A stretch of DNA of 64,000 bases from positions 7,626,001 to 7,690,000 of the forward strand of contig NC_081331.1 of assembly GCF_022539665.2 (NCBI RefSeq), in the 5' to 3' direction. Positions 1-64,000 of this stretch are shown here, one piece after another. Position numbers and translations under genes: made by a program. Source of the stretch: Daphnia carinata. Taxonomy: Eukaryota. Below the pieces are notes generated by a model. The model did no database searches. It was given only the letters and a program-made list of their open reading frames with translations, and was not told the origin of the DNA. Within the stretch, counting starts at the first letter, position 1. Every line of letters starts with the position of its first letter.

Positions 1-211
1 CCACTTGTACGGCGATATCTTGGGTGATGGCTGTTAGTTCTGCCATGTCCATCTGCCTAAAGTTAGCTTTTTCATCCGTTAGTTTGAGGATAACGGGGGG
101 CGGGGGAGAGCTATCGTTGAATGAGTGCCATTTTGGCTGGTGTTTAGGGGGTGGTCCTTCGTCGCTGTCGAGGAGAAGACTTCTTTTGCCGGTCGGGGGT
201 AGATGGTGCAT
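1..211 (-). mobile_element. 5' end of ORF1 (gag-like) of an I-clade LINE, running off the window start
   Basis: Minus-strand translation from ATG at 211 gives MHHLPPTGKRSLLLDSDEG...PPVILKLTDEKANFRQMDMAELTAITQDI, clearly paralogous to LINE ORF1 at 38350 (MSHLKPPQKRHLQDNSDEE...PIVILKVTDGKANFRQMDMSALKSIVHEI). Confidence 0.85.
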
Positions 212-549
212 CTTTGGCAGGGAGCGTGACCAGCACGCATTAATTAAGGGTTGTAGCCGGGCCCTTTTGGCTGGGCATTGGGGACGTGCTAAGGGGTAGA
301 GCGAGAAAACGGGGGTAGGCGTTTTTTCTTCCACTAGGGCGCCAGAGAGAACGAAAAGACCATAACCTGTTACTTCCAAGATTCGGACATAACCCTTTTA
401 TGTATCGGTCGTCAGATTCGTTTTACTGTCGTTGTTTATACCTTGTAACTCTTGAATAATGAATACCTTCAGGGCAGGGATCGTGTACATTCCGTACTTG
501 GAGCGTGGAATAGCACGGCCTGGAAATCTTCTCTACTCCATTAAACAAC

Positions 550-1015
550 AAGGAAAATGGGAGGAGCCTTTGTCTGTGGCGCAGTGCATTTGCTGTGATT
601 GTGTGGCTGGGGACTACCTGAAAAACGGCTCAGATCGCTGCCGGCTGTAGTGAATCGGTGAGATGGGGTTATGGAAGACTAAAATTTGGGTGGAAATGTG
701 GATGTAGGCAATATTTCCGAGAATAGTGGGCAAGAAAGGGAAACTCTTGACTTGGACCGGAAAATAAAAGTATTAGATCAATTTTCTTAAGAATTGTGTT
801 AAAATACGCTAGCGCTACCTATCCACCGACGCTGGACGGGCCCTAAGTTACTAGTCTTTACTCTATAAAGCATCAAGGAAACTGGGGGAGGAGTTTTGTG
901 TGTCCGTCACGCTGTGCATTTGCTGTGATTGCCTAGCTGGGGACTACCTGAAAAAGGGTTCAGGCCGCCGCCGGCTGTAGTGCATTGGCGGGATGGGGTT
1001 TTGGAAGACTGAAAT
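550..1015 (+). repeat. Diverged ~135-bp direct repeat (copies at ~550-685 and ~875-1015)
   Basis: Shared core GTGCATTTGCTGTGATTG...GCTGGGGACTACCTGAAAAA...GCCGGCTGTAGTG...GATGGGGTT.TGGAAGACT.AAAT. Confidence 0.8.
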
Positions 1016-1029
1016 GCCGGTACGGATAT

Positions 1030-1287
1030 TATAGCGCCAATGGACTTTGTCCCCTATCGCATGTTGATAGGTGATCCGCAAGTCAAACGTTGGCTAGCAT
1101 TGCCGCTCTGACCGGATGTCGGGAGCTTTAAAAGCCTGACTCTGACAAGTCAGAGTGAGTAGTTGAAGAGTAGTCAAGTAGTCATTCATTGAGATGTTGT
1201 GTCGTAGTCGATTGAGTTGTCACCTGTGTTTAGTGCTGTATCTTGTGAGTGCGTCAAATACACAAGTCTTAACCCAGAGTTGTTACA
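1030..1287 (+). mobile_element. Solo LTR of the Gypsy family at 31780-37764
   Basis: Aligns along its length to the reverse complement of LTR 37491-37764; termini TATAGCGCC (TG decayed to TA)...TGTTACA; 4-bp TSD ATAT at 1026-1029 and 1288-1291. Confidence 0.9.
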
Positions 1288-1557
1288 ATATTATTGAAAA
1301 ATGGTTTGTGTGATTTCCCAGCTACGCGTGTTGCCGAAACTTAAAATATAATCCGCCTATAGCTGAATCTGATTGTAGAATAACTCATTTTCATTCAATA
1401 TGAAATAATAAACAAATATATTATAATTGTGAATACGCTTTTATTGTTTATTTCATTCAAATTTTTATTTATTGCAAATTAACGTTTAGTTTAGCCATTT
1501 GCTTCTTAAAATCATTGAAGTGCAGAACGGTAAAGTATACAGTTAGTTAAAGCTTCA

Positions 1558-3065
1558 TTTGTTATGCAAAGGGAACGGTTACTTCATGTGTGTCAAAGTG
1601 CAAACTTTTGTAAAATTTTTAACATGGTTTCATTCATGTTATTAATAAAAGGAGAATAGAAAGAAAAATTTGCTTTTAATTTTCTCCATCTGCTTTATAT
1701 CAAAACTGGATGGCAAATTGTAAGAAATTTTAGGAAAGACTGCGCTTTCACAAGTGTTGGTAGGTCAATTGGGTCAATTGGGGGTGTTGGTAGTCAATTG
1801 GGAAATCGAGAACCATATCAATGGTAAGATCTTCCAATAAGGTCCTTCGAACGTGATGTTCTGGATGTTCGCGATCAATGAATGTCTGATGAGTCCGGAG
1901 TGCTGCTTCCATATCAGGATAAGTCACTCTGCCTTTATGTTTTCCCGGTGTAACATAATAAAAACCTGCTGTGACACACTTGGGACACGAGTAGTATCCG
2001 GTATGCCCTACAATCCCGCAGATAAATGAGCGGTCGACAGCATTAAGGTTGAAGTTGAGAATTTGAAACCCGAGCACATGTCCTCGATGAGTAATGCCAT
2101 TACTCTGCAAACTGGAGGCTTCTTCCACGAACATTCTCAATAATTCGTTTGCACTTGCAGGCTTCTGATGTCCATGGTAAATTCCAACAGGGAAAGGAGT
2201 ATGCTCTCCTTCTAACAGAAACAGAATGGTATGAAAATGACTTAAGCTGCTTTTACTCAGCGGCAATCCATCCGTGTTCACGCGCCCTCTCACGACGGAA
2301 GGAATCCTGTTGAGTAGACGTCGCCCAAGTTGATGTTGAATTCCTTTTTCTAACCCAAAGTGGTAGTAAACACCTCCGCCCGATAGCGGAATAACAGATA
2401 CTTTGCGTGGAGTCTTCAGTAGGGTTCTTCAACAGTTTGGCAAGAAAGTGAATGTGGGGCCTTGATGACGAAGGTCCTTCAAACCTTTGATAAGCCTGTC
2501 GGCGGCTGCGCCCGAGACGTCTTCTTTCGTTAACCAACCGACCAAAAACTCTTTCAGCTCCACATCTTGATCAATTGGCTCCGCTTCTGCATTTAGAATG
2601 GCATCGATGTCGTCCCAATCCTATGTCTATGCCTTCGTCACTGGATTGTTCGCTTTCATCTGTAGTAGATTGAGGTGTTGCATCAGAATCGGACTCCAAC
2701 AAGGATTCTGAACGATCATTATAAGCATGATTTTCATCGTCATTTTGACTTTGGGGTAAGTCGTTGAAATTGATTAATGTTGGAGACGATTGGTTTACAT
2801 CTATTGAGCTTGAATGGCCCGAAGTCTCAGACATCTCGTCATTGTTCAAGGAAAGCGGCGCGTCCTCGTTGTCATCTCTTTCATCATCGGCATCTTCGTC
2901 TGCGCTATTCACAACATCTTCCCCAACCAGCAGAACGTTTTGGCGTGGACTGACAAGCAGTTCGCCGTCCAGCTGTCCACCGAGCATAGCAAACTCTTGG
3001 TTTAATCTGTTAATCAACTGTCTCCTCTTAACTACTAACTTTCTTCTTTTGGATGGTTCCTCCAT
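1558..3065 (-). pseudogene. EnSpm/CACTA-type transposase, frameshifted and internally deleted
   Basis: Motifs NTDGLPLSKSS, PFPVGIYHGHQKP, GHTGYYSCPKC, RT..TF...EHH and IDMVLDFPIDYQH are typical of animal EnSpm transposases; acidic N-terminal ORF at 2571-3065; sequence breaks at ~1790 in short templated repeats. Confidence 0.8.
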
Positions 3066-3197
3066 TGTAGCCTAAAAAAATAAATGTTAAGCATCAATCC
3101 GTCAAAAATTTCAATGTTGAAAATAAATAAAGAGATAATAAATTTCAGGCTACCTTGCAATATAGGATAGTCAATGTGATGTTACTGGTTAATAATA

Positions 3198-4080
3198 AGC
3201 TGGACTAAAGGCAATTTGTTGAACTTCAGCAAGGTAATCTTTTGGGTTGCGGTCCAAGATCGATTTACATTTCGGATACGGCCAATTGCAATTAATGGAA
3301 AATCTGCCTGCGGCCAGACCTGGTAATAATTTTAAAAAATTATGCAATGATCTTTGGGATTGTTGATAAAGAATGAAATTACTTTAGTTAAATCAAAGGG
3401 GTTCCATTTGAACTTTTCTGCTTCTTCAAAGGTCATCACTTAAATTTTTACGGACCAGGATGAAAAATCTGCTTTAGAAATGGCTTTGTACAGATCACGA
3501 GTTGCATAGTCTGGATCATCGGAAGTAAGTTGATGAGCTTTGCCTGCATCTAAATTACGAATCCCTTCATCGGTCTAAGAAATACAGCACTCGTTAGAAT
3601 CCTATAAATAAAACAATTTTCAATAATTTGTCAATACCTTGAAATGAAATTTGCAGTACACTGGCTTGCCTTCAGCATTAACTAACTTAAAGGTATGCGA
3701 TTCGTAACCGTTCATGAAACGATAACAATCTGGAGTCCCACGATCGGAAAACATAAAACAAACTTAATGAGTCGTTTCTGGTCGAAGAGATATGAAATCC
3801 CAGAACATATCAGGGTCCTAGTACGTATTCAATGTAAATAAACCAAATTAAATACTGAGTCTTACTTTCTCTCAAAATGATTAAACTTACCTTCAAATGG
3901 ATTACTGGATTGCATTTCTGAGTATGAATAAAGCTCGGGAAGAGAATATGATCACGAATAATAAATATGGGGGGTTGTTTCCGACTAAATCCCAGTGGCC
4001 TTCTTCGGTGTAAAATTTGACTGCAAATCCTCGAGGATCACGAGCGGTGTCGGCTGAGCTATGTTACTCATCAGTTACAT
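3198..4080 (-). pseudogene. cat: Catalase gene fragment (4 exons: ~3891-4080, 3638-3817, 3383-3574, ~3198-3319)
   Basis: Spliced translation: [28 protein letters not shown]../[108 protein letters not shown]../LDRNPKDYLAEVQQIAFSPA. GT-AG introns; two stops and frameshifts. Confidence 0.95.
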
Positions 4081-4595
4081 CTGGCAGATAAAGATGTGAA
4101 GCCTTGATAAATTTTAATTAAACAGATATCCAGGTCAAACAGGGACGGTAAAAACAAAACTCTATATTAAATTATGAGTAAACAACTTTTCACAACATGT
4201 TGCTAACCTGTCCACTAGTGCAAGTCGAAGAATTTTACTTCATAGAGGTCTTGTTTACCCTGGAAGATTACGGCAATTTAATGGAAAGAATTCTAACCTG
4301 AGAATGTAACACAAATTAAAATATAACGGATATAGATTAAAGCAAAAGTATTAAGCTTACCTCGGGTAATTGATGGTGATGGTTAATTCAATTGAAAACA
4401 TTCAAGTGGCACATAACTATTATTGTCCCAAACATATTAAAGCAGAGAAGCTGTCGTTCATAGAAGAAAAAGGAAAATTTTGCTTTGCAAAATTTGCTTT
4501 ATCATTTTGTGCTTTTGTGGTCATTGTTTGTTTCTGCGTCTAATTGTTAGCCTTAACTTAGTCTTTACTATTTTATTTATATTTTTTGTCGTAGA

Positions 4596-6512
4596 ATGGA
4601 AATGTCAATTTTGCTGCCAGAAGCACACAAGTTTTTGGTGGTGATCCTCTACACTTCATCGGCGGAAGAAGTAGCAACGGTTTCCGAAAATTGGAGAGTG
4701 GACCAAGATGTCATGTTTTATCCAAACTTCAAGGGACCGAAATTGGAAAAGGCTGTAAGAAGTCACCAAACTCCCGACTCAAATTGGCCCAGTTACCCTT
4801 ACATGCTGCTTAAAATTTGTGGTAAGTTTTCCGTAGGAATAATCGTCGCTCGTATACATCTTAATTTAACGATTAATTATACATTATGTTATTTTATTTA
4901 TTTCGACAGATGACTGGAAAGTTGCCAGAGGGTGGGAAAAAAGAGCGTTGAACCCTGATTCTGATTTGCTTACTTCGAATGTGGAAAAGCCGAAGAAAAG
5001 AAGATCTTTACCTCCTCGTCGGTTCAGCCCTACAATGGAAAAGAGATCAATCACAAACGGCCCTTCAACATCAACCCAAAAGTGCGCTATTAGTTCAGAG
5101 GAGGATAGCGACTCGTCTCCCGACGAAACGATTGAAGACACCTTACCAGATTTGGATGAAGGTGTGTATTTATGTCGGTGTGTGTTAAGTCTTATTTATG
5201 TCAATGTTCATGTGATTTATGTTTCAGATCTAGAATCGGAGAATGAAGTTACCACTTTACGAGAGAGTCCTGTCCAAAGTCAAGGCAAGTCAGCAGCCGA
5301 GAAAAAAACCAACGAGATCAACATTGCAAAGGCAAACGCTGCCAAGTCCAACCTTTTAAAGACAAACGCTCCCAAGGTAAACGCTACCAAGACAAACACT
5401 GTCAACACGGTTGCTGAATAGCCTGTCACTGCTGAAGCCAGTGCAAACAAATCCCGTCATTTGAACAATCTCGCGAAATGGTTTTCCCCAAGATCTTCAA
5501 CACGCAGAAGGATGGTGTCGAAACCATCATTCGTTTCAAGCAGCCACTTGGTATTAAGCCCCTCTCTCCCCTCCGTGACATGAACCACCAGCTTCCGGCT
5601 CCAATGTCGTCTTTAGTTTCCAGTCATCAGCATGTCGCAGCTTCTCCTGGCTCCAAGAGGCGTTTTTTTGTCGATAGCAATACTTCATCTTCCCTCAAGA
5701 AACCCGCGATTGCTCAAGAATCCTCCTTCGACAAGAATGTTTCTCGGCTGACGTTGAAGAAACCTTGCGAGATCCTCCAATGTGTTAATCGACTGGAACA
5801 GAAAATTGATCGACTGCTGGCCTTCCAGGACAACCAACACATTGAAGACCTCTTCGACGAAGTTATGAAGTTGCCTGTTGACGACTGGGACAGCTGGCAT
5901 ATGCTGGAGGATCTTTTGAAGGACAAACGCAATTGCATCAAACTGGTAGGTTTCAATGGTTTTTTTAGTCCAGTTCCCTTCCCTGTGTTTGTGAAAATTA
6001 TGTTTATCCAATTTTTTATTTAAAGATTAGCTGTTAATTTCCTTTGGTTCCTCTTTGTTTAGGTTTCGAAATATTCGACATTGGGTGGCAGTGACCTTGG
6101 TGACTTCGTCCGCCGTATATGGGCTGCCCTTGTGACGGACAAATTTGGCTGCGAGTTGTCGTGGATAGGAAGAGATAAGAAGAAAATAGCCGTAAAAGGA
6201 TCAAATTGCTTCTCTCTCGTTGTTAGTAAGTGACTGCCATTTAGTCCCATTACTTTTCAATTAATTAATTTAAACTACAAATTCCCTTCCTTGCTCTAAT
6301 TTGCAGGAACGGTAAAAGCAAACATAAAGTACGGAGATGTCAACGATCCTGACATTGAAAAGGCTTCCCAAGATTGGATTTTCAAGTCAAAACGTCGAGT
6401 CCAGCGCACTGAAGACACTTCAAACGTCGTTCAGTCGTGTGTTCCAAGTCTGTCGGATTCCTCGGTTGCCAGAACCAGTGGATGCAACAGATCCGCAGTA
6501 TACAAAATTTAA
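4596..6512 (+). pseudogene. Multi-exon transposon accessory gene (EnSpm-like ORF2, DUF4806-like C-terminus)
   Basis: N-terminal FLVV...VSENW...YP...AVR...PDSNW block; C-terminal LPVDDW...LGGSDLGDFVRRIWAALVTD...SWIGR..K...IEKASQDW; short GT-AG introns; in-frame TAG at 5419-5421. Confidence 0.65.
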
Positions 6513-6767
6513 AACTCGGCTAGTTCGTCCGTCTCCAATAAAGGCAAAGGGAAGAAGTAAACTAAGAAGAAACAAATTAAGAAGAAACAAAATAAGAAGA
6601 CTAAGAAGATCTCACTTTTCAATATTTCATTTTTCCTAAAAGAAATTTTCTCAAATTGTATCATTTTCATTTATTTTAATAATTGTTTTTATTTGTATCC
6701 GGTTCCAGAAGCAAAAATACAAAGAACTGTGGAAGTAAATCAAGTTGTAAACCGTTTTTCTCTTGAT

Positions 6768-7031
6768 CCGCAGCTGGCACACGTCATTGCTGGGAAGTGA
6801 TCATTAAACTACCTCTTTTTGCTTGGTCACTACCCGAGTTAAACCAGGTTGGCACCATTTCACAGTTTATTACACACACTGGGTCATTACCTAATAATTT
6901 CAATTGGTCGTGACCAGGCGTGTGCAATAGACAGTAAATCGGACATGACCTGGTTTTTACTTCGGGTTGTTACCAAGCCAAAAGAGGTCGTTTCATGGTC
7001 ACTTCCCAGCAGTGACCTGTGCCAGCTGGGG
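6768..7031. repeat. ~260-bp imperfect palindrome (foldback end of the CACTA-like element or a MITE)
   Basis: CCGCAGCTGGCACACGTCATTGCTGGGAAGTGATCAT... at 6768 is the reverse complement of ...ATGGTCACTTCCCAGCAGTGACCTGTGCCAGCTGGGG ending at 7031; pairing continues to a centre near 6897. Confidence 0.85.
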
Positions 7032-7240
7032 TACCCTGTATGGGCGACCGATGATCTTCGCCCTTTTTGCCCAAAGTTTCCATGAATTGTTTTTCTTGAC
7101 GAAAAGGTAATGGTGAGGTATTTCTCTGCAGAAATAGCGACGTGCGTCTTCGTCGTTGCGGTTCAACTTCAAGTAAGCTGTCAGGTTGGTATCTTTCCAG
7201 GTGGAATTGATGACGGCTTGCATTTCGTTTCCTGGATGGA
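7032..7240 (-). mobile_element. Helitron Rep/helicase fragment
   Basis: DTNLTAYLKLNRNDEDARRYFCREIPHHYLF...W...KIIGRPYRV matches the conserved Helitron segment T.LT..F.LN..D..AR..LY.EIP..Y...W..R...IGR.Y.V. Confidence 0.75.
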
Positions 7241-10200
7241 AAAAGATGGGTCAGAAAGTGCGAACGGTACCATTGCGGAGAGCTAACAACTGCTTGCCAA
7301 AAAACATAACGCTATGGCTTCCGTGTATTGAAGGACTGGTCTCAAGTCACCAGAATGAGAGAAATAATTACTTACTTAAATATTGAAAGTGCAGATGCTA
7401 TGGTATGCAGTGGGGCGGTAGTATGCGTCACGAAAGAATTTCTATGTGGCAGTAAAGATGAACTCGACATATATCTGGTAAAAGGAAGAAATAAACCAAA
7501 AATAAATTTAATGTGAAAAACCAGTAAGCTCCTTGTTTGGACAACACCTATTAATAGTGAAATTTTCAAATAAGCCCAGAAATACATTTTATCACGTTAA
7601 AGAATTCAACTAAAATCAGTGTTCATACTGGATATGCCTTTCTGGAACGACTGCGTTCCAAGATTTTGATGGACCACCCGAATCAGACATATTCTACGCA
7701 GTCAGCCTTTTTGTCACGTAAGTCATTCAAAAATAGTCTGTCTTTCAACATTTTTTATGGGCAATTCCATTTTAAAAATGTATATGTAGCGTGTCCTCTA
7801 AATCTTAGAGCGCAAGTATTACCAAAATCAAGGAGAAAAAGGCAAATTCTGTGAAATCTTAATCATTCACAACTATTACAAATGTTATCCTTCAAAGAAT
7901 TAACAATCGTTTTTTAAATGAAGCATTCCCTTAAGAAAACCTTAATTGATGTTTTGAAAGGTGAAACATGGAACGGTCAAATAAGACTTTGAGAAGCAAT
8001 CAATCTTTCTTTTATAAATATTAATCACAAAATAAGTGTGTTCCCAGATATACAGAAACTGCTCTCTTGGAATACAGAAATTTTCCTGTTGAAAGTGCTG
8101 TCTCCGTTTTAAAACTTAGAACATACTCAGATAAAAACAAACATTACACTTTAAGAAATGTTGTACACAGTCAATCTTTATGCTACAAGTCTTCACAAAT
8201 AGTCTTTGTTCCAACATTTTTATAAAAAAATCAATTTTCAAACCCCAATGGATTGCTGCGAAGGTGAAATATTAATCTTGAATTGGAAACAATCTTGCTG
8301 TTAAAAACTACAAAAAGTGAAGGTCTGTGTTTCAGTGTTTACAGAAACGGTTCCTGAATAGGAACTCTGAAATTGTTTGTAAACCTAGAACATGGCAGTG
8401 GTGTCTTACAATCTTGGAAACACCGGTAGTTTTTCCTATTTGCGTGACACAGGATTCCATTTACCAATTTCTTTGATCAATTGCATGATGTTGGCCAACG
8501 TTCGCTGAATGTCACGTCAATTCAACTAATACATATAATATATAGTCTACGTACAACAAATACAAATACTAACTTTAAATTTTTAAAATGTTTTTTTGTA
8601 GTTATTTGTTGTCGTGGTCGTCCAGTGGAAATAACGGAAGAAGAATTGGAAAATACTATTCAGAATGTGTTCCAGGTTAATGCAACTGACGAACCATTCT
8701 CAATACGTTGCAATCTGTGTTTGCTGATTCTTGTGTGGTTTACGGCAATGGGTTTGCTTAGCTACGCCGTCTTCCGGTCGTTAATTTAGCCACACATTTT
8801 TTTTCGTGTGGTGGGAAATGGAAGCACGGAACAGCTTTTAGGTGTGCAGTTTTACTCGTTGTATTAGAAAGTATACTGTTGCAAACGTTGCCTCTAGCTC
8901 CGTTTTATTCCCATTTCGATCAAACACACCAGCAAAAGTCATAAAATTGGATTAATGGCGTCAGAATATTCACAAAAGTTAATTTCTTCAATAGAAAGAT
9001 GGAGTCAGACGATGCTAGTGTAGACTACATTTTGTCGCAAATGCCTCTCGTCTACGAAGAAGTCTTAGTTTCTGTCGTTGAAGTGATCATGGAAGAAGAA
9101 GACGACGAAGAAGAGCAAGTTGCGGTCGCTGCAATGAGGGACGGGATGCAGAACATAGAGGAAAAAGTAGGCAAAGATAGTGAGGGTGAAGGTGAAAGTA
9201 AGATAGAGCAGAAAATCACAGAGAAAGAAATAGGTGAAACCAGTGATTATGGAGATGAAAATAATATGGGAAAGCAAATGCAGAAGAAGAAACAGACGAA
9301 CACCCTAACGGCGAAGAGGATAGTATGACGAAAAGGAAGTTGAAAGGAAGGAGAAAAAGAGGAAAATCGATCGCGATAGCATGAAAATAGAACAAAAACA
9401 TAGGGAAATTAAGGAGAGAAAATACATCGAAGAAAAAAAAGGAAGCTGCGGCACTGCTGCGATATTGCCAGTATCCAGAAAACCAAGCCATACCAAGCCA
9501 ATAGCCAGAAAACAACAAGTACTCAGGCACCCAGTGCCTGTGGTGTGTTGGGAAACGTTATGTTTTTCGGCCATAACTTTGGTATCAATTACTCAATCTT
9601 GTTTTTGATTATGTTAATATATTGCCTACTTCTTCCTTTACCTCAATGTTTTTTTTCAGATTTTTACAAGAAATTATATACTTTCTACAGAAATTTTTAA
9701 GTTATGAAAAATTTGAGGGACGAGCCTGTTGTGTTGGGTGAAGTGGGGCACCAGGGTGAGTGATGTGGGACAGCTTCAGCTTACAATTATAAAATACATT
9801 TTAAATATTGTAACAGATCAGTAGGATACTACTAAATAAACGCTTTATTTTAGAAAAGTTCTAATTGTTATTCAGATATAAATGAATAATTTTCCTGAAA
9901 GCATAAGAATTTCCTTATTAACAGATAGTGAAAAAAATAAAGGTGCCGGGCCTAGGATATCGATTACTACAATCGATTATTGGTTGCTAATATTCTGTGA
10001 AAAAAACACTTAGGTGCCGTGAGTAACGTTAAAGACTAAGGAATTTTTTTTTACAACAATTAATTTAATAACAGGTAATTCTTTTTACTTTTAGAATCTA
10101 ATTCCAGTTTGTACAGAGTAAGGCTTTACCACAGTGGTGGGTTAAGATACCGTAAAGTTCAAGCGGGGGGGGGGGACTGTGATGTAGGAATAGCTATACT

Positions 10201-11901
10201 ACGACAGTTATTGACAGAAAAGGATGAGTACATTATATAACAACTATATACAAAGGTATTTTATTTTACTCGATGTGAAGAATAATTACGTTTTCTAAAA
10301 GGTGAATCATGTCCGCTATCATTGAATTACGAATTTGGGAATGAAATGCATGATTATACAATTTTTTATTTTAAAGTTCACTTGTGTTTATGTGGCTCTA
10401 AAGTTTTTTCATAATGAACTTGTGTATTATTTGTTGTTTTAATTTTAAATTTTTCATGTTACGAAACCTGTTGTTATAGTGTTATGTAATATTTTGTTAG
10501 CTTTGAAATAGAAGGTCAAGCTTCTTGATCGAAATCCCTTTAAATGGAACAAACATAATAAGCGGCAAAGAAACAAAAAAACCATTTGGTTAATACAAGG
10601 GACAATTAAAAAAAGAATTCGGTTTCCGAAGTGGAGTTTACGGTAAAGTGAAAAAGAACTTAAGAAGCCATTCCAACACATGTCACAATTGTTATTAGTT
10701 TCCCAGAATTCTTCGATGATGGCCCATCGATCTTCTTTGTTTCCTGGCTGTTGCGTTTAAAAAAAAATGTTTATTCGAAACCCAACTGGGTCTTTCGAAA
10801 AAGCCAAAAATCAATCCAATTTTTCGGCCACGGATGAGCCATAACCTTTTCTTTTCCGCGGACCCACTCCTGCAGTGCATCTGTGATGTCTGATGCTTTT
10901 CCCCGTGAAGGTAAAACTGTGAATTTCGAGCTCATTAAGTAATTCGGGACCAAATTTGCCGTTGAACACTTCAGGGATTTTGCTAGGAAAATTGTCTATT
11001 TGACAAATGAACCCAATACCGCCAGTGGTTTAGAACCATGCCCACACGTTAAGAGAATGCTTGATTTTTTTATCTTACATTTGGCATTGTCAAGGAATAC
11101 ATCCAGCTTGATGGATACTACACGAAAAAGAGAGTTTTTGTTTTTCGATGAAAAATCAAACACAAAAAGTAAAAGACTAACCGGAATGTAGCGGCGTTAG
11201 TAAAAATGACATTATTCTACAGGTGACCATCACGTTGGGCTGCAGGATCACTTGACTTCGCGGGCATTACGTTTGGAAAATATGATGCCATGATAGGAGC
11301 AAACATCGTCGCTTTGAAGAAAAATGAAACGCGAGACCGTAACTTTTGCTTGCGTTAAACTCACGAGGGGAAAGGGTAAGAAAAAGTCACTTAGGCTGAA
11401 ATTGGACAGGAAGTCTGTAGCCATACGTAGGGCAGAGCAGACCCAAATTGGGCACGTACCATCCTGAACAACCGCAATAACTCGGAAGGACAATTATGAA
11501 ATGAAATTTTGAAAATAGTGTGTGATACGAAATTCCATTCCACACTTGGGCCTAAATTTTCAAAAATGTAATAAAACTTTTCGTAAAATTATGACAAAAA
11601 TTTAATCTAGCTATTTCTATCTATATCTTATCTTATTCTATCTTCTATCTATATCTTTTTGGCTTCTACAATTTTTCATATCGTTCTAAAGCCACTTAAT
11701 GAAAAACAGTTTTGGTAATAGGAAAATAAGCTAACTCTTCCCTTTTCAATTCCCCAGTTTCTTTTTATTTTTAGAATAAGTTGTTTAAGATTTATAAGCG
11801 TTTTAAACAATGTTCTTTTGTTGAGAGATACTGGACATAGTTTTTGTTGTGCTATCGAACGCAAACGATATTTTTGGGGTTAGGCTTAGGCTGCTTAGTT
11901 A

Positions 11902-14900
11902 CAGTATAGAACCGTAACAAAGGTTGAAACCCGCTATCTCTGCTATCTCCTTCTGATAATGGCAATCGAAAATGAAAAAATACTTGACATTTAATTATTT
12001 AAATATTAGAATATTTTTAATAAATACATAAATAGCTTAATGAAATCCGAACGTCACACTATTTCTTCGAAGCGATTATCTTCAATACATCAAATTTTAA
12101 ACACCATGTCTAATGTGGTACACCAGATATCCAGTTTGCCCTCCTTAATTTTTTTCTTTTAATTTTTTCAGTTTCAAAAAATGTGTTTACTACTAAACTA
12201 CCCAACCAATTTGAATGAAAAAATTGTGAACATGCATTTAAGTACACTTTACAGTATCATACCTTTCAAAGAACTAAATTTCATTACTTTTTCGAAATAA
12301 AGGCAAAAAACTTCTTTTTTTCCCAGTTTGGGTCCGCTCTCTCCTAGAGGTATTTATCCTTGACCTTGGTCGAACTGCGTCAGCTGAAGAAAAAGTATAT
12401 CTTTTGACACCTGATAGTTTTTTTTTACTGAAGGAGGTTAGGCTCAGAAATAAAAATTATTGAATAAAGTCAGTCGCACCTCTAAATTTCCTCTACAGCC
12501 ATGTTTTAGGTGAGCCAGTCTACCGTAAGGCGGTTAGAAAATGGATCCGTCGATTTTCAGAAACTTTTGACGTGAAGCGCAAATTAGGATCTGGAGTAAC
12601 CCGTAAAACGATGCGAACACAAGATGCAATGTTGTTGCAGGCCGTCGCGGCGAAACCTATAACAACTCTGTAGGAACTAAAAGTTAACAATAAATACAAA
12701 TATTTACCTCATACATTATTAAAGCTTGATCTTCTTTAGATATTTGTGAATGCCCATTCATCGAGGAACGATTTCTCGAAGGCTAAAATTGCATGGGATT
12801 CACGAAAGAACGATGCACGAACGAATTCCTTACAGAATTCCAAAAAATACAAGATTAGTATTCGCAACGGAATTCGTTAAAAAGGATGCAGATTGGTGGG
12901 CAAAAATAATATTCGGTGATGAAAAAACGTTTTTGATAAAAAATTTATTAGGGTAATTTTTCTTAATTTTGATTTCATTTCTTATTAATGTTCGTTTAAC
13001 AGTTCCCACGAGTGTGCGCGTTATGAACGAGACTTAACCCTAGACACACTCAGACGATTAAACGGAACGGGAGACAATCAATTCCAGTTTAGGCCTTGTT
13101 TTCGTCTCACGGCGCCAGGAAAATGCATCGCGTCTGCGGCCGTCTAACGGCAAAGAAATATATCACAATATTAGAGAAAATCTCTTATCATCTGCATGGG
13201 CTAGGTTTGGAACGGATGAGCTCATACCATTTGTTCAGGGTCATCCCCCATCAACAGGAGTTTCCTCGTACGGGATTGTTTTGAAGATGAGGGTGTCTTT
13301 TCTTTCTTTCAAATGTAGGTGTCGCTGACCATGGCTGGTAGCCACTGATTGCCGCTTACGCGTCGTTGTGGACATCCCTTGCAAACCCTTTGCTTCGATT
13401 TATTGAATATTTTTTTGAGGGAAAGGTAACATTTTACGCAGAAAGATAACAAGGAGTAAAACAGCGTGGGGAGTGGGATATACATCTCACGCGGCCTATT
13501 ATTATATTGTTTCAATTAGTTTTGTTTCCGTTAGGAAGGCAGTGAGGTAGGGCGCTAGTAGTGTCAGCACTTCAAGAGGAATGTGCAGGATTTTGTTTTA
13601 GTTCCTTCTTATTTCTTGCTTCATTATATTGTTGGCAGTAGAGGAGTGCTTGGGTTGTGTCTCCTTGCTCAAGGCATCTGTGTGGGCATTCATCAGGAGT
13701 TTCCGCTTCGAGTTTGCTAATGAAGTGATTAGTTTGTTGTGGCAACTACGAAGGCGGAACATAGCAATTTGCATGCTTCTTTTTTTGTTCTTGTGTCATA
13801 GTAGAAATCCAAAGGCCTCTCTGTTGACCACTGCCACGTTTTTTTAAATTGATTTCAGTCTGCTAAACGTGATGTTTCTGTGGTTGGATTTGGTAACTGC
13901 TAATTTTTTTATATCTATTCTGTTTATTAGTGTGTTTTCTATTATGTGAGCATGACATTTTTGGGTATTTTTGGCGTGTTGGTAAGCGATTTCGTTCCCT
14001 GGGATCCTTGAATATGAAGGTACCCATGTTAATATGATTTTAATTCCTGAAGAGTTGAGATTGGAAATATGTTGTATAGTTTCAGGCATAGCTGGACTGG
14101 ATTCCCATTTGAAGTTCGATATTGCTTGGCAGCAGGCTTCGAGTCAGTAAAGATTGTAGTTGTTTCTACCTCTTGATTGTTGAGGTGGTACAGGACTTGT
14201 CTTATGGCATATAATTCAGTGTCGAAGCTATTTGTATACTTTTGAAGTAACATGCTTTTTCTTATCTTTGTTTAGGGACGTAGAAGGCACAACTGGCAGT
14301 TTTTTATTGTTCGCACACTGAACCATCTGCGTAAATTTCTAGGCGATTTGGGTCTCGGTTGGATCTGTGGGACTTGAATATTTTATTTGTTTGAGCCTCT
14401 CCTTCTTGAGAGTTCTGTGCTTGTTTCTTTGTCAGTGGGAAAAGTAACGCGGGGATATAGAAGTGTTTCCATGATGGGAGTGGTTCAACTTCCGGTGTAT
14501 CCGAGGCTAGTTTTTTAAAACAGGTTTTGCCAGTTGGGTCCACTTTCCTTAAGTAAATGATGCCTGATGGGGTGCTGTTAGGTTTCCACTACGCTTGTAT
14601 TTCTGTTAGTTGTTGTATGGTGCTGTAGGCCGGGTTCCCTAGTTCTCCATTTAATTTGAGAATATAGTTGTATACGAGTTGGCCCCACATATCTTTAACA
14701 GGGTAGATGCCGAACTTGATCTGGGTTTCTAACTTCAGGACTGGTTCTATAAGTTTCTTTATTGTACTATATCTTTCTCAACTTCTTTCAGTCTGGTCTT
14801 GACTAATCTTGGGATTTATGGGCTTTCTGACGCTCGTTGGAGTTAGTCAACTTTAGCTTTGAGGAGGTCGATTTCTTGTATGAGTGATGTGTGTTCTGTG

Positions 14901-16711
14901 TCTGGGTATGTCGTGCATGTTGGTTCCTTGACTGATTGCACTGATTGGAGTGAATTCTGCCGGCGGTATTTAATGATCTTTTGTTTGTTTGCAAATATAG
15001 GACATTTTGTTGTTCCTGCTGCATACTCAATTTTTGAACATGTCGGGCAATTTGAAGGGTTTACATAGTGGCTTTTCGTGTCGTGTGCACTAGAACATGA
15101 TCTGCATACTGGTTAGTTGGTGCATATTTCTTCGGGGTGGCCGAAGATCCAGCATTTCCGCCATAAGGATGGTCTTGGTATGTATCTCTTGACTGTGTAA
15201 ATTCCATGGGCGATGATGAATTTACGTGGTAGCCTACTAGTCTTTAACTACAGTGTGATCACGAGTAAGGTATTATAGTGTTATTTGGACCTCGAGAGGA
15301 GGACCTCTTTAATTTGGTCACACATTGGTTGGACAATAAATCTAATATTTCTTCCTCAGTATTGTTTGTTGGTACGTTGTACATACACCTCGCACTTCTT
15401 GTTCAGATTTACTGAGCGAACACGAGATTTCATATCCGTTCGCTTGTTTCAGTTGAAGTAGAAGGTATTTCTGTTTATTCGTGGCGGTTAAATGTACAAT
15501 TCCTCACGATGTGTCCATTTTGTTCCAGGTCTCACTTGGCCTATTCTGTCGATGATCCCGATATGAAACCCTTCTTCTCAGTGAAATTCATGTTCGAAAC
15601 GAGTATGGGTCTTCAGCTAGCTTGATAATTATTGGGGCTCCACTTGTTGGGTTGCTTGAAGGGTATTAGGACTTAGTCTTACGCCGTCGTTAAGTGTGCG
15701 TTTCCGCTTTAGATGTATCATTGGAGCGGCTATATCTTCGATTGAGGCACAAGTGAGGCTATGCGTCTCTTCATATTTCTTGTTACCCTCCATTCTACTT
15801 TGGTAGTAAAGGGGAAACACCCCCTTAGCAAATTCTTTTTCTCGTTAATTGGCAGTAGTCGTAATGACGTCTGTACACTATCGCTTCAAGAGGAAGACTA
15901 GGAAAGATGAAGATGTCTCCCTTCAGCTACTTCCGTGGCTACCAAAAGGAGCAAATTTAAACCCCGTGGAAAATGTATCGGGTGAACGGTGCATGAAACG
16001 AATTCCCATTACGCCAAAAATTCCAACGAATTTTGGAGTGCTGTAAATAATACGTGGAACCATCTTAATTAACTCTGCTAATGCCAGATAAGAATCCACA
16101 GATGCGTGGCTTGCGGAAAGCATAGCTGTCAAACTAAGCCTTGTAAGCCATCTAGCGCTAGTACAGCACAAAAAATATCTACATATATATATATTAAAAC
16201 CTTGGACTTTAACTTATGGATTAGAAAAAACCGTATCTAGCTTGTAAGTTTTGAAATATAAGAGCAACGTAAAACACTTGCAATTCATGTAAACTAATAC
16301 AATTTAACAACCTTTTTTCTAGGCAAGAGGCCACGGATAGACGAATATGGAAAGAGCTCATGTCTTTCCTGAAGTTAAAGGACACACGGGAAAGAGCTAA
16401 TGAAGAAACAAAACTTCATTCGCTAAAAAAATCCAGTCAGACGTTCTCGCTGACTTATAGTAGTTAAAGAAGTTATTGGTATTCAAACCATTACCAGTGC
16501 TGTTGCTTTCGTCACACCTGGGCGCTGCCAATATGTCTACAACATTATTTATAGTGTTCAAGAAACGGATTTGGAAGATCAGTGTTGGAAATATCACCTT
16601 CAAGAACATAAATTTATGAAACCGAGAGCAAATCAGAGAGAAAATGTAAAAAAAGTTATTTGAAGAATGGCAAAAGCCACAAACAACTTAGTTTATACTT
16701 TTGTTAAGATT
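11902..16711 (+). mobile_element. Degraded Tc1/mariner transposon with an intron-containing transposase, split by a LINE
   Basis: TA|CAGT start at 11902; decayed right TIR at 16691-16711 (16/21 match). Transposase pieces VRKWIRRF..GSG..RKT, TISRRL, WAKIIFGDEKTF and, after the insertion, LLPWLPKGANLNPVENV. The frame FEDE|DVSLQLLPW is restored on removing 13291-15903 and one TSD copy. Confidence 0.85.
13291..15903 (-). mobile_element. Internally deleted I-clade LINE (ORF1 zinc knuckles and RNase H; endonuclease and RT missing)
   Basis: 7-bp TSD AAGATGA at 13284-13290 and 15904-15910; ORF1 remnant KCWIFGHPEEIC..CRSCSSAH..CPTC; RNase H remnants IYADGS, ELYAI, IFTDSK, WVPSYSRIPGNEIA. Confidence 0.85.
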
Positions 16712-17478
16712 GGCGGTGAAATAGGACTGAAACGAAAATAGGACTGAAAATTTCCAGGCCAATTTCTACAGGAGAAATAGGACTGGGAGAAATAGAACTG
16801 ATTTTTAAAATATTATAGGATAGTTCTATTTCTCTATGGCATCAGCCTATTTCTCCACGGCATTAGTCCTTTTTCTCCTACGAAATAGTCCTATTTCTTT
16901 TAGTTTGGTCCAATAACGATGAGCCTCCAATCCAATATGCAATGTATTGCGTAAGAACGTCGGATTATATCCATTTTTCCTTTACAAATATTGTAATTTT
17001 CGTAGTCATAAACAACTTTGTCCATTGCACTAATGTTTTACTATTTCATACAACTATCGTTACACAATATACAGCTCTTACATATTCTGATTTTGTTCTT
17101 ATAGTATTTTATTAAATGAATTCTATTAGATACAGCATAATTCCTGTTCCCCAGCAATTTAAATTAAAATAAGATAAAAAAGTTTATGTTTTGTGAACTA
17201 TTTAACTAACGAGATAACGCCATTGATCTTTCGAAAAGAAAAAGGATCTAAGCCGACGCTCTTACGTAATATATCGCCTATCGGATTGGAGGCTCATCTT
17301 TCCTATTGGACCAAAATAAAAAAAATAGGACTACTTTGAAAGAAAGATAGGACTAATGCCGTGGAGAAATAGGACTGTCCTAAAGTATTTAAAAGGAAGT
17401 CCTATTTCTGCCAGGCCTATTACCGCCAGTCCTATTTCTTCAGTTCTATTTCGTTTCAATCCTATTTCACCGGCTACC
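16712..17478. mobile_element. Non-autonomous foldback DNA transposon with AAATAGGACT-repeat TIRs
   Basis: Long inverted ends built of GAAATAGGACTG / CAGTCCTATTTC units; right terminus CCTATTTCACCGGCTACC; left terminus slightly truncated; second copy at 30319. Confidence 0.85.
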
Positions 17479-18739
17479 AAAGCCATGCACGTAGACGGTA
17501 ACAGAAAAGCTTACAGCTGGAAATGTGGTTATCTGTATCAAGCTTCTTTCATGTCAACAGTACCCCCCTCCTTAATTGTCCGAAAACCTACCATTTTCAG
17601 AGCTTGTTAACACGGTTTCTTACGGCGGCGGGTGTCTTGCGCGGATGGATAATGGGAGGGGGAGAAAATCGGCGCATATTAATAAAAATTTGGTCGATCT
17701 TTAATCTAAGAATTTATTTGAGATTATTGATATGAGTATTTCGTCAAAATTTTTTAGAATTTTTATCACCTTTATATCATTGTTGAGTTGCATGTTAGTA
17801 AACAAATATCCTAACACCGCATTCAGCAACATGGTGGCTTATGGAATAACCATATTATTTACAGAAATTATTTATTTATGTACTGAGTTTTTTAAAACGC
17901 GATGTCTAAACTATTCGATGGAACACCTTTTAAATATTCGCTCATAAGTAATTCCAATTAAGCCAGCATAGTGTATAAGTGGGAATTATTTTAGTTGACG
18001 ATGAACAAGCATTTTCATCGCAAAAAATCGTTTTTCCCGTTGCTGGCAGAGGCATAAGCTTCTCCATTGTTATTATCCCGCTTCGATCGACTTGGGTTGG
18101 AAATTGAGCACGTATAGTACTTTGTCTTTCGTCAGCTTAATTTCGTTGCTAGTGTCTCTGTGGCAACGCGCTTTCTATGGCAAGAAGAATGCTAGAAGGT
18201 TTTCATCTGGTAATAAAAAAAAATCTCGAGTGCAACTAGTACTTGTACAGACACATAGCGGTTCAAATCCACTGCACCTGTATTTTTGACATATATATCG
18301 TGACTAGCTTATAACTCCGTTACGTATAATAAGGCTCCACAAAACGGAATGCCTGCAAAAGGGGAAATCTCACAAAACGGGAAGAGGGGCTGTTCACACC
18401 AAATTTCCACCGTAGGGCATTTTCCCAAATCTGTTAACGGGAGATTTAAATTTCTGGCGGTACAGTACAGTGGGAATTAATATGGAGGCCAAAAGTAAAC
18501 TGACTGCAGTTTACCATTTGTTTTATTTTATTCTTTTTAAAGTACGATGACGCACCGCAACATTTTCCGGCTTTAACAATATGCTTGTTAACTTCAACAA
18601 GGTCTAGGATCAGGGGAAATAGGGGGATGTAGTACACTGCCGTAGCGAACGAAACATGCACTGAAATGACTCAGTTAAAACTTAAAATTCAAAGAGTGAG
18701 CTAGAGAGCTCAAAATTAGAAAAACAAAGAAAAATTATG

Positions 18740-20353
18740 AAAATGAAGATCCTAGTTCAGCGTTCAGGTCTCGGAAGCGCTACCAACGATTGTCGTTGTT
18801 TAATAAAATGCTAAAGTTATTAATCAATTGATGAACGGCGAATCTCAGGCTAATATTGTAAAAAACTTAGGTTTATCAAAATCTCAAGTCAGCCGAATAA
18901 AGTCAGAAGTGAGAAACTACTGTCGATAGCAAGTGAAAAGTTGATAACATTGAAGTCTAAAGTGTCCACATCGAAGAGCAAGTATCCAAAGTAGATGAGG
19001 CCACTTATGCATGGTTTTCTCGCATGCTGAATCCACTTGGCAGGTGTAAACCGTTGCCATTGAGCCGAAAGGTCATACAATCTCGTGCGAGACGCGAAGC
19101 GTCTTTGCTAGGCTTTGTGAATTTCAAAGCATCCAACGAATGATTTCGCAACTGGCTTTTGAGATAAGAAATGGACCAAGCATGCGTCTTCACGGAAAGG
19201 CTGATGACGTTAACCTGGCAGAGGCGGAGGTAAGTATGAAAAATTTACGCAATGAACTCTCGAATTACGCGCCTGATCATATTTTAAATATGGATGAAAC
19301 GAAATGGATTTTCACGATCGGGGTGACAAAAGACAAAAAGGGAAAGGAACTAAAGCAATGAAATCCAAAGACCGTATAACTTTAGTATTATACGTCAATG
19401 CAACTGCAACTTGCAAGATAGAACCGTTGATTATTGGGACGGCAAAAACCCCTCACTGTTTCCGTTATAATCGGTGTTCTCTTCCGTACACTAACCAGTC
19501 ACGTGCATGGGTAGATAAGACAACATGTAAGCATTGGTGGGATAATGTTTTCCTTCCTCAGGTTCATTGTTTTACAACTAAAAGAGTTGCGTTGGTGATG
19601 GATTCGTGCTCCGGCCATGACAAAATAATCATTGATCCGACTGGCCAAGTTACATATTATTTCCTACCACATGTGACGTATATCTACAAACCCTAGACCA
19701 GGTAATAATTGCAGCTCTGGAAATGAGATACAAGTCGAAAATGCTTGCAAAACTCGTCAAAAGCTACGACAATTTTGAAGCCCTACAACTTCAAGCTGAA
19801 CAAATTCCAAACGACCGTCGTGGATTATCGTTTTGTTGTAGCGCTCATATATTGGATGCTGGGATAATATGCCTGCTTCAACAATCATAGGTTGCTAGAA
19901 TCGAGAAAAATGCCTCACCTTAACTAAAACTGCTGAATTGATTGACACAGATTGAAATTACAACTCTACAGTACACACTACAGGTATTAAACAAATTTGC
20001 GAGTTGTTTAAAGGTAAAACTACATGTTATATATAAAAATGACACATTGTCAATAAAGGCTTCGTCTATCAGATCTCAGATGTGACAACCACCATCATGT
20101 ACAAAAACTTGGACTTGACCATCTAGTTTGCTCAACTTCCGGGTTGTTAAGCCAGTGGCTTGACATTGCGGCTAGTAAATCTGAGTCTTGCTCAGAGGAA
20201 GCGGAAATCATAGCAGTAGACGATGAAAAAGCCGAAGTTGATTCAACCAACCAGCTTCTGCCAACTTGCTCCATCCCCAATGAATCAGCCAACACTTATC
20301 ACCCGGTTGAACCTTCGCCTGAGAGGTGGGATAAATTATTTTCCATAGTTTAG
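18740..20353 (+). pseudogene. Tigger/pogo (CENP-B-like) transposase, disrupted
   Basis: Motifs ILNMDET, KSKDRITLVLYVNAT, PLIIGTAKTPHCF, AWVD and ALVMDSCSGH; multiple frameshifts and stops. Confidence 0.85.
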
Positions 20354-20465
20354 TTACGCCTGATAATCAGTTTAATTTTTTTAAATATATAGGCTTATCA
20401 AAAGCGATATCGGGAAGGTAATGGATTCAGCTCGTTAAATGTTACAAAACGCACAGGAGTCAGGG

Positions 20466-21464
20466 TGTCAGAAATTCTGACGGCCGACTCACAGACTACG
20501 GGCCAGGACGGGACTTGGAGTAGGAACTCAAACCCGGACGACGGGGGGCACCAAGACCTCAGGCGGAAGAAACCAGTTTAGATCCCGCGAGCAGAAATAG
20601 ACACACCGGTAGACGGTAATTGAGAGTAAGCGTGGCCGGAGGAAAAAGGCGACACGCCGTGTATAAAAACCTGGGACCCCGATACATATTATCCAAATAT
20701 GTTGACGTGTTTTACATCTATGTAGAGAGCGGTCTCTAACGAGTCACATCCGTACCTCTCTTCAAAAACCCAACGGAAAGAAGAAGGATAGATGCCGCCT
20801 CAAAGGACCTTGGAACATCGGAGAAGGGGAATTGGAGTATAGCAGGAAGGGATCATCCCGCGGTTAGAAGAAAGCAAAACAAGCGGCGACCTCTAGGCCA
20901 ACGTTGAAATTGATGTCTAAAATTAATAAGTTATTTGTCAACGGTGGGGTTTGTAGGGGTATAAAGAGGGGCTGAATAGGCCTATTCAATACACTCACAT
21001 TTTTGCACCGATCGCGTCTGGTAACTCGCTTTTTCACTTACTTGTCTCGTTGTTGTTGTGCCTGCTGTTCTCTCCGCCGCCGCTGGTCGCCGTTCGCCGC
21101 TGGGTTGCCGCCTCGTGCCTTTTGTGCCTGCCTGCCCGCCGATTCGTCGCCCCGCGCCGCCGCTTTCCCACCTCACCGCGCTGCAGCCTTCCAACAACCA
21201 AAGAGTAAGTAATTAGCAACTTCTTCCCTTATTAACTCTTGTAATTCTCTTAGGTGACGTCCACGCCGACGAGTGTCCAGCCCAGCCACCTTCGCCCGCC
21301 ACGATAGCTCCCCCAAACCGGGAGTCCTATCCTTCATCTTGCTTAACCGGCGACTCTTAGTCGACTCGCCCTTAATAAAATATATATACGCTAGCCCCTA
21401 TAAGGGCTAGGCCGTCTATTATTCTTGTTCTGAGTCGGCAGTCTCCGACGGTGGTTTTTCCACA
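20466..21464 (+). repeat. BEL-1 5' LTR
   Basis: Differs from the 3' LTR by ~2 substitutions and a 2-bp TA indel (by eye); TATAAA at 20960-20965, splice donor GTAAGT at 21205, AATAAA at 21374-21379. Confidence 0.97.
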
Positions 21465-22255
21465 TTTGGTCCTTCGAACCGGAGACGCGACCCCAAAAAA
21501 AAAAAAAAACAAACACACATTCAAACAAACACCCCTATTTCTTTTCCATTACAGTGTCTGACAACCTCCTGTTGCAGCACCAAACGGCAGTTTTTGCCCA
21601 CTTCCAGTTTCTCCTGGACACCGACGCCCGTAGCTACGAGCTCTGGAAAGAGCTGGAGAAGACCATCCCGAGAGGGGTATTTCGAAAGCTCCGCATACCA
21701 GAGCCCTTTCCCGAACAGAAATCCGGGGGAAAATCGACCGACAAGAAAACCCGCATCACCCCGTACAGCCGGCCCGTACCTCCCGGTACCATCGAGACCC
21801 CAGACCACTACCTCGACGCTCAGGAGCGAGCCCAGCTAGCCGCACTACAAGCCGTCCGGGATTCCAGCGCCGAGGTGATATCCGGAGCCCAGAAGGCCCG
21901 GGAAAACGCTGAGAAGCGGCGACAACTCTTACTAGAAACCAGCCGCCTCCGCCGTGATAAGGAGAACATCAGACGTCGAGAAGAAGCCCTCGCCCAAGCT
22001 CGGAGCCTCACCCCGGTGATCACCCCCGAGCCCCAGCCCGGACCTTCTCGACCACCCACCGCAGCCGTACCATCCGCCGCCCCAGAGACACCGAAGCGCT
22101 CCAAACACCGGACGCCTACTACCCCTCGGAAACTACGAAAATTTGTCCAAGAGGAGAAGGTGGACAAGCACCTGGCCCGGAAATTCGCCCGCACCGGGAT
22201 CATTTCTTCTTCCGACGAGGAGGAAATCTTGAAGTCTCCCCCTTTCTCCGCCTGA
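21204..22255 (+). CDS. BEL-1 accessory ORF0 (233 aa; predicted join 21204 + 21555..22255); basic/coiled-coil protein of unknown function
   Basis: Uninterrupted 233-codon frame with no Met; preceded by acceptor CTTTTCCATTACAG (AG 21553-21554). Joining LTR exon ...CAAAGA to TGTCTGAC gives ATG TCT GAC. Confidence 0.75.
21467..21483 (+). promoter_or_regulatory. Primer-binding site, tRNA-Tyr type
   Basis: TGGTCCTTCGAACCGGA is complementary to the 3' end of eukaryotic tRNA-Tyr (..CCGGCTCGAAGGACCA) with one mismatch. Confidence 0.8.
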
Positions 22256-22369
22256 AAAAATATATATTTGAAAAACAAAAAAAAAAAAAACACAACGTAA
22301 TAATATAATAAAATAAACAGAAATATATCAAACTAAAGCATCCACAAAGACTTGTTCACCTTTTTTACC

Positions 22370-23858
22370 ATGGCTACTTCTATACGGCAAACCAGACCCA
22401 CGCGCCCGGCCGAGGTCTCCGATTCTTCCGACGACTCCCAGAACGAGCAACGTTTAAGCCAGCTGGAAACCGAGATTCGACGTTTAAAAGAGATGTGGGG
22501 CTCACAAGTCATCACCAACCGTCAACACCAGCTAGGCATCGAAGAATTAGGCCAAACAATGCCCAAAAAGGCAGACGAAGACGAAGTTGACTCACTCACC
22601 GAACGTCTAGACCTCTTAGAGAAAAGAGTCAAGGACTACGATGAGTTGGAGAAAAAACTCGAGACCCTGACTGAGCTAATAAACACCATCAACGTCAAGA
22701 GCAATGAGGCGTTAAGTTCAGCGGCGGAATTGATGGAACAAGCCCGCCAAACCACCTGGGAGGCTCACATCCCAACAATCATCGACGCAGTCAAAGAAGA
22801 ATTAAAAGAGGTTATTAATCAAGCAAGGGAACCGAGGGATGACGACAGCTTACCCGGGCTTGAGAACAGCCCGCTGCGGCCAGCGGAACCCTTCCGCACA
22901 TCATCACGCGCCGACAATAACGGCGAGTCAAAGGCTGGGATACTTGAGGATCGAGACATCATCCTCAAGGAATTATTGGAAAGCATAGCACTAATGGATG
23001 CAGACCGAATAAACCGAGACCAGTACTTCGACATCGCGGAAGCTCGTTGGCAGGCCGTAATCACGATTCACGAGAAACTGGCCCAAGTATCAACGGCACC
23101 CGAGAAAGCGAAAGACCGACGACTAGAAGATAAGTACCGTGAAAAAATGAGGAAACTCCGAGAGAAGTACAAGCGTCTCGATGCCCAACCATCGGCCGTG
23201 GTGAGAACCGCACTCCCACTGCCCACCTTCAGCGGCGAGATAACCGCCTGGAAGGGTTGGAGGGCCATCTGGGCCACGTATGACACAGATACAAGGCTCT
23301 CCGAAGTGGAAAAGTTTCAATATTTACGCCTCAGTCTCAAAGGAAAGGCGGCGGAGCTCATCACACATCTAAACTTCGACAACAACCAGTATCAGGCCGC
23401 CATGGAGAGACTAGAGTCTCGCTTCGGGGACCCCGAAAAACTTAAAGCCCACTATATCAACGAGCTGAGAAATATTATAGCGGGCCGACTAAATGAAACC
23501 GCCACCACGAACCAACTACAGACCATGTTCGACGGGCTTACCAACACCAAACTGGCATTGGTAAGTCTAAAACTGGATATGGATAGTTATGGCTCGTACA
23601 TCGCGGGAGACGTATTAAAGGCCTTACCCCGGTCACTTACATCAAGGTGGCTGAGGGAAAAAATTTGCTGACAGAGATCAACCAACGTTCGACATGATCC
23701 TTAAGGAGCTCGATACAGAAATCAGGCTCCGAGAACGAGAAGAAGCCACTGCCAGGCGCCCTGAAACAACACTCCCTCCACGGGAAGAGCCGCAAGAACG
23801 CTCGATCCGAGCTTCTTGTTTCTTCTGTCAGCAGAACCACACGCACCATCGTTGAACC
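22370..23858 (+). CDS. BEL-1 Gag (DUF1759-like region and zinc knuckles); one frameshift and one stop near the 3' end
   Basis: LPTFSGEITAWKGW..LSEVEKFQYLRLSLKGKA..Y..A..RL..RFG; extra A in the run at 23658-23663; TGA at 23853-23855 replaces a zinc-knuckle Cys (CFFCQQNHTHHR*). Confidence 0.9.
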
Positions 23859-26800
23859 ATGCATACACCCCAAGCACGCCGAGAAATGTGTGAAAGGGAT
23901 AACCGGTGCCTGAAGTGTTTAGGCCGGTCTCATCGAACAGAACACTGCATGGCTAGAGTGCCTTGTAGAAATTGCCACAGCCTGGATCACAGTCCGGCGC
24001 TTTGTCTGTCAAGACAAAGACCGTCAACAAACATCGCCCGGGCCCAATCTCCTCAGCGGTCTTCAGGAAGAACGGTCACCATCGACACCAACATAAATAT
24101 CGCCCAGACCGCCAACGGATTGCCTACGTTCACGGCATTCATCAAGGGAGAACCCGGACACAAGATCCCCGTTTTGGGTCTAATTGACTCAGGAAGTCAA
24201 AGATCGTTTATCAAACGAAGAATCGCGCACGGCGCTGCTAAGGAGAACGAAGAAATAGAGGAGATAAGGATCAATACCTTTGGCTCTACGAAGGCGCAGA
24301 TTGAAATAACCAAATCGTACGACATTTGGTTAATCACTCAAACGGGTGATGAAATCAAACTTCGGACAACGGAGATGGAGTTTTTGGCCAAGGCTACACC
24401 GAAGACACACTCCGCCATTCGAGAGGTCTTGACACAGCGAGGAGAAAACCTCGCCGACGACCGCCGAGATCACGACCAAGGTGACGGGGAATTCGAGCTA
24501 GTGATTGGCTGCGACTACTACTGGCACCTTCTCTCTCACGAAACCTTACAAGGAGCTGATGACTCGGTGGCCTGTGCGAGCAAGCTAGGCTGGATCATCT
24601 TCGGTTCCCCGGGAGAGAACAGACAAACAACCGCACTTACCACTACGACGGACCCCAGTCGAGCGATGGTCGACTTTAAGGAATTTTGGACACTAGAACA
24701 CATGGGGGTTACACCCTCGGAGGCGGAAGACCCAAGTTTTCTTCAAACATATCAACATTCTATCAAAAGGGACAGCAGCGGGCGATATGAGGTTCTGTTT
24801 CCTTTCAAAGACAACCGAAGGGCGATGGAATCAAACAAAGGCATCGCGCTAGCCCGACTCAACAGTCTACTAAAAAGGATGAAAGGGGAAGACCGACGGT
24901 CATACCACGAGATCTTCCAACAGTACCTTGAGAAGGGATACATCGAAGAAGCTGACGGAAGTTATACCGGTATCTGTACCTACCTTCCGCACCGGCCCGT
25001 CATCAAGCAAGAGGCCACATCGACAAAAATCCGGCCGGTGTTCGACGGCTCAGCGCACCTTCATGGCCGGCCAAGCCTGAACGACCTGCTAGAAACAGGC
25101 CCGAACCTTAACCCCGAACTCTTAGCCGTGTTGCTAAGGTTCAGACGCCACAAGATATCATGGATGGCCGACATAACGCAGGCTTTCCTGCAAATCGGCA
25201 TACAAGAGGATCACGGACAAATCGTCCGATTCTTATGGGTCAGAAACCCCGACGAGGACCCAGTAAAACTAATAGAGTACCGCTGGAAGCGGGTACCCTT
25301 CGGACTATCCAGCAGCCCTTTCATCTTAAGAGCAGTGATCCTGAAATGCCTGGACGACAGTGGATCTGGGTACCCCGACCTTGTCAACCAGTTGCGGGAG
25401 CAAGTCTACGTGGACGACTGGTTGGGAGGAGCTGATAGCGTACAGCAGGCGGCCCAACTCATCACGCAGGCGATACACCTGTTCAGCACCGCAAAAATGG
25501 AATTACGAAAGTCGAACACCAACTGCAAGGAGCTGAGCAAGGAACTAAGCAATATGGAGTTTCAGAACGAGCTTATAAACGTGGGTCAGAATCCCGGGGC
25601 AACTATTAAAGCCCTCGGCGTAGCGTGGGACCCGTCGACCGATACATTTCAATTCAACGCCCAGAAGATCTTGGAGGAAGCCGGGAAGCTGGATAACAGG
25701 CCCTCAAAACGCAAGCTCTTTAGTCTTGCCCTTAGAGTCTTCGACCCCATGGGGCTGATATCTCCAGTGACCGTGATCGCAAAAATCATCATGCAGAAGA
25801 TATGGGCTGAAAAAATCGGGTGGGACGATCCCGTTCCCGCCAAAATTATCCCCCACTGGGAGACTTTCATCAAGGGCCTCGCCGATCTCGCCGACACCAA
25901 AATAGAACGCTGGATCGGACCAGAGACCCAACGCCTGCACCTCTTTTGCGACGCCAGTGATGACGCGTACAGCGTCGCGGCGTATATACAAAATGGGGCA
26001 CAAACCAGGCTCTTATGCAGTAAAACTAGGATCGCGCCAGATCCCAAAAAATCTGTGTCTACCCCTCGACTGGAGCTGCTGAGTAACTTACTCGCGGCTC
26101 GGCTAGGGAAATACATCGAAACCGCATTAGCAACACCCTTTGAGAAGATTTTGTGGACCGATTCTTCGATCGCCTACTGGTGGATCAAAGGGGAATCGGG
26201 ACGCTGGAAACAGTTCGTGCACAACCGGGTCTCGGAGATCAGGGAGACCATAGAAGCCGAAAACGTGAGGCATTGCCCGGGCACCCAGAACCCTGCGGAC
26301 ATCGCCTCAAGAGGAGCGGCCGTTAACGCATTAAACAAGACCATAGGATGGTGGTTCGGGCCCCAGTGGCTGACCGACTGCAGCCGATGGCCGACAGGTC
26401 CAAATTCGCCAGACCCAGACCGAATTAAGGATATCCACAAAGAAGAAAAACCCAAAGAGGTCACAGTAAGCACGGCCACAACGGAAAATCGATGGTACGA
26501 GAACCACAGTCGCCTACGATCAATTACGCGGATCTGGGCGACCGTCCGCCGAGCAATAACTCGGTTCCGAGGAAAGGAAAGCCCGGTCTCGACGACAGCC
26601 AAGGTGGCTTTTGGTCAGGCATTTCCCATGTTAACAGTGGACGAGGTAGAGATCGTCGAACTGGACCTGTGGCGAGAAACTCAACGGGACACGTTCGCCG
26701 AAGTAAGGAAGGCGCTAAGAAAAAACTTGGCCCCGCGACACGAGAAACTGAGAAAACTGGGGCTCGTATGGGACGACAAGGCCAGGTTAATAAGATGTGT

Positions 26801-28232
26801 TGGTCGCCATCAGAATTGGCTCCAATACAACCACAAACCAGCAGTGATACTCCTCCCCGAAGATCATTTTTTAACCAAGAAGTTAGTAGAACAAACACAC
26901 GAACGACTCCAACACACGGGAGTAAATACAACGATGCTGGAAATAAGAAGATCCTTCTGGATTCCAAGATTGAGACAGACCGTCAAAAAGGAGTTACGAC
27001 GGTGCGTTCGATGCCAAAGGTTAGACGCAAGGGCGTTCAACGAGATCCCGGGCCCGCTACCGCTTGACCGCCTGCAGATGTCCAATCCCTTCGAAGTAAC
27101 AGGAGTGGATTTCGCGGGCCCCTTCCCCCTCACGGGCCCCGCCGTCAACCACGAAGAAAAAGGATATATCTGTCTATTCACTTGTGCAGTGACGCGAGCA
27201 GTCCACCTGGAGCTCACCACAGGGCAGGACACGACGACTTTCATCAACGCGATAAGAAGATTCTTCGCGAGACGGGAAGTGCCCAAAGTGATGTATTCGG
27301 ACAACGCCCGCACATTCACTCAAGCAGCCCGGTATCTACGAGCATCCTACCGGAGTGAGCGCGTATATAACACGCTGTTGGATCTTAAGGTAAAATGGCG
27401 TTTTTCCCCAAGCCTCGCACCCTGGTGGGGCGGGTTCTGGGAAATAATGGTCCAAACCGTGAAGAAATTGATATATAAAACGTTCGGCAACGAGCGGTTA
27501 TCGTATGACGTGTTTCAAACCGTGCTAACGGAGATTGAAAACACCATCAACCTTAGACCGTTGACGTATGTCTCAGACGACGACGACGAGCCATTGACGC
27601 CGAAACAATTAATATCCGGACATCGCCAGAAACAGAAACACCCCGTCGACGAAGAAGAAAGGGAATACTCGACCCGCACAGCAATCACACAACGGGAACT
27701 AAAACGGCGGAAGCTCCTAGGCATTTGGTGGGAGAACTTCTACAAGGAGTACGTAGCAGATTTAGAAAAGTTCCATTGTCCATCGCCCAGAAGTACGAAG
27801 TCAGTGGAAGTCGGGCAGGTGGTCCTGATTCACGACGACCACTGCAAACGGTCTAAATGGAAAACCGGCAGGGTAGCGAAAATCTACCCAAGCTCAGACG
27901 GCAAGATTCGACGAGTGGCGGTGTTGATCGCAAATAAAAGTACCGGAGTCGGATCGACCCCGATCTACCGGGACATGAAAACACTGTTCCCGTTAGAACT
28001 ACATGCAGGGCAAATCGACAACGATCCTTCCAATATAGACCCATTTCCCTCGGATCAAAACCCGATATCGGAATCTGAGTCGGACTCTGATTTGGACAGC
28101 GGTCCAACGGGGGGAGTGTCAGAAATTCTGACGGCCAACTCACAGACTACGGGCCAGGACGGGACTTGGAGTAGGAACTCAAACCCGGACGACGGGGGGC
28201 ACCAAGACCTCAGGCGGAAGAAACCAGTTTAG
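23859..28232 (+). CDS. BEL-1 Pol (end of Gag knuckles, aspartic protease, RT, Pao RNase H/peptidase A17 region, integrase); ends inside the 3' LTR
   Basis: LIDSGSQRSFI, YLPHRPV, VPFGLSSSPF, YVDD, LHLFCDAS, PRLELL, GVDFAGP, CAVTRAVHLEL and PWWGGFWE in a 1457-aa open frame. Confidence 0.97.
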   Translation: MHTPQARREMCERDNRCLKCLGRSHRTEHCMARVPCRNCHSLDHSPALCLSRQRPSTNIARAQSPQRSSGRTVTIDTNINIAQTANGLPTFTAFIKGEPGHKIPVLGLIDSGSQRSFIKRRIAHGAAKENEEIEEIRINTFGSTKAQIEITKSYDIWLITQTGDEIKLRTTEMEFLAKATPKTHSAIREVLTQRGENLADDRRDHDQGDGEFELVIGCDYYWHLLSHETLQGADDSVACASKLGWIIFGSPGENRQTTALTTTTDPSRAMVDFKEFWTLEHMGVTPSEAEDPSFLQTYQHSIKRDSSGRYEVLFPFKDNRRAMESNKGIALARLNSLLKRMKGEDRRSYHEIFQQYLEKGYIEEADGSYTGICTYLPHRPVIKQEATSTKIRPVFDGSAHLHGRPSLNDLLETGPNLNPELLAVLLRFRRHKISWMADITQAFLQIGIQEDHGQIVRFLWVRNPDEDPVKLIEYRWKRVPFGLSSSPFILRAVILKCLDDSGSGYPDLVNQLREQVYVDDWLGGADSVQQAAQLITQAIHLFSTAKMELRKSNTNCKELSKELSNMEFQNELINVGQNPGATIKALGVAWDPSTDTFQFNAQKILEEAGKLDNRPSKRKLFSLALRVFDPMGLISPVTVIAKIIMQKIWAEKIGWDDPVPAKIIPHWETFIKGLADLADTKIERWIGPETQRLHLFCDASDDAYSVAAYIQNGAQTRLLCSKTRIAPDPKKSVSTPRLELLSNLLAARLGKYIETALATPFEKILWTDSSIAYWWIKGESGRWKQFVHNRVSEIRETIEAENVRHCPGTQNPADIASRGAAVNALNKTIGWWFGPQWLTDCSRWPTGPNSPDPDRIKDIHKEEKPKEVTVSTATTENRWYENHSRLRSITRIWATVRRAITRFRGKESPVSTTAKVAFGQAFPMLTVDEVEIVELDLWRETQRDTFAEVRKALRKNLAPRHEKLRKLGLVWDDKARLIRCVGRHQNWLQYNHKPAVILLPEDHFLTKKLVEQTHERLQHTGVNTTMLEIRRSFWIPRLRQTVKKELRRCVRCQRLDARAFNEIPGPLPLDRLQMSNPFEVTGVDFAGPFPLTGPAVNHEEKGYICLFTCAVTRAVHLELTTGQDTTTFINAIRRFFARREVPKVMYSDNARTFTQAARYLRASYRSERVYNTLLDLKVKWRFSPSLAPWWGGFWEIMVQTVKKLIYKTFGNERLSYDVFQTVLTEIENTINLRPLTYVSDDDDEPLTPKQLISGHRQKQKHPVDEEEREYSTRTAITQRELKRRKLLGIWWENFYKEYVADLEKFHCPSPRSTKSVEVGQVVLIHDDHCKRSKWKTGRVAKIYPSSDGKIRRVAVLIANKSTGVGSTPIYRDMKTLFPLELHAGQIDNDPSNIDPFPSDQNPISESESDSDLDSGPTGGVSEILTANSQTTGQDGTWSRNSNPDDGGHQDLRRKKPV

Positions 28233-29117
28233 ATCCCGCGAGCAGAAATAGACACACCGGTAGACGGTAATTGAGAGTAAGCGTGGCCGGAGGAAAAAGG
28301 CGACACGCCGTGTATAAAAACCTGGGACCCCGATACATATTATCCAAATATGTTGACGTGTTTTACATCTATGTAGAGAGCGGTCTCTAACGAGTCACAT
28401 CCGTACCTCTCTTCAAAAACCCAACGGAAAGAAGAAGGATAGATGCCGCCTCAAAGGACCTTGGAACATCGGAGAAGGGGAATTGGAGTATAGCAGGAAG
28501 GGATCATCCCGCGGTTAGAAGAAAGCAAAACAAGCGGCGACCTCTAGGCCAACGTTGAAATTGATGTCTAAAATTAATAAGTTATTTGTCAACGGTGGGG
28601 TTTGTAGGGGTATAAAGAGGGGCTGAATAGGCCTATTCAATACACTCACATTTTTGCACCGATCGCGTCTGGTAACTCGCTTTTTCACTTACTTGTCTCG
28701 TTGTTGTTGTGCCTGCTGTTCTCTCCGCCGCCGCTGGTCGCCGTTCGCCGCTGGGTTGCCGCCTCGTGCCTTTTGTGCCTGCCTGCCCGCCGATTCGTCG
28801 CCCCGCGCCGCCGCTTTCCCACCTCACCGCGCTGCAGCCTTCCAACAACCAAAGAGTAAGTAATTAGCAACTTCTTCCCTTATTAACTCTTGTAATTCTC
28901 TTAGGTGACGTCCACGCCGACGAGTGTCCAGCCCAGCCACCTTCGCCCGCCACGATAGCTCCCCCAAACCGGGAGTCCTATCCTTCATCTTGCTTAACCG
29001 GCGACTCTTAGTCGACTCGCCCTTAATCAAATATATATATACGCTAGCCCCTATAAGGGCTAGGCCGTCTATTATTCTTGTTCTGAGTCGGCAGTCTCCG
29101 ACGGTGGTTTTTCCACA
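28117..29117 (+). repeat. BEL-1 3' LTR
   Basis: Near-identical to 20466-21464; followed by TSD CAGGG. Confidence 0.97.
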
Positions 29118-30318
29118 CAGGGAATTCCACATTAATTGAATTGACGCGCAACATATATCTAAAGTTGAGAAGCGATATTGAAACTCAATTTAATGTAACC
29201 CTTCGATTTCTATGATAATTATTTACCTAGTCACTGTTAAAACGCCACACAGAAGCTCTATAAAATATTTGTTAAATACAATTAATTTCTTTTTTCACGA
29301 TACATTGCTCATTAGGCTGGATGGACCATGCGATGGTAAAGAAAAAAACATGGTTTTTCTTTCAGCTCCCTATCGGGTCCTGAAACCTTAATTTTTATGT
29401 ATTGCTTGTCTTTGAAAAAAGCGTTGAAAAAAAACAGGTATATAAGGGTTGGCGAACCCCACCAATGGTAGCCTTATGGCAACCCGCAAAATTAGAAAAT
29501 CCGCAAAACGGGAAGGGCCACCCCTCGCGCGACTTTTCCCGTTTTGTGGAGCCTCACTGTATAGGATTTCTCGAAGCAAAGGCCGCATTTCAGGCAACAG
29601 TTGAAAAACGAAGAAATAAATGCTGAAAAGCATTTGTCAGTGACCAATGTGCGCTTACCTGCATAGCAGAAAAATATTTCCTTGCAAGATGCGAACGACG
29701 GGGTTTTCCCATGGGAACATAGAAAGCATATGAACGTAGGAGTTGATAATTTTTGTTATTCTTCATTGTAATTTATAGTTCCATATAGTATCTTTTAGAG
29801 AGAATTCCCTTCTAATAGACAGCTGGGAGTTTTGCAAAACGGTTGACAAAGATCTACACTATTAACTGAAAATGAAAAATTTACTAAGACATTTTAAGAG
29901 CAAAACTAAACAACTACTGAAAAAAATCCAAAAGATTCTTCTGTCGAATGAATGGGATAAGCAATATAACAACAAAATTTCCAATAAGGGTATACTACTA
30001 CTCTCCCAAACTTTTCTTCTTTTTTGTTATGTCTTTGTAAGCTGTGTTAACTTCAGTTTAATTATAGCTTATGTTGATAATTGCCACCACCTTGATGGGA
30101 AAATCTGAGAAGAAAAGAGAGAGAGAAAATATAAGCTTTGAGATGGGTGGGGTGGACGAGAACCTAAGATGGGTAATGTTTTCACTTAAATCTAGAGACA
30201 ATCCCAATTGTCCGTATATATATGAAAATAGAAATCAATCTGACAAAGAGTCCTGATCACCAAGAATCGCAGACCCAAAATGATTCTGCCATCTTTTTTC
30301 GCTTGCATGGACGCTTAT

Positions 30319-30925
30319 GGTAGCCGGTGAAATAGGACTGGAGAAATCGGACTGACTTTTAAAAACTTTTAGGACAGTCCTATTTCTCCATGGCATCAGT
30401 CCTATTTCTCCTCGGCATCAGTCCTATTTCTCCTTAGAAATAGTCCTATTTCATTTACCTTGTTCCAAGGGGAACGATGGGCCTCCAATCCGGAAGGCAA
30501 TGTATTGCGTAAGAGCGCCGGCTTATATACATTTCTCTTTTTAAAAAACCAATGATGTTGACTCATTAGATAAGAGGTTCACAAAACTTTTTTTCTTATC
30601 CTATTTTAATTCAAATTACAGGAGAACATGAACTATATTGTATTTAACAGAGTTCATTTAACAAAATACTATTAGACATACTACAGAAATATTTATTACT
30701 TATATTGCACATTATGTGGTCATAACCAACTTTTCCAATTGACCTAATGTTTTACTATTTCATACATCTATCGTTATATACAGCTTTTACATATTCTGAT
30801 TTTGCTCGAATAGTTTTTTATTAAATGAACTCTATTAGATTCAAAATAACTTATGTTCCCCAGCAATTAAAATTAAAATAGGATAAGAGATAAAAAATTT
30901 GTGAACCATTTAAATAATGAGTGAA
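30319..30925. mobile_element. Truncated second copy of the AAATAGGACT foldback element
   Basis: Starts GGTAGCCGGTGAAATAGGACTG; internal sequence parallels 16780-17210. Confidence 0.8.
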
Positions 30926-30944
30926 ATATTTATTTAAATTTCAT

Positions 30945-31780
30945 TTAAATAAGTAATGCCAGTAGCGTTGCAAACTTATGCGATAAGTTAAGCGTAAGAC
31001 ACAACAGGACGTTAGATGCTGTAGCCTTAAAATGACGTAACATCATTGTTGGATCACAAGCGTGGGTATATTTCAGAAACGGTGGCCGGGTGTTATGCTT
31101 TCTTTTAACTAAACCGATTACGAAAGGTTGTTTGATCACATCCGACAAACCGGATAAGGCTAACTTGAGAGTTGGCGACAACATCGAAGGGATAAATATT
31201 GCTCGAGCTGTCATTCGTACCCTGTTTGAAAGAATCCCAGGAAACTAAACATTTCAATTATGCCAATCGACAAGGGATCAAAATCCCTTCGATAGCACAA
31301 GTCACGCTATGCTTGCAGTCCGACTGATATTCAGTGAATGAATTGCTGCGCGTTGCTGCAAACAGAAGTTCAACAACTCTAGCGAAGGCCCTATACTCAG
31401 AAGCAATTCCGAACAGTCTTCATACGATTAGTCGTATCGAACTGTTCCACGTAAAACGGTGGCTCTCCCCCAATTGTGATGTGAACTGAATATGATGGGC
31501 CTCAGAAGCCTCGGTATGTCTGTTGCACGTTCCAGCAGGGTAGGAAACCAGGCTTGGCTTGGTCAGTGCGAGGTGTTCAAAACCATGGATGTTTGATCCT
31601 TGATTACCTTCAATATGCAAACCATTGGAATCGGGCCGAACGGAGTAAAGACATATTCCTGTAGATTTCACCAAGTTATCAAGAATGCGTCTATCTTTCA
31701 GGCATTCCGTGTGCGGAAACCACCTGACAAATGTGGCTAGATGGTTCCATTCGTTGGCAAACAGATAGATTTCTATCAAC
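30945..31780 (-). mobile_element. Degraded DIRS1-type retrotransposon fragment (methyltransferase-like domain and start of tyrosine recombinase)
   Basis: Across frames: IYLFANEWNHLATFVRW../IDAFLITW*...YVFTPFGPIP...ILKVIKD...*PSQAWFPTLLE..DIPRLL, then HNTRPPFLKYTHACDP...LSHKFATLLAL, matching DIRS MT and YR consensus motifs. Confidence 0.75.
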
Positions 31781-31785
31781 TATCA

Positions 31786-31990
31786 ATTTGCGAGAAATGA
31801 TTTGCATGCCACGGTTGATCCGTTTGGTTGGTACATCATAGATGACGATCCATTCAGAATCGCCTAGCGCTAGGGTTCCCTCCGGATGAAACACCGCTCT
31901 TTCCGTCACCACGAACTTTCCTTTCATTTCATGCGCTTGGATCATCTGTCCAATGGCACAGACCACTGATAAAAGCAGCATGTTCTTCAT
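31786..31990 (-). pseudogene. N-terminus of an env/F-like glycoprotein fused in frame to Gypsy pol, truncated
   Basis: Signal-peptide-like MKNMLLLSVVCAIGQMIQA, then AVFHPEGTLALGDSEWIVIYDVPT, resembling the G..F...G......W....YD opening of errantivirus/baculovirus F-type Env. Confidence 0.55.
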
Positions 31991-34900
31991 CCAGCCTGGT
32001 GCCCGTCTTTGTCGGATCGGACGACCCGGTGGCGGTTCCACCTCCTCTTGAACCCCAGGCCTTGGCTCCTCTTCCACTTGTAGGCCTTCGCCAAAATCTT
32101 CCTCCTCTGTTAATTCCAGTGGTCGGCGTTTCGCCTTTCTCCTCGCGCCTTTCGTCTCGGGTTGTCCAACCACTGCCGCGGTGTCGCTTTCCAGCGATCT
32201 CTCCGGACTCGTGCCCGCACGCACTGCCGCCTCCGGTTCCTCGGCCATTGCCGTGGTTTCTGGTGGTCCCTCGCTGGTGTCGGCACGCGTCACGGTCTCA
32301 GCTTCCACCCCGCCATCAGATTCGTCATCCGTCTCTATAACAAACCTCTTCATTTGAGAAACATGGACCACAATGGTTCTCTTCTTAGTAGGCTTTCGAA
32401 GTTCCTAGTTTAACTCAGTGATCTGCCTGATCACCTTGAAAGGGCCTACGAACTGGTGCAGTAACTTTTCAACGAGATCTTTCTTCCTCTGCGGCCGGAA
32501 GATTAACACCAGCTCGCCGGGTTCGTATACCGGTGCCTCACTGACTCTGGTGTCGTACTGAGACTTCTGGCGCTGCTGCACCAGGGCCAGTCTATCTCTT
32601 ACGTCTTCTCTCAAGTTCGCCATCGCCTTCATCAGCTCCTTTGGGTCGGCCAGCTTCGGTCGATTCGGCCCCGTCGCCGCTAGCAGGTCCGTCGGAATCA
32701 CTGCTTCTCGCCCATTCACCAGCATGAAAGGTGTATGATTGGTGCTCTCCTGGCGCACCGAGTTGTACGCAAACGTGACAAACCCGAGGAATTCGTCCCA
32801 GTCTTCGTGACTTTCATCCACGTACATCGCCAGCATGGTCGCCAGCGTCTTGTTTTGTCGCTCCACAAGACCGTTGGCCTGTTGGTGGTAAGGTACGGAC
32901 ATCCGATGGGAAAGTCGTAGACGGGCGAACACCTCACGGGTTACTTCTGCCGTGAAGCACTTCCCTTGGTCGGACGTCAGCTCCCGCGGAAATCCATGCC
33001 GCTACACAATTTCTTCGACGAAGAATTTTGCTATTTGCCGAGCCGTGGCATCCGGTACGGCTCTCGTTTCTACCCACTTAGTAAGGTAGTCGATGGTAAC
33101 GATCACGTTTGTATTCCCGCTTCGAGATTGCGGGAATGGACCAAGGACGTCTATCCCGATCCTTTCGAATGGTCCTCCCACTTGCGTGATCTCCATGAGT
33201 CCCTTCTTTTTCCCTTGATCCGGCTTCCGTGTCTGGCAACTTTTACATGCCTTGACATACCGGGTCACTGCTCTATCCAGAACAAGATCACAGAATAAGT
33301 ACTTAGACTATGGACAAGACATGTGGTTTAGAACACGAAGTCGACTAAATATAAATTGTGAAGAGAGATACCTAGGAGTCGGTGAAGTGATTTCCTTGGG
33401 TCAGAGGATACAAGTTCACGAGACAAGAAATGGACGTGTAGTGTCAGAAACGTAGGGGTTGGAGCAGACGAAACATAATTACGATTGGGGAAAAGGATAT
33501 TAGGGTTAAACATCAATTTTAGTGGTTGGTCTGTCATCGCCTCATTCTTCATTACGCTAGGCTTAAGTGGTAGGCTCTAAAGACGTAGTTTTCGCCGGAA
33601 CAATTCCTTTTCCCTCCATTGCCGTGAGAGGATACGCCGTCTTGGCGAAGTTCGGCGCAAACTTGCGATAGAAGAAGCAAAGGCCTACAAAGCTCTTCAC
33701 CCACTTCCTCTTTACTTTTTCACTAGCATTGAGGTTTGGGCCAGGGAACGTTTCAATGGCCTTGCAGTGGTCAGGATCCAGTTCGATTCCGGCTCGGCTC
33801 ACGACATGGCCCAACATCCGCACACGCTCATTCCCGAAGGCACACTTTTCAATCTTCAGCTTTAAGTTCGCCCTCCGGAAGCACGACAAGACTTTTCCGA
33901 GCCTCTCCATGTTCCTTTGCATCCCTCCCGAAGATGACTACATCATCCATGTACACCAGACAATCGGTCCACTTGAGCCCTGCCAACACCATATCCATGA
34001 GCCGCTGGAATGTGCTCGGTGCTGAACACAATCCAAACGGCATCACCCGAAACTGATAAAGGCCGTCAGGCGTCGCAAACGCTGTCTTCGGCTTGTCTCC
34101 TTCGGCAACTGGCACCTGCCAGTACCCGCTCTGAAGGTCTACAACACTGAAAAGTGTCGCTCCCTCCAGCTTCGATAATGCATCGTCGATGCGTGGAAGT
34201 GGATAGACGTCCTTCGTCGTTACATCATTTAGACGTCGGTAATCTATGCAGAATCGCCACTTCCCATCCTTCTTCTTCACAAGGACTATTGGCGATGACC
34301 AAGGGCTCTGCGCAGGTTCAATAACCCCCTGCCGCAGAATCTTGTCTACCTCCGCCTTAATTAGCTCCCGTTCCTGCCAGGCGTGTCGCCTTGGCAACTG
34401 CTTGATTGGCGCCGCATCACCCGTAGGTATAGCATGCTCCAGAACAATACACTGTCCAAGACAATCGCTGCCTTCAGCGAACACATCTTAGAAACCCATC
34501 AAAAGCGAAATGAGATCTATGCGATCTTCTCCTGTCAGTGTCTTCGCCACACATTCCTCGAACATAGCCGGGTCTTGTTTTCCAGGCCGTTCACTGCCTC
34601 TTCCGGCTGCACGCCCATCTTCCATTTCCAGTGGAAGACCACTGCTCTAGTCGACAGCCACCAATTGCCCAAGCGATGTCCCTTCCACAATTACATGATC
34701 TGTGTGGTAGACGTTCATCACGTGAACCACAGCATCCGACTTGGTGCAGTCAATCAGAGCGTGACCCGCTGATAGGCCACTTTTCTCGCGAAGCTTCTTC
34801 GACGGGCGGAGGAGCATAATTGCGTCTATACTTTCTCCCTCCGGGATAGACACCTTGACCGGCACAGCACTCCTTTTCGGAACCGTGACACGCACTGTTG

Positions 34901-37478
34901 CGGTCACCTTCCTTAAGGAATCGCCTCCTCCGGCTGCTCCAATGTCGATCGCCCCAAGCTCCACTGTCGGAGGGCTGCTAAAGCAGATCTTAATTCCTCA
35001 AAGAGCTTCAACAAATTCCTTCCCAAGACAAAGTCGGGTCCAAAAGTTTTCAGCATGACAGCTTCCCCTTACACCGACGTTTTATTATTTCTCACCGTCA
35101 GGGCAACTTTCCCTCTTGGTTGCATCGGTTGTCCATCAGCTGTCACCACGATGGGTCCATCCCATGGGGTAATTTTCAACTTCAATTTCCTTGTTAATGA
35201 CGGCGTAATTACAGAAATTACCGCTCCCGTGTCCACTAAAGCTTCAACGGTGCATCCACCAATCCAAATTTCTTCGGTGGGCTGCTGATCGCCGCCATTG
35301 ACCGCTCCATTTGATTGGCTCTGCTCTCCGCCAATCACAGCACAGGCTGCTTTTGGCTCCGCCCCCTCCGGCTTCGTAGGCTTTGGCGTGCCGTCTCGCT
35401 TCTTTTCCTTTGGACAATTCCTTGCGATATGTCCTTCTTCATCGCAATTATAACATCCGAATGGGTTCTTCTTCTTCGGCTTCAGGTTATTTTCTTTTTT
35501 TTCACCCTCGATGTTTTTCTTTCCCGACGGCTCTCTCGCCTTGGCCAGCTCATCGCGCAGCTCCTGTATCTGCCACTGGAGCTCTTGCATCTTGTCAAAG
35601 CCTACTCCCCCGATGGGAGCTTTCTCATTTTCCCGGCGCGCATCTTCATAGCCTCTTTCATAGGCCGTTTTCACAGCATCTGCATGGAGTCTTGTTTTTT
35701 CCAAAAACTCCTCGCAGGTCGTGATTCCGAGCACGTACAGCCTTTCCGAGCACGTAAAGCGCTGGGCTTAACCCCCTGAACAGATGGTCAATGCAAACTT
35801 CTTCCGCCATATCCGGTTGCACGATACGGCACAAATCCATAACGTCGTGGTAATACTCCGTTATGTCTTCGTCTTTCCCATGGACTCTCATCCGCAGCTT
35901 CCTCTCTATTTGTCGCTTCAAGTTTACCGCAACAAACTGCTTCAAAAACAACGATTTGAGCCCCGGTACTTCCCTCTCGCGCGCTGGCTGCCCTTGCTCC
36001 GCCGCCAATCTCTCTCTTCGGTCTTCCCAGTGCTCCGGACGCGCGTTCCGCGCCTCAAGGTCTAGAATCCATTTGTAGGCCGCTCCCTCGAGCGACACGT
36101 CTATCGCTCTCGCCAAGTCATTATTGGTCCATCTGTTGTGGCGACCGATCCTTTCAAATCGATCAATCCACTCCACAGCATTTTCTTCGCCTTGCCGCGG
36201 AATTTCTCCGCCTCCTTATACTGGAAGATCGGCCTTTCCGCCATGTCCTCCTCCTCTGCCAGAAAAGGATCCCAAGCTAGTTCCTCTTCCTGAGCTATGG
36301 ACTGCCGCCTTGGTGAATCCCCGACACTAAGTCCACTTCTTTCTGGCCTGACCAACACCGCTGCGTGCGGCGTGCTAGACGCTCGAGGTCGTAGGCCTTC
36401 GCGCAGGCTTCTTCTTTCAAAGTCCGCTTTCGCTCTTCCGCCGCGTCGCGTTCTTCTCTCGACAACTGCTCACTATCAGCACCTGACGATCTCTCGGTGA
36501 TACCAGTGATGTCGGCTTCCACGCCAATCGTGCTTCTTCTGTCACCAGCGCCTTCCGCTTGCACTGACACTGGACGCGCCCCTTCCTGGTTTTCGGTCAC
36601 CGTCTCTTGCGCGAGCGAATTCGTCGCAATAGTCCGCTGAACTCGCGCCCCTTGATCGCTGCTAACGGCCTCCACCTTCCGCTGCCTGCTTCCCGCCGGA
36701 ATGGCTCGTATTTCGATCCTTTCCTGGTTTACGGGTCCTGCTACTTGCAGGATGTGCGACGCAGCGTCTTCCACCTCCGGTAGTCGCGTATGCAATTTCC
36801 GGTCTCAGTCGACAACCCACTCTTCCTGTCGCTCCGCTTCTCCCGCTCCGGCTCGTGTGTCGACCGCGCTCTCAACCACACGGGCACCCTCACGATGCTC
36901 GTATGCCACCGTCGGCTCGTATCCCCCCTTTTCCGCAGCCCACCTGGTTTCTTGACTCTCGAAAACCTGGTGACTCAGCCTCCACGAATTCCTCACCCTG
37001 TTGTTCGGAATCCAACTCAAACTGCGTCAAATCTGGGATACTTCTTTGTTTGGATACCTTTTCGGCTACACACGCACCTCTCTGCCTGAAAGTAAGCTCA
37101 TTCACCTCACCACGGGGGCCTCTTGATCGTCCCTTAGACCGCACTGACGTTGCACCTGCCTCCTGTAATCTCGTCGAAGCTCGTGCTACTGCACTTAGAG
37201 GTGTCGTTGGCCTCAAACCCGTGTAATAGGTCTAAATCTCCTTCGCCGCCTCTTCAGCTGCTCGTCTACGACTCCTTTCCCCAGCGTCTGGAATCACACC
37301 TCTCCCGTGTGACATCAAAACGAGGACCCACCGCGACTCACTGTCAATCACACGTTCTATCAGACCGTTGTTGTGGCCTCGTGCCCAACAATAAATTGCT
37401 GAGTTCGACTTCCAGAGACCCCTCACAACAAACGCCTACCTGAGTTAAACGTGCAGTTGACCAGTTAAGAACGCAGGA

Positions 37479-37490
37479 GCATCTCCACCA
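37479..37490 (-). promoter_or_regulatory. Gypsy primer-binding site, tRNA-Ala type
   Basis: TGGTGGAGATGC directly after the LTR, complementary to the tRNA-Ala 3' end GCATCTCCACCA. Confidence 0.75.
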
Positions 37491-37764
37491 TGTAACAGTT
37501 TCACTGGGTTAAGGCTTGTATTGACACGTAGACAGGATGCAGTACAGCAAACACACTAAACGACAGGCTACAGATCGACTACTCACTCGACTATCTGACA
37601 ACTACGACACAACAACTCAATGAATGACTACAACTACTTCTGACTTGTCAGTCGGGTTTTTTTAAAGCTCCCGACATCCGGTCAGAGCGGCAAATGCTAG
37701 CCAATGGTTGACTTGCGGATCGCCTATCATCGCGCGATAGGCGACAAAGTCCACTGGCGCTACA
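37491..37764 (-). repeat. Gypsy 5' LTR (274 bp)
   Basis: TGTAGCGCC...TGTTACA on minus; homologous to the solo LTR at 1030-1287. Confidence 0.9.
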
Positions 37765-38349
37765 TTATAAGTAACTGGAGTTAATCGGTGCTATGGTATG
37801 TTACCATGTAAATAATAGCCTACCTGGTGATTTCAAACCATTTTTTACTGTTACAATGTCGATATGGCTTAATTTAGAGCTTGAATGATTAAATAGGCAT
37901 ATCGGTAGCGAAAACCAGCTTAGATCGTTCCAGAATCGCTGCTGCAAATTACCAAATTTTTTAAAAATTCTATTCAATGAGAGATACTTTACATGACGTA
38001 GGACACGTAATCCATCCTTATTTTTTGAATCGGGACACTCCTTCTAGTAAAAGTTTCCTCACTATAAAACTTGTTATGTAAAAATATAATACAGCACAAA
38101 CAAGAAACAACAAAGAATTCGTCTGCAAGAAATAAAAGAATTCGTCTGCTAGGAAGAGCCCCGTTCATGGTTTGAAAAACTGGAAAAAGTCAGTTTTTTA
38201 GCGATTTTTCATGGATGCCCTAGAGTTGCCCTAAGGCAAAAAATTGCCCTAAGTATGTTCCAATGGACTGATGGGGCAACTTTTTTTCAGAGCAACTCTG
38301 GTTTTGTGTTCCAATGGCTGCCCCAAATTTTTGTCATCTGACTCCCGAG

Positions 38350-41300
38350 ATGAGCCACCTTAAACCGCCGCAAAAAAGACATCTCCAAGATAATAGCGAC
38401 GAAGAATGGCCCCTCCCCAGCATAGCCCACCCCCGCCGTCCTCCGGTAAGCCTCCCTATCGTAATTCTCAAAGTAACCGATGGCAAGGCGAACTTCCGAC
38501 AAATGGATATGTCAGCTCTCAAATCCATTGTCCATGAGATCACAAAACTGATAGGCAAACCAAGACACTCTGACTGCCCCCGCGGAGGCGACATGTTCGT
38601 TTACCCTATCGATACCACACAACAACAAGCTCTTTTGCAACTTACCAAAATAGCAGGCCGAACAATTATTGCCTCTCTCCCAAACTCTCTCAGTGGTAAA
38701 AAGGGAATCATAAAAAGAGTCCCCCTCTCCGAATCTGATGAAGATCTTCTCGACGCACTGAAAGACCAAGGAGTTGTAAAGGCGCAGCGGTTTTTCAGAA
38801 ACAACGCTGGCTCCAAAGAACCGTCCGAGACCGTCCTCCTTACGTACGACAAAGCCCTTGCAGCCAGGATTACCATCATCGCTCTTAACTTCCCGGTTCT
38901 TACCTACTACCCCTCTCCCTACAAATGCTCCATTTGCTTTCGTCTAGGTCACACAAGAAACTATTGCTCTAGTCCCAGTGGCACCTGTAAAAACTGCGAT
39001 ATAACTCATGACCCCACAGACATCTGTATCCAAAAGTGTATTAATTGCAACAGTTTCTCCCGCACCTCGAATCCAATAATTGTCCGATTTATGAAGAGCT
39101 AACCGGCCTTATCAAATATGCCATAGACAAAAACATAACAGTCAAAGAGGCCCGCGCACACATCATCGGATCTTACAGCTCAGTAGTTCGCCGTCCAACA
39201 GTTTTGCCTCCTGTGCAAACAAGCTGGCCGGACACGAACCAAATTGAAAAAATGAAAACAGAAATCCAGCTGCTCCAAGAAAAATTAAGATCCCTAAAAG
39301 ACATCACCATCAACAACATAGAATCAAAAATAGACAGCGTTAAATCAGATGTAGACAGCACTAACAGCAGAATTACTCAATTTAAAGCAAAATTTTCTGG
39401 GCGTTTCGATCAGCTAGGACACATTCTACTCACACGGCTACCTGCCCCTAATTCCATGGATACCACCTCTGTCCCCGACTCAGAATCTAGCTCGTCCTCC
39501 CACGACTCCATTACAAATTCCAAAACTCCTTCCCAAATCCAAATCCGCAACGACTATAGCTCTGGAGGGAAAAACTATAAGACCCATAAATACAAAAGTA
39601 ACAAATTAAAAATTTCAAATGTATCTAGTGGAACGCGTGTGGCCTCACTAGGTCCCGCTTAGAAGAATTCCGCAATTTTCTTAGTTCACAAAAACCCTCT
39701 GTTGTACTCCTATGTGAAACCTTTTGGAAGGACTCCTTTTCTGTTAAATTCAGCTGCTATAACATTATCCTAAAAAATCGAACTGGCCGGTCTGGCGGTG
39801 GAGTTGTCATACTAGTACACCACTCTCTCCCACATGCCCCATTGACTCTCACAAATAGCCCTAAACTCGAAACAGTAGGCATCACTATTAACACCTCCAA
39901 CAAGACGGCGATCGACATAATCTCCACATACTATCCCTCGGGTGACTGCACCAAGGAAGAAATTCTGCCACTACTTGATCGCAAAAACAACCTGATACTT
40001 GGGGGGGGGGGACTTTAACGGCCACCACAAGCTATGGAGCCAGGTATCTAACTCAAATAGAAGCGGAAAATCTATTTATAGTGCCCTAATAGAAACCCCC
40101 GGACATTGCTCTAATTACCCCCTACTCACTGGGAACTTACATAAGCCCTACTACCGGGAAAACATCAACAATCGACCTTACATTCTGCTCCCCTTCCATC
40201 GCTTGCGATTCCACCATCACACTAGGTCCATACCTTGGCAGCGACCATTTCCCGGTCATCATGAAAACCAAAATTACCCCCGAGAAAGAACTGTCTTTTC
40301 ACCTAGATGGATATTCCGAGATGAGCTATGGACCGACTGGAATGCCCACATACATAAATTTCTCCTCAGCAAACACTACACTGAAAAGACAAACCCAGTC
40401 GAAACATAAGTTATTCCATGATGCCGTAATGGATGCCAGTCATACATTCTTCAAGCTGAGCTCCCCTACAAATCGCATCACACCAGAACCAAGTAAGCCT
40501 TGGTGGAATAAGGGCTGCGATTACCATGTGCGCACTACCAGGAAGGCCCTCTCTGACTGGCGCTCAGACCCTTTCTCGGATAACAAAAAGATCGCTTGGA
40601 AAAAAGCTGAGGCTCAAAAAAGAAAAACCTTAATCAATGCCAAGAAACAATCATGGCAAACATTCATTACCAGCCTCAGCTCACACAAAGACCAACATAT
40701 CATGTGGGCATTTGCCAAAGGGATGACCGGCCGCGGTCCCACCCCATCTGCAAACGGGCATCCACTCCTTCTGACAGATGGGACTTTAATAAACGATCCC
40801 GGAGAAAAAGCTAATATATGTCTAAAAACATTCATAGACAACTCCAATAGCCACCCCGAAGAACAAGCTAACATAAAAGAAGCCATAAGGACAGCCATCG
40901 CGTCGCCAGACTACAGCGCTCTCAACTCCCCCATCGCATCAGGTGAAATTACTCAAGCCCTTAAAAGACGCAAAAGTAACTCAATGGGCCTAGACCTCAC
41001 GCATAATAAAATGATGTCTAACCTCACATTCGACAACCGTGAGATGCTTCACCACCTATTCAACACTCTCCTCGCCAACGGTTCTACCCCAAATTACTGG
41101 AAAGAAGCCCTAATAATCCCGATCCTCAAACCCAACAAAAATGCAGAAGATCCAGCGTCCTTTCGCCCTATATCTCTCACATCATGTCTAGGGAAAACAA
41201 TGGAAAGGGTCATTAAGAACCGGCTGGTCTGGCATCTAGAAGAAAACAACCACTTGCAACCATCGCAAGCCGGCTTTCGTCCCGGTAGAAGCACACTAGA

Positions 41301-44300
41301 CCCCATTCTAGCTCTTGAAAATGACACTAAAACTGGCTTAAGTAAGGGACTCTCCACATATGCGGTATGCCTCGACATTGCCAAGGCTTTTGACCGCACC
41401 CAATGTAATGGTGTCATCTACAAACTCTCCAATATGCAAATAACAGGACCTATCCTCAGCTGGATACAATCCTTCCTCACAGATAGGAGGGGACGAGTGA
41501 GAGTAGGGAATAACCTTTCAGACATAGGCCATCTCGTCGCAGGAGTCCCCCAAGGTGCTGTACTTAGCCCAACACTAATCAACGTCATGATGAGCGACCT
41601 GCCTCTCCCCCACCTGAATTTACCGCCCTCCACTACGCTGATGATGTCGCTATCTACATGCATGCAAAAAACGCTACAACGGTAGAAGACAAATTGCAAC
41701 CGTACCTGGATAAGTTGTACAGATGGGGTAAGAAGTGGGGCTTAGAATTCCTCCCAGACAAATCCACTATTTTGGTACTCTCAAGATCACATAGCATTCC
41801 CTAACCTCCACTCCTCTTCATCCACGGCAGAAGAATTCCATCAGCCAACAGCGCCAAATTCTTATGCATCACCTTCGACCGAAAACTAAACTGGTCAGCC
41901 CATATTGACTCAGTAATCTCCAGCTGCAAAATAAAAAGAAATCTTTTCAGTATAATAATCAATCAAAAATATGGACCTAACATACAAACCTTAGCAACCC
42001 TCTTCAAAACCCTAACTCGAAGCAAGATTGATTATGGAATTATCGCCTATGGTAGAGCCAGCCCTTCAAACATCTCAAAAATAGACATAATCACTCGAGG
42101 AATCATCCGCTTAATACTGGGTTCCTTAAAATCCACTACTACTGAAATGCTATACTCCGAACTAGGACTGGAACCAACAAAAACCCGAATGAAATGGCTT
42201 GCGGCCCGATACCTCATAAAACTCGGGGGAAAAAACCAGAAACACTATGTGCAAACGCACAGTTTCACGCCACAAACCCCAATCCCTGGCCACCCAGAAG
42301 CATTCCCAGCCTAGCCTTGCAAATCAAAGACATCTTGACAATAGAGAAAAATGCTTTTAAGAAAGACCCCAGCTACAATGACCAACAAAAAAATCCGCCC
42401 CCTGGTCAATTCCCATTCACAAAACGACTTGGTTCCCCATAAACAAAACGGACAATAGAGAAATGTGGGCAATGGTTTATCGCACCAACATCATGACACT
42501 CGGAAATACCACTACTAACCAGATTGAGCGGTAAAAGGAATCCAAACACATTTCCTTCTAAACACTAATTGCATTCCTTTCTACAGTTACCACAGGACTA
42601 TCAAGGACTATTTCTCTCATCGCCAAAGAAGACTGCCAACACTCATTGAATGCCTTGTCAACATTGTGCGATTCCGGATAATATGCAACGGCAAAAAAAC
42701 TCAACAAGCAGGCATAAAATTTAACATCCAGCACCTTACCCCTCTATCGGAAAACCTGAAAAAGCAACTTACACCGTACGCATAGGAAATAGTCTTTGCG
42801 CAGACGCAAGCAAAGACAGACAACTATAATTACGTTAAGGTAAAAGTAATTTAAATTTGCAATTAGTAATACATGTAACTAATAATTCCTCTTTTTTTGC
42901 AGGAATCGCGCCAACATGTCATAGTGTCTACATCAGGAACTTTTATTACATCCATAGATTTAAGAAAATGTTCTTGTTCTTCATATCTTAACCACCGTTT
43001 ACCTTGCAGGCTCATACTACACATCGCAAAACAAACGGGAGTGGATGAAATACCTATCTACGGTTTTTGGCGTATTCAAGTAAATTATTTTAATTAAACA
43101 AATTATTTATACAATATAATCAACCTATAACATCTTAGGCTAACGATGAAGAAATAATGCATAGGAACAAGAGTATATTAACTTGCATCCAAAATCTCCC
43201 GAGAAATTCCCAGCGCCTACGTCTAGATCAAAGCCGAAATCCAAAAACACCATGTTAAGGAACCTACATGCAGTTTTGACCGAAGTAGCAGAAGTAGTAC
43301 AATAACTACTGATTCCTGCCATGGACAGCGCCATCAAACTATTACAACACCTTGTTCGCCGGTGGAAAATGAATGCTAAGATTCAATTATTCGAAGGTAA
43401 ACATATTTATATTGAATTACTATGAACTTGTAATAATACAACATCTTTAGATGCAGATAAACAACTAGAAGACGCCAACATATCGGAAACCAACAAACGG
43501 AAAAAATAGGACAAGTGAACGGAACAGCCACCAGCAAACACGAAAAAACTTTCAGCAGCGGAGGAAAAGGACTACAACATTTAGAAGACGTGCATGAAGG
43601 AAGCGGTGTCCCTGAATCTCCAACTACTTCCAGGCCTGCTTATCAAGACGAATCTCCAAAAGCAGGTCCCTCTACGGATCCACCGGAACAGCCAGCACCT
43701 AGGCTGCCAGAAAGAAAGCGAGGGCCTGGACGTCAACCAAAATCTAAGGCTTTTGATTTCTTTAAATGGTCAGCAAAGCCATTCACAAAAAAGAAACCCG
43801 TCGACCAAGCTAGATGTAAGTTACAGATTACCAATGCAGTTACAATTAGCTCTAACAGATTATGTCTTCTTTTAGTTGTGCTTACAAAGTTGCTGGCAGG
43901 TGAAAGCGATGCGGCCAACAAAGTACTAAAGGAATCATTTCTTGTCACCGAAGAGATGGTTTTGACAATTCCACAGGAATTGTCAACCGCAATCCTAGAG
44001 GAGGAAATAGGAGATTTGAATTCAATTGGTATTTCGACGAGGATGCATGGTTAGGAGTAACAAGCTTAGGTAAATACTATTCCTATTAATAATTTGTAAT
44101 TTAAAGTTATTAATTTATTAATAACGACAATTGTTTGTTTCGCAGTGGCGGAGAAGAAAAGACTTATCGAGAAGAAGAAATCCAAATTTTATTGTAATAG
44201 TTGTTCTAAAGTTATTGGGGAGGTGGGCGCTGTTATTTGTTCTTGTTGTCTAGAATGGGTTCACTGGAAATGCGTCGGTTTAAAAGATGTACCTAAAGCT

Positions 44301-45118
44301 AAGGATTATATTTGCAAAGCATGTATAAACACTAAGTGACGAAATAATACAAAAAGCTGTTTAAAAATTCACTACATGAATTTTGCAATCGTTAAAAAGA
44401 AAAAAAATGCCCCACGGATTTGTGGTGTGTTATTGCCGATACTATATATACCTATGTTTGATAAGTAATCTTTCGGTAAAATGGGGGAAAAGTTGTTTTA
44501 TTGCAACGAAATCTTTCGGTGCAATAGCGAATAAAGCCACTTATTGCAACGACAGATTTCGGTGCAATAGTGAAAAAAGCCCTGATTGCAACGATAGATT
44601 TGGTGCAATAGGGGAAAAGGCCCTTATTGCAACGAAAGATTTCGGTGCAATAGATTCTACCCTGTATAAAAACAAATGGTCATCATCAACCCTCAACGAT
44701 CTTAAAAATGTGGGAAACTATGTGTTACCTCAAAAACCAGGCTGGGAATCATAGAATGGCATCATCATCCAAATAGATTGATCAACACTGCACTCCACCG
44801 ACTCAGAAGTGGACACAACAGGTTAAATGCCCATGGAGCAAATTTGATATGGACACACAGCCCCACTGTCGCCATGGCTGCCCTACAATCGAAAACGCAG
44901 ATCATGTTCTCTCAGACTGCGAACATTTTTCCACATACTACACCCCTCTTAAACAACTTCTCTCACAACTAAATCTTACCTGGAACACAATCAATATTCT
45001 TGGCCTAAACCAACAAATCAACAAAGGCTCGCAGCTCCTCATCCGTGATCTCCTCGTCAACTTTCTTCTCCAATCCAAACTGTACCTCGAAGTATAAACA
45101 ACATCCTCTATGCACAAC
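38350..45118 (+). mobile_element. I-clade LINE (ORF1, APE endonuclease, RT, C-terminal CCHC), frameshifted and split by a MULE
   Basis: ORF1 knuckle CSICFRLGHTRNYC; APE motifs WNACGL, LCET, GGGV, GGDFNGHH; RT motifs FRPISLTSC, QAGFRPGRST, LDIAKAFD, GVPQGAVLSP; resumes at 44662 with RLRSGH..CRHGCPTIENADHVLSDC. Confidence 0.92.
42452..44661 (+). mobile_element. 3' part of a Mutator (MULE) transposon with intron-containing transposase (SWIM and PHD finger)
   Basis: W..VYR....GNTTTNQIE|SYH; SWIM CSCSSYLNHRLPCR; PHD CNSC...ICSCCLEWVHWKCVGL...YICKAC; four subterminal TTGCAACGA..GGTGCAATAG repeats and terminus GATTCTACC. Confidence 0.85.
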
Positions 45119-47466
45119 TTAGGGCGCATTTAGGCGTCTACTTTTAGTTCAACTTTTTTAGTGAACTTGTATTTTTGCGTCAACTGCCCGGAAGATGGTT
45201 CAACTAGGGGACCGTTTTGGCGACAACGCCAGTGGGAGGTTCAACTGAAACACTTGAGCTTTTTCAACGGCGGTCCAGACTGTTGCGGAGATTCGGAAGG
45301 CCCGTTCGACGACCTGCTATTTTTGATATTTAGTTATATTATTTCTATTATTATTTGTGTATGCCTCTAGGGGCGCTGTTTGACATAGCCTTCTTAGTGG
45401 CCGATATCGGCAATGGCCGACCCTTCTTAATTTCCTCTTGACGAAAGCAGACGTCTTTTTGTAAGTTCCGACAATTCAAATAAAAGTGCTAGTGAAACAG
45501 CTATAAGTGTCTTTCTCCAACTTTTTTTCTGACAAAGCTTGTGTACCAGAAGAAAAGAAAGAAAAAGTCAAGGTACAAATTGAAGATCGCAAAGAAGGCC
45601 AGGTAGTGACGTTGAAAAAGAAAGAACCTGAAGGAGAGTACGTACTCCAAATTTTGGAAGGTGACTACTAAGGAGCTAGTAAGGAAGAAGAGGAAACTAC
45701 TTGAAGACAATTAAGAATTCTTTTGCTTCATGTTTTAATTTTGATGGTTGTTTAATCAAGAAGATTTTTGTTATAGGAGAAAGGAAAGCTAGCCTGTGTT
45801 ATAAAACTGGTGCGATATCGCAAAATACATTCTTTCGTTTTCCCTACCTAAATCCATTTTCGTGTTGCTTTCTCAGAAAGAAAACTCGCTTTGGGAATTC
45901 CCACACTAATTGTTTTTCAGATTCATTTTCAGATAGCCTTGTAACTCAACAACAAGATGGCTACCAAGAAATCATTGACGCAGGAAGCCATCGTACTAAC
46001 AATTAATGTTTTAGAAAAAGAGCTGCACAAGGACCTGAAAAATTATGACGAAGCATGCGAAGAAGACAGGTTACGAGAAGCTGAGATGTCCTTTGAATTA
46101 GCCCAAGATAGAATGATGAGACTGGAAAAGAACTACCAGACTCTCATCCCTATTTTAGAAGGCGAAACTCAGGAGAAATATCTTCAACAACATGAAGACT
46201 TCATCAACAGGTTCCAGAAAATGAACATTGATTGGAGGAGAAGAAGACCAGCTGAGAGCAGACGAAGCCCTCAACAACGAGAACCTGTACTTCAAGTCGC
46301 TGCACATAGTGAAGAGGAGAGATCTCCAACTACGAACACTGCCCCGGCAATGAACGCACTTACTTTCCAACCTACTGCAAACGCTATGAGTATAGCACAT
46401 CTTCTACCCAGGATTGAAATTACCAAATTCGACGGTGATCTACACAAATGGAGGTATTGGTGGGCGATTTTTCGCACGCTCATCCACGATTCCAATCCAT
46501 AAGGCCCATCGAAAAATTTAGCAGATTGAAACTACACATAACGGAGGAAGCTGCTGGTGCGATTTCGTACTTGGATCTAACTGAAGACAATTACACCAAA
46601 GCGATAGAAATTCTAAATGGGAAATACAACAAACCGAGATCGGTGAGAGCTGACCATTATATTGCCATAACAGAACTAAGAAAAGTAGAACGTCAAGAGG
46701 ACCACAAAGCCTTACGACAACTACACGACAAGGCAATGGGCCATGCTTTAAATCTCGGCAACCTAGAACAGCCTACAGCTCAAAACGAAGCCATTATAGA
46801 GATCATTACAAGAAAATTGCCAATTGAGTTAATATCAAGATGGCATGGAGAGACCAGACGGTCACAGAAGAGATTGAAAGATCTCTTTATTTTCATTGAT
46901 TCAATAGCTGAAGACTGGGAATATGCCTATTCCACAGAGACACACAAAAAGAAGAAGACGAAACCAGAGGCACCAGAGAAACAACAACAACGAGTTACGT
47001 TCGTAACAACGCCAACGGCAGCTGAGTTAGCAGTCACAGGGACTGCAACTGAATACCCAAGAAATCCGAAGTACTGGAAACAATTTAGCTTGGAAAAAAG
47101 AAGATGTTTTTTTTGTAATGATAAACACCCCCCGACCAAATGTGATGTCACACTAGAAAAGAAGTGTTGGAAGTGCCTTTGACAAAATCATCAAGTGAGA
47201 GAGTGTTGGAGAACAAGCAAGTGCTAAAAATGCGGAAAAGATCACCACATGGCCATCTGCAACAGGGCAGCTAATCCAAAATCGGTGACGGCAACAGTAG
47301 CTGCATCTCCAATGTTAAAGGTAGCAGATGACGCTCCTCTTTCAATAGAAGCACGCCTATTTGGTGGCGTATATGTCTAAACGACAACAGTAATACTGGA
47401 GGGCCCATAAGGATGGCTGAAAGCTATTGCTTATATCGATCAAGGGTCGAATGCAACCTTAATTCG

Positions 47467-47817
47467 GTACATCATAGAAAAACATCACTATAGTAATTAC
47501 ATTAATTAAATACCTACCTACTTGACAATACCATAGGTGTAAGAAATAAAAGCAATTAATGTTTACCTGTATCGAAAGTCCATTTGTCGGTAGATCGGGA
47601 ATCCGTTTGAGGTTTACAGTCCCAACCATCAAGTAAAAAAAAAAAGGTCTAAAGTCTTAATGTCGATGGCACTGGAGTACTCTTATCGGAAAGTGTGGCG
47701 CTCGTTGGGTTCAGCAACAATTTATTGTTGCGCCCAAACGTCGGGGACCAGTAGTTCAAACGTCGGGCTCCAGATGTCCAAGTGTCGGAAACCTGCAACC
47801 AAAAGTCGGAAACCCTG
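47467..47817 (-). mobile_element. One-ended insertion with a hAT-like terminus, replacing part of the BEL-2 protease region
   Basis: BEL coding stops after YIDQGSNATLI and resumes near TGIRAIESKFGW; right edge reads CAGGGTTTCCGAC on minus. Confidence 0.5.
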
Positions 47818-50715
47818 GAGTCCTTTTTGTAACTCGCCCAAAAGAGTACATGCCTCGAAAACGGGTATTCGAGCGATAGAAAGCAAATTTGGATGGTTAT
47901 TACTAGGGCAAGACGAGACAGTGGCGATATCGTCTAACACGGCAATCGGCTTTCTCTTAAAAGCCAAACTAGGAACACCAGAAAATTTGGACGAAAACAC
48001 AGACCCGAAAGCTGACGAAATAGATTTCGCCAAATGGTGGAAGCTGGAAAGCTTAGATCCACTAGAGAAAATTCCATTATCTATACAGTGGAAATCCTAT
48101 TCAGATTCCATCGTTCAAGATGAAGATGGACATTATGTAGCACCACTCCCATGGAATGAGAACAAAAATCGTCTGAGCAAAAATGAAGCCATGGCAGAGG
48201 GTCAGACAAAGGCGCTGATTAGAAGACTGGACAGAGATAAGGAAATGAAAACTTCACATGAAGCCGAATTCGGCAAACTAAAAGAATTTAGGTTCATTTC
48301 CAAAGCAGATACATCATTTGGTGGTATCTACACTATCCTGCCCCATCATGCGGTTGTCAGAAGAGACAAAACAACCAGGAGAGTTAGGCCTGTTTTCAAC
48401 GGTTCAGCAAAACCGAAAACAGGTTTCAGCGCCAACGACTGCCTACAAGAAGGACCCAATTTAAACCCGGACATCCTTGACGTGATGTTACTGTTTAGAT
48501 TGAATCCAATCACCTGGACAGCTGATATCAGACAAGGCTTCCTCATGGTGAAGCTACTTAAGGAAGACGCGGAAGCGTTAAGATTCTTCCTAGAAGACGA
48601 CGACGTCCCAGGATCGCTGCAACTATACAAATGGAACAGGCTTCCATTCGGACTAACATGTAACCCGGCAGTGCTAAGGACCGTCTTGAAGAAACACTTG
48701 GAGTCCTATGAAGGTGTTTTAGGAGGAAGCAGTAGAGAGATCCTACGCAACCTATATGTATACGACTATTTGTCAAATGCGTCTACAGTAGAAGAAGCAA
48801 TGGCCGTAATCGAAACTGTACTGAAACTTTTTGCAGACGCAAAAATGGACTTAAGAAAATGGGTGACCAACAACAGTGACCTGCGTAGATATCTACAAAA
48901 ACAAAATTTAACAGAAGATGGAATACAAGCACGGATTGCTTTTATTTCAAGTCTGATGTGATTGTAGACGCAGCTGCAAAAGTTGAAATTTTAATGAAGA
49001 GATCTTTCGCCAAAATTTCAACGAAACTGTTCGACCCACTTGGATTAATTGGACCCATCACGTTACAATTCAAGCTTCTATTTCAAGAATTGTGGCAAGT
49101 AAAAATTGGATGTGACGATGAAGTACCCAAAGAGACGGAGATCCAGTTCAGAACAATAGTAGAAAATCTCAAAGACATTGAGAAAATACAAGTGCCCAGA
49201 ATGATTTCTTTGGCACCAAACAAACACATGCAAGAGTTGCACATATTTTGCGACGCTTCAACAGAAGCATATGGTGCAGTGGCTTACGCGAAATCGCAAT
49301 TTCCAGACTTCGTCCACCTAATTTGTTGCAAGACAGGAGAAGCGCCACTTCCGAAGAATGAAGTATCGCTACCAAGACTAGAATTGTTCAGTGCCGAGCT
49401 CGGTAGCGTATTAGCTGAAAGAATTGTCAAGGCAATTGACAAGGTCCAATGGAAAGTACATCTATGGACAGACTCAGTGGCAACGTTAGGGTGGATAAAA
49501 GGTGAGCCAACCCATTGGAAACTGTTTGTCAGAAACAGAATTGAGGCTATTAGGAGAAGGTCTAAACCAGAACAATGGAGACACTGCCCTGGGAGAGACA
49601 ATCTAGCAGACTACGCATCAAGAGGAACCACGGTCAAAAAACTGATTGCGGCTTCTTTTTGGTGGGGAGGTCCATCCTGACTGATTTACGACGAAAAAGA
49701 ATGGCCGCAACAAGGAAATCTGACATCAGAAGGAATGCAGTCGATGGAGATTGAGGCAAGATCCAAGAAAAGAATTGAAAGTCTTGCAGTTAGCAGTACC
49801 CTAGATTGGTTTGATGCATTGGCATCAAGAGCAAGCAGTTATCTGCGGTTTCTACGAACAATTGCCTGGATGTTTAGGCTTTTTAGAAAGGATTCGCTGG
49901 GTAAGGCAATCGAAACGGTCAGAGGGAAGAAAATACCATACCTTTATGTCCACGAAATCGCCACCGCCGAAAACTTTATTTTGAAGTTTATTCAGAAAAG
50001 GGCATTTCCAGAAATCTACGAATTACTTCAAGATGGAAAGCCGCCTAGCAAACTGCTATGCAATCTGGAAACCTTAAGACCTATTTGGGATGCGCAAGAC
50101 AAACTGATACGAGTGACTGGAAGAGTAGGTCCAGCCTTAAAAGAATTGCTGATCGACCCGCCGACTCTTCTCCCATCAACCGAGAAGATTGTGGACATGA
50201 TGATCCAATATCATCATTTCAACCGGAAACATGCCGGTGTCCAAAACACTCTGACGTTTTTATGAAATCGTTTTTGGATCATTCGTGCCCGCCAACGGAT
50301 AAAAAGTGTCATCAAAAGTTGTGTGAAGTGTCAACGAGTGCAATCGCGTCCCTTCAATGAACAAACGGCTTCAATGCCCTTGGATCGTACCAAGAGAGCA
50401 CAACCCTTTGAAGTCGTCGGGATTGACTACTTCGGACCAATGTACGTCCTGGAAGAAGTCATCCTAATTGAAAAAGACAGTGAAGTGAACGATATCGAGA
50501 AAACTCGTGTAGGACAGAAAAAGGTGCATGCGTGTTTATTTACTTGCGCCGTTACACGAGCCGTGCACTTGGAGCTCGTGACTGATTTAACTGCCCAAAC
50601 GTTTATGCACGCGCTAAGAAGAATGATGTCCCGTACAGAAGATTGCAAAATTATCGACAGCGACAACGCGTCAACATTTACATGTGCGGCAAAACTGATT
50701 TCAGAAGACCCTACC

Positions 50716-51611
50716 CAGGGTTGGAAGCGATACTTTGAAAAAGTATCGGTATCGCGATACCGATACTTCAACTTTCGAAAAATATATTGCGATAGCGATA
50801 TTATCGCGATACTATTTTACAAGTATCGCATGCGTTACCGATACCGATACTTTTCGTACTCAACGCCATCTAGGAGTGAAATTTATAACTAATTAAAATT
50901 TTCGATAGATGGCGTTGATCAGCATTTCAAAATTTTCATTTACTTTCTTACCTGGTAGATCATCAGACACATTTAACTGGGTAGCTGATTCTGGTAGCTG
51001 TATACTATATATACTATATATATTAAGGGCAATAGTAATCTCTATTGAAGACAGTAGAACACACATTTGAACTTACTTTCTGCAGGCAATGAATCTTTGT
51101 TCATATCGTTCATGGAAACCTTGTGCTTTGAGGAATTCAAAGTTTTTTTAACAGAAGAGTCACTCGTTTGCAACTTCCGTTTCACGTTCCTGAAAACACA
51201 AAATGAAAAAATATATATATGCTGTCAACTAATATCTGTAAAAATTTACTTGGATTTTTTTGGAGGCATGTCAAATGTACGAAAATTATACTTGACACTT
51301 GTTTGCAGAAGATCGAATTCTGAACTGACAGTAACAATGTGACGACATGAAATCGGCTGCAGCAGAAGATGCGATGTGATGACAAGAAGATTTTAGGTTA
51401 GCAGAACCATCTGTCGGCAAAAAAAAGAGTCATATTTTTTACTCCTAGATGGCGCCACATATTAAAAGTATCGGGATCGCAAGTCAAAATTTATGATCCG
51501 ATACCGGTACCGATACTTCTAAAAAAGAAATATCGCGATACCGGTACCGGTAGTACCGCGATACTGCGATACTATCGCGATACTTTTTACTATCGCGATA
51601 GTCCAACCCTG
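50716..51611. mobile_element. Non-autonomous hAT element in the BEL-2 integrase
   Basis: TIRs CAGGGTTGGA / TCCAACCCTG; 8-bp TSD ACCCTACC / ACCGTACC; CGATAC subterminal repeats. Confidence 0.9.
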
Positions 51612-52130
51612 ACCGTACCCTAGCCAACTGGCTGTCAAGCAAGGGCATTAAATGGAAGTTCTCCTCCAGTCTAGCTCCGTGGTGGGGCGGGTTCTAGGAG
51701 AGAATGGTGCGCTCCGTTAAAGAACCGTTAAGGAAAGTGTTGGGGAAAATGAAAGTGAGCTACGACCAGCTTCATACCATTTTGGTCGAAATCGAAGTTA
51801 TCCTGAACTCACGGCTAGGGATGTCGATTATCGATATATCGTATCGAAAAACACAGCTGAAACCGATATGATATATCACATCGGAAAATCCGATATGTGA
51901 ATATGATACCGATATTTCGCAATGCCATCTATCAGTAACAATAACCACCTAATCAGGATTTCGCACACAATTTAACAAAAGATATAAAAACCTTTACGAT
52001 GTTAGCCAATGCCTTAATTACCAGAATTAGGGTAATGGTTTTGTTTAGTAAACAAAGCCCTGTGACAGACGATATTTGCATAGTTAATTCTACTAGTTTT
52101 GCTGCGTTAGTGTCTAAAAATTTGCCGAAA

Positions 52131-54418
52131 ATGCCAAACAATAGGAGTTTATTGTGGAATTACTTTACACGGGGGGATAGATATGCTGTAGACCACAAAG
52201 TTACATGCAACAAATGTGGTAATACTATTTCGACCAGTGGGAATACGTCTAACATGAAAGCGCATCTTCAGACTCGTCATTCTGGCCCTCAAGATAACAC
52301 TTATCAAAATTATTTGGATGAGGTTGTTCAAAAAGAACGACCGAATGCCACGCCATCCACTTCTAGTGCTATTGATGCGTGTAACGAAGGTATACTTTGA
52401 TAAATATAATATAAAACTTCAACAATATAATTTTTAACAACAATATTGTTAACAAAGGTTCGTCGAACGCCGTTCCATCATCAGAAACCAGCCGCCGACG
52501 TCGCAGGGATGATACTCATGTTGTTCCTCATCCAACTGAGGGAGTCTTTATGCAAGGCTTTTATAAAAAGTTGGTTGGATTTATCGCCAGAGATATGCAA
52601 CCGATTCAAGTGGTTGAAAACAGAGGTATATTTTCATACATAAGCTACATTTAATCGACGTTTTAAACATTTTTATTTACAAATTTTTGCAGGTTTCAAA
52701 GATCTAGTATCTAGATCCTCGCGTCATACTGCCCTCTAGAACAACTCTGACCAACACTTTAATTCCTCGTGAATTTCAGAGCGCTATGGCAGAGTTGTTT
52801 GAGGAACTTAGGACTGTAGCTTATATCTCTTTGACGATCGACTGTTGGCCATCTCGCCGAATGGAGCCGTTTATGACTGTAACTGTCCATTTCATCGTGA
52901 ATGGACAGTTACAGTCTCGTGTTTTGTCGACAACTTACGTGACGGGTTCGCATACGGCAACGAACCTGAGGGGAAAGTTGGAAACGGTTGCATTCGATTG
53001 GGGAATCACTGACGAAGTGGTTTGTGTGGTAACTGATAATGCGGCCAATATTGTTGCCGCTATCAACCAGCTCACGCAAATGTTTAGGGACAAAGGTAAG
53101 ACAATTGTTATAGGTACGCTTATTTAAAATTTAACATATTTAGGGTAGCCAGTCAATGTCAACATCTAAATTACTGTTTTCTTTCTTAGGCCTTTGGAAT
53201 CATATTCCCTGTGTTTCCCACACTCTTCACCTTGCTGTAACTGAGGCCATTAATTCCACCATTGTATCCTACACTATGAAGCAGTGTAGGGAAATCGTCA
53301 CCTACTTCCATTCCAGCCATTCAGCAGTTGATGTTCTCAACAAGCATTGCTCGTACAATGGTGGCCTTAATGGACGTCAGTTGCAGCAAGATGTCATTAC
53401 AAGGTGGAACAGCCAGTTTTTTATGGTGAAAAGCATGTTGGAGCTGAAAATTCCCATCAGTGCAGCCATTGGGGAGCTCCACCGAATAGATTTAGCTTTC
53501 AAAGCTGAACAGTGGGACCTTTTGGAAGAATTTATCAAGGTGCTTAGTCCATGTGAAGAAGTAACAAGAGAGCTTTCTTAACAAAGATATCCTTCGTTAT
53601 CAAAGGTAAAACTACCAGAAAGATAATGAGGAAACTTATAACCAATATTTATTATAACATAACAATATATTTTCCCTTTAGATTATTCCGCTGATTAACC
53701 TAATGGTTGAAGGACTAAAAACCGTGTTTGGCCTTGAACCACCCAAGTACGAAGGGCTTCTCATCTTCAGGAATCGGCTGATGCGGAACATTATGTCTCG
53801 GTTTTACAACTTAGAGCAAACTAGCACGGACACAAGGGCCCCCAAATGGCCATTTGTTTCACTGGCTACTTTCACCGATCCAAGGTATAAAAATAACAAT
53901 TTAAAAGTTACTTTAGTTTCATAACACACATTTGAATTGGCAGATTCAAAGGCATGTATCATACAGACATTTCTCGGGTGGAGAAGCAACTTAAAAATCT
54001 GCCCTTCGGCAGTTCTCAAGATGTGGAAGACCAGCCACCTACACCATCTACCGGCAACCGAACTTCTAGGTGGGCGAATCACGATCAGCGCGTTCTGCGA
54101 ATCAATGAAATAAGCAGTCGGCGAAGCACCAACTCCAGAGCTAATGCTATAAATCTCATCAGAGAGTACAAACTGCTGCCAATGATTGCCAGAAACGAGG
54201 ATCCTCTTGAGTGGTGGCAGTCAAAAGCAGACCATTGCCTTTTAAAGCATTTTATTCCCTTAATAGAAAAAATTCATTGTACGCCAGCTACATCGGTACC
54301 ATCAGAACAGGTCTTTTCCCACGCTTCAGACCTAATATCTTCCAAGCGTAGTCGGCTGTCTGGCAGTACAGTTGAAATGCTCCTCTTCCTCAACCGATAT
54401 AATTTCCTTGACCATTAA
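52131..54418 (+). pseudogene. hAT transposase (BED zinc finger, DDE core, hATC dimerization domain), multi-exon, disrupted
   Basis: LWNYF..CNKC..SGNTSNMKAHLQTRH; SLTIDCW; VVTDNAANI; CVSHTLHLAV; DVITRWNS; DPLEWW..PATSVPSEQVFS..KRSRL; in-frame TAA at 53579-53581. Confidence 0.9.
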
Positions 54419-54498
54419 ACCCCTTTTTCTTGTTTTGTTTTGTGAAATACAAATTGAAGAAACTGTAAGCTTTTGTTTTTATTTATATTTTAACTCAT

Positions 54499-56400
54499 GA
54501 GGAATATATTCCTCTTCTTGGAAAAGAAGTTGAGGAATATGTTAAAAGCCAATAAACAATTTCAACTTTAATTCCCCTCCAACCTCCTACTTCTTGTTGC
54601 ACCCCAGCTGCTGAACCCGTTTACCATCTTCCTCGATGTCTTCTGTTAATATCTTCTGGTAATTCCTCCTCAGAAGAATTTTTTAAAGGAATTAAAAGTT
54701 GCTTTTAAGGAAGTTCAATTGCTGGGATCGAACCTCTGCCTTTCTTACACGTTGCAGTCGCTCTAACCACTGACCCATAGTAAGTTGAAATATTGTTGCA
54801 CTACATTGTTATATAATCGACGTTATTTTCAAATCCGATGTATCGGATTGATTTTGTGATACACCACTCGACATATCTATATCGTTGTATTTTATAGCTA
54901 TAATATGTACCTTAGAATAATAGCTGACGCGCAAACATTATTGGGTTCTTATACGTTAAACACCACAAAACCCAGAAACATTTTTCTAAAACAAAAATAT
55001 CGTATCGGTGATATCAATACACTGCAACATTTTCTACGAAAATCAACAACCTTTCAATTGGTTTCGTACTAAAAAAATGTTTGTAGTGGTCTAACAGTCA
55101 GCAAGCAAAGATGCCGGAGTAGAAGCTTAAGGTTCAAATCCAGTATTATGCATCAATGCGTAACAATTTTGTCTTCAGATAACTTCATAAATCGCTTTCA
55201 CAATGAAAGGCCAAAAATATCATATCGGTTACATCTATCCATTGTAACACATTCTACTAAAATAATTTTTTCCTCATAGTTTTAAAAATTCAGTTCTTAT
55301 TCAGGCGAAAAGCAATATTTATAAGTAGGACAGCCTGTTGGGTAGCGCGGTAGGCTGATAATACGAATGGTTGATGTTCGAAGCAGATTTAATATTTTTC
55401 AATACATATATATATATATATCAGATATATATCACACACGGATTTCCCACACAATTTAACAAAAGGTTTTTTTTTTAACTGATAAGGAATATACTCCTCT
55501 TCTTGGAAAAGAAGTTGAAGAAGAAGTTAAAAGCACAAAAAGAATTTCAACTAGAATTCATCTCCCACCTCCTACGTCTTCTTGTACCCCAACTGATTAA
55601 CCCGTTTACATTACCACATTCGTCTGCTATATTCTGGAAATTCGTATTTATTACAATTTTTTTAGGAATGAAAATTAGCTAAATATTGATTTGCTATGCT
55701 CGAACCTCTGACCTTCTGGGCATGTTCTATACGCTCTATCCACTGACCCATATAGTGTTCTATTAGCTGTGCATTACATTGTTATATAATCGACGTTGTT
55801 TGCAAATCCGATATATCGGATTGATATTTGGGAAACACCACTCGACATATCTATATCGGTGTATTTTATAACTATAATATGTACCTTAGAATAATAGCTG
55901 ACGAGCAGACATTTTTGGGTTCAAATCTGTTATACAGCACACAACCCAAAAAACATTTTCTAAAAAAAATTTCTATCGGTTACACATCAATAATATCATA
56001 TCATCGGTTACATTGCATTGGAACATTTTCTAGGAAACTCAACAAACCTTTTCAATTGTTTTCGTACATATTATTCGTGTTTAGTGGTCTATCAGTCAGC
56101 AAGCAAAGCTGACGGGTTAGAGGTTGAAGGTTCAAATCCAGTATTATACGTTAATAAACAAAAGTTTTGTCTTCACATAGCTTCAAAAGTACTTTCACAA
56201 TAAAAAGTCAAAAATATCATATCGGTTACATCTTTCCAATGGAACACATTCTACTTAAATAATGTTTTGCTACATTCTACTTTAAATAAGTTTTAAAATT
56301 TCAATCCTAGCGCATTCTAAACATTAAAAGAAGGACAGTCTGTTAGGTAGCGCGGTAAGCTGGTAACATGAGGTGTTGATGTTCGATTCCACAAGCAGGA
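54499..56400 (+). repeat. Diverged ~985-bp tandem duplication in the hAT 3' subterminal region
   Basis: Units begin GGAATATA.TCCTCTTCTTGGAAAAGAAGTTGA at ~54499 and ~55484 and stay colinear. Confidence 0.85.
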
Positions 56401-57658
56401 TTTTTCATTTTTTTTTCAAAAAATATCGTCTCGGTTTACAAAAAAATATCGATAAAATTGTGCGATATATCGGTATCGTGATATTTAAATCAAATATCGC
56501 AAATCGACATCACTACTCACGGCCTCTCACTTATGTGTCTGGAGACGCACAATCATTTGAAGTTTTATTTCCTCAAAAGCTGCTGACTGGGAGGCAACCT
56601 GGTGCCACAACAGAGTCACCCGACTCTACAAAAATGAGCCGCGACGAGCTTATCGAATTGGATAAGAAAAGAAGCGAGCACGCACTAACATGGTGGAGAC
56701 TTTGGCAAGACTCGTACCTGTCCGACCTTAAGCAATTTACTGTCGTAAGGGCAAGGGTACAAGAATTCCACGTGTTGGCGAAGTCATCTTGTTAAAAGAG
56801 CCGAACATCAAGCGAGTTTCATGGCCGACGGCCATCGTTACTGAACTTGTCTCTGGCTACGACGGCAAGGTGAGAGCTGTTACCCTACGGCTACGATCGG
56901 GAAAGGAAACCCCCGAGGCATCCAGACTGTCTATCCTCTAGAAGTACAGGCCAATATCGACACACTAGTCGACGAAGCTGAAGCCGGCGAAAAGGAGAAA
57001 ACTACGACCAAGAAGAAAAAGAAGAATCCACTCCGCAAGAAGAATTTGGAATCGCAGGAGGGAGTTGGCGATTCCGGCGGGGAGGATGTTGCGGATTCCC
57101 AAAAGGACAACAACCACGGGGTTTCCAGATTCGGAAGGCCCGTTCGACGACCTGCTATTTTTGATATTTAGTTATATTATTTCTATTATTATTGTGTATG
57201 CCGCTAGGGGCGCTGTTTGACAGAGCCTTCTTAGTGGCCCATGTCGGCAATGGCCGACCCTTCTTAATTTCCTCTTGACGAAAGCAGACGTCTTTTTGTA
57301 AGTTCCGACAATTCAAATAAAAGTGCTAGTGAAACAGCTATCAAGTGTCTTTCTCCCTATCAACGTATTTACTAAGGTATTAAGTGTTAGGTAACTTAAT
57401 TTAAAACTTTCCGTTAGGTTTAGAAAGTCGTTACACAGACCACCGTTGACCTTCAACTGAACTGCAACTCCTCCCCTTTCTCAACTTTTGCTCAACTCTT
57501 CCGTTTTGGCGTCAACCTTGACGAAAAGTTGAACTAAAAAGGTTCAACAAAAGGTTGACGCCAAAATGCGCGCTGAAACACTTGAGCTTTTTCAACGGTG
57601 GTCCAGACCACCGTTGACCTTCAACTGAACTTGAACTCCTCCACTTTCTCAACTGTAG

Positions 57659-58463
57659 CGCCCGTACGAAACGGTAACCTTGAGTTTTGGCGATGCCCAA
57701 ATCCTAGCTTCATCCAGCTTCCCCGTCGCTAGCTTGCAGATTTCAAGCTAGGGATACGTTTAAGTTAGCTTGAGTTTTGGGGGGTGACGTCAGCGCCTTA
57801 AAATTAACACACTTGCACAAGCTATGAATTCATCAGCTTGCCCTTTGGTTTACGAAAATTAAGCTATTGGAGTAAGTGTAAGCTATAAAAATGGGAGTTA
57901 GGAAAATATATATTATTTAGCATAAGAAATGCTTATAAAACAACCATTAGTTATGATAGGACTTTAATCGCAAATAATTCATTTTCTTAAAAAAAAATAA
58001 GAAATCATACTTAAGTTTGAAAATAAAAAAGATTTAGTAATTGGCTTAAATACTTTTTAGGGAACAAAAGTTTAACTTAATTTCGACTTTATCTTTATGT
58101 TTTTAAAATTCTGTTTGTGATGTGTTGTCGAAAAAACTTAAGTATAATTCAAGATTTCTATTGTATTCTTCGAGAATGGTAATTATAGTATGAATAGATT
58201 GGTCCAGTGGATAGAACATCCGACTGTCGTGTGGGAGACCCAAGTTCGATCTCAGCCATAGACTTTTCCTTTTCGCTTTGCCTAACCTAGCCTCGCTTTG
58301 CTAGGCTAAGCTAAGCTAGCGACGCGCGGGCTAGGTTAGCTTGAATTTCCAAGCTTAAATCGTAAAAAATTTAAGCTTGGAGTCGTTAGCTTGGGGGGGG
58401 GCTGGAGCGGTCGCAATCTAAGCTAACTCAAGGTTTGGGTAAGCTTAACGTTTTGTACGGGCG
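57659..58463. mobile_element. Non-autonomous TIR element (AGCT-rich ends) nested in the Harbinger MITE
   Basis: TIRs CGCCCGTACGAAACG / CGTTTTGTACGGGCG; no clear TSD. Confidence 0.7.
58190..58260 (+). other. Degenerate tRNA-Asp-like / SINE-head sequence inside a MITE
   Basis: A box TGGTCCAGTGG, anticodon-arm-like CGACTGTCGTGTGGGAGACC, B box GTTCGATCTC; acceptor stem does not pair fully. Confidence 0.5.
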
Positions 58464-58734
58464 ATGAACTTCCATTTTGGCGTCAACTTTGACGAAAAGT
58501 TGAACTAAAAAGGTTGAACAAAAGGTTGACGCCAAAATGCGCCCTTATACGGCTAGCTTGACAACGATCTGAAACAACCTGGTGGTGGCCATGGACACTA
58601 GTCCAAAATTTCTGTGACACCCGATTCCCACTGCGAATCGGCTTCGTCTGCAGAAAACACCAAAAAAAAAAAAAAAAATATTTCATGATCTATTTCTGCC
58701 GACCAAAGGGGAAACGGAAAGCCAAAAAGAAACA

Positions 58735-61700
58735 ATGAATTGGAATATCATTGGAGTTTTATTGTCTGTTGCCTTCGTTATTGCCATTCCATTGGGGTTC
58801 AAATCCTTGCTTGGCTTGCTAGTTTTCATGGCGTTCCTGTTAACAAGGTTTGTGTACTTTACATGTGTTAGCTCATTTCTCTCACAATAACAGTCTGTAT
58901 GTAGCTTTTTGATTGGATTTTTGACTGAAGCAGAGTCTTTGCTTACTCCAAGTCTAAGTGCGATCTTCACCCCAATTAGTACAACTCATAGGTTACCTAA
59001 AAGAATGGTAAGAACTTCAGAATTGTACATAATTTTTTTCACACACTTAGTTAACTCTAAATAATGTTAAGCATCCAGCTGTACCAAATCCAAAAATTGG
59101 CCTAGACAAACGAATTTCAGGTTCTAACCTTATTGATGATGCATTGCAAGATCTGCTTCAATACATCATACGGGACCATGTTGAAAACTGGTATGGTGGT
59201 ATTACCAAGGAAACAGAATTTTTGTTTGAAACAAAGCAGTTCCTGCAAAAAGTAGTGATTACTGTATCCAACAGGTAGTACTTCAGTTTTGCACTAAATA
59301 AGAAAAAGATTGTAATCAATTTTGCAAAAATATTTTTTAATAACTAGATGCAAAGAGGTTGATTGGCTCACTTTCCTTACAACAAAATTTTTTGACAGTG
59401 TTATTGCCCATATTCGTCTCTATCGCGAAACAAAAATTAGACTGAGTCAGAAGACATCAGATAGTGAAGATTCTGTGAAACCTTCAAGTGAAAATTTTGT
59501 TGGGATGTTTTTTGAATTGGAGCAGACACGTGGTGTAAAGAAGATCAGCAGAAGAAAAATTTCAACAAATCCTGGTTATGAAAAAGGTTTTTTTAACTTA
59601 GATCAATTGTTTTTAAGTTTCTACATCCATATCAAATTTTGAAGAGAGTTTAAAGATCCTTGGTGGTTTCATTCTCCAGCTGCTTAGTTCTAAAGAGGAA
59701 TTTAACTGTCGGCCGCTGAACTTACTCTTCTCTCAGCTTCTAACAGGTGAAATTTTGATTCCGCTGATTGACCATCTTTCAGATCCAGATTACGTTAACC
59801 AAACTGTGATAGGGCTGGTAATGTTACATTGTAGAATGTAAACCTCTTACTTCAGTTGAATGTTCATACTTTTGAATTTAGTGCAAAAATTGCCAAATTA
59901 CGAGTGAAACCTTTTTGACTGTGATACGTTATACGGAATTTTTCTCTGAATTGGATGCTTCCCAGCAGCTACTGACAAAAGAAATTGCAATCATGGTAAA
60001 GTGTAATAACAGGGATTTCTTTGGGAAGCATTATGCACTTCTTGTGATATTAAATCTTTGAAGAGGTCACATGATTTTGGAGGTGAAGACGGTATATTCG
60101 TTAAAAGAAGACTTAGTAGTTTGTTGTTTGTCGACCGTGTTATTAAAAATCACATCCAAGAACTTAACGAAGGAAAAGAACGGAACTCTATTGGTAATGT
60201 TTATTTGGTTTTGCAAATTAGAATCTAAACTAAATTTTTTGCTCATCGTTTTCTTATGAAGGTTACAATGTGCCCTCCTATTGGAAACCCTGTGTCGCTA
60301 ATCATGATTTACATAACGTTGAATTACCACTAGAAGAGATTTTGAAAAATAGCGTGGCACTCTCATACATGCTGGATTTTATGGCTTCTTTTGAGTCACA
60401 AGCATATATTTTCTTTCTTCTTAACGCCGAAGGTAATATGTTTCATACAATTAAATCAATCGTGTCACGGTTAGTGGTAGGCTAAGCATCCACATTTAAT
60501 CGTTTGCCATAGGATGGAAAGCGGCTGCAGTTCAGCAGATATCGCAGTTGCAACTCGAAGGATTCGTTGTTAAAACTGAGTATAGCCATTCCAAACAGCG
60601 CAGCAATGACGTTGATCTTAATTTGCCTGGACAAATCTTAATGAGCTTGCAAGAATCTGCCATGGGAATTTTTACTCAATATTTCTCGGAAAATGTAAAT
60701 GCTGGAATCAAAGTTGCTTTTCCGTAAACCTAAAATGTTTAAATTTGGTATTATTATTTTATTAAATTTTGTTATATATATTTTTTTCCTTTTATTTATA
60801 TTTATTATTTTTCCCTTTATTAATATTTTTTATCTTAATTTGTTTTATTCAATTTTTCTTAAGGGTTTTTTCTTTTTTTTTTCTGTGTGGAAACTAGGGT
60901 ACCCCACGCCTGTGTATCGATGACGTTATCGTGAGGCGATTACTCTACAACTTGAAAAACGAACCACCTGTCGAGTCGTGGTTTGACGAAGTTAAATCAG
61001 CTGTAACATATAAAATAGAGGTGATTACTTTGGCTTACCTTACGTGAAAGTGTTTCGTTATTGAAAATTAAGATAAAATTTTAGAAAGATGAACGGTTTT
61101 TACCTTCATTCCGGAAAAGTTTCGGATATGTGCGTATGTTGGCCGAACTCGATATACTGAAGGAATCCACAAAAGCGGACGACGAAGATTTGCGTTCACT
61201 GGACGGACACAGCACTATGGATTCGTCTGGTCTGTTTAACCATTTGGTTGTCAAAGAAAAGGGCTCAATCGAAAACATTTCATACGGTGAAATTTGCACT
61301 AATGGACCTCCAGCTTTTGATAATAGCACTTTGAGCGCATCAATTTGTCAGAAAGGTAGTAGTAAAGAAATATTTGTAATAATTTGATTAAACGTCGTAT
61401 TTTTCTTTTTCTTCACTTTTAGGAGTTGTTAAAGATGGCATATCCTCCCACGCAGTGTATTCTGTTACTGTTGTGAAGTCGCTGGGTGCTAAAGAAATTG
61501 ATACATGGGTGGTATATCGAAGATATTCCGATTTTCATGATTTCCACATGCGACTGGAAGAAAGGGTAAGTTGTAAAATTATATGGCAATACCCTGGAAA
61601 CTGAAGATTTTTCAAAATGCGATATTGTACTTTAGTTTAAAGCAATTAGGGAATTTCCATTTCCTGCCAAACGGGCTTTCAACAACATGGATAAATTGTT

Positions 61701-62766
61701 CTTAGAACGTCGACAGTATTTACTCAATGAGTATCTGAGTAAGTTATTGAAGCCGGAGTTTCTAATGTTAAACCCTGGCCTTCGAGAATCGTTACTCCAA
61801 TTTTTCGACCGAGGTTCTTACGAACAAAGCAAAGGAACCATTTCTCGGAAGGTGTGTATTTTTACAGATCGCTATCGTTATTCGGTTGTAATTGGTTGTA
61901 AAATATAATTTATAATAGGTGGACAGCCTGATGAATCCGTTTGTAATTTCAATGCGAAATGTGACAAAAGTGGTTGGTTTCGATTCGTCTTTTATGAAGG
62001 AAAATAGCACTAACGACGAAATTATAGATAATTTGCAAACTTTGTCTGGAATCCCGTTATACGTAAGTGTAAACAAATTACATTGTTTCATTATTTCTCA
62101 AAGAGGGTATTTACAGGGCGACGGTCAATTACCTTTGCGATTTCTCTTGATTCTAATGGACGAAATTTTTGAGCTACACAATCGTAATCAATGGTTGAGA
62201 AAAAGAGTTTTCTATGTGCTCCGTGAAATTTTGCGAGCAATGTTTGGAGATGTATTTAATCAGAAGATCGTTGATTACGTAGTCACAGCTACGTCCCCGG
62301 AACAGGTTGCTGAGTTCATTCAAGTCATCAAGTATGCGAAAGTTCGTTTTCTGCCGTACAACGTTCCTTCCTGATGCAAAGTTGTGTTTGCTCTAGGTGC
62401 TCGTTTTGGCCCCATGGGGTACCTGCTATGCCTCGGCCTTGCCGTGATGAAGCCACCAAAATGCGAACTCGAGTAGCCGCCAAAATGTCTCTATTATCGT
62501 TATTTTCAGGTACGATCGCTGTTATCGCTAATATTTTTAGCTTAGAATGCTGTATCTGATATCTCGTTATCGCAGATGAAATCAAACACCTCATAGGCAG
62601 CGAAACTACTCGAGAAGGTGTTTTTCGCATATTTGAATTATTTCAAAATCCTGTTCTAAATCGACGATTGTTCTACGTGATTTTCGAAGCCGTGGTTGAC
62701 ACTCTTTTTCCTGAAACTAATGTCGATGAATTGTTTGAGAAACTTCTGCAGGAAAACTCCAATTAG
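58735..62766 (+). CDS. SNX13: Sorting nexin-13-like protein (TM-PXA-RGS-PX-Nexin_C), intact multi-exon host gene
   Basis: Hydrophobic N-terminus; PXA IDDALQDLLQYIIRDHVENWY; RGS LEEILKNSVALSYMLDFM; PX WVVYRRYSDFHDFH and FPAKRAFNNMDKLFLERR; Nexin_C NQWLR, SPEQVA, FWPHG, DEIKHLIGSETTREG, LNRRL; GT-AG introns in phase where checked; stop TAG at 62764-62766. Confidence 0.92.
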
Positions 62767-63311
62767 TGTTGAACTTCGCTTTCTAAAACTTAATTGTATT
62801 CTGTTACGCTTTGTTGTCGTATTTTCGAAATACCTCGCTGGAGTGATATAAAAAAAAAAATACATGGCATGCTGACGATGCTGTTCATTCTCCACGTCAG
62901 CGCACAACGTCCTTATCCATTATTTACAAATAATGGGTGTTATAATGTCGTTTGTTTGTACGTAACAAAGGAGAAACATGTAAGAACGAAAAATGTCAGT
63001 CACATAATTTGAAGTTTATTACGCACTAGCCATGTTACGAACCATCCCCAGAGGCATTATTAGAACTGTCCTCACAAACAACTCGGAAAGAGAACTAGTA
63101 AACTTACGAGCGGATAAGGGGGTCACGAAAGCATCACAATTCTCATCCGTAACATATCATAGAACAAGAGCACCCACCAAAACTATTACACTTCTATTTA
63201 ACACATCATCTCCCATTGAAGTTGGGGTTGCGCATGAAATCTGCACATAAAGCAGAATATCTCAAACCAAGTTACTAAAATTTCGGCCATACTGAGGAAT
63301 GCTGACTCATA

Positions 63312-63345
63312 CAGCGTGTCCCATAAAAATCGGACCATTTTCGTT
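63312..63345 (+). mobile_element. Possible Tc1/mariner terminal fragment
   Basis: TA|CAGCGTGTCCCATAAAAA; no partner TIR found. Confidence 0.35.
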
Positions 63346-63746
63346 AAATAAAAACGCCCCCTATTGTAAACCTATACAATGACATAGGGATTTAGGCTAA
63401 ATTTGAGCATATTGTTGCGAAGGAAAGATAGCAGATATTGCTATCTCTTCTAAGAGACGCTACATCGAAACTCGTAATTACGTATGTTGAGCTTTCCGTG
63501 AAGAATCATGTAATACACGTAGGTAAATTTCATGCAACGTTCAACACGGCGAATTTATACAGCCCTAGGGAAGAGACGTGTCTTTGCAAAAGTAGTATAA
63601 AAAATCATCTAACTCCCTCACCCCAGATCTCTCTCTCTCGACGAGTTGCTTAGAAAAGTAAGTACCGTTAGTCGTTCTTTTCCCTTCAATCACATTGTAT
63701 TGTCAGAGAAAAAAAAGTTATTGAATCAAGTGTGACAAATGGTTGA

Positions 63747-64000
63747 TGTAACGGATTCTTAATCTAAGGGGTCTTAATCTAAGTTTTAAATTAAATTAAC
63801 TTATATCTCTATAGCTTAATAATCCGCTGATAGGGAGAAAAACACTGATAGAGATTCACTAGTACTTAATTTGAATTTTCAGAAACTTACATAAAGGACG
63901 TCTGCTTATGACAAGGGAAAATTTAGAAGGGTCGGCCATTGCCGACATCGGCCACTAAGAAAGCTCTGTTAAACAGTGCCCCTAGCGGCATACACAAATA
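63747..64000 (-). mobile_element. LTR of the BEL-2 family (3' or solo LTR), running off the window end
   Basis: Reverse complement of ~57190-57435 (diverged); ends CGTTACA at 63747 with no PBS following. Confidence 0.85.

What the first reader, a model, noticed from the sequence alone, without database searches (positions are those of the whole stretch)
20960..22372. Splice-created start codon gates a hidden accessory gene in a BEL/Pao retrotransposon
Seen: a 233-codon open frame (21555-22255) lies between the PBS and gag and contains no Met. It is preceded by a textbook acceptor (CTTTTCCATTACAG, AG 21553-21554). The LTR has TATAAA (20960) and a donor A|GTAAGT (21204/21205). Joining them gives CAACCAAAG-A+TG-TCT-GAC, an in-frame AUG with A at -3. 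The intron (21205-21554) removes the LTR AATAAA, U5 and the PBS, and tandem AATAAA signals follow the ORF (22307-22317). Established: canonical BEL/Pao elements encode one Gag-Pol ORF, occasionally with a downstream env; spliced accessory mRNAs are typical of complex retroviruses. Inference: spliced RNA makes an accessory protein and cannot be reverse-transcribed, while unspliced RNA makes Gag-Pol.
Basis: partly seen in the sequence, partly recalled or inferred. Interest (0 to 1): 0.9.

Follow-up and report, generated by a model that had tools for sequence, protein, structure and literature searches.

The report
Splice-gated extra gene in retrotransposon
A jumping gene of the BEL/Pao class, likely from a water flea, carries a conserved extra gene that has no start codon in the DNA and is predicted to gain one only when its RNA is spliced, which would let one promoter switch between a likely regulatory protein and the copying machinery.

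Summary
A BEL/Pao element (20466-29117) has an AUG-less ORF between the primer-binding site and gag, a perfect donor in the LTR (A|GTAAGT) and an acceptor directly before TG; joining gives AUG. The ORF is a conserved new family: 30 relatives, named ones all Daphnia. Homology starts exactly at the split codon. Of 31 N-termini, 14 read Val there (13 preceded by Ser/Pro/Thr/Ala, as CAG|TG predicts) and 14 read Met; Daphnia magna gene models join LTR-derived sequence to it as Lys-Met, while unspliced readings of the same LTR run Lys-Ser-Asn (A|GT-AA). The 1,457-base stretch before gag has no ATG (0 of 3,000 shuffles), so unspliced RNA would start at gag. No RNA reads or relatives' DNA could be obtained, so splicing is inferred. 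Corrections: this copy's gag-pol is broken, and the 3' LTR lacks the AATAAA. The protein is basic, without a membrane helix; a Rev/CERV-like nuclear role is my best guess (about 0.35). Each part has precedent in Gypsy-type elements; I found none reported in BEL/Pao.

The parts
20461..20465 (.). 5-bp target-site duplication CAGGG, left copy (right copy 29118-29122)
20466..21464 (+). 5' LTR, TG...CA, 999 bp
   Evidence: differs from the 3' LTR at 20486 and at the 21376-21379 cluster
20960..20965 (+). TATA box; start of transcription inferred near 20988
   Evidence: sequence; the reading NTLTFLHR at 20988 recurs in the LTR-derived tail of D. magna model P0032
20988..21204 (+). predicted non-coding exon 1 (LTR R region), ends in the A of the split AUG; no ATG
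21205..21554 (+). predicted 350-base intron: donor GTAAGT 21205-21210, removes LTR end and PBS, acceptor AG 21553-21554
   Evidence: signatures in relatives
21374..21379 (+). AATAAA in the 5' LTR only; the 3' LTR reads AATCAA
21467..21484 (+). primer-binding site, begins TGG two bases after the LTR
   Evidence: the priming tRNA was not identified with a tool
21555..22255 (+). ORF0: TG plus 232 codons plus stop; 233-residue basic protein if spliced; three-helix N-terminal part, 64-residue helix, disordered Pro/Ser-rich linker, conserved C-terminal motif
22307..22317 (+). two overlapping AATAAA, followed by a T-rich tract at about 22351-22366: predicted internal poly(A) site
   Evidence: sequence; use not shown
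22370..23660 (+). gag from the first ATG after 20913; DUF1759; frame changes near 23660
23658..28232 (+). rest of gag-pol: three Cys-His boxes (in-frame stop at 23853-23855 in the first), protease region, RT, Peptidase_A17, integrase zinc-binding domain, DUF5641
28109..28116 (+). polypurine tract
28117..29117 (+). 3' LTR, 1001 bp, carries the same donor at 28856

Best explanation
This is a BEL/Pao LTR retrotransposon with a conserved extra gene (ORF0) that lacks a genomic ATG and likely gets its start codon from a splice joining the last A of an LTR exon to the TG after the acceptor, so that spliced RNA would make ORF0 and unspliced RNA would make Gag-Pol. Steps: (1) transcription starts near 20988 (inferred); (2) the 350-base intron is removed, creating AUG and deleting the PBS, so this RNA cannot be reverse-transcribed (join shown in sequence, use inferred); (3) it likely ends at the AATAAA pair after ORF0 (inferred); (4) in intron-retaining RNA the first AUG is that of gag, 1.38 kb in (shown), so scanning ribosomes would pass ORF0 (inferred); (5) ORF0, basic and without a membrane helix, most likely acts in the nucleus to favour the unspliced, full-length RNA, as Rev and CERV do (guess from circuit logic, about 0.35; the confidence below is for steps 1-4).
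For: Family of 30 relatives at E<=0.001 among 1.84 billion representatives, 46-47% identity over 96% for the two best. Homology starts at the split codon. Of 31 N-termini: 14 Val, 13 of them preceded by S/P/T/A (background 22%; 8 of 9 clusters at 75% identity, P 4e-5 to 1.4e-3 for backgrounds of 0.22-0.35), with 40% Phe+Leu in the six residues upstream against 13% in Met-type models. P0045 (LFLIA-V-SDN) and P0046 (HHTK-M-SDN) are 96% identical over the next 74 residues. P0044 reads ATK-M-SDN where P0024 and P0032 read ATK-S-N-T, as A|GT-AA requires; the window reads K-S-K unspliced. P0032's tail shares an exact 8-residue reading with both window LTRs (67 of 20,000 shuffles). Longest ATG-free stretch of the + strand is 20914-22369, ending at gag; next is 629. 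Met is 15 of 4,084 residues in 18 ORF0 bodies against 27 of 1,884 in this gag-pol (P 1.5e-5). P0035 links a distant ORF0 to BEL gag.
Against: No RNA read, junction or poly(A) site was seen, and no DNA of a relative was read: codon-level claims on relatives are inferred from their proteins. The 7 proteins with Met at residue 1 do not discriminate, since gene callers may write a GTG start as Met (recalled). P0002 (M-Y-L-M-A-E) could be a plain genomic ATG; P0009 and P0016 do not fit N-TG cleanly, and P0010 has Asp before Val. The distant subfamily's donor reads GT-AA-Y, weaker than consensus, and P0024 uses a second join point. Most relatives keep one or two internal Met, so their leaders are not wholly AUG-free. 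Nothing tested bears on the protein's function.
Confidence: 0.75

Rival explanations
1. ORF0 is translated from the unspliced RNA by weak initiation at the GUG codon (21554-21556), and most ribosomes leak past it to gag; the splice signals are incidental.
For: GTG (Val) is the commonest read-through residue, 14 of 31; the window has A at -3 of this GTG; the AUG-free leader fits leaky scanning equally; MDG1 elements express upstream ORFs with no splicing.
Against: Across relatives the residue before Val varies among S, P, T, A, so the -3 base of the GTG is not a conserved purine while the -2 base stays C, which is what a CAG acceptor needs; upstream residues are Phe/Leu-rich; the LTR donor signature with A before GT recurs in a distant subfamily.
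Confidence: 0.12
2. The splice switch is real but ORF0 does something other than RNA export: a transcription activator of the LTR or a suppressor of host silencing, made early from the short RNA.
For: Basic protein (pI 10.0), long helix, conserved acidic Ser-rich C-terminal motif; MDG1 sORF1, the closest architectural match, is nuclear with unknown role. This rival shares steps 1-4 with the best explanation.
Against: No DNA-binding or known domain found; the strong donor, strong acceptor and internal poly(A) pair create a need for a factor that protects unspliced RNA.
Confidence: 0.3
3. Active members of the family have an ordinary genomic ATG and the copies with GTG are decayed.
For: 14 of 31 N-termini read Met, 7 at residue 1; P0002 reads Y-L-M; this copy has other lesions.
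Against: Val occurs in 9 separate clusters spread over the whole tree, so it would need repeated identical ATG-to-GTG changes; near-identical pairs differ only in what lies upstream (P0045/P0046, P0026/P0042).
Confidence: 0.06
4. ORF0 is the N-terminal part of Gag, reached by read-through or a further splice.
For: ORF0 and gag are in the same frame; models P0035 and P0048 fuse ORF0 pieces to gag-like sequence.
Against: The 12 full-length relatives shown end at the same conserved C-terminal motif as the window; gag relatives P0005 and P0006 begin at their own Met; the spacer is A-rich with stops and poly(A) signals and shows no pyrimidine-led acceptor before gag.
Confidence: 0.04

Closest known systems
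Belpaoviridae (BEL/Pao LTR retrotransposons; ICTV profile PMC8742986, whole text read)
   Same: LTRs of 1 kb, 8.65-kb genome, PBS, PPT, gag-pol with DUF1759, Peptidase_A17, RT, integrase, DUF5641.
   Different: [quoted passage not shown]
Springer-subclade insect endogenous retroviruses, env (PMC12992720, passages and supplement passages)
   Same: Start codon split by a splice: the env exon is spliced from an AU dinucleotide; the intron removes sequence needed for replication.
   Different: Metaviridae; split is AU|G, the intron spans gag-pol and the product is a downstream envelope. Here A|UG, donor inside the LTR, a 350-base intron, and an upstream soluble protein.
MDG1-group sORF1 (412, mdg1; bioRxiv 2025.03.14.642691, passages and section 7)
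   Same: Accessory ORF upstream of gag, short transcript ending at an internal poly(A) site after it, nuclear protein.
   Different: Metaviridae; no splicing seen; about 110 residues; comes with membrane protein sORF2. Sequence homology to ORF0 was not tested.
CERV of C. elegans Cer1 (PMC10309623, abstract and sections 6, 9, 15) and retroviral Rev/Rex (Rev as described there; Rex recalled)
   Same: Accessory protein from a spliced RNA of an LTR element; required for export of unspliced genomic RNA, the role proposed here.
   Different: CERV has 517 residues, five exons, overlaps gag and has Cys-loop and G-like domains; ORF0 has none of these. The likeness is in circuit logic only.

Membership tests
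Belpaoviridae (BEL/Pao) | LTRs of 0.2-1.2 kb flanking a 4.2-10 kb genome, with target-site duplication | tested here: met
   999/1001-bp LTRs, 8,652 bp, CAGGG duplication
Belpaoviridae (BEL/Pao) | BEL-type gag and pol domains, integrase after RT | tested here: met
   DUF1759, RVT_1 (weak, below cut-off), Peptidase_A17, Integrase_H2C2, DUF5641 in that order; three Cys-His boxes
Belpaoviridae (BEL/Pao) | 18-nt PBS for tRNA-Arg or tRNA-Gly; polypurine tract | tested here: inconclusive
   PBS-like TGG motif and purine tract are present; no host tRNA in the window; by recall the motif looks like tRNA-Tyr, untested
Belpaoviridae (BEL/Pao) | Intact gag-pol in one or two ORFs (autonomous copy) | tested here: not met
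   frame change near 23660 and in-frame stop at 23853-23855; marks this copy as defective as assembled, not as outside the family
env-like or sORF2/FAST-like infectivity protein | membrane-spanning helix | tested here: not met
   highest 19-residue Kyte-Doolittle mean 0.71
Rev/CERV-like export factor | made from a spliced RNA of the element | tested here: inconclusive
   comparative signatures support it; no RNA seen
Rev/CERV-like export factor | sequence or fold likeness to Rev or CERV | tested here: inconclusive
   no significant Pfam, PDB or BFVD match; only generic long-helix matches, Z up to 6.4
Rev/CERV-like export factor | nuclear location, binding to unspliced RNA, needed for its export | not testable with these tools
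   needs localisation and knockdown
MDG1 sORF1-like | short RNA ending at an internal poly(A) site after the upstream ORF | not testable with these tools
   AATAAA pair present; no RNA run listed
MDG1 sORF1-like | homology to sORF1 | not tested
   no sORF1 sequence was returned by any search

The most novel reading that the evidence does not exclude
A lineage of Daphnia BEL/Pao elements has evolved the two-phase programme of complex retroviruses on its own: a default splice from the LTR builds the AUG of a new Rev-like protein and discards the primer-binding site, and that protein then licenses the unspliced, AUG-free-leader genome for Gag-Pol translation and packaging.
Probability: 0.3. Interest if true: 0.85.

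Novelty: new variant of a known kind. Interest (0 to 1): 0.7.

Why it matters
BEL/Pao elements are described as simple gag-pol(-env) elements whose replication is poorly understood. A conserved accessory gene without a genomic start codon is invisible to ORF finders, and Daphnia annotations carry it as hypothetical host proteins fused to neighbouring exons. If the splice switch holds, it shows a regulated early/late programme in a retroelement family not known for one, adds a new protein family, and gives a direct test in a tractable animal of how intron-retaining retroelement RNA escapes splicing and premature polyadenylation. It also suggests that other LTR elements hide genes behind split start codons.

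Tried and rejected
No genome is held for the window, so sibling copies and dN/dS could not be examined. No RNA holder was listed; this is no evidence on expression, and no reads were laid. DNA of ORF0 relatives: none in metagenome contigs (0 of 205 candidate stretches) or viral contigs (0 of 123, 31, 26); gag or pol queries gave one chance-level viral locus and two distant metagenome BEL fragments (L001-L003, not analysed further) and nothing in genome contigs. The BEL/Pao nucleotide supplement of PMC3118150 could not be read (50 characters); two other supplement searches found nothing; that unread file may hold Daphnia copies that bear on the claim. Function searches: Pfam on 18 members gave no hit at cut-off; PDB sequence searches none significant; folds gave no Foldseek match in PDB or BFVD and only generic helix matches in the wide search, which barely tests the N-terminal part; ESM Atlas gave no usable hit for P0001 and three later tries did not complete. 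The leader 20990-21600 folds no better than shuffles (z -0.84). Out-of-frame ATG absence within ORF0 alone is not significant (P 0.41 by codon shuffle, 0.11 by synonymous resampling); the signal comes from the whole leader and from Met scarcity. Earlier scan notes: four look-ups, nothing. Literature: nine searches listed no paper on an upstream or spliced accessory ORF in BEL/Pao or Daphnia elements, judged from listings; Repbase reports and subscription journals are not covered. No complex prediction was sent.

Full report
The element. Two LTRs, 20466-21464 and 28117-29117, begin TG, end CA and are flanked by CAGGG on both sides; they differ at one base and at one small cluster. A PBS-like motif follows the 5' LTR and a purine tract precedes the 3' LTR. 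Pfam finds DUF1759, Peptidase_A17, an integrase zinc-binding domain, DUF5641 and a weak RT match, so this is a BEL/Pao element. Against its closest relative, a Daphnia carinata protein 70% identical, gag-pol changes frame near 23660 and has an in-frame stop at 23853-23855: the copy is young but defective as assembled, or carries assembly errors. The host is likely a Daphnia; this rests on the relatives' names only.

The observation. The donor A|GTAAGT at 21204/21205 is the only full GTRAGT between 20990 and the acceptor; such a site with A before it arose in 1.9% of 20,000 shuffles. The AG at 21553-21554 is the first YAG after the PBS, with 14 of 17 pyrimidines upstream. Joining gives AUG in frame with 232 further codons. 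There is no ATG in any frame from 20914 to 22369; this 1,457-base gap is the longest on the + strand (next 629, the 3' LTR), it ends exactly at the gag ATG, and 0 of 3,000 dinucleotide shuffles of 20990-22369 were ATG-free (mean 8.3). Overlapping AATAAA signals follow the ORF. One correction: the LTR AATAAA is in the 5' LTR only.

ORF0 is a gene family. A word-indexed search gave 3 relatives, the best two 46-47% identical over 96% of the length; a profile search of 1.84 billion representatives gave 30 at E<=0.001; a wider profile gave 22, nine of them new. With cluster members I held 49 proteins. All named ones are from D. magna or D. sinensis; the rest come from Logan, JGI, ENA or MetaClust, and for several the source was not looked up. 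One D. magna model carries a distant ORF0 followed by BEL gag sequence, tying that subfamily to the same place. Twelve full-length relatives end at the same conserved C-terminal motif.

The start codon in relatives. No DNA of relatives could be fetched, so I read the signals from proteins. Of the 49, I left out 14 that lack the N-terminal region and 5 near-duplicates; with the window that leaves 31 N-termini. Homology starts at the split codon. Fourteen read Val there; 13 of these have Ser, Pro, Thr or Ala before it (all N-C-N codons, as CAG|TG needs; background 22%), and 40% of the six upstream residues are Phe or Leu, as a pyrimidine tract gives. At 75% identity these fall into 9 clusters, 8 conforming (P 4e-5 to 1.4e-3 by background); the clusters are kin, so this overstates independence. 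Seven D. magna gene models read Met with an in-frame upstream extension, three as Lys-Met like the window's AAG-A|TG. Seven read Met at residue 1; these do not discriminate, because gene callers may write a GTG start as Met (recalled). One reads Leu (still N-TG), one Trp and one Gln (exceptions). P0045 and P0046 are 96% identical after the codon yet read LFLIA-V and HHTK-M, the unspliced and spliced readings. P0002 (M-Y-L-M) is the one candidate for a genomic ATG.

The donor in relatives. In a subfamily about 30% identical in ORF0, model P0044 reads ...ATK-M-SDN, while P0024 and P0032 read the same upstream sequence on as ATK-S-N-T. Ser-Asn after Lys is what A|GT-AA encodes; the window reads K-S-K through its donor. 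That upstream sequence is LTR: P0032's tail shares the exact reading NTLTFLHR with both window LTRs at the inferred transcription start (20988, 28639; 67 of 20,000 shuffles gave any 8-mer match), and P0046 has a similar reading 63 codons before its Met, against 72 in the window. So donor, acceptor and phase appear conserved over a long distance. Caveat: the models may be ab initio, and P0024 uses a second join point further down.

Met scarcity. Eighteen ORF0 bodies hold 15 Met in 4,084 residues (0.37%) against 27 in 1,884 in this gag-pol and 1.7-2.0% in three relatives (Fisher P 1.5e-5; eight less redundant ones 6 in 1,893). This fits selection to keep the unspliced leader nearly free of AUG. 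Most relatives keep one or two, so the rule is not absolute.

The protein. It has 43 Lys/Arg, pI 10.0, eight Ser/Thr-Pro sites and no membrane helix. A model of residues 1-155 from 33 sequences (mean pLDDT 82.6, pTM 0.44) shows three short helices and one 64-residue helix; the full-length model from 5 sequences is low-confidence after residue 160. No family or fold match stood out.

How it most likely works. Shown: the motifs, the AUG that the join makes, the loss of the PBS with the intron, and gag as first AUG of the unspliced sequence. Inferred: splicing, the internal poly(A) site, and scanning across the leader. Guessed: the role. A strong short intron plus an internal poly(A) pair would make the short ORF0 RNA the default, so the element needs a way to keep and export full-length RNA; a basic soluble product of the default RNA is the natural candidate, as for CERV. 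I put the switch at 0.75 and the Rev/CERV-like role at about 0.35; an activator or anti-silencing role is nearly as likely.

Comparison with what is known. The ICTV profile (PMC8742986, whole text) gives gag, pol and optional env only. Springer-clade env is spliced from an AU dinucleotide (PMC12992720, passages and supplement passages), so a splice-made start codon is not new in LTR elements. MDG1-group elements have an upstream nuclear sORF1 on a short, internally polyadenylated RNA, without splicing (bioRxiv 2025.03.14.642691, passages and section 7). CERV is a spliced export factor of Cer1 (PMC10309623, abstract and three sections). Passages of the D. pulex LTR survey (PMC2996953) and the BEL/Pao survey (PMC3118150) contain no occurrence of 'splic'; PMC3383448 held none of my terms. 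Nine searches listed nothing on this gene; Repbase and subscription papers were not covered, and one supplement with BEL/Pao sequences could not be read.

Verdict. A real, conserved and apparently undescribed accessory gene of Daphnia-type BEL/Pao elements, with good comparative but no direct RNA evidence for a splice-made start codon. New variant of a known kind; interest 0.7.

Noticed in passing
window 29026-29035 against 21374-21379: The LTRs differ at the presumed poly(A) signal: AATAAA in the 5' LTR, AATCAA plus a longer AT run in the 3' LTR. The signal that ends the full-length RNA is therefore unclear.
   Followed up: partly
window 21209: A second, weaker donor (GTAATT) four bases after the main one is also preceded by A and would also create AUG.
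   Followed up: no
window 21606-21607: A second strong acceptor inside ORF0 (13 of 17 pyrimidines); homology of P0011, P0018 and P0020 starts about there. A join to it would give no AUG.
   Followed up: no
window 23561: A consensus donor G|GTAAGT inside gag; the closest relative P0005 has Ile rather than Val at the matching residue, so it may not be conserved.
   Followed up: no
window 45945-50892: A second, decayed BEL/Pao element (DUF1759, RT, Peptidase_A17), 34% identical to P0005, with no ORF0 match by tblastn.
   Followed up: partly
window 31691-35767 (minus strand): Fragments of another LTR-type element: zinc knuckle, aspartic protease, RT, integrase core.
   Followed up: no
window 40093-41685; 51945-54415; 61919-62374: A LINE-type endonuclease-RT fragment, hAT transposase pieces with a BED finger, and a sorting-nexin C-terminal exon.
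   Followed up: no
window 16846-17394 and 30358-30894: Related inverted-repeat elements (MITE-like) on both sides of the BEL element.
   Followed up: no
proteins P0008, P0016, P0039, P0047, P0048: Daphnia annotations carry ORF0 as hypothetical host proteins fused to unrelated upstream sequence, one to a MULE transposase domain.
   Followed up: partly
window 22175-22250 (ORF0 C-terminus): A short motif of the form LA(R/K)(K/Q)Fxx(x)G(L/I)xTS(S/D)EEExxLKSP is kept across subfamilies about 30% identical; likely a binding or phosphorylation site, partner unknown.
   Followed up: no
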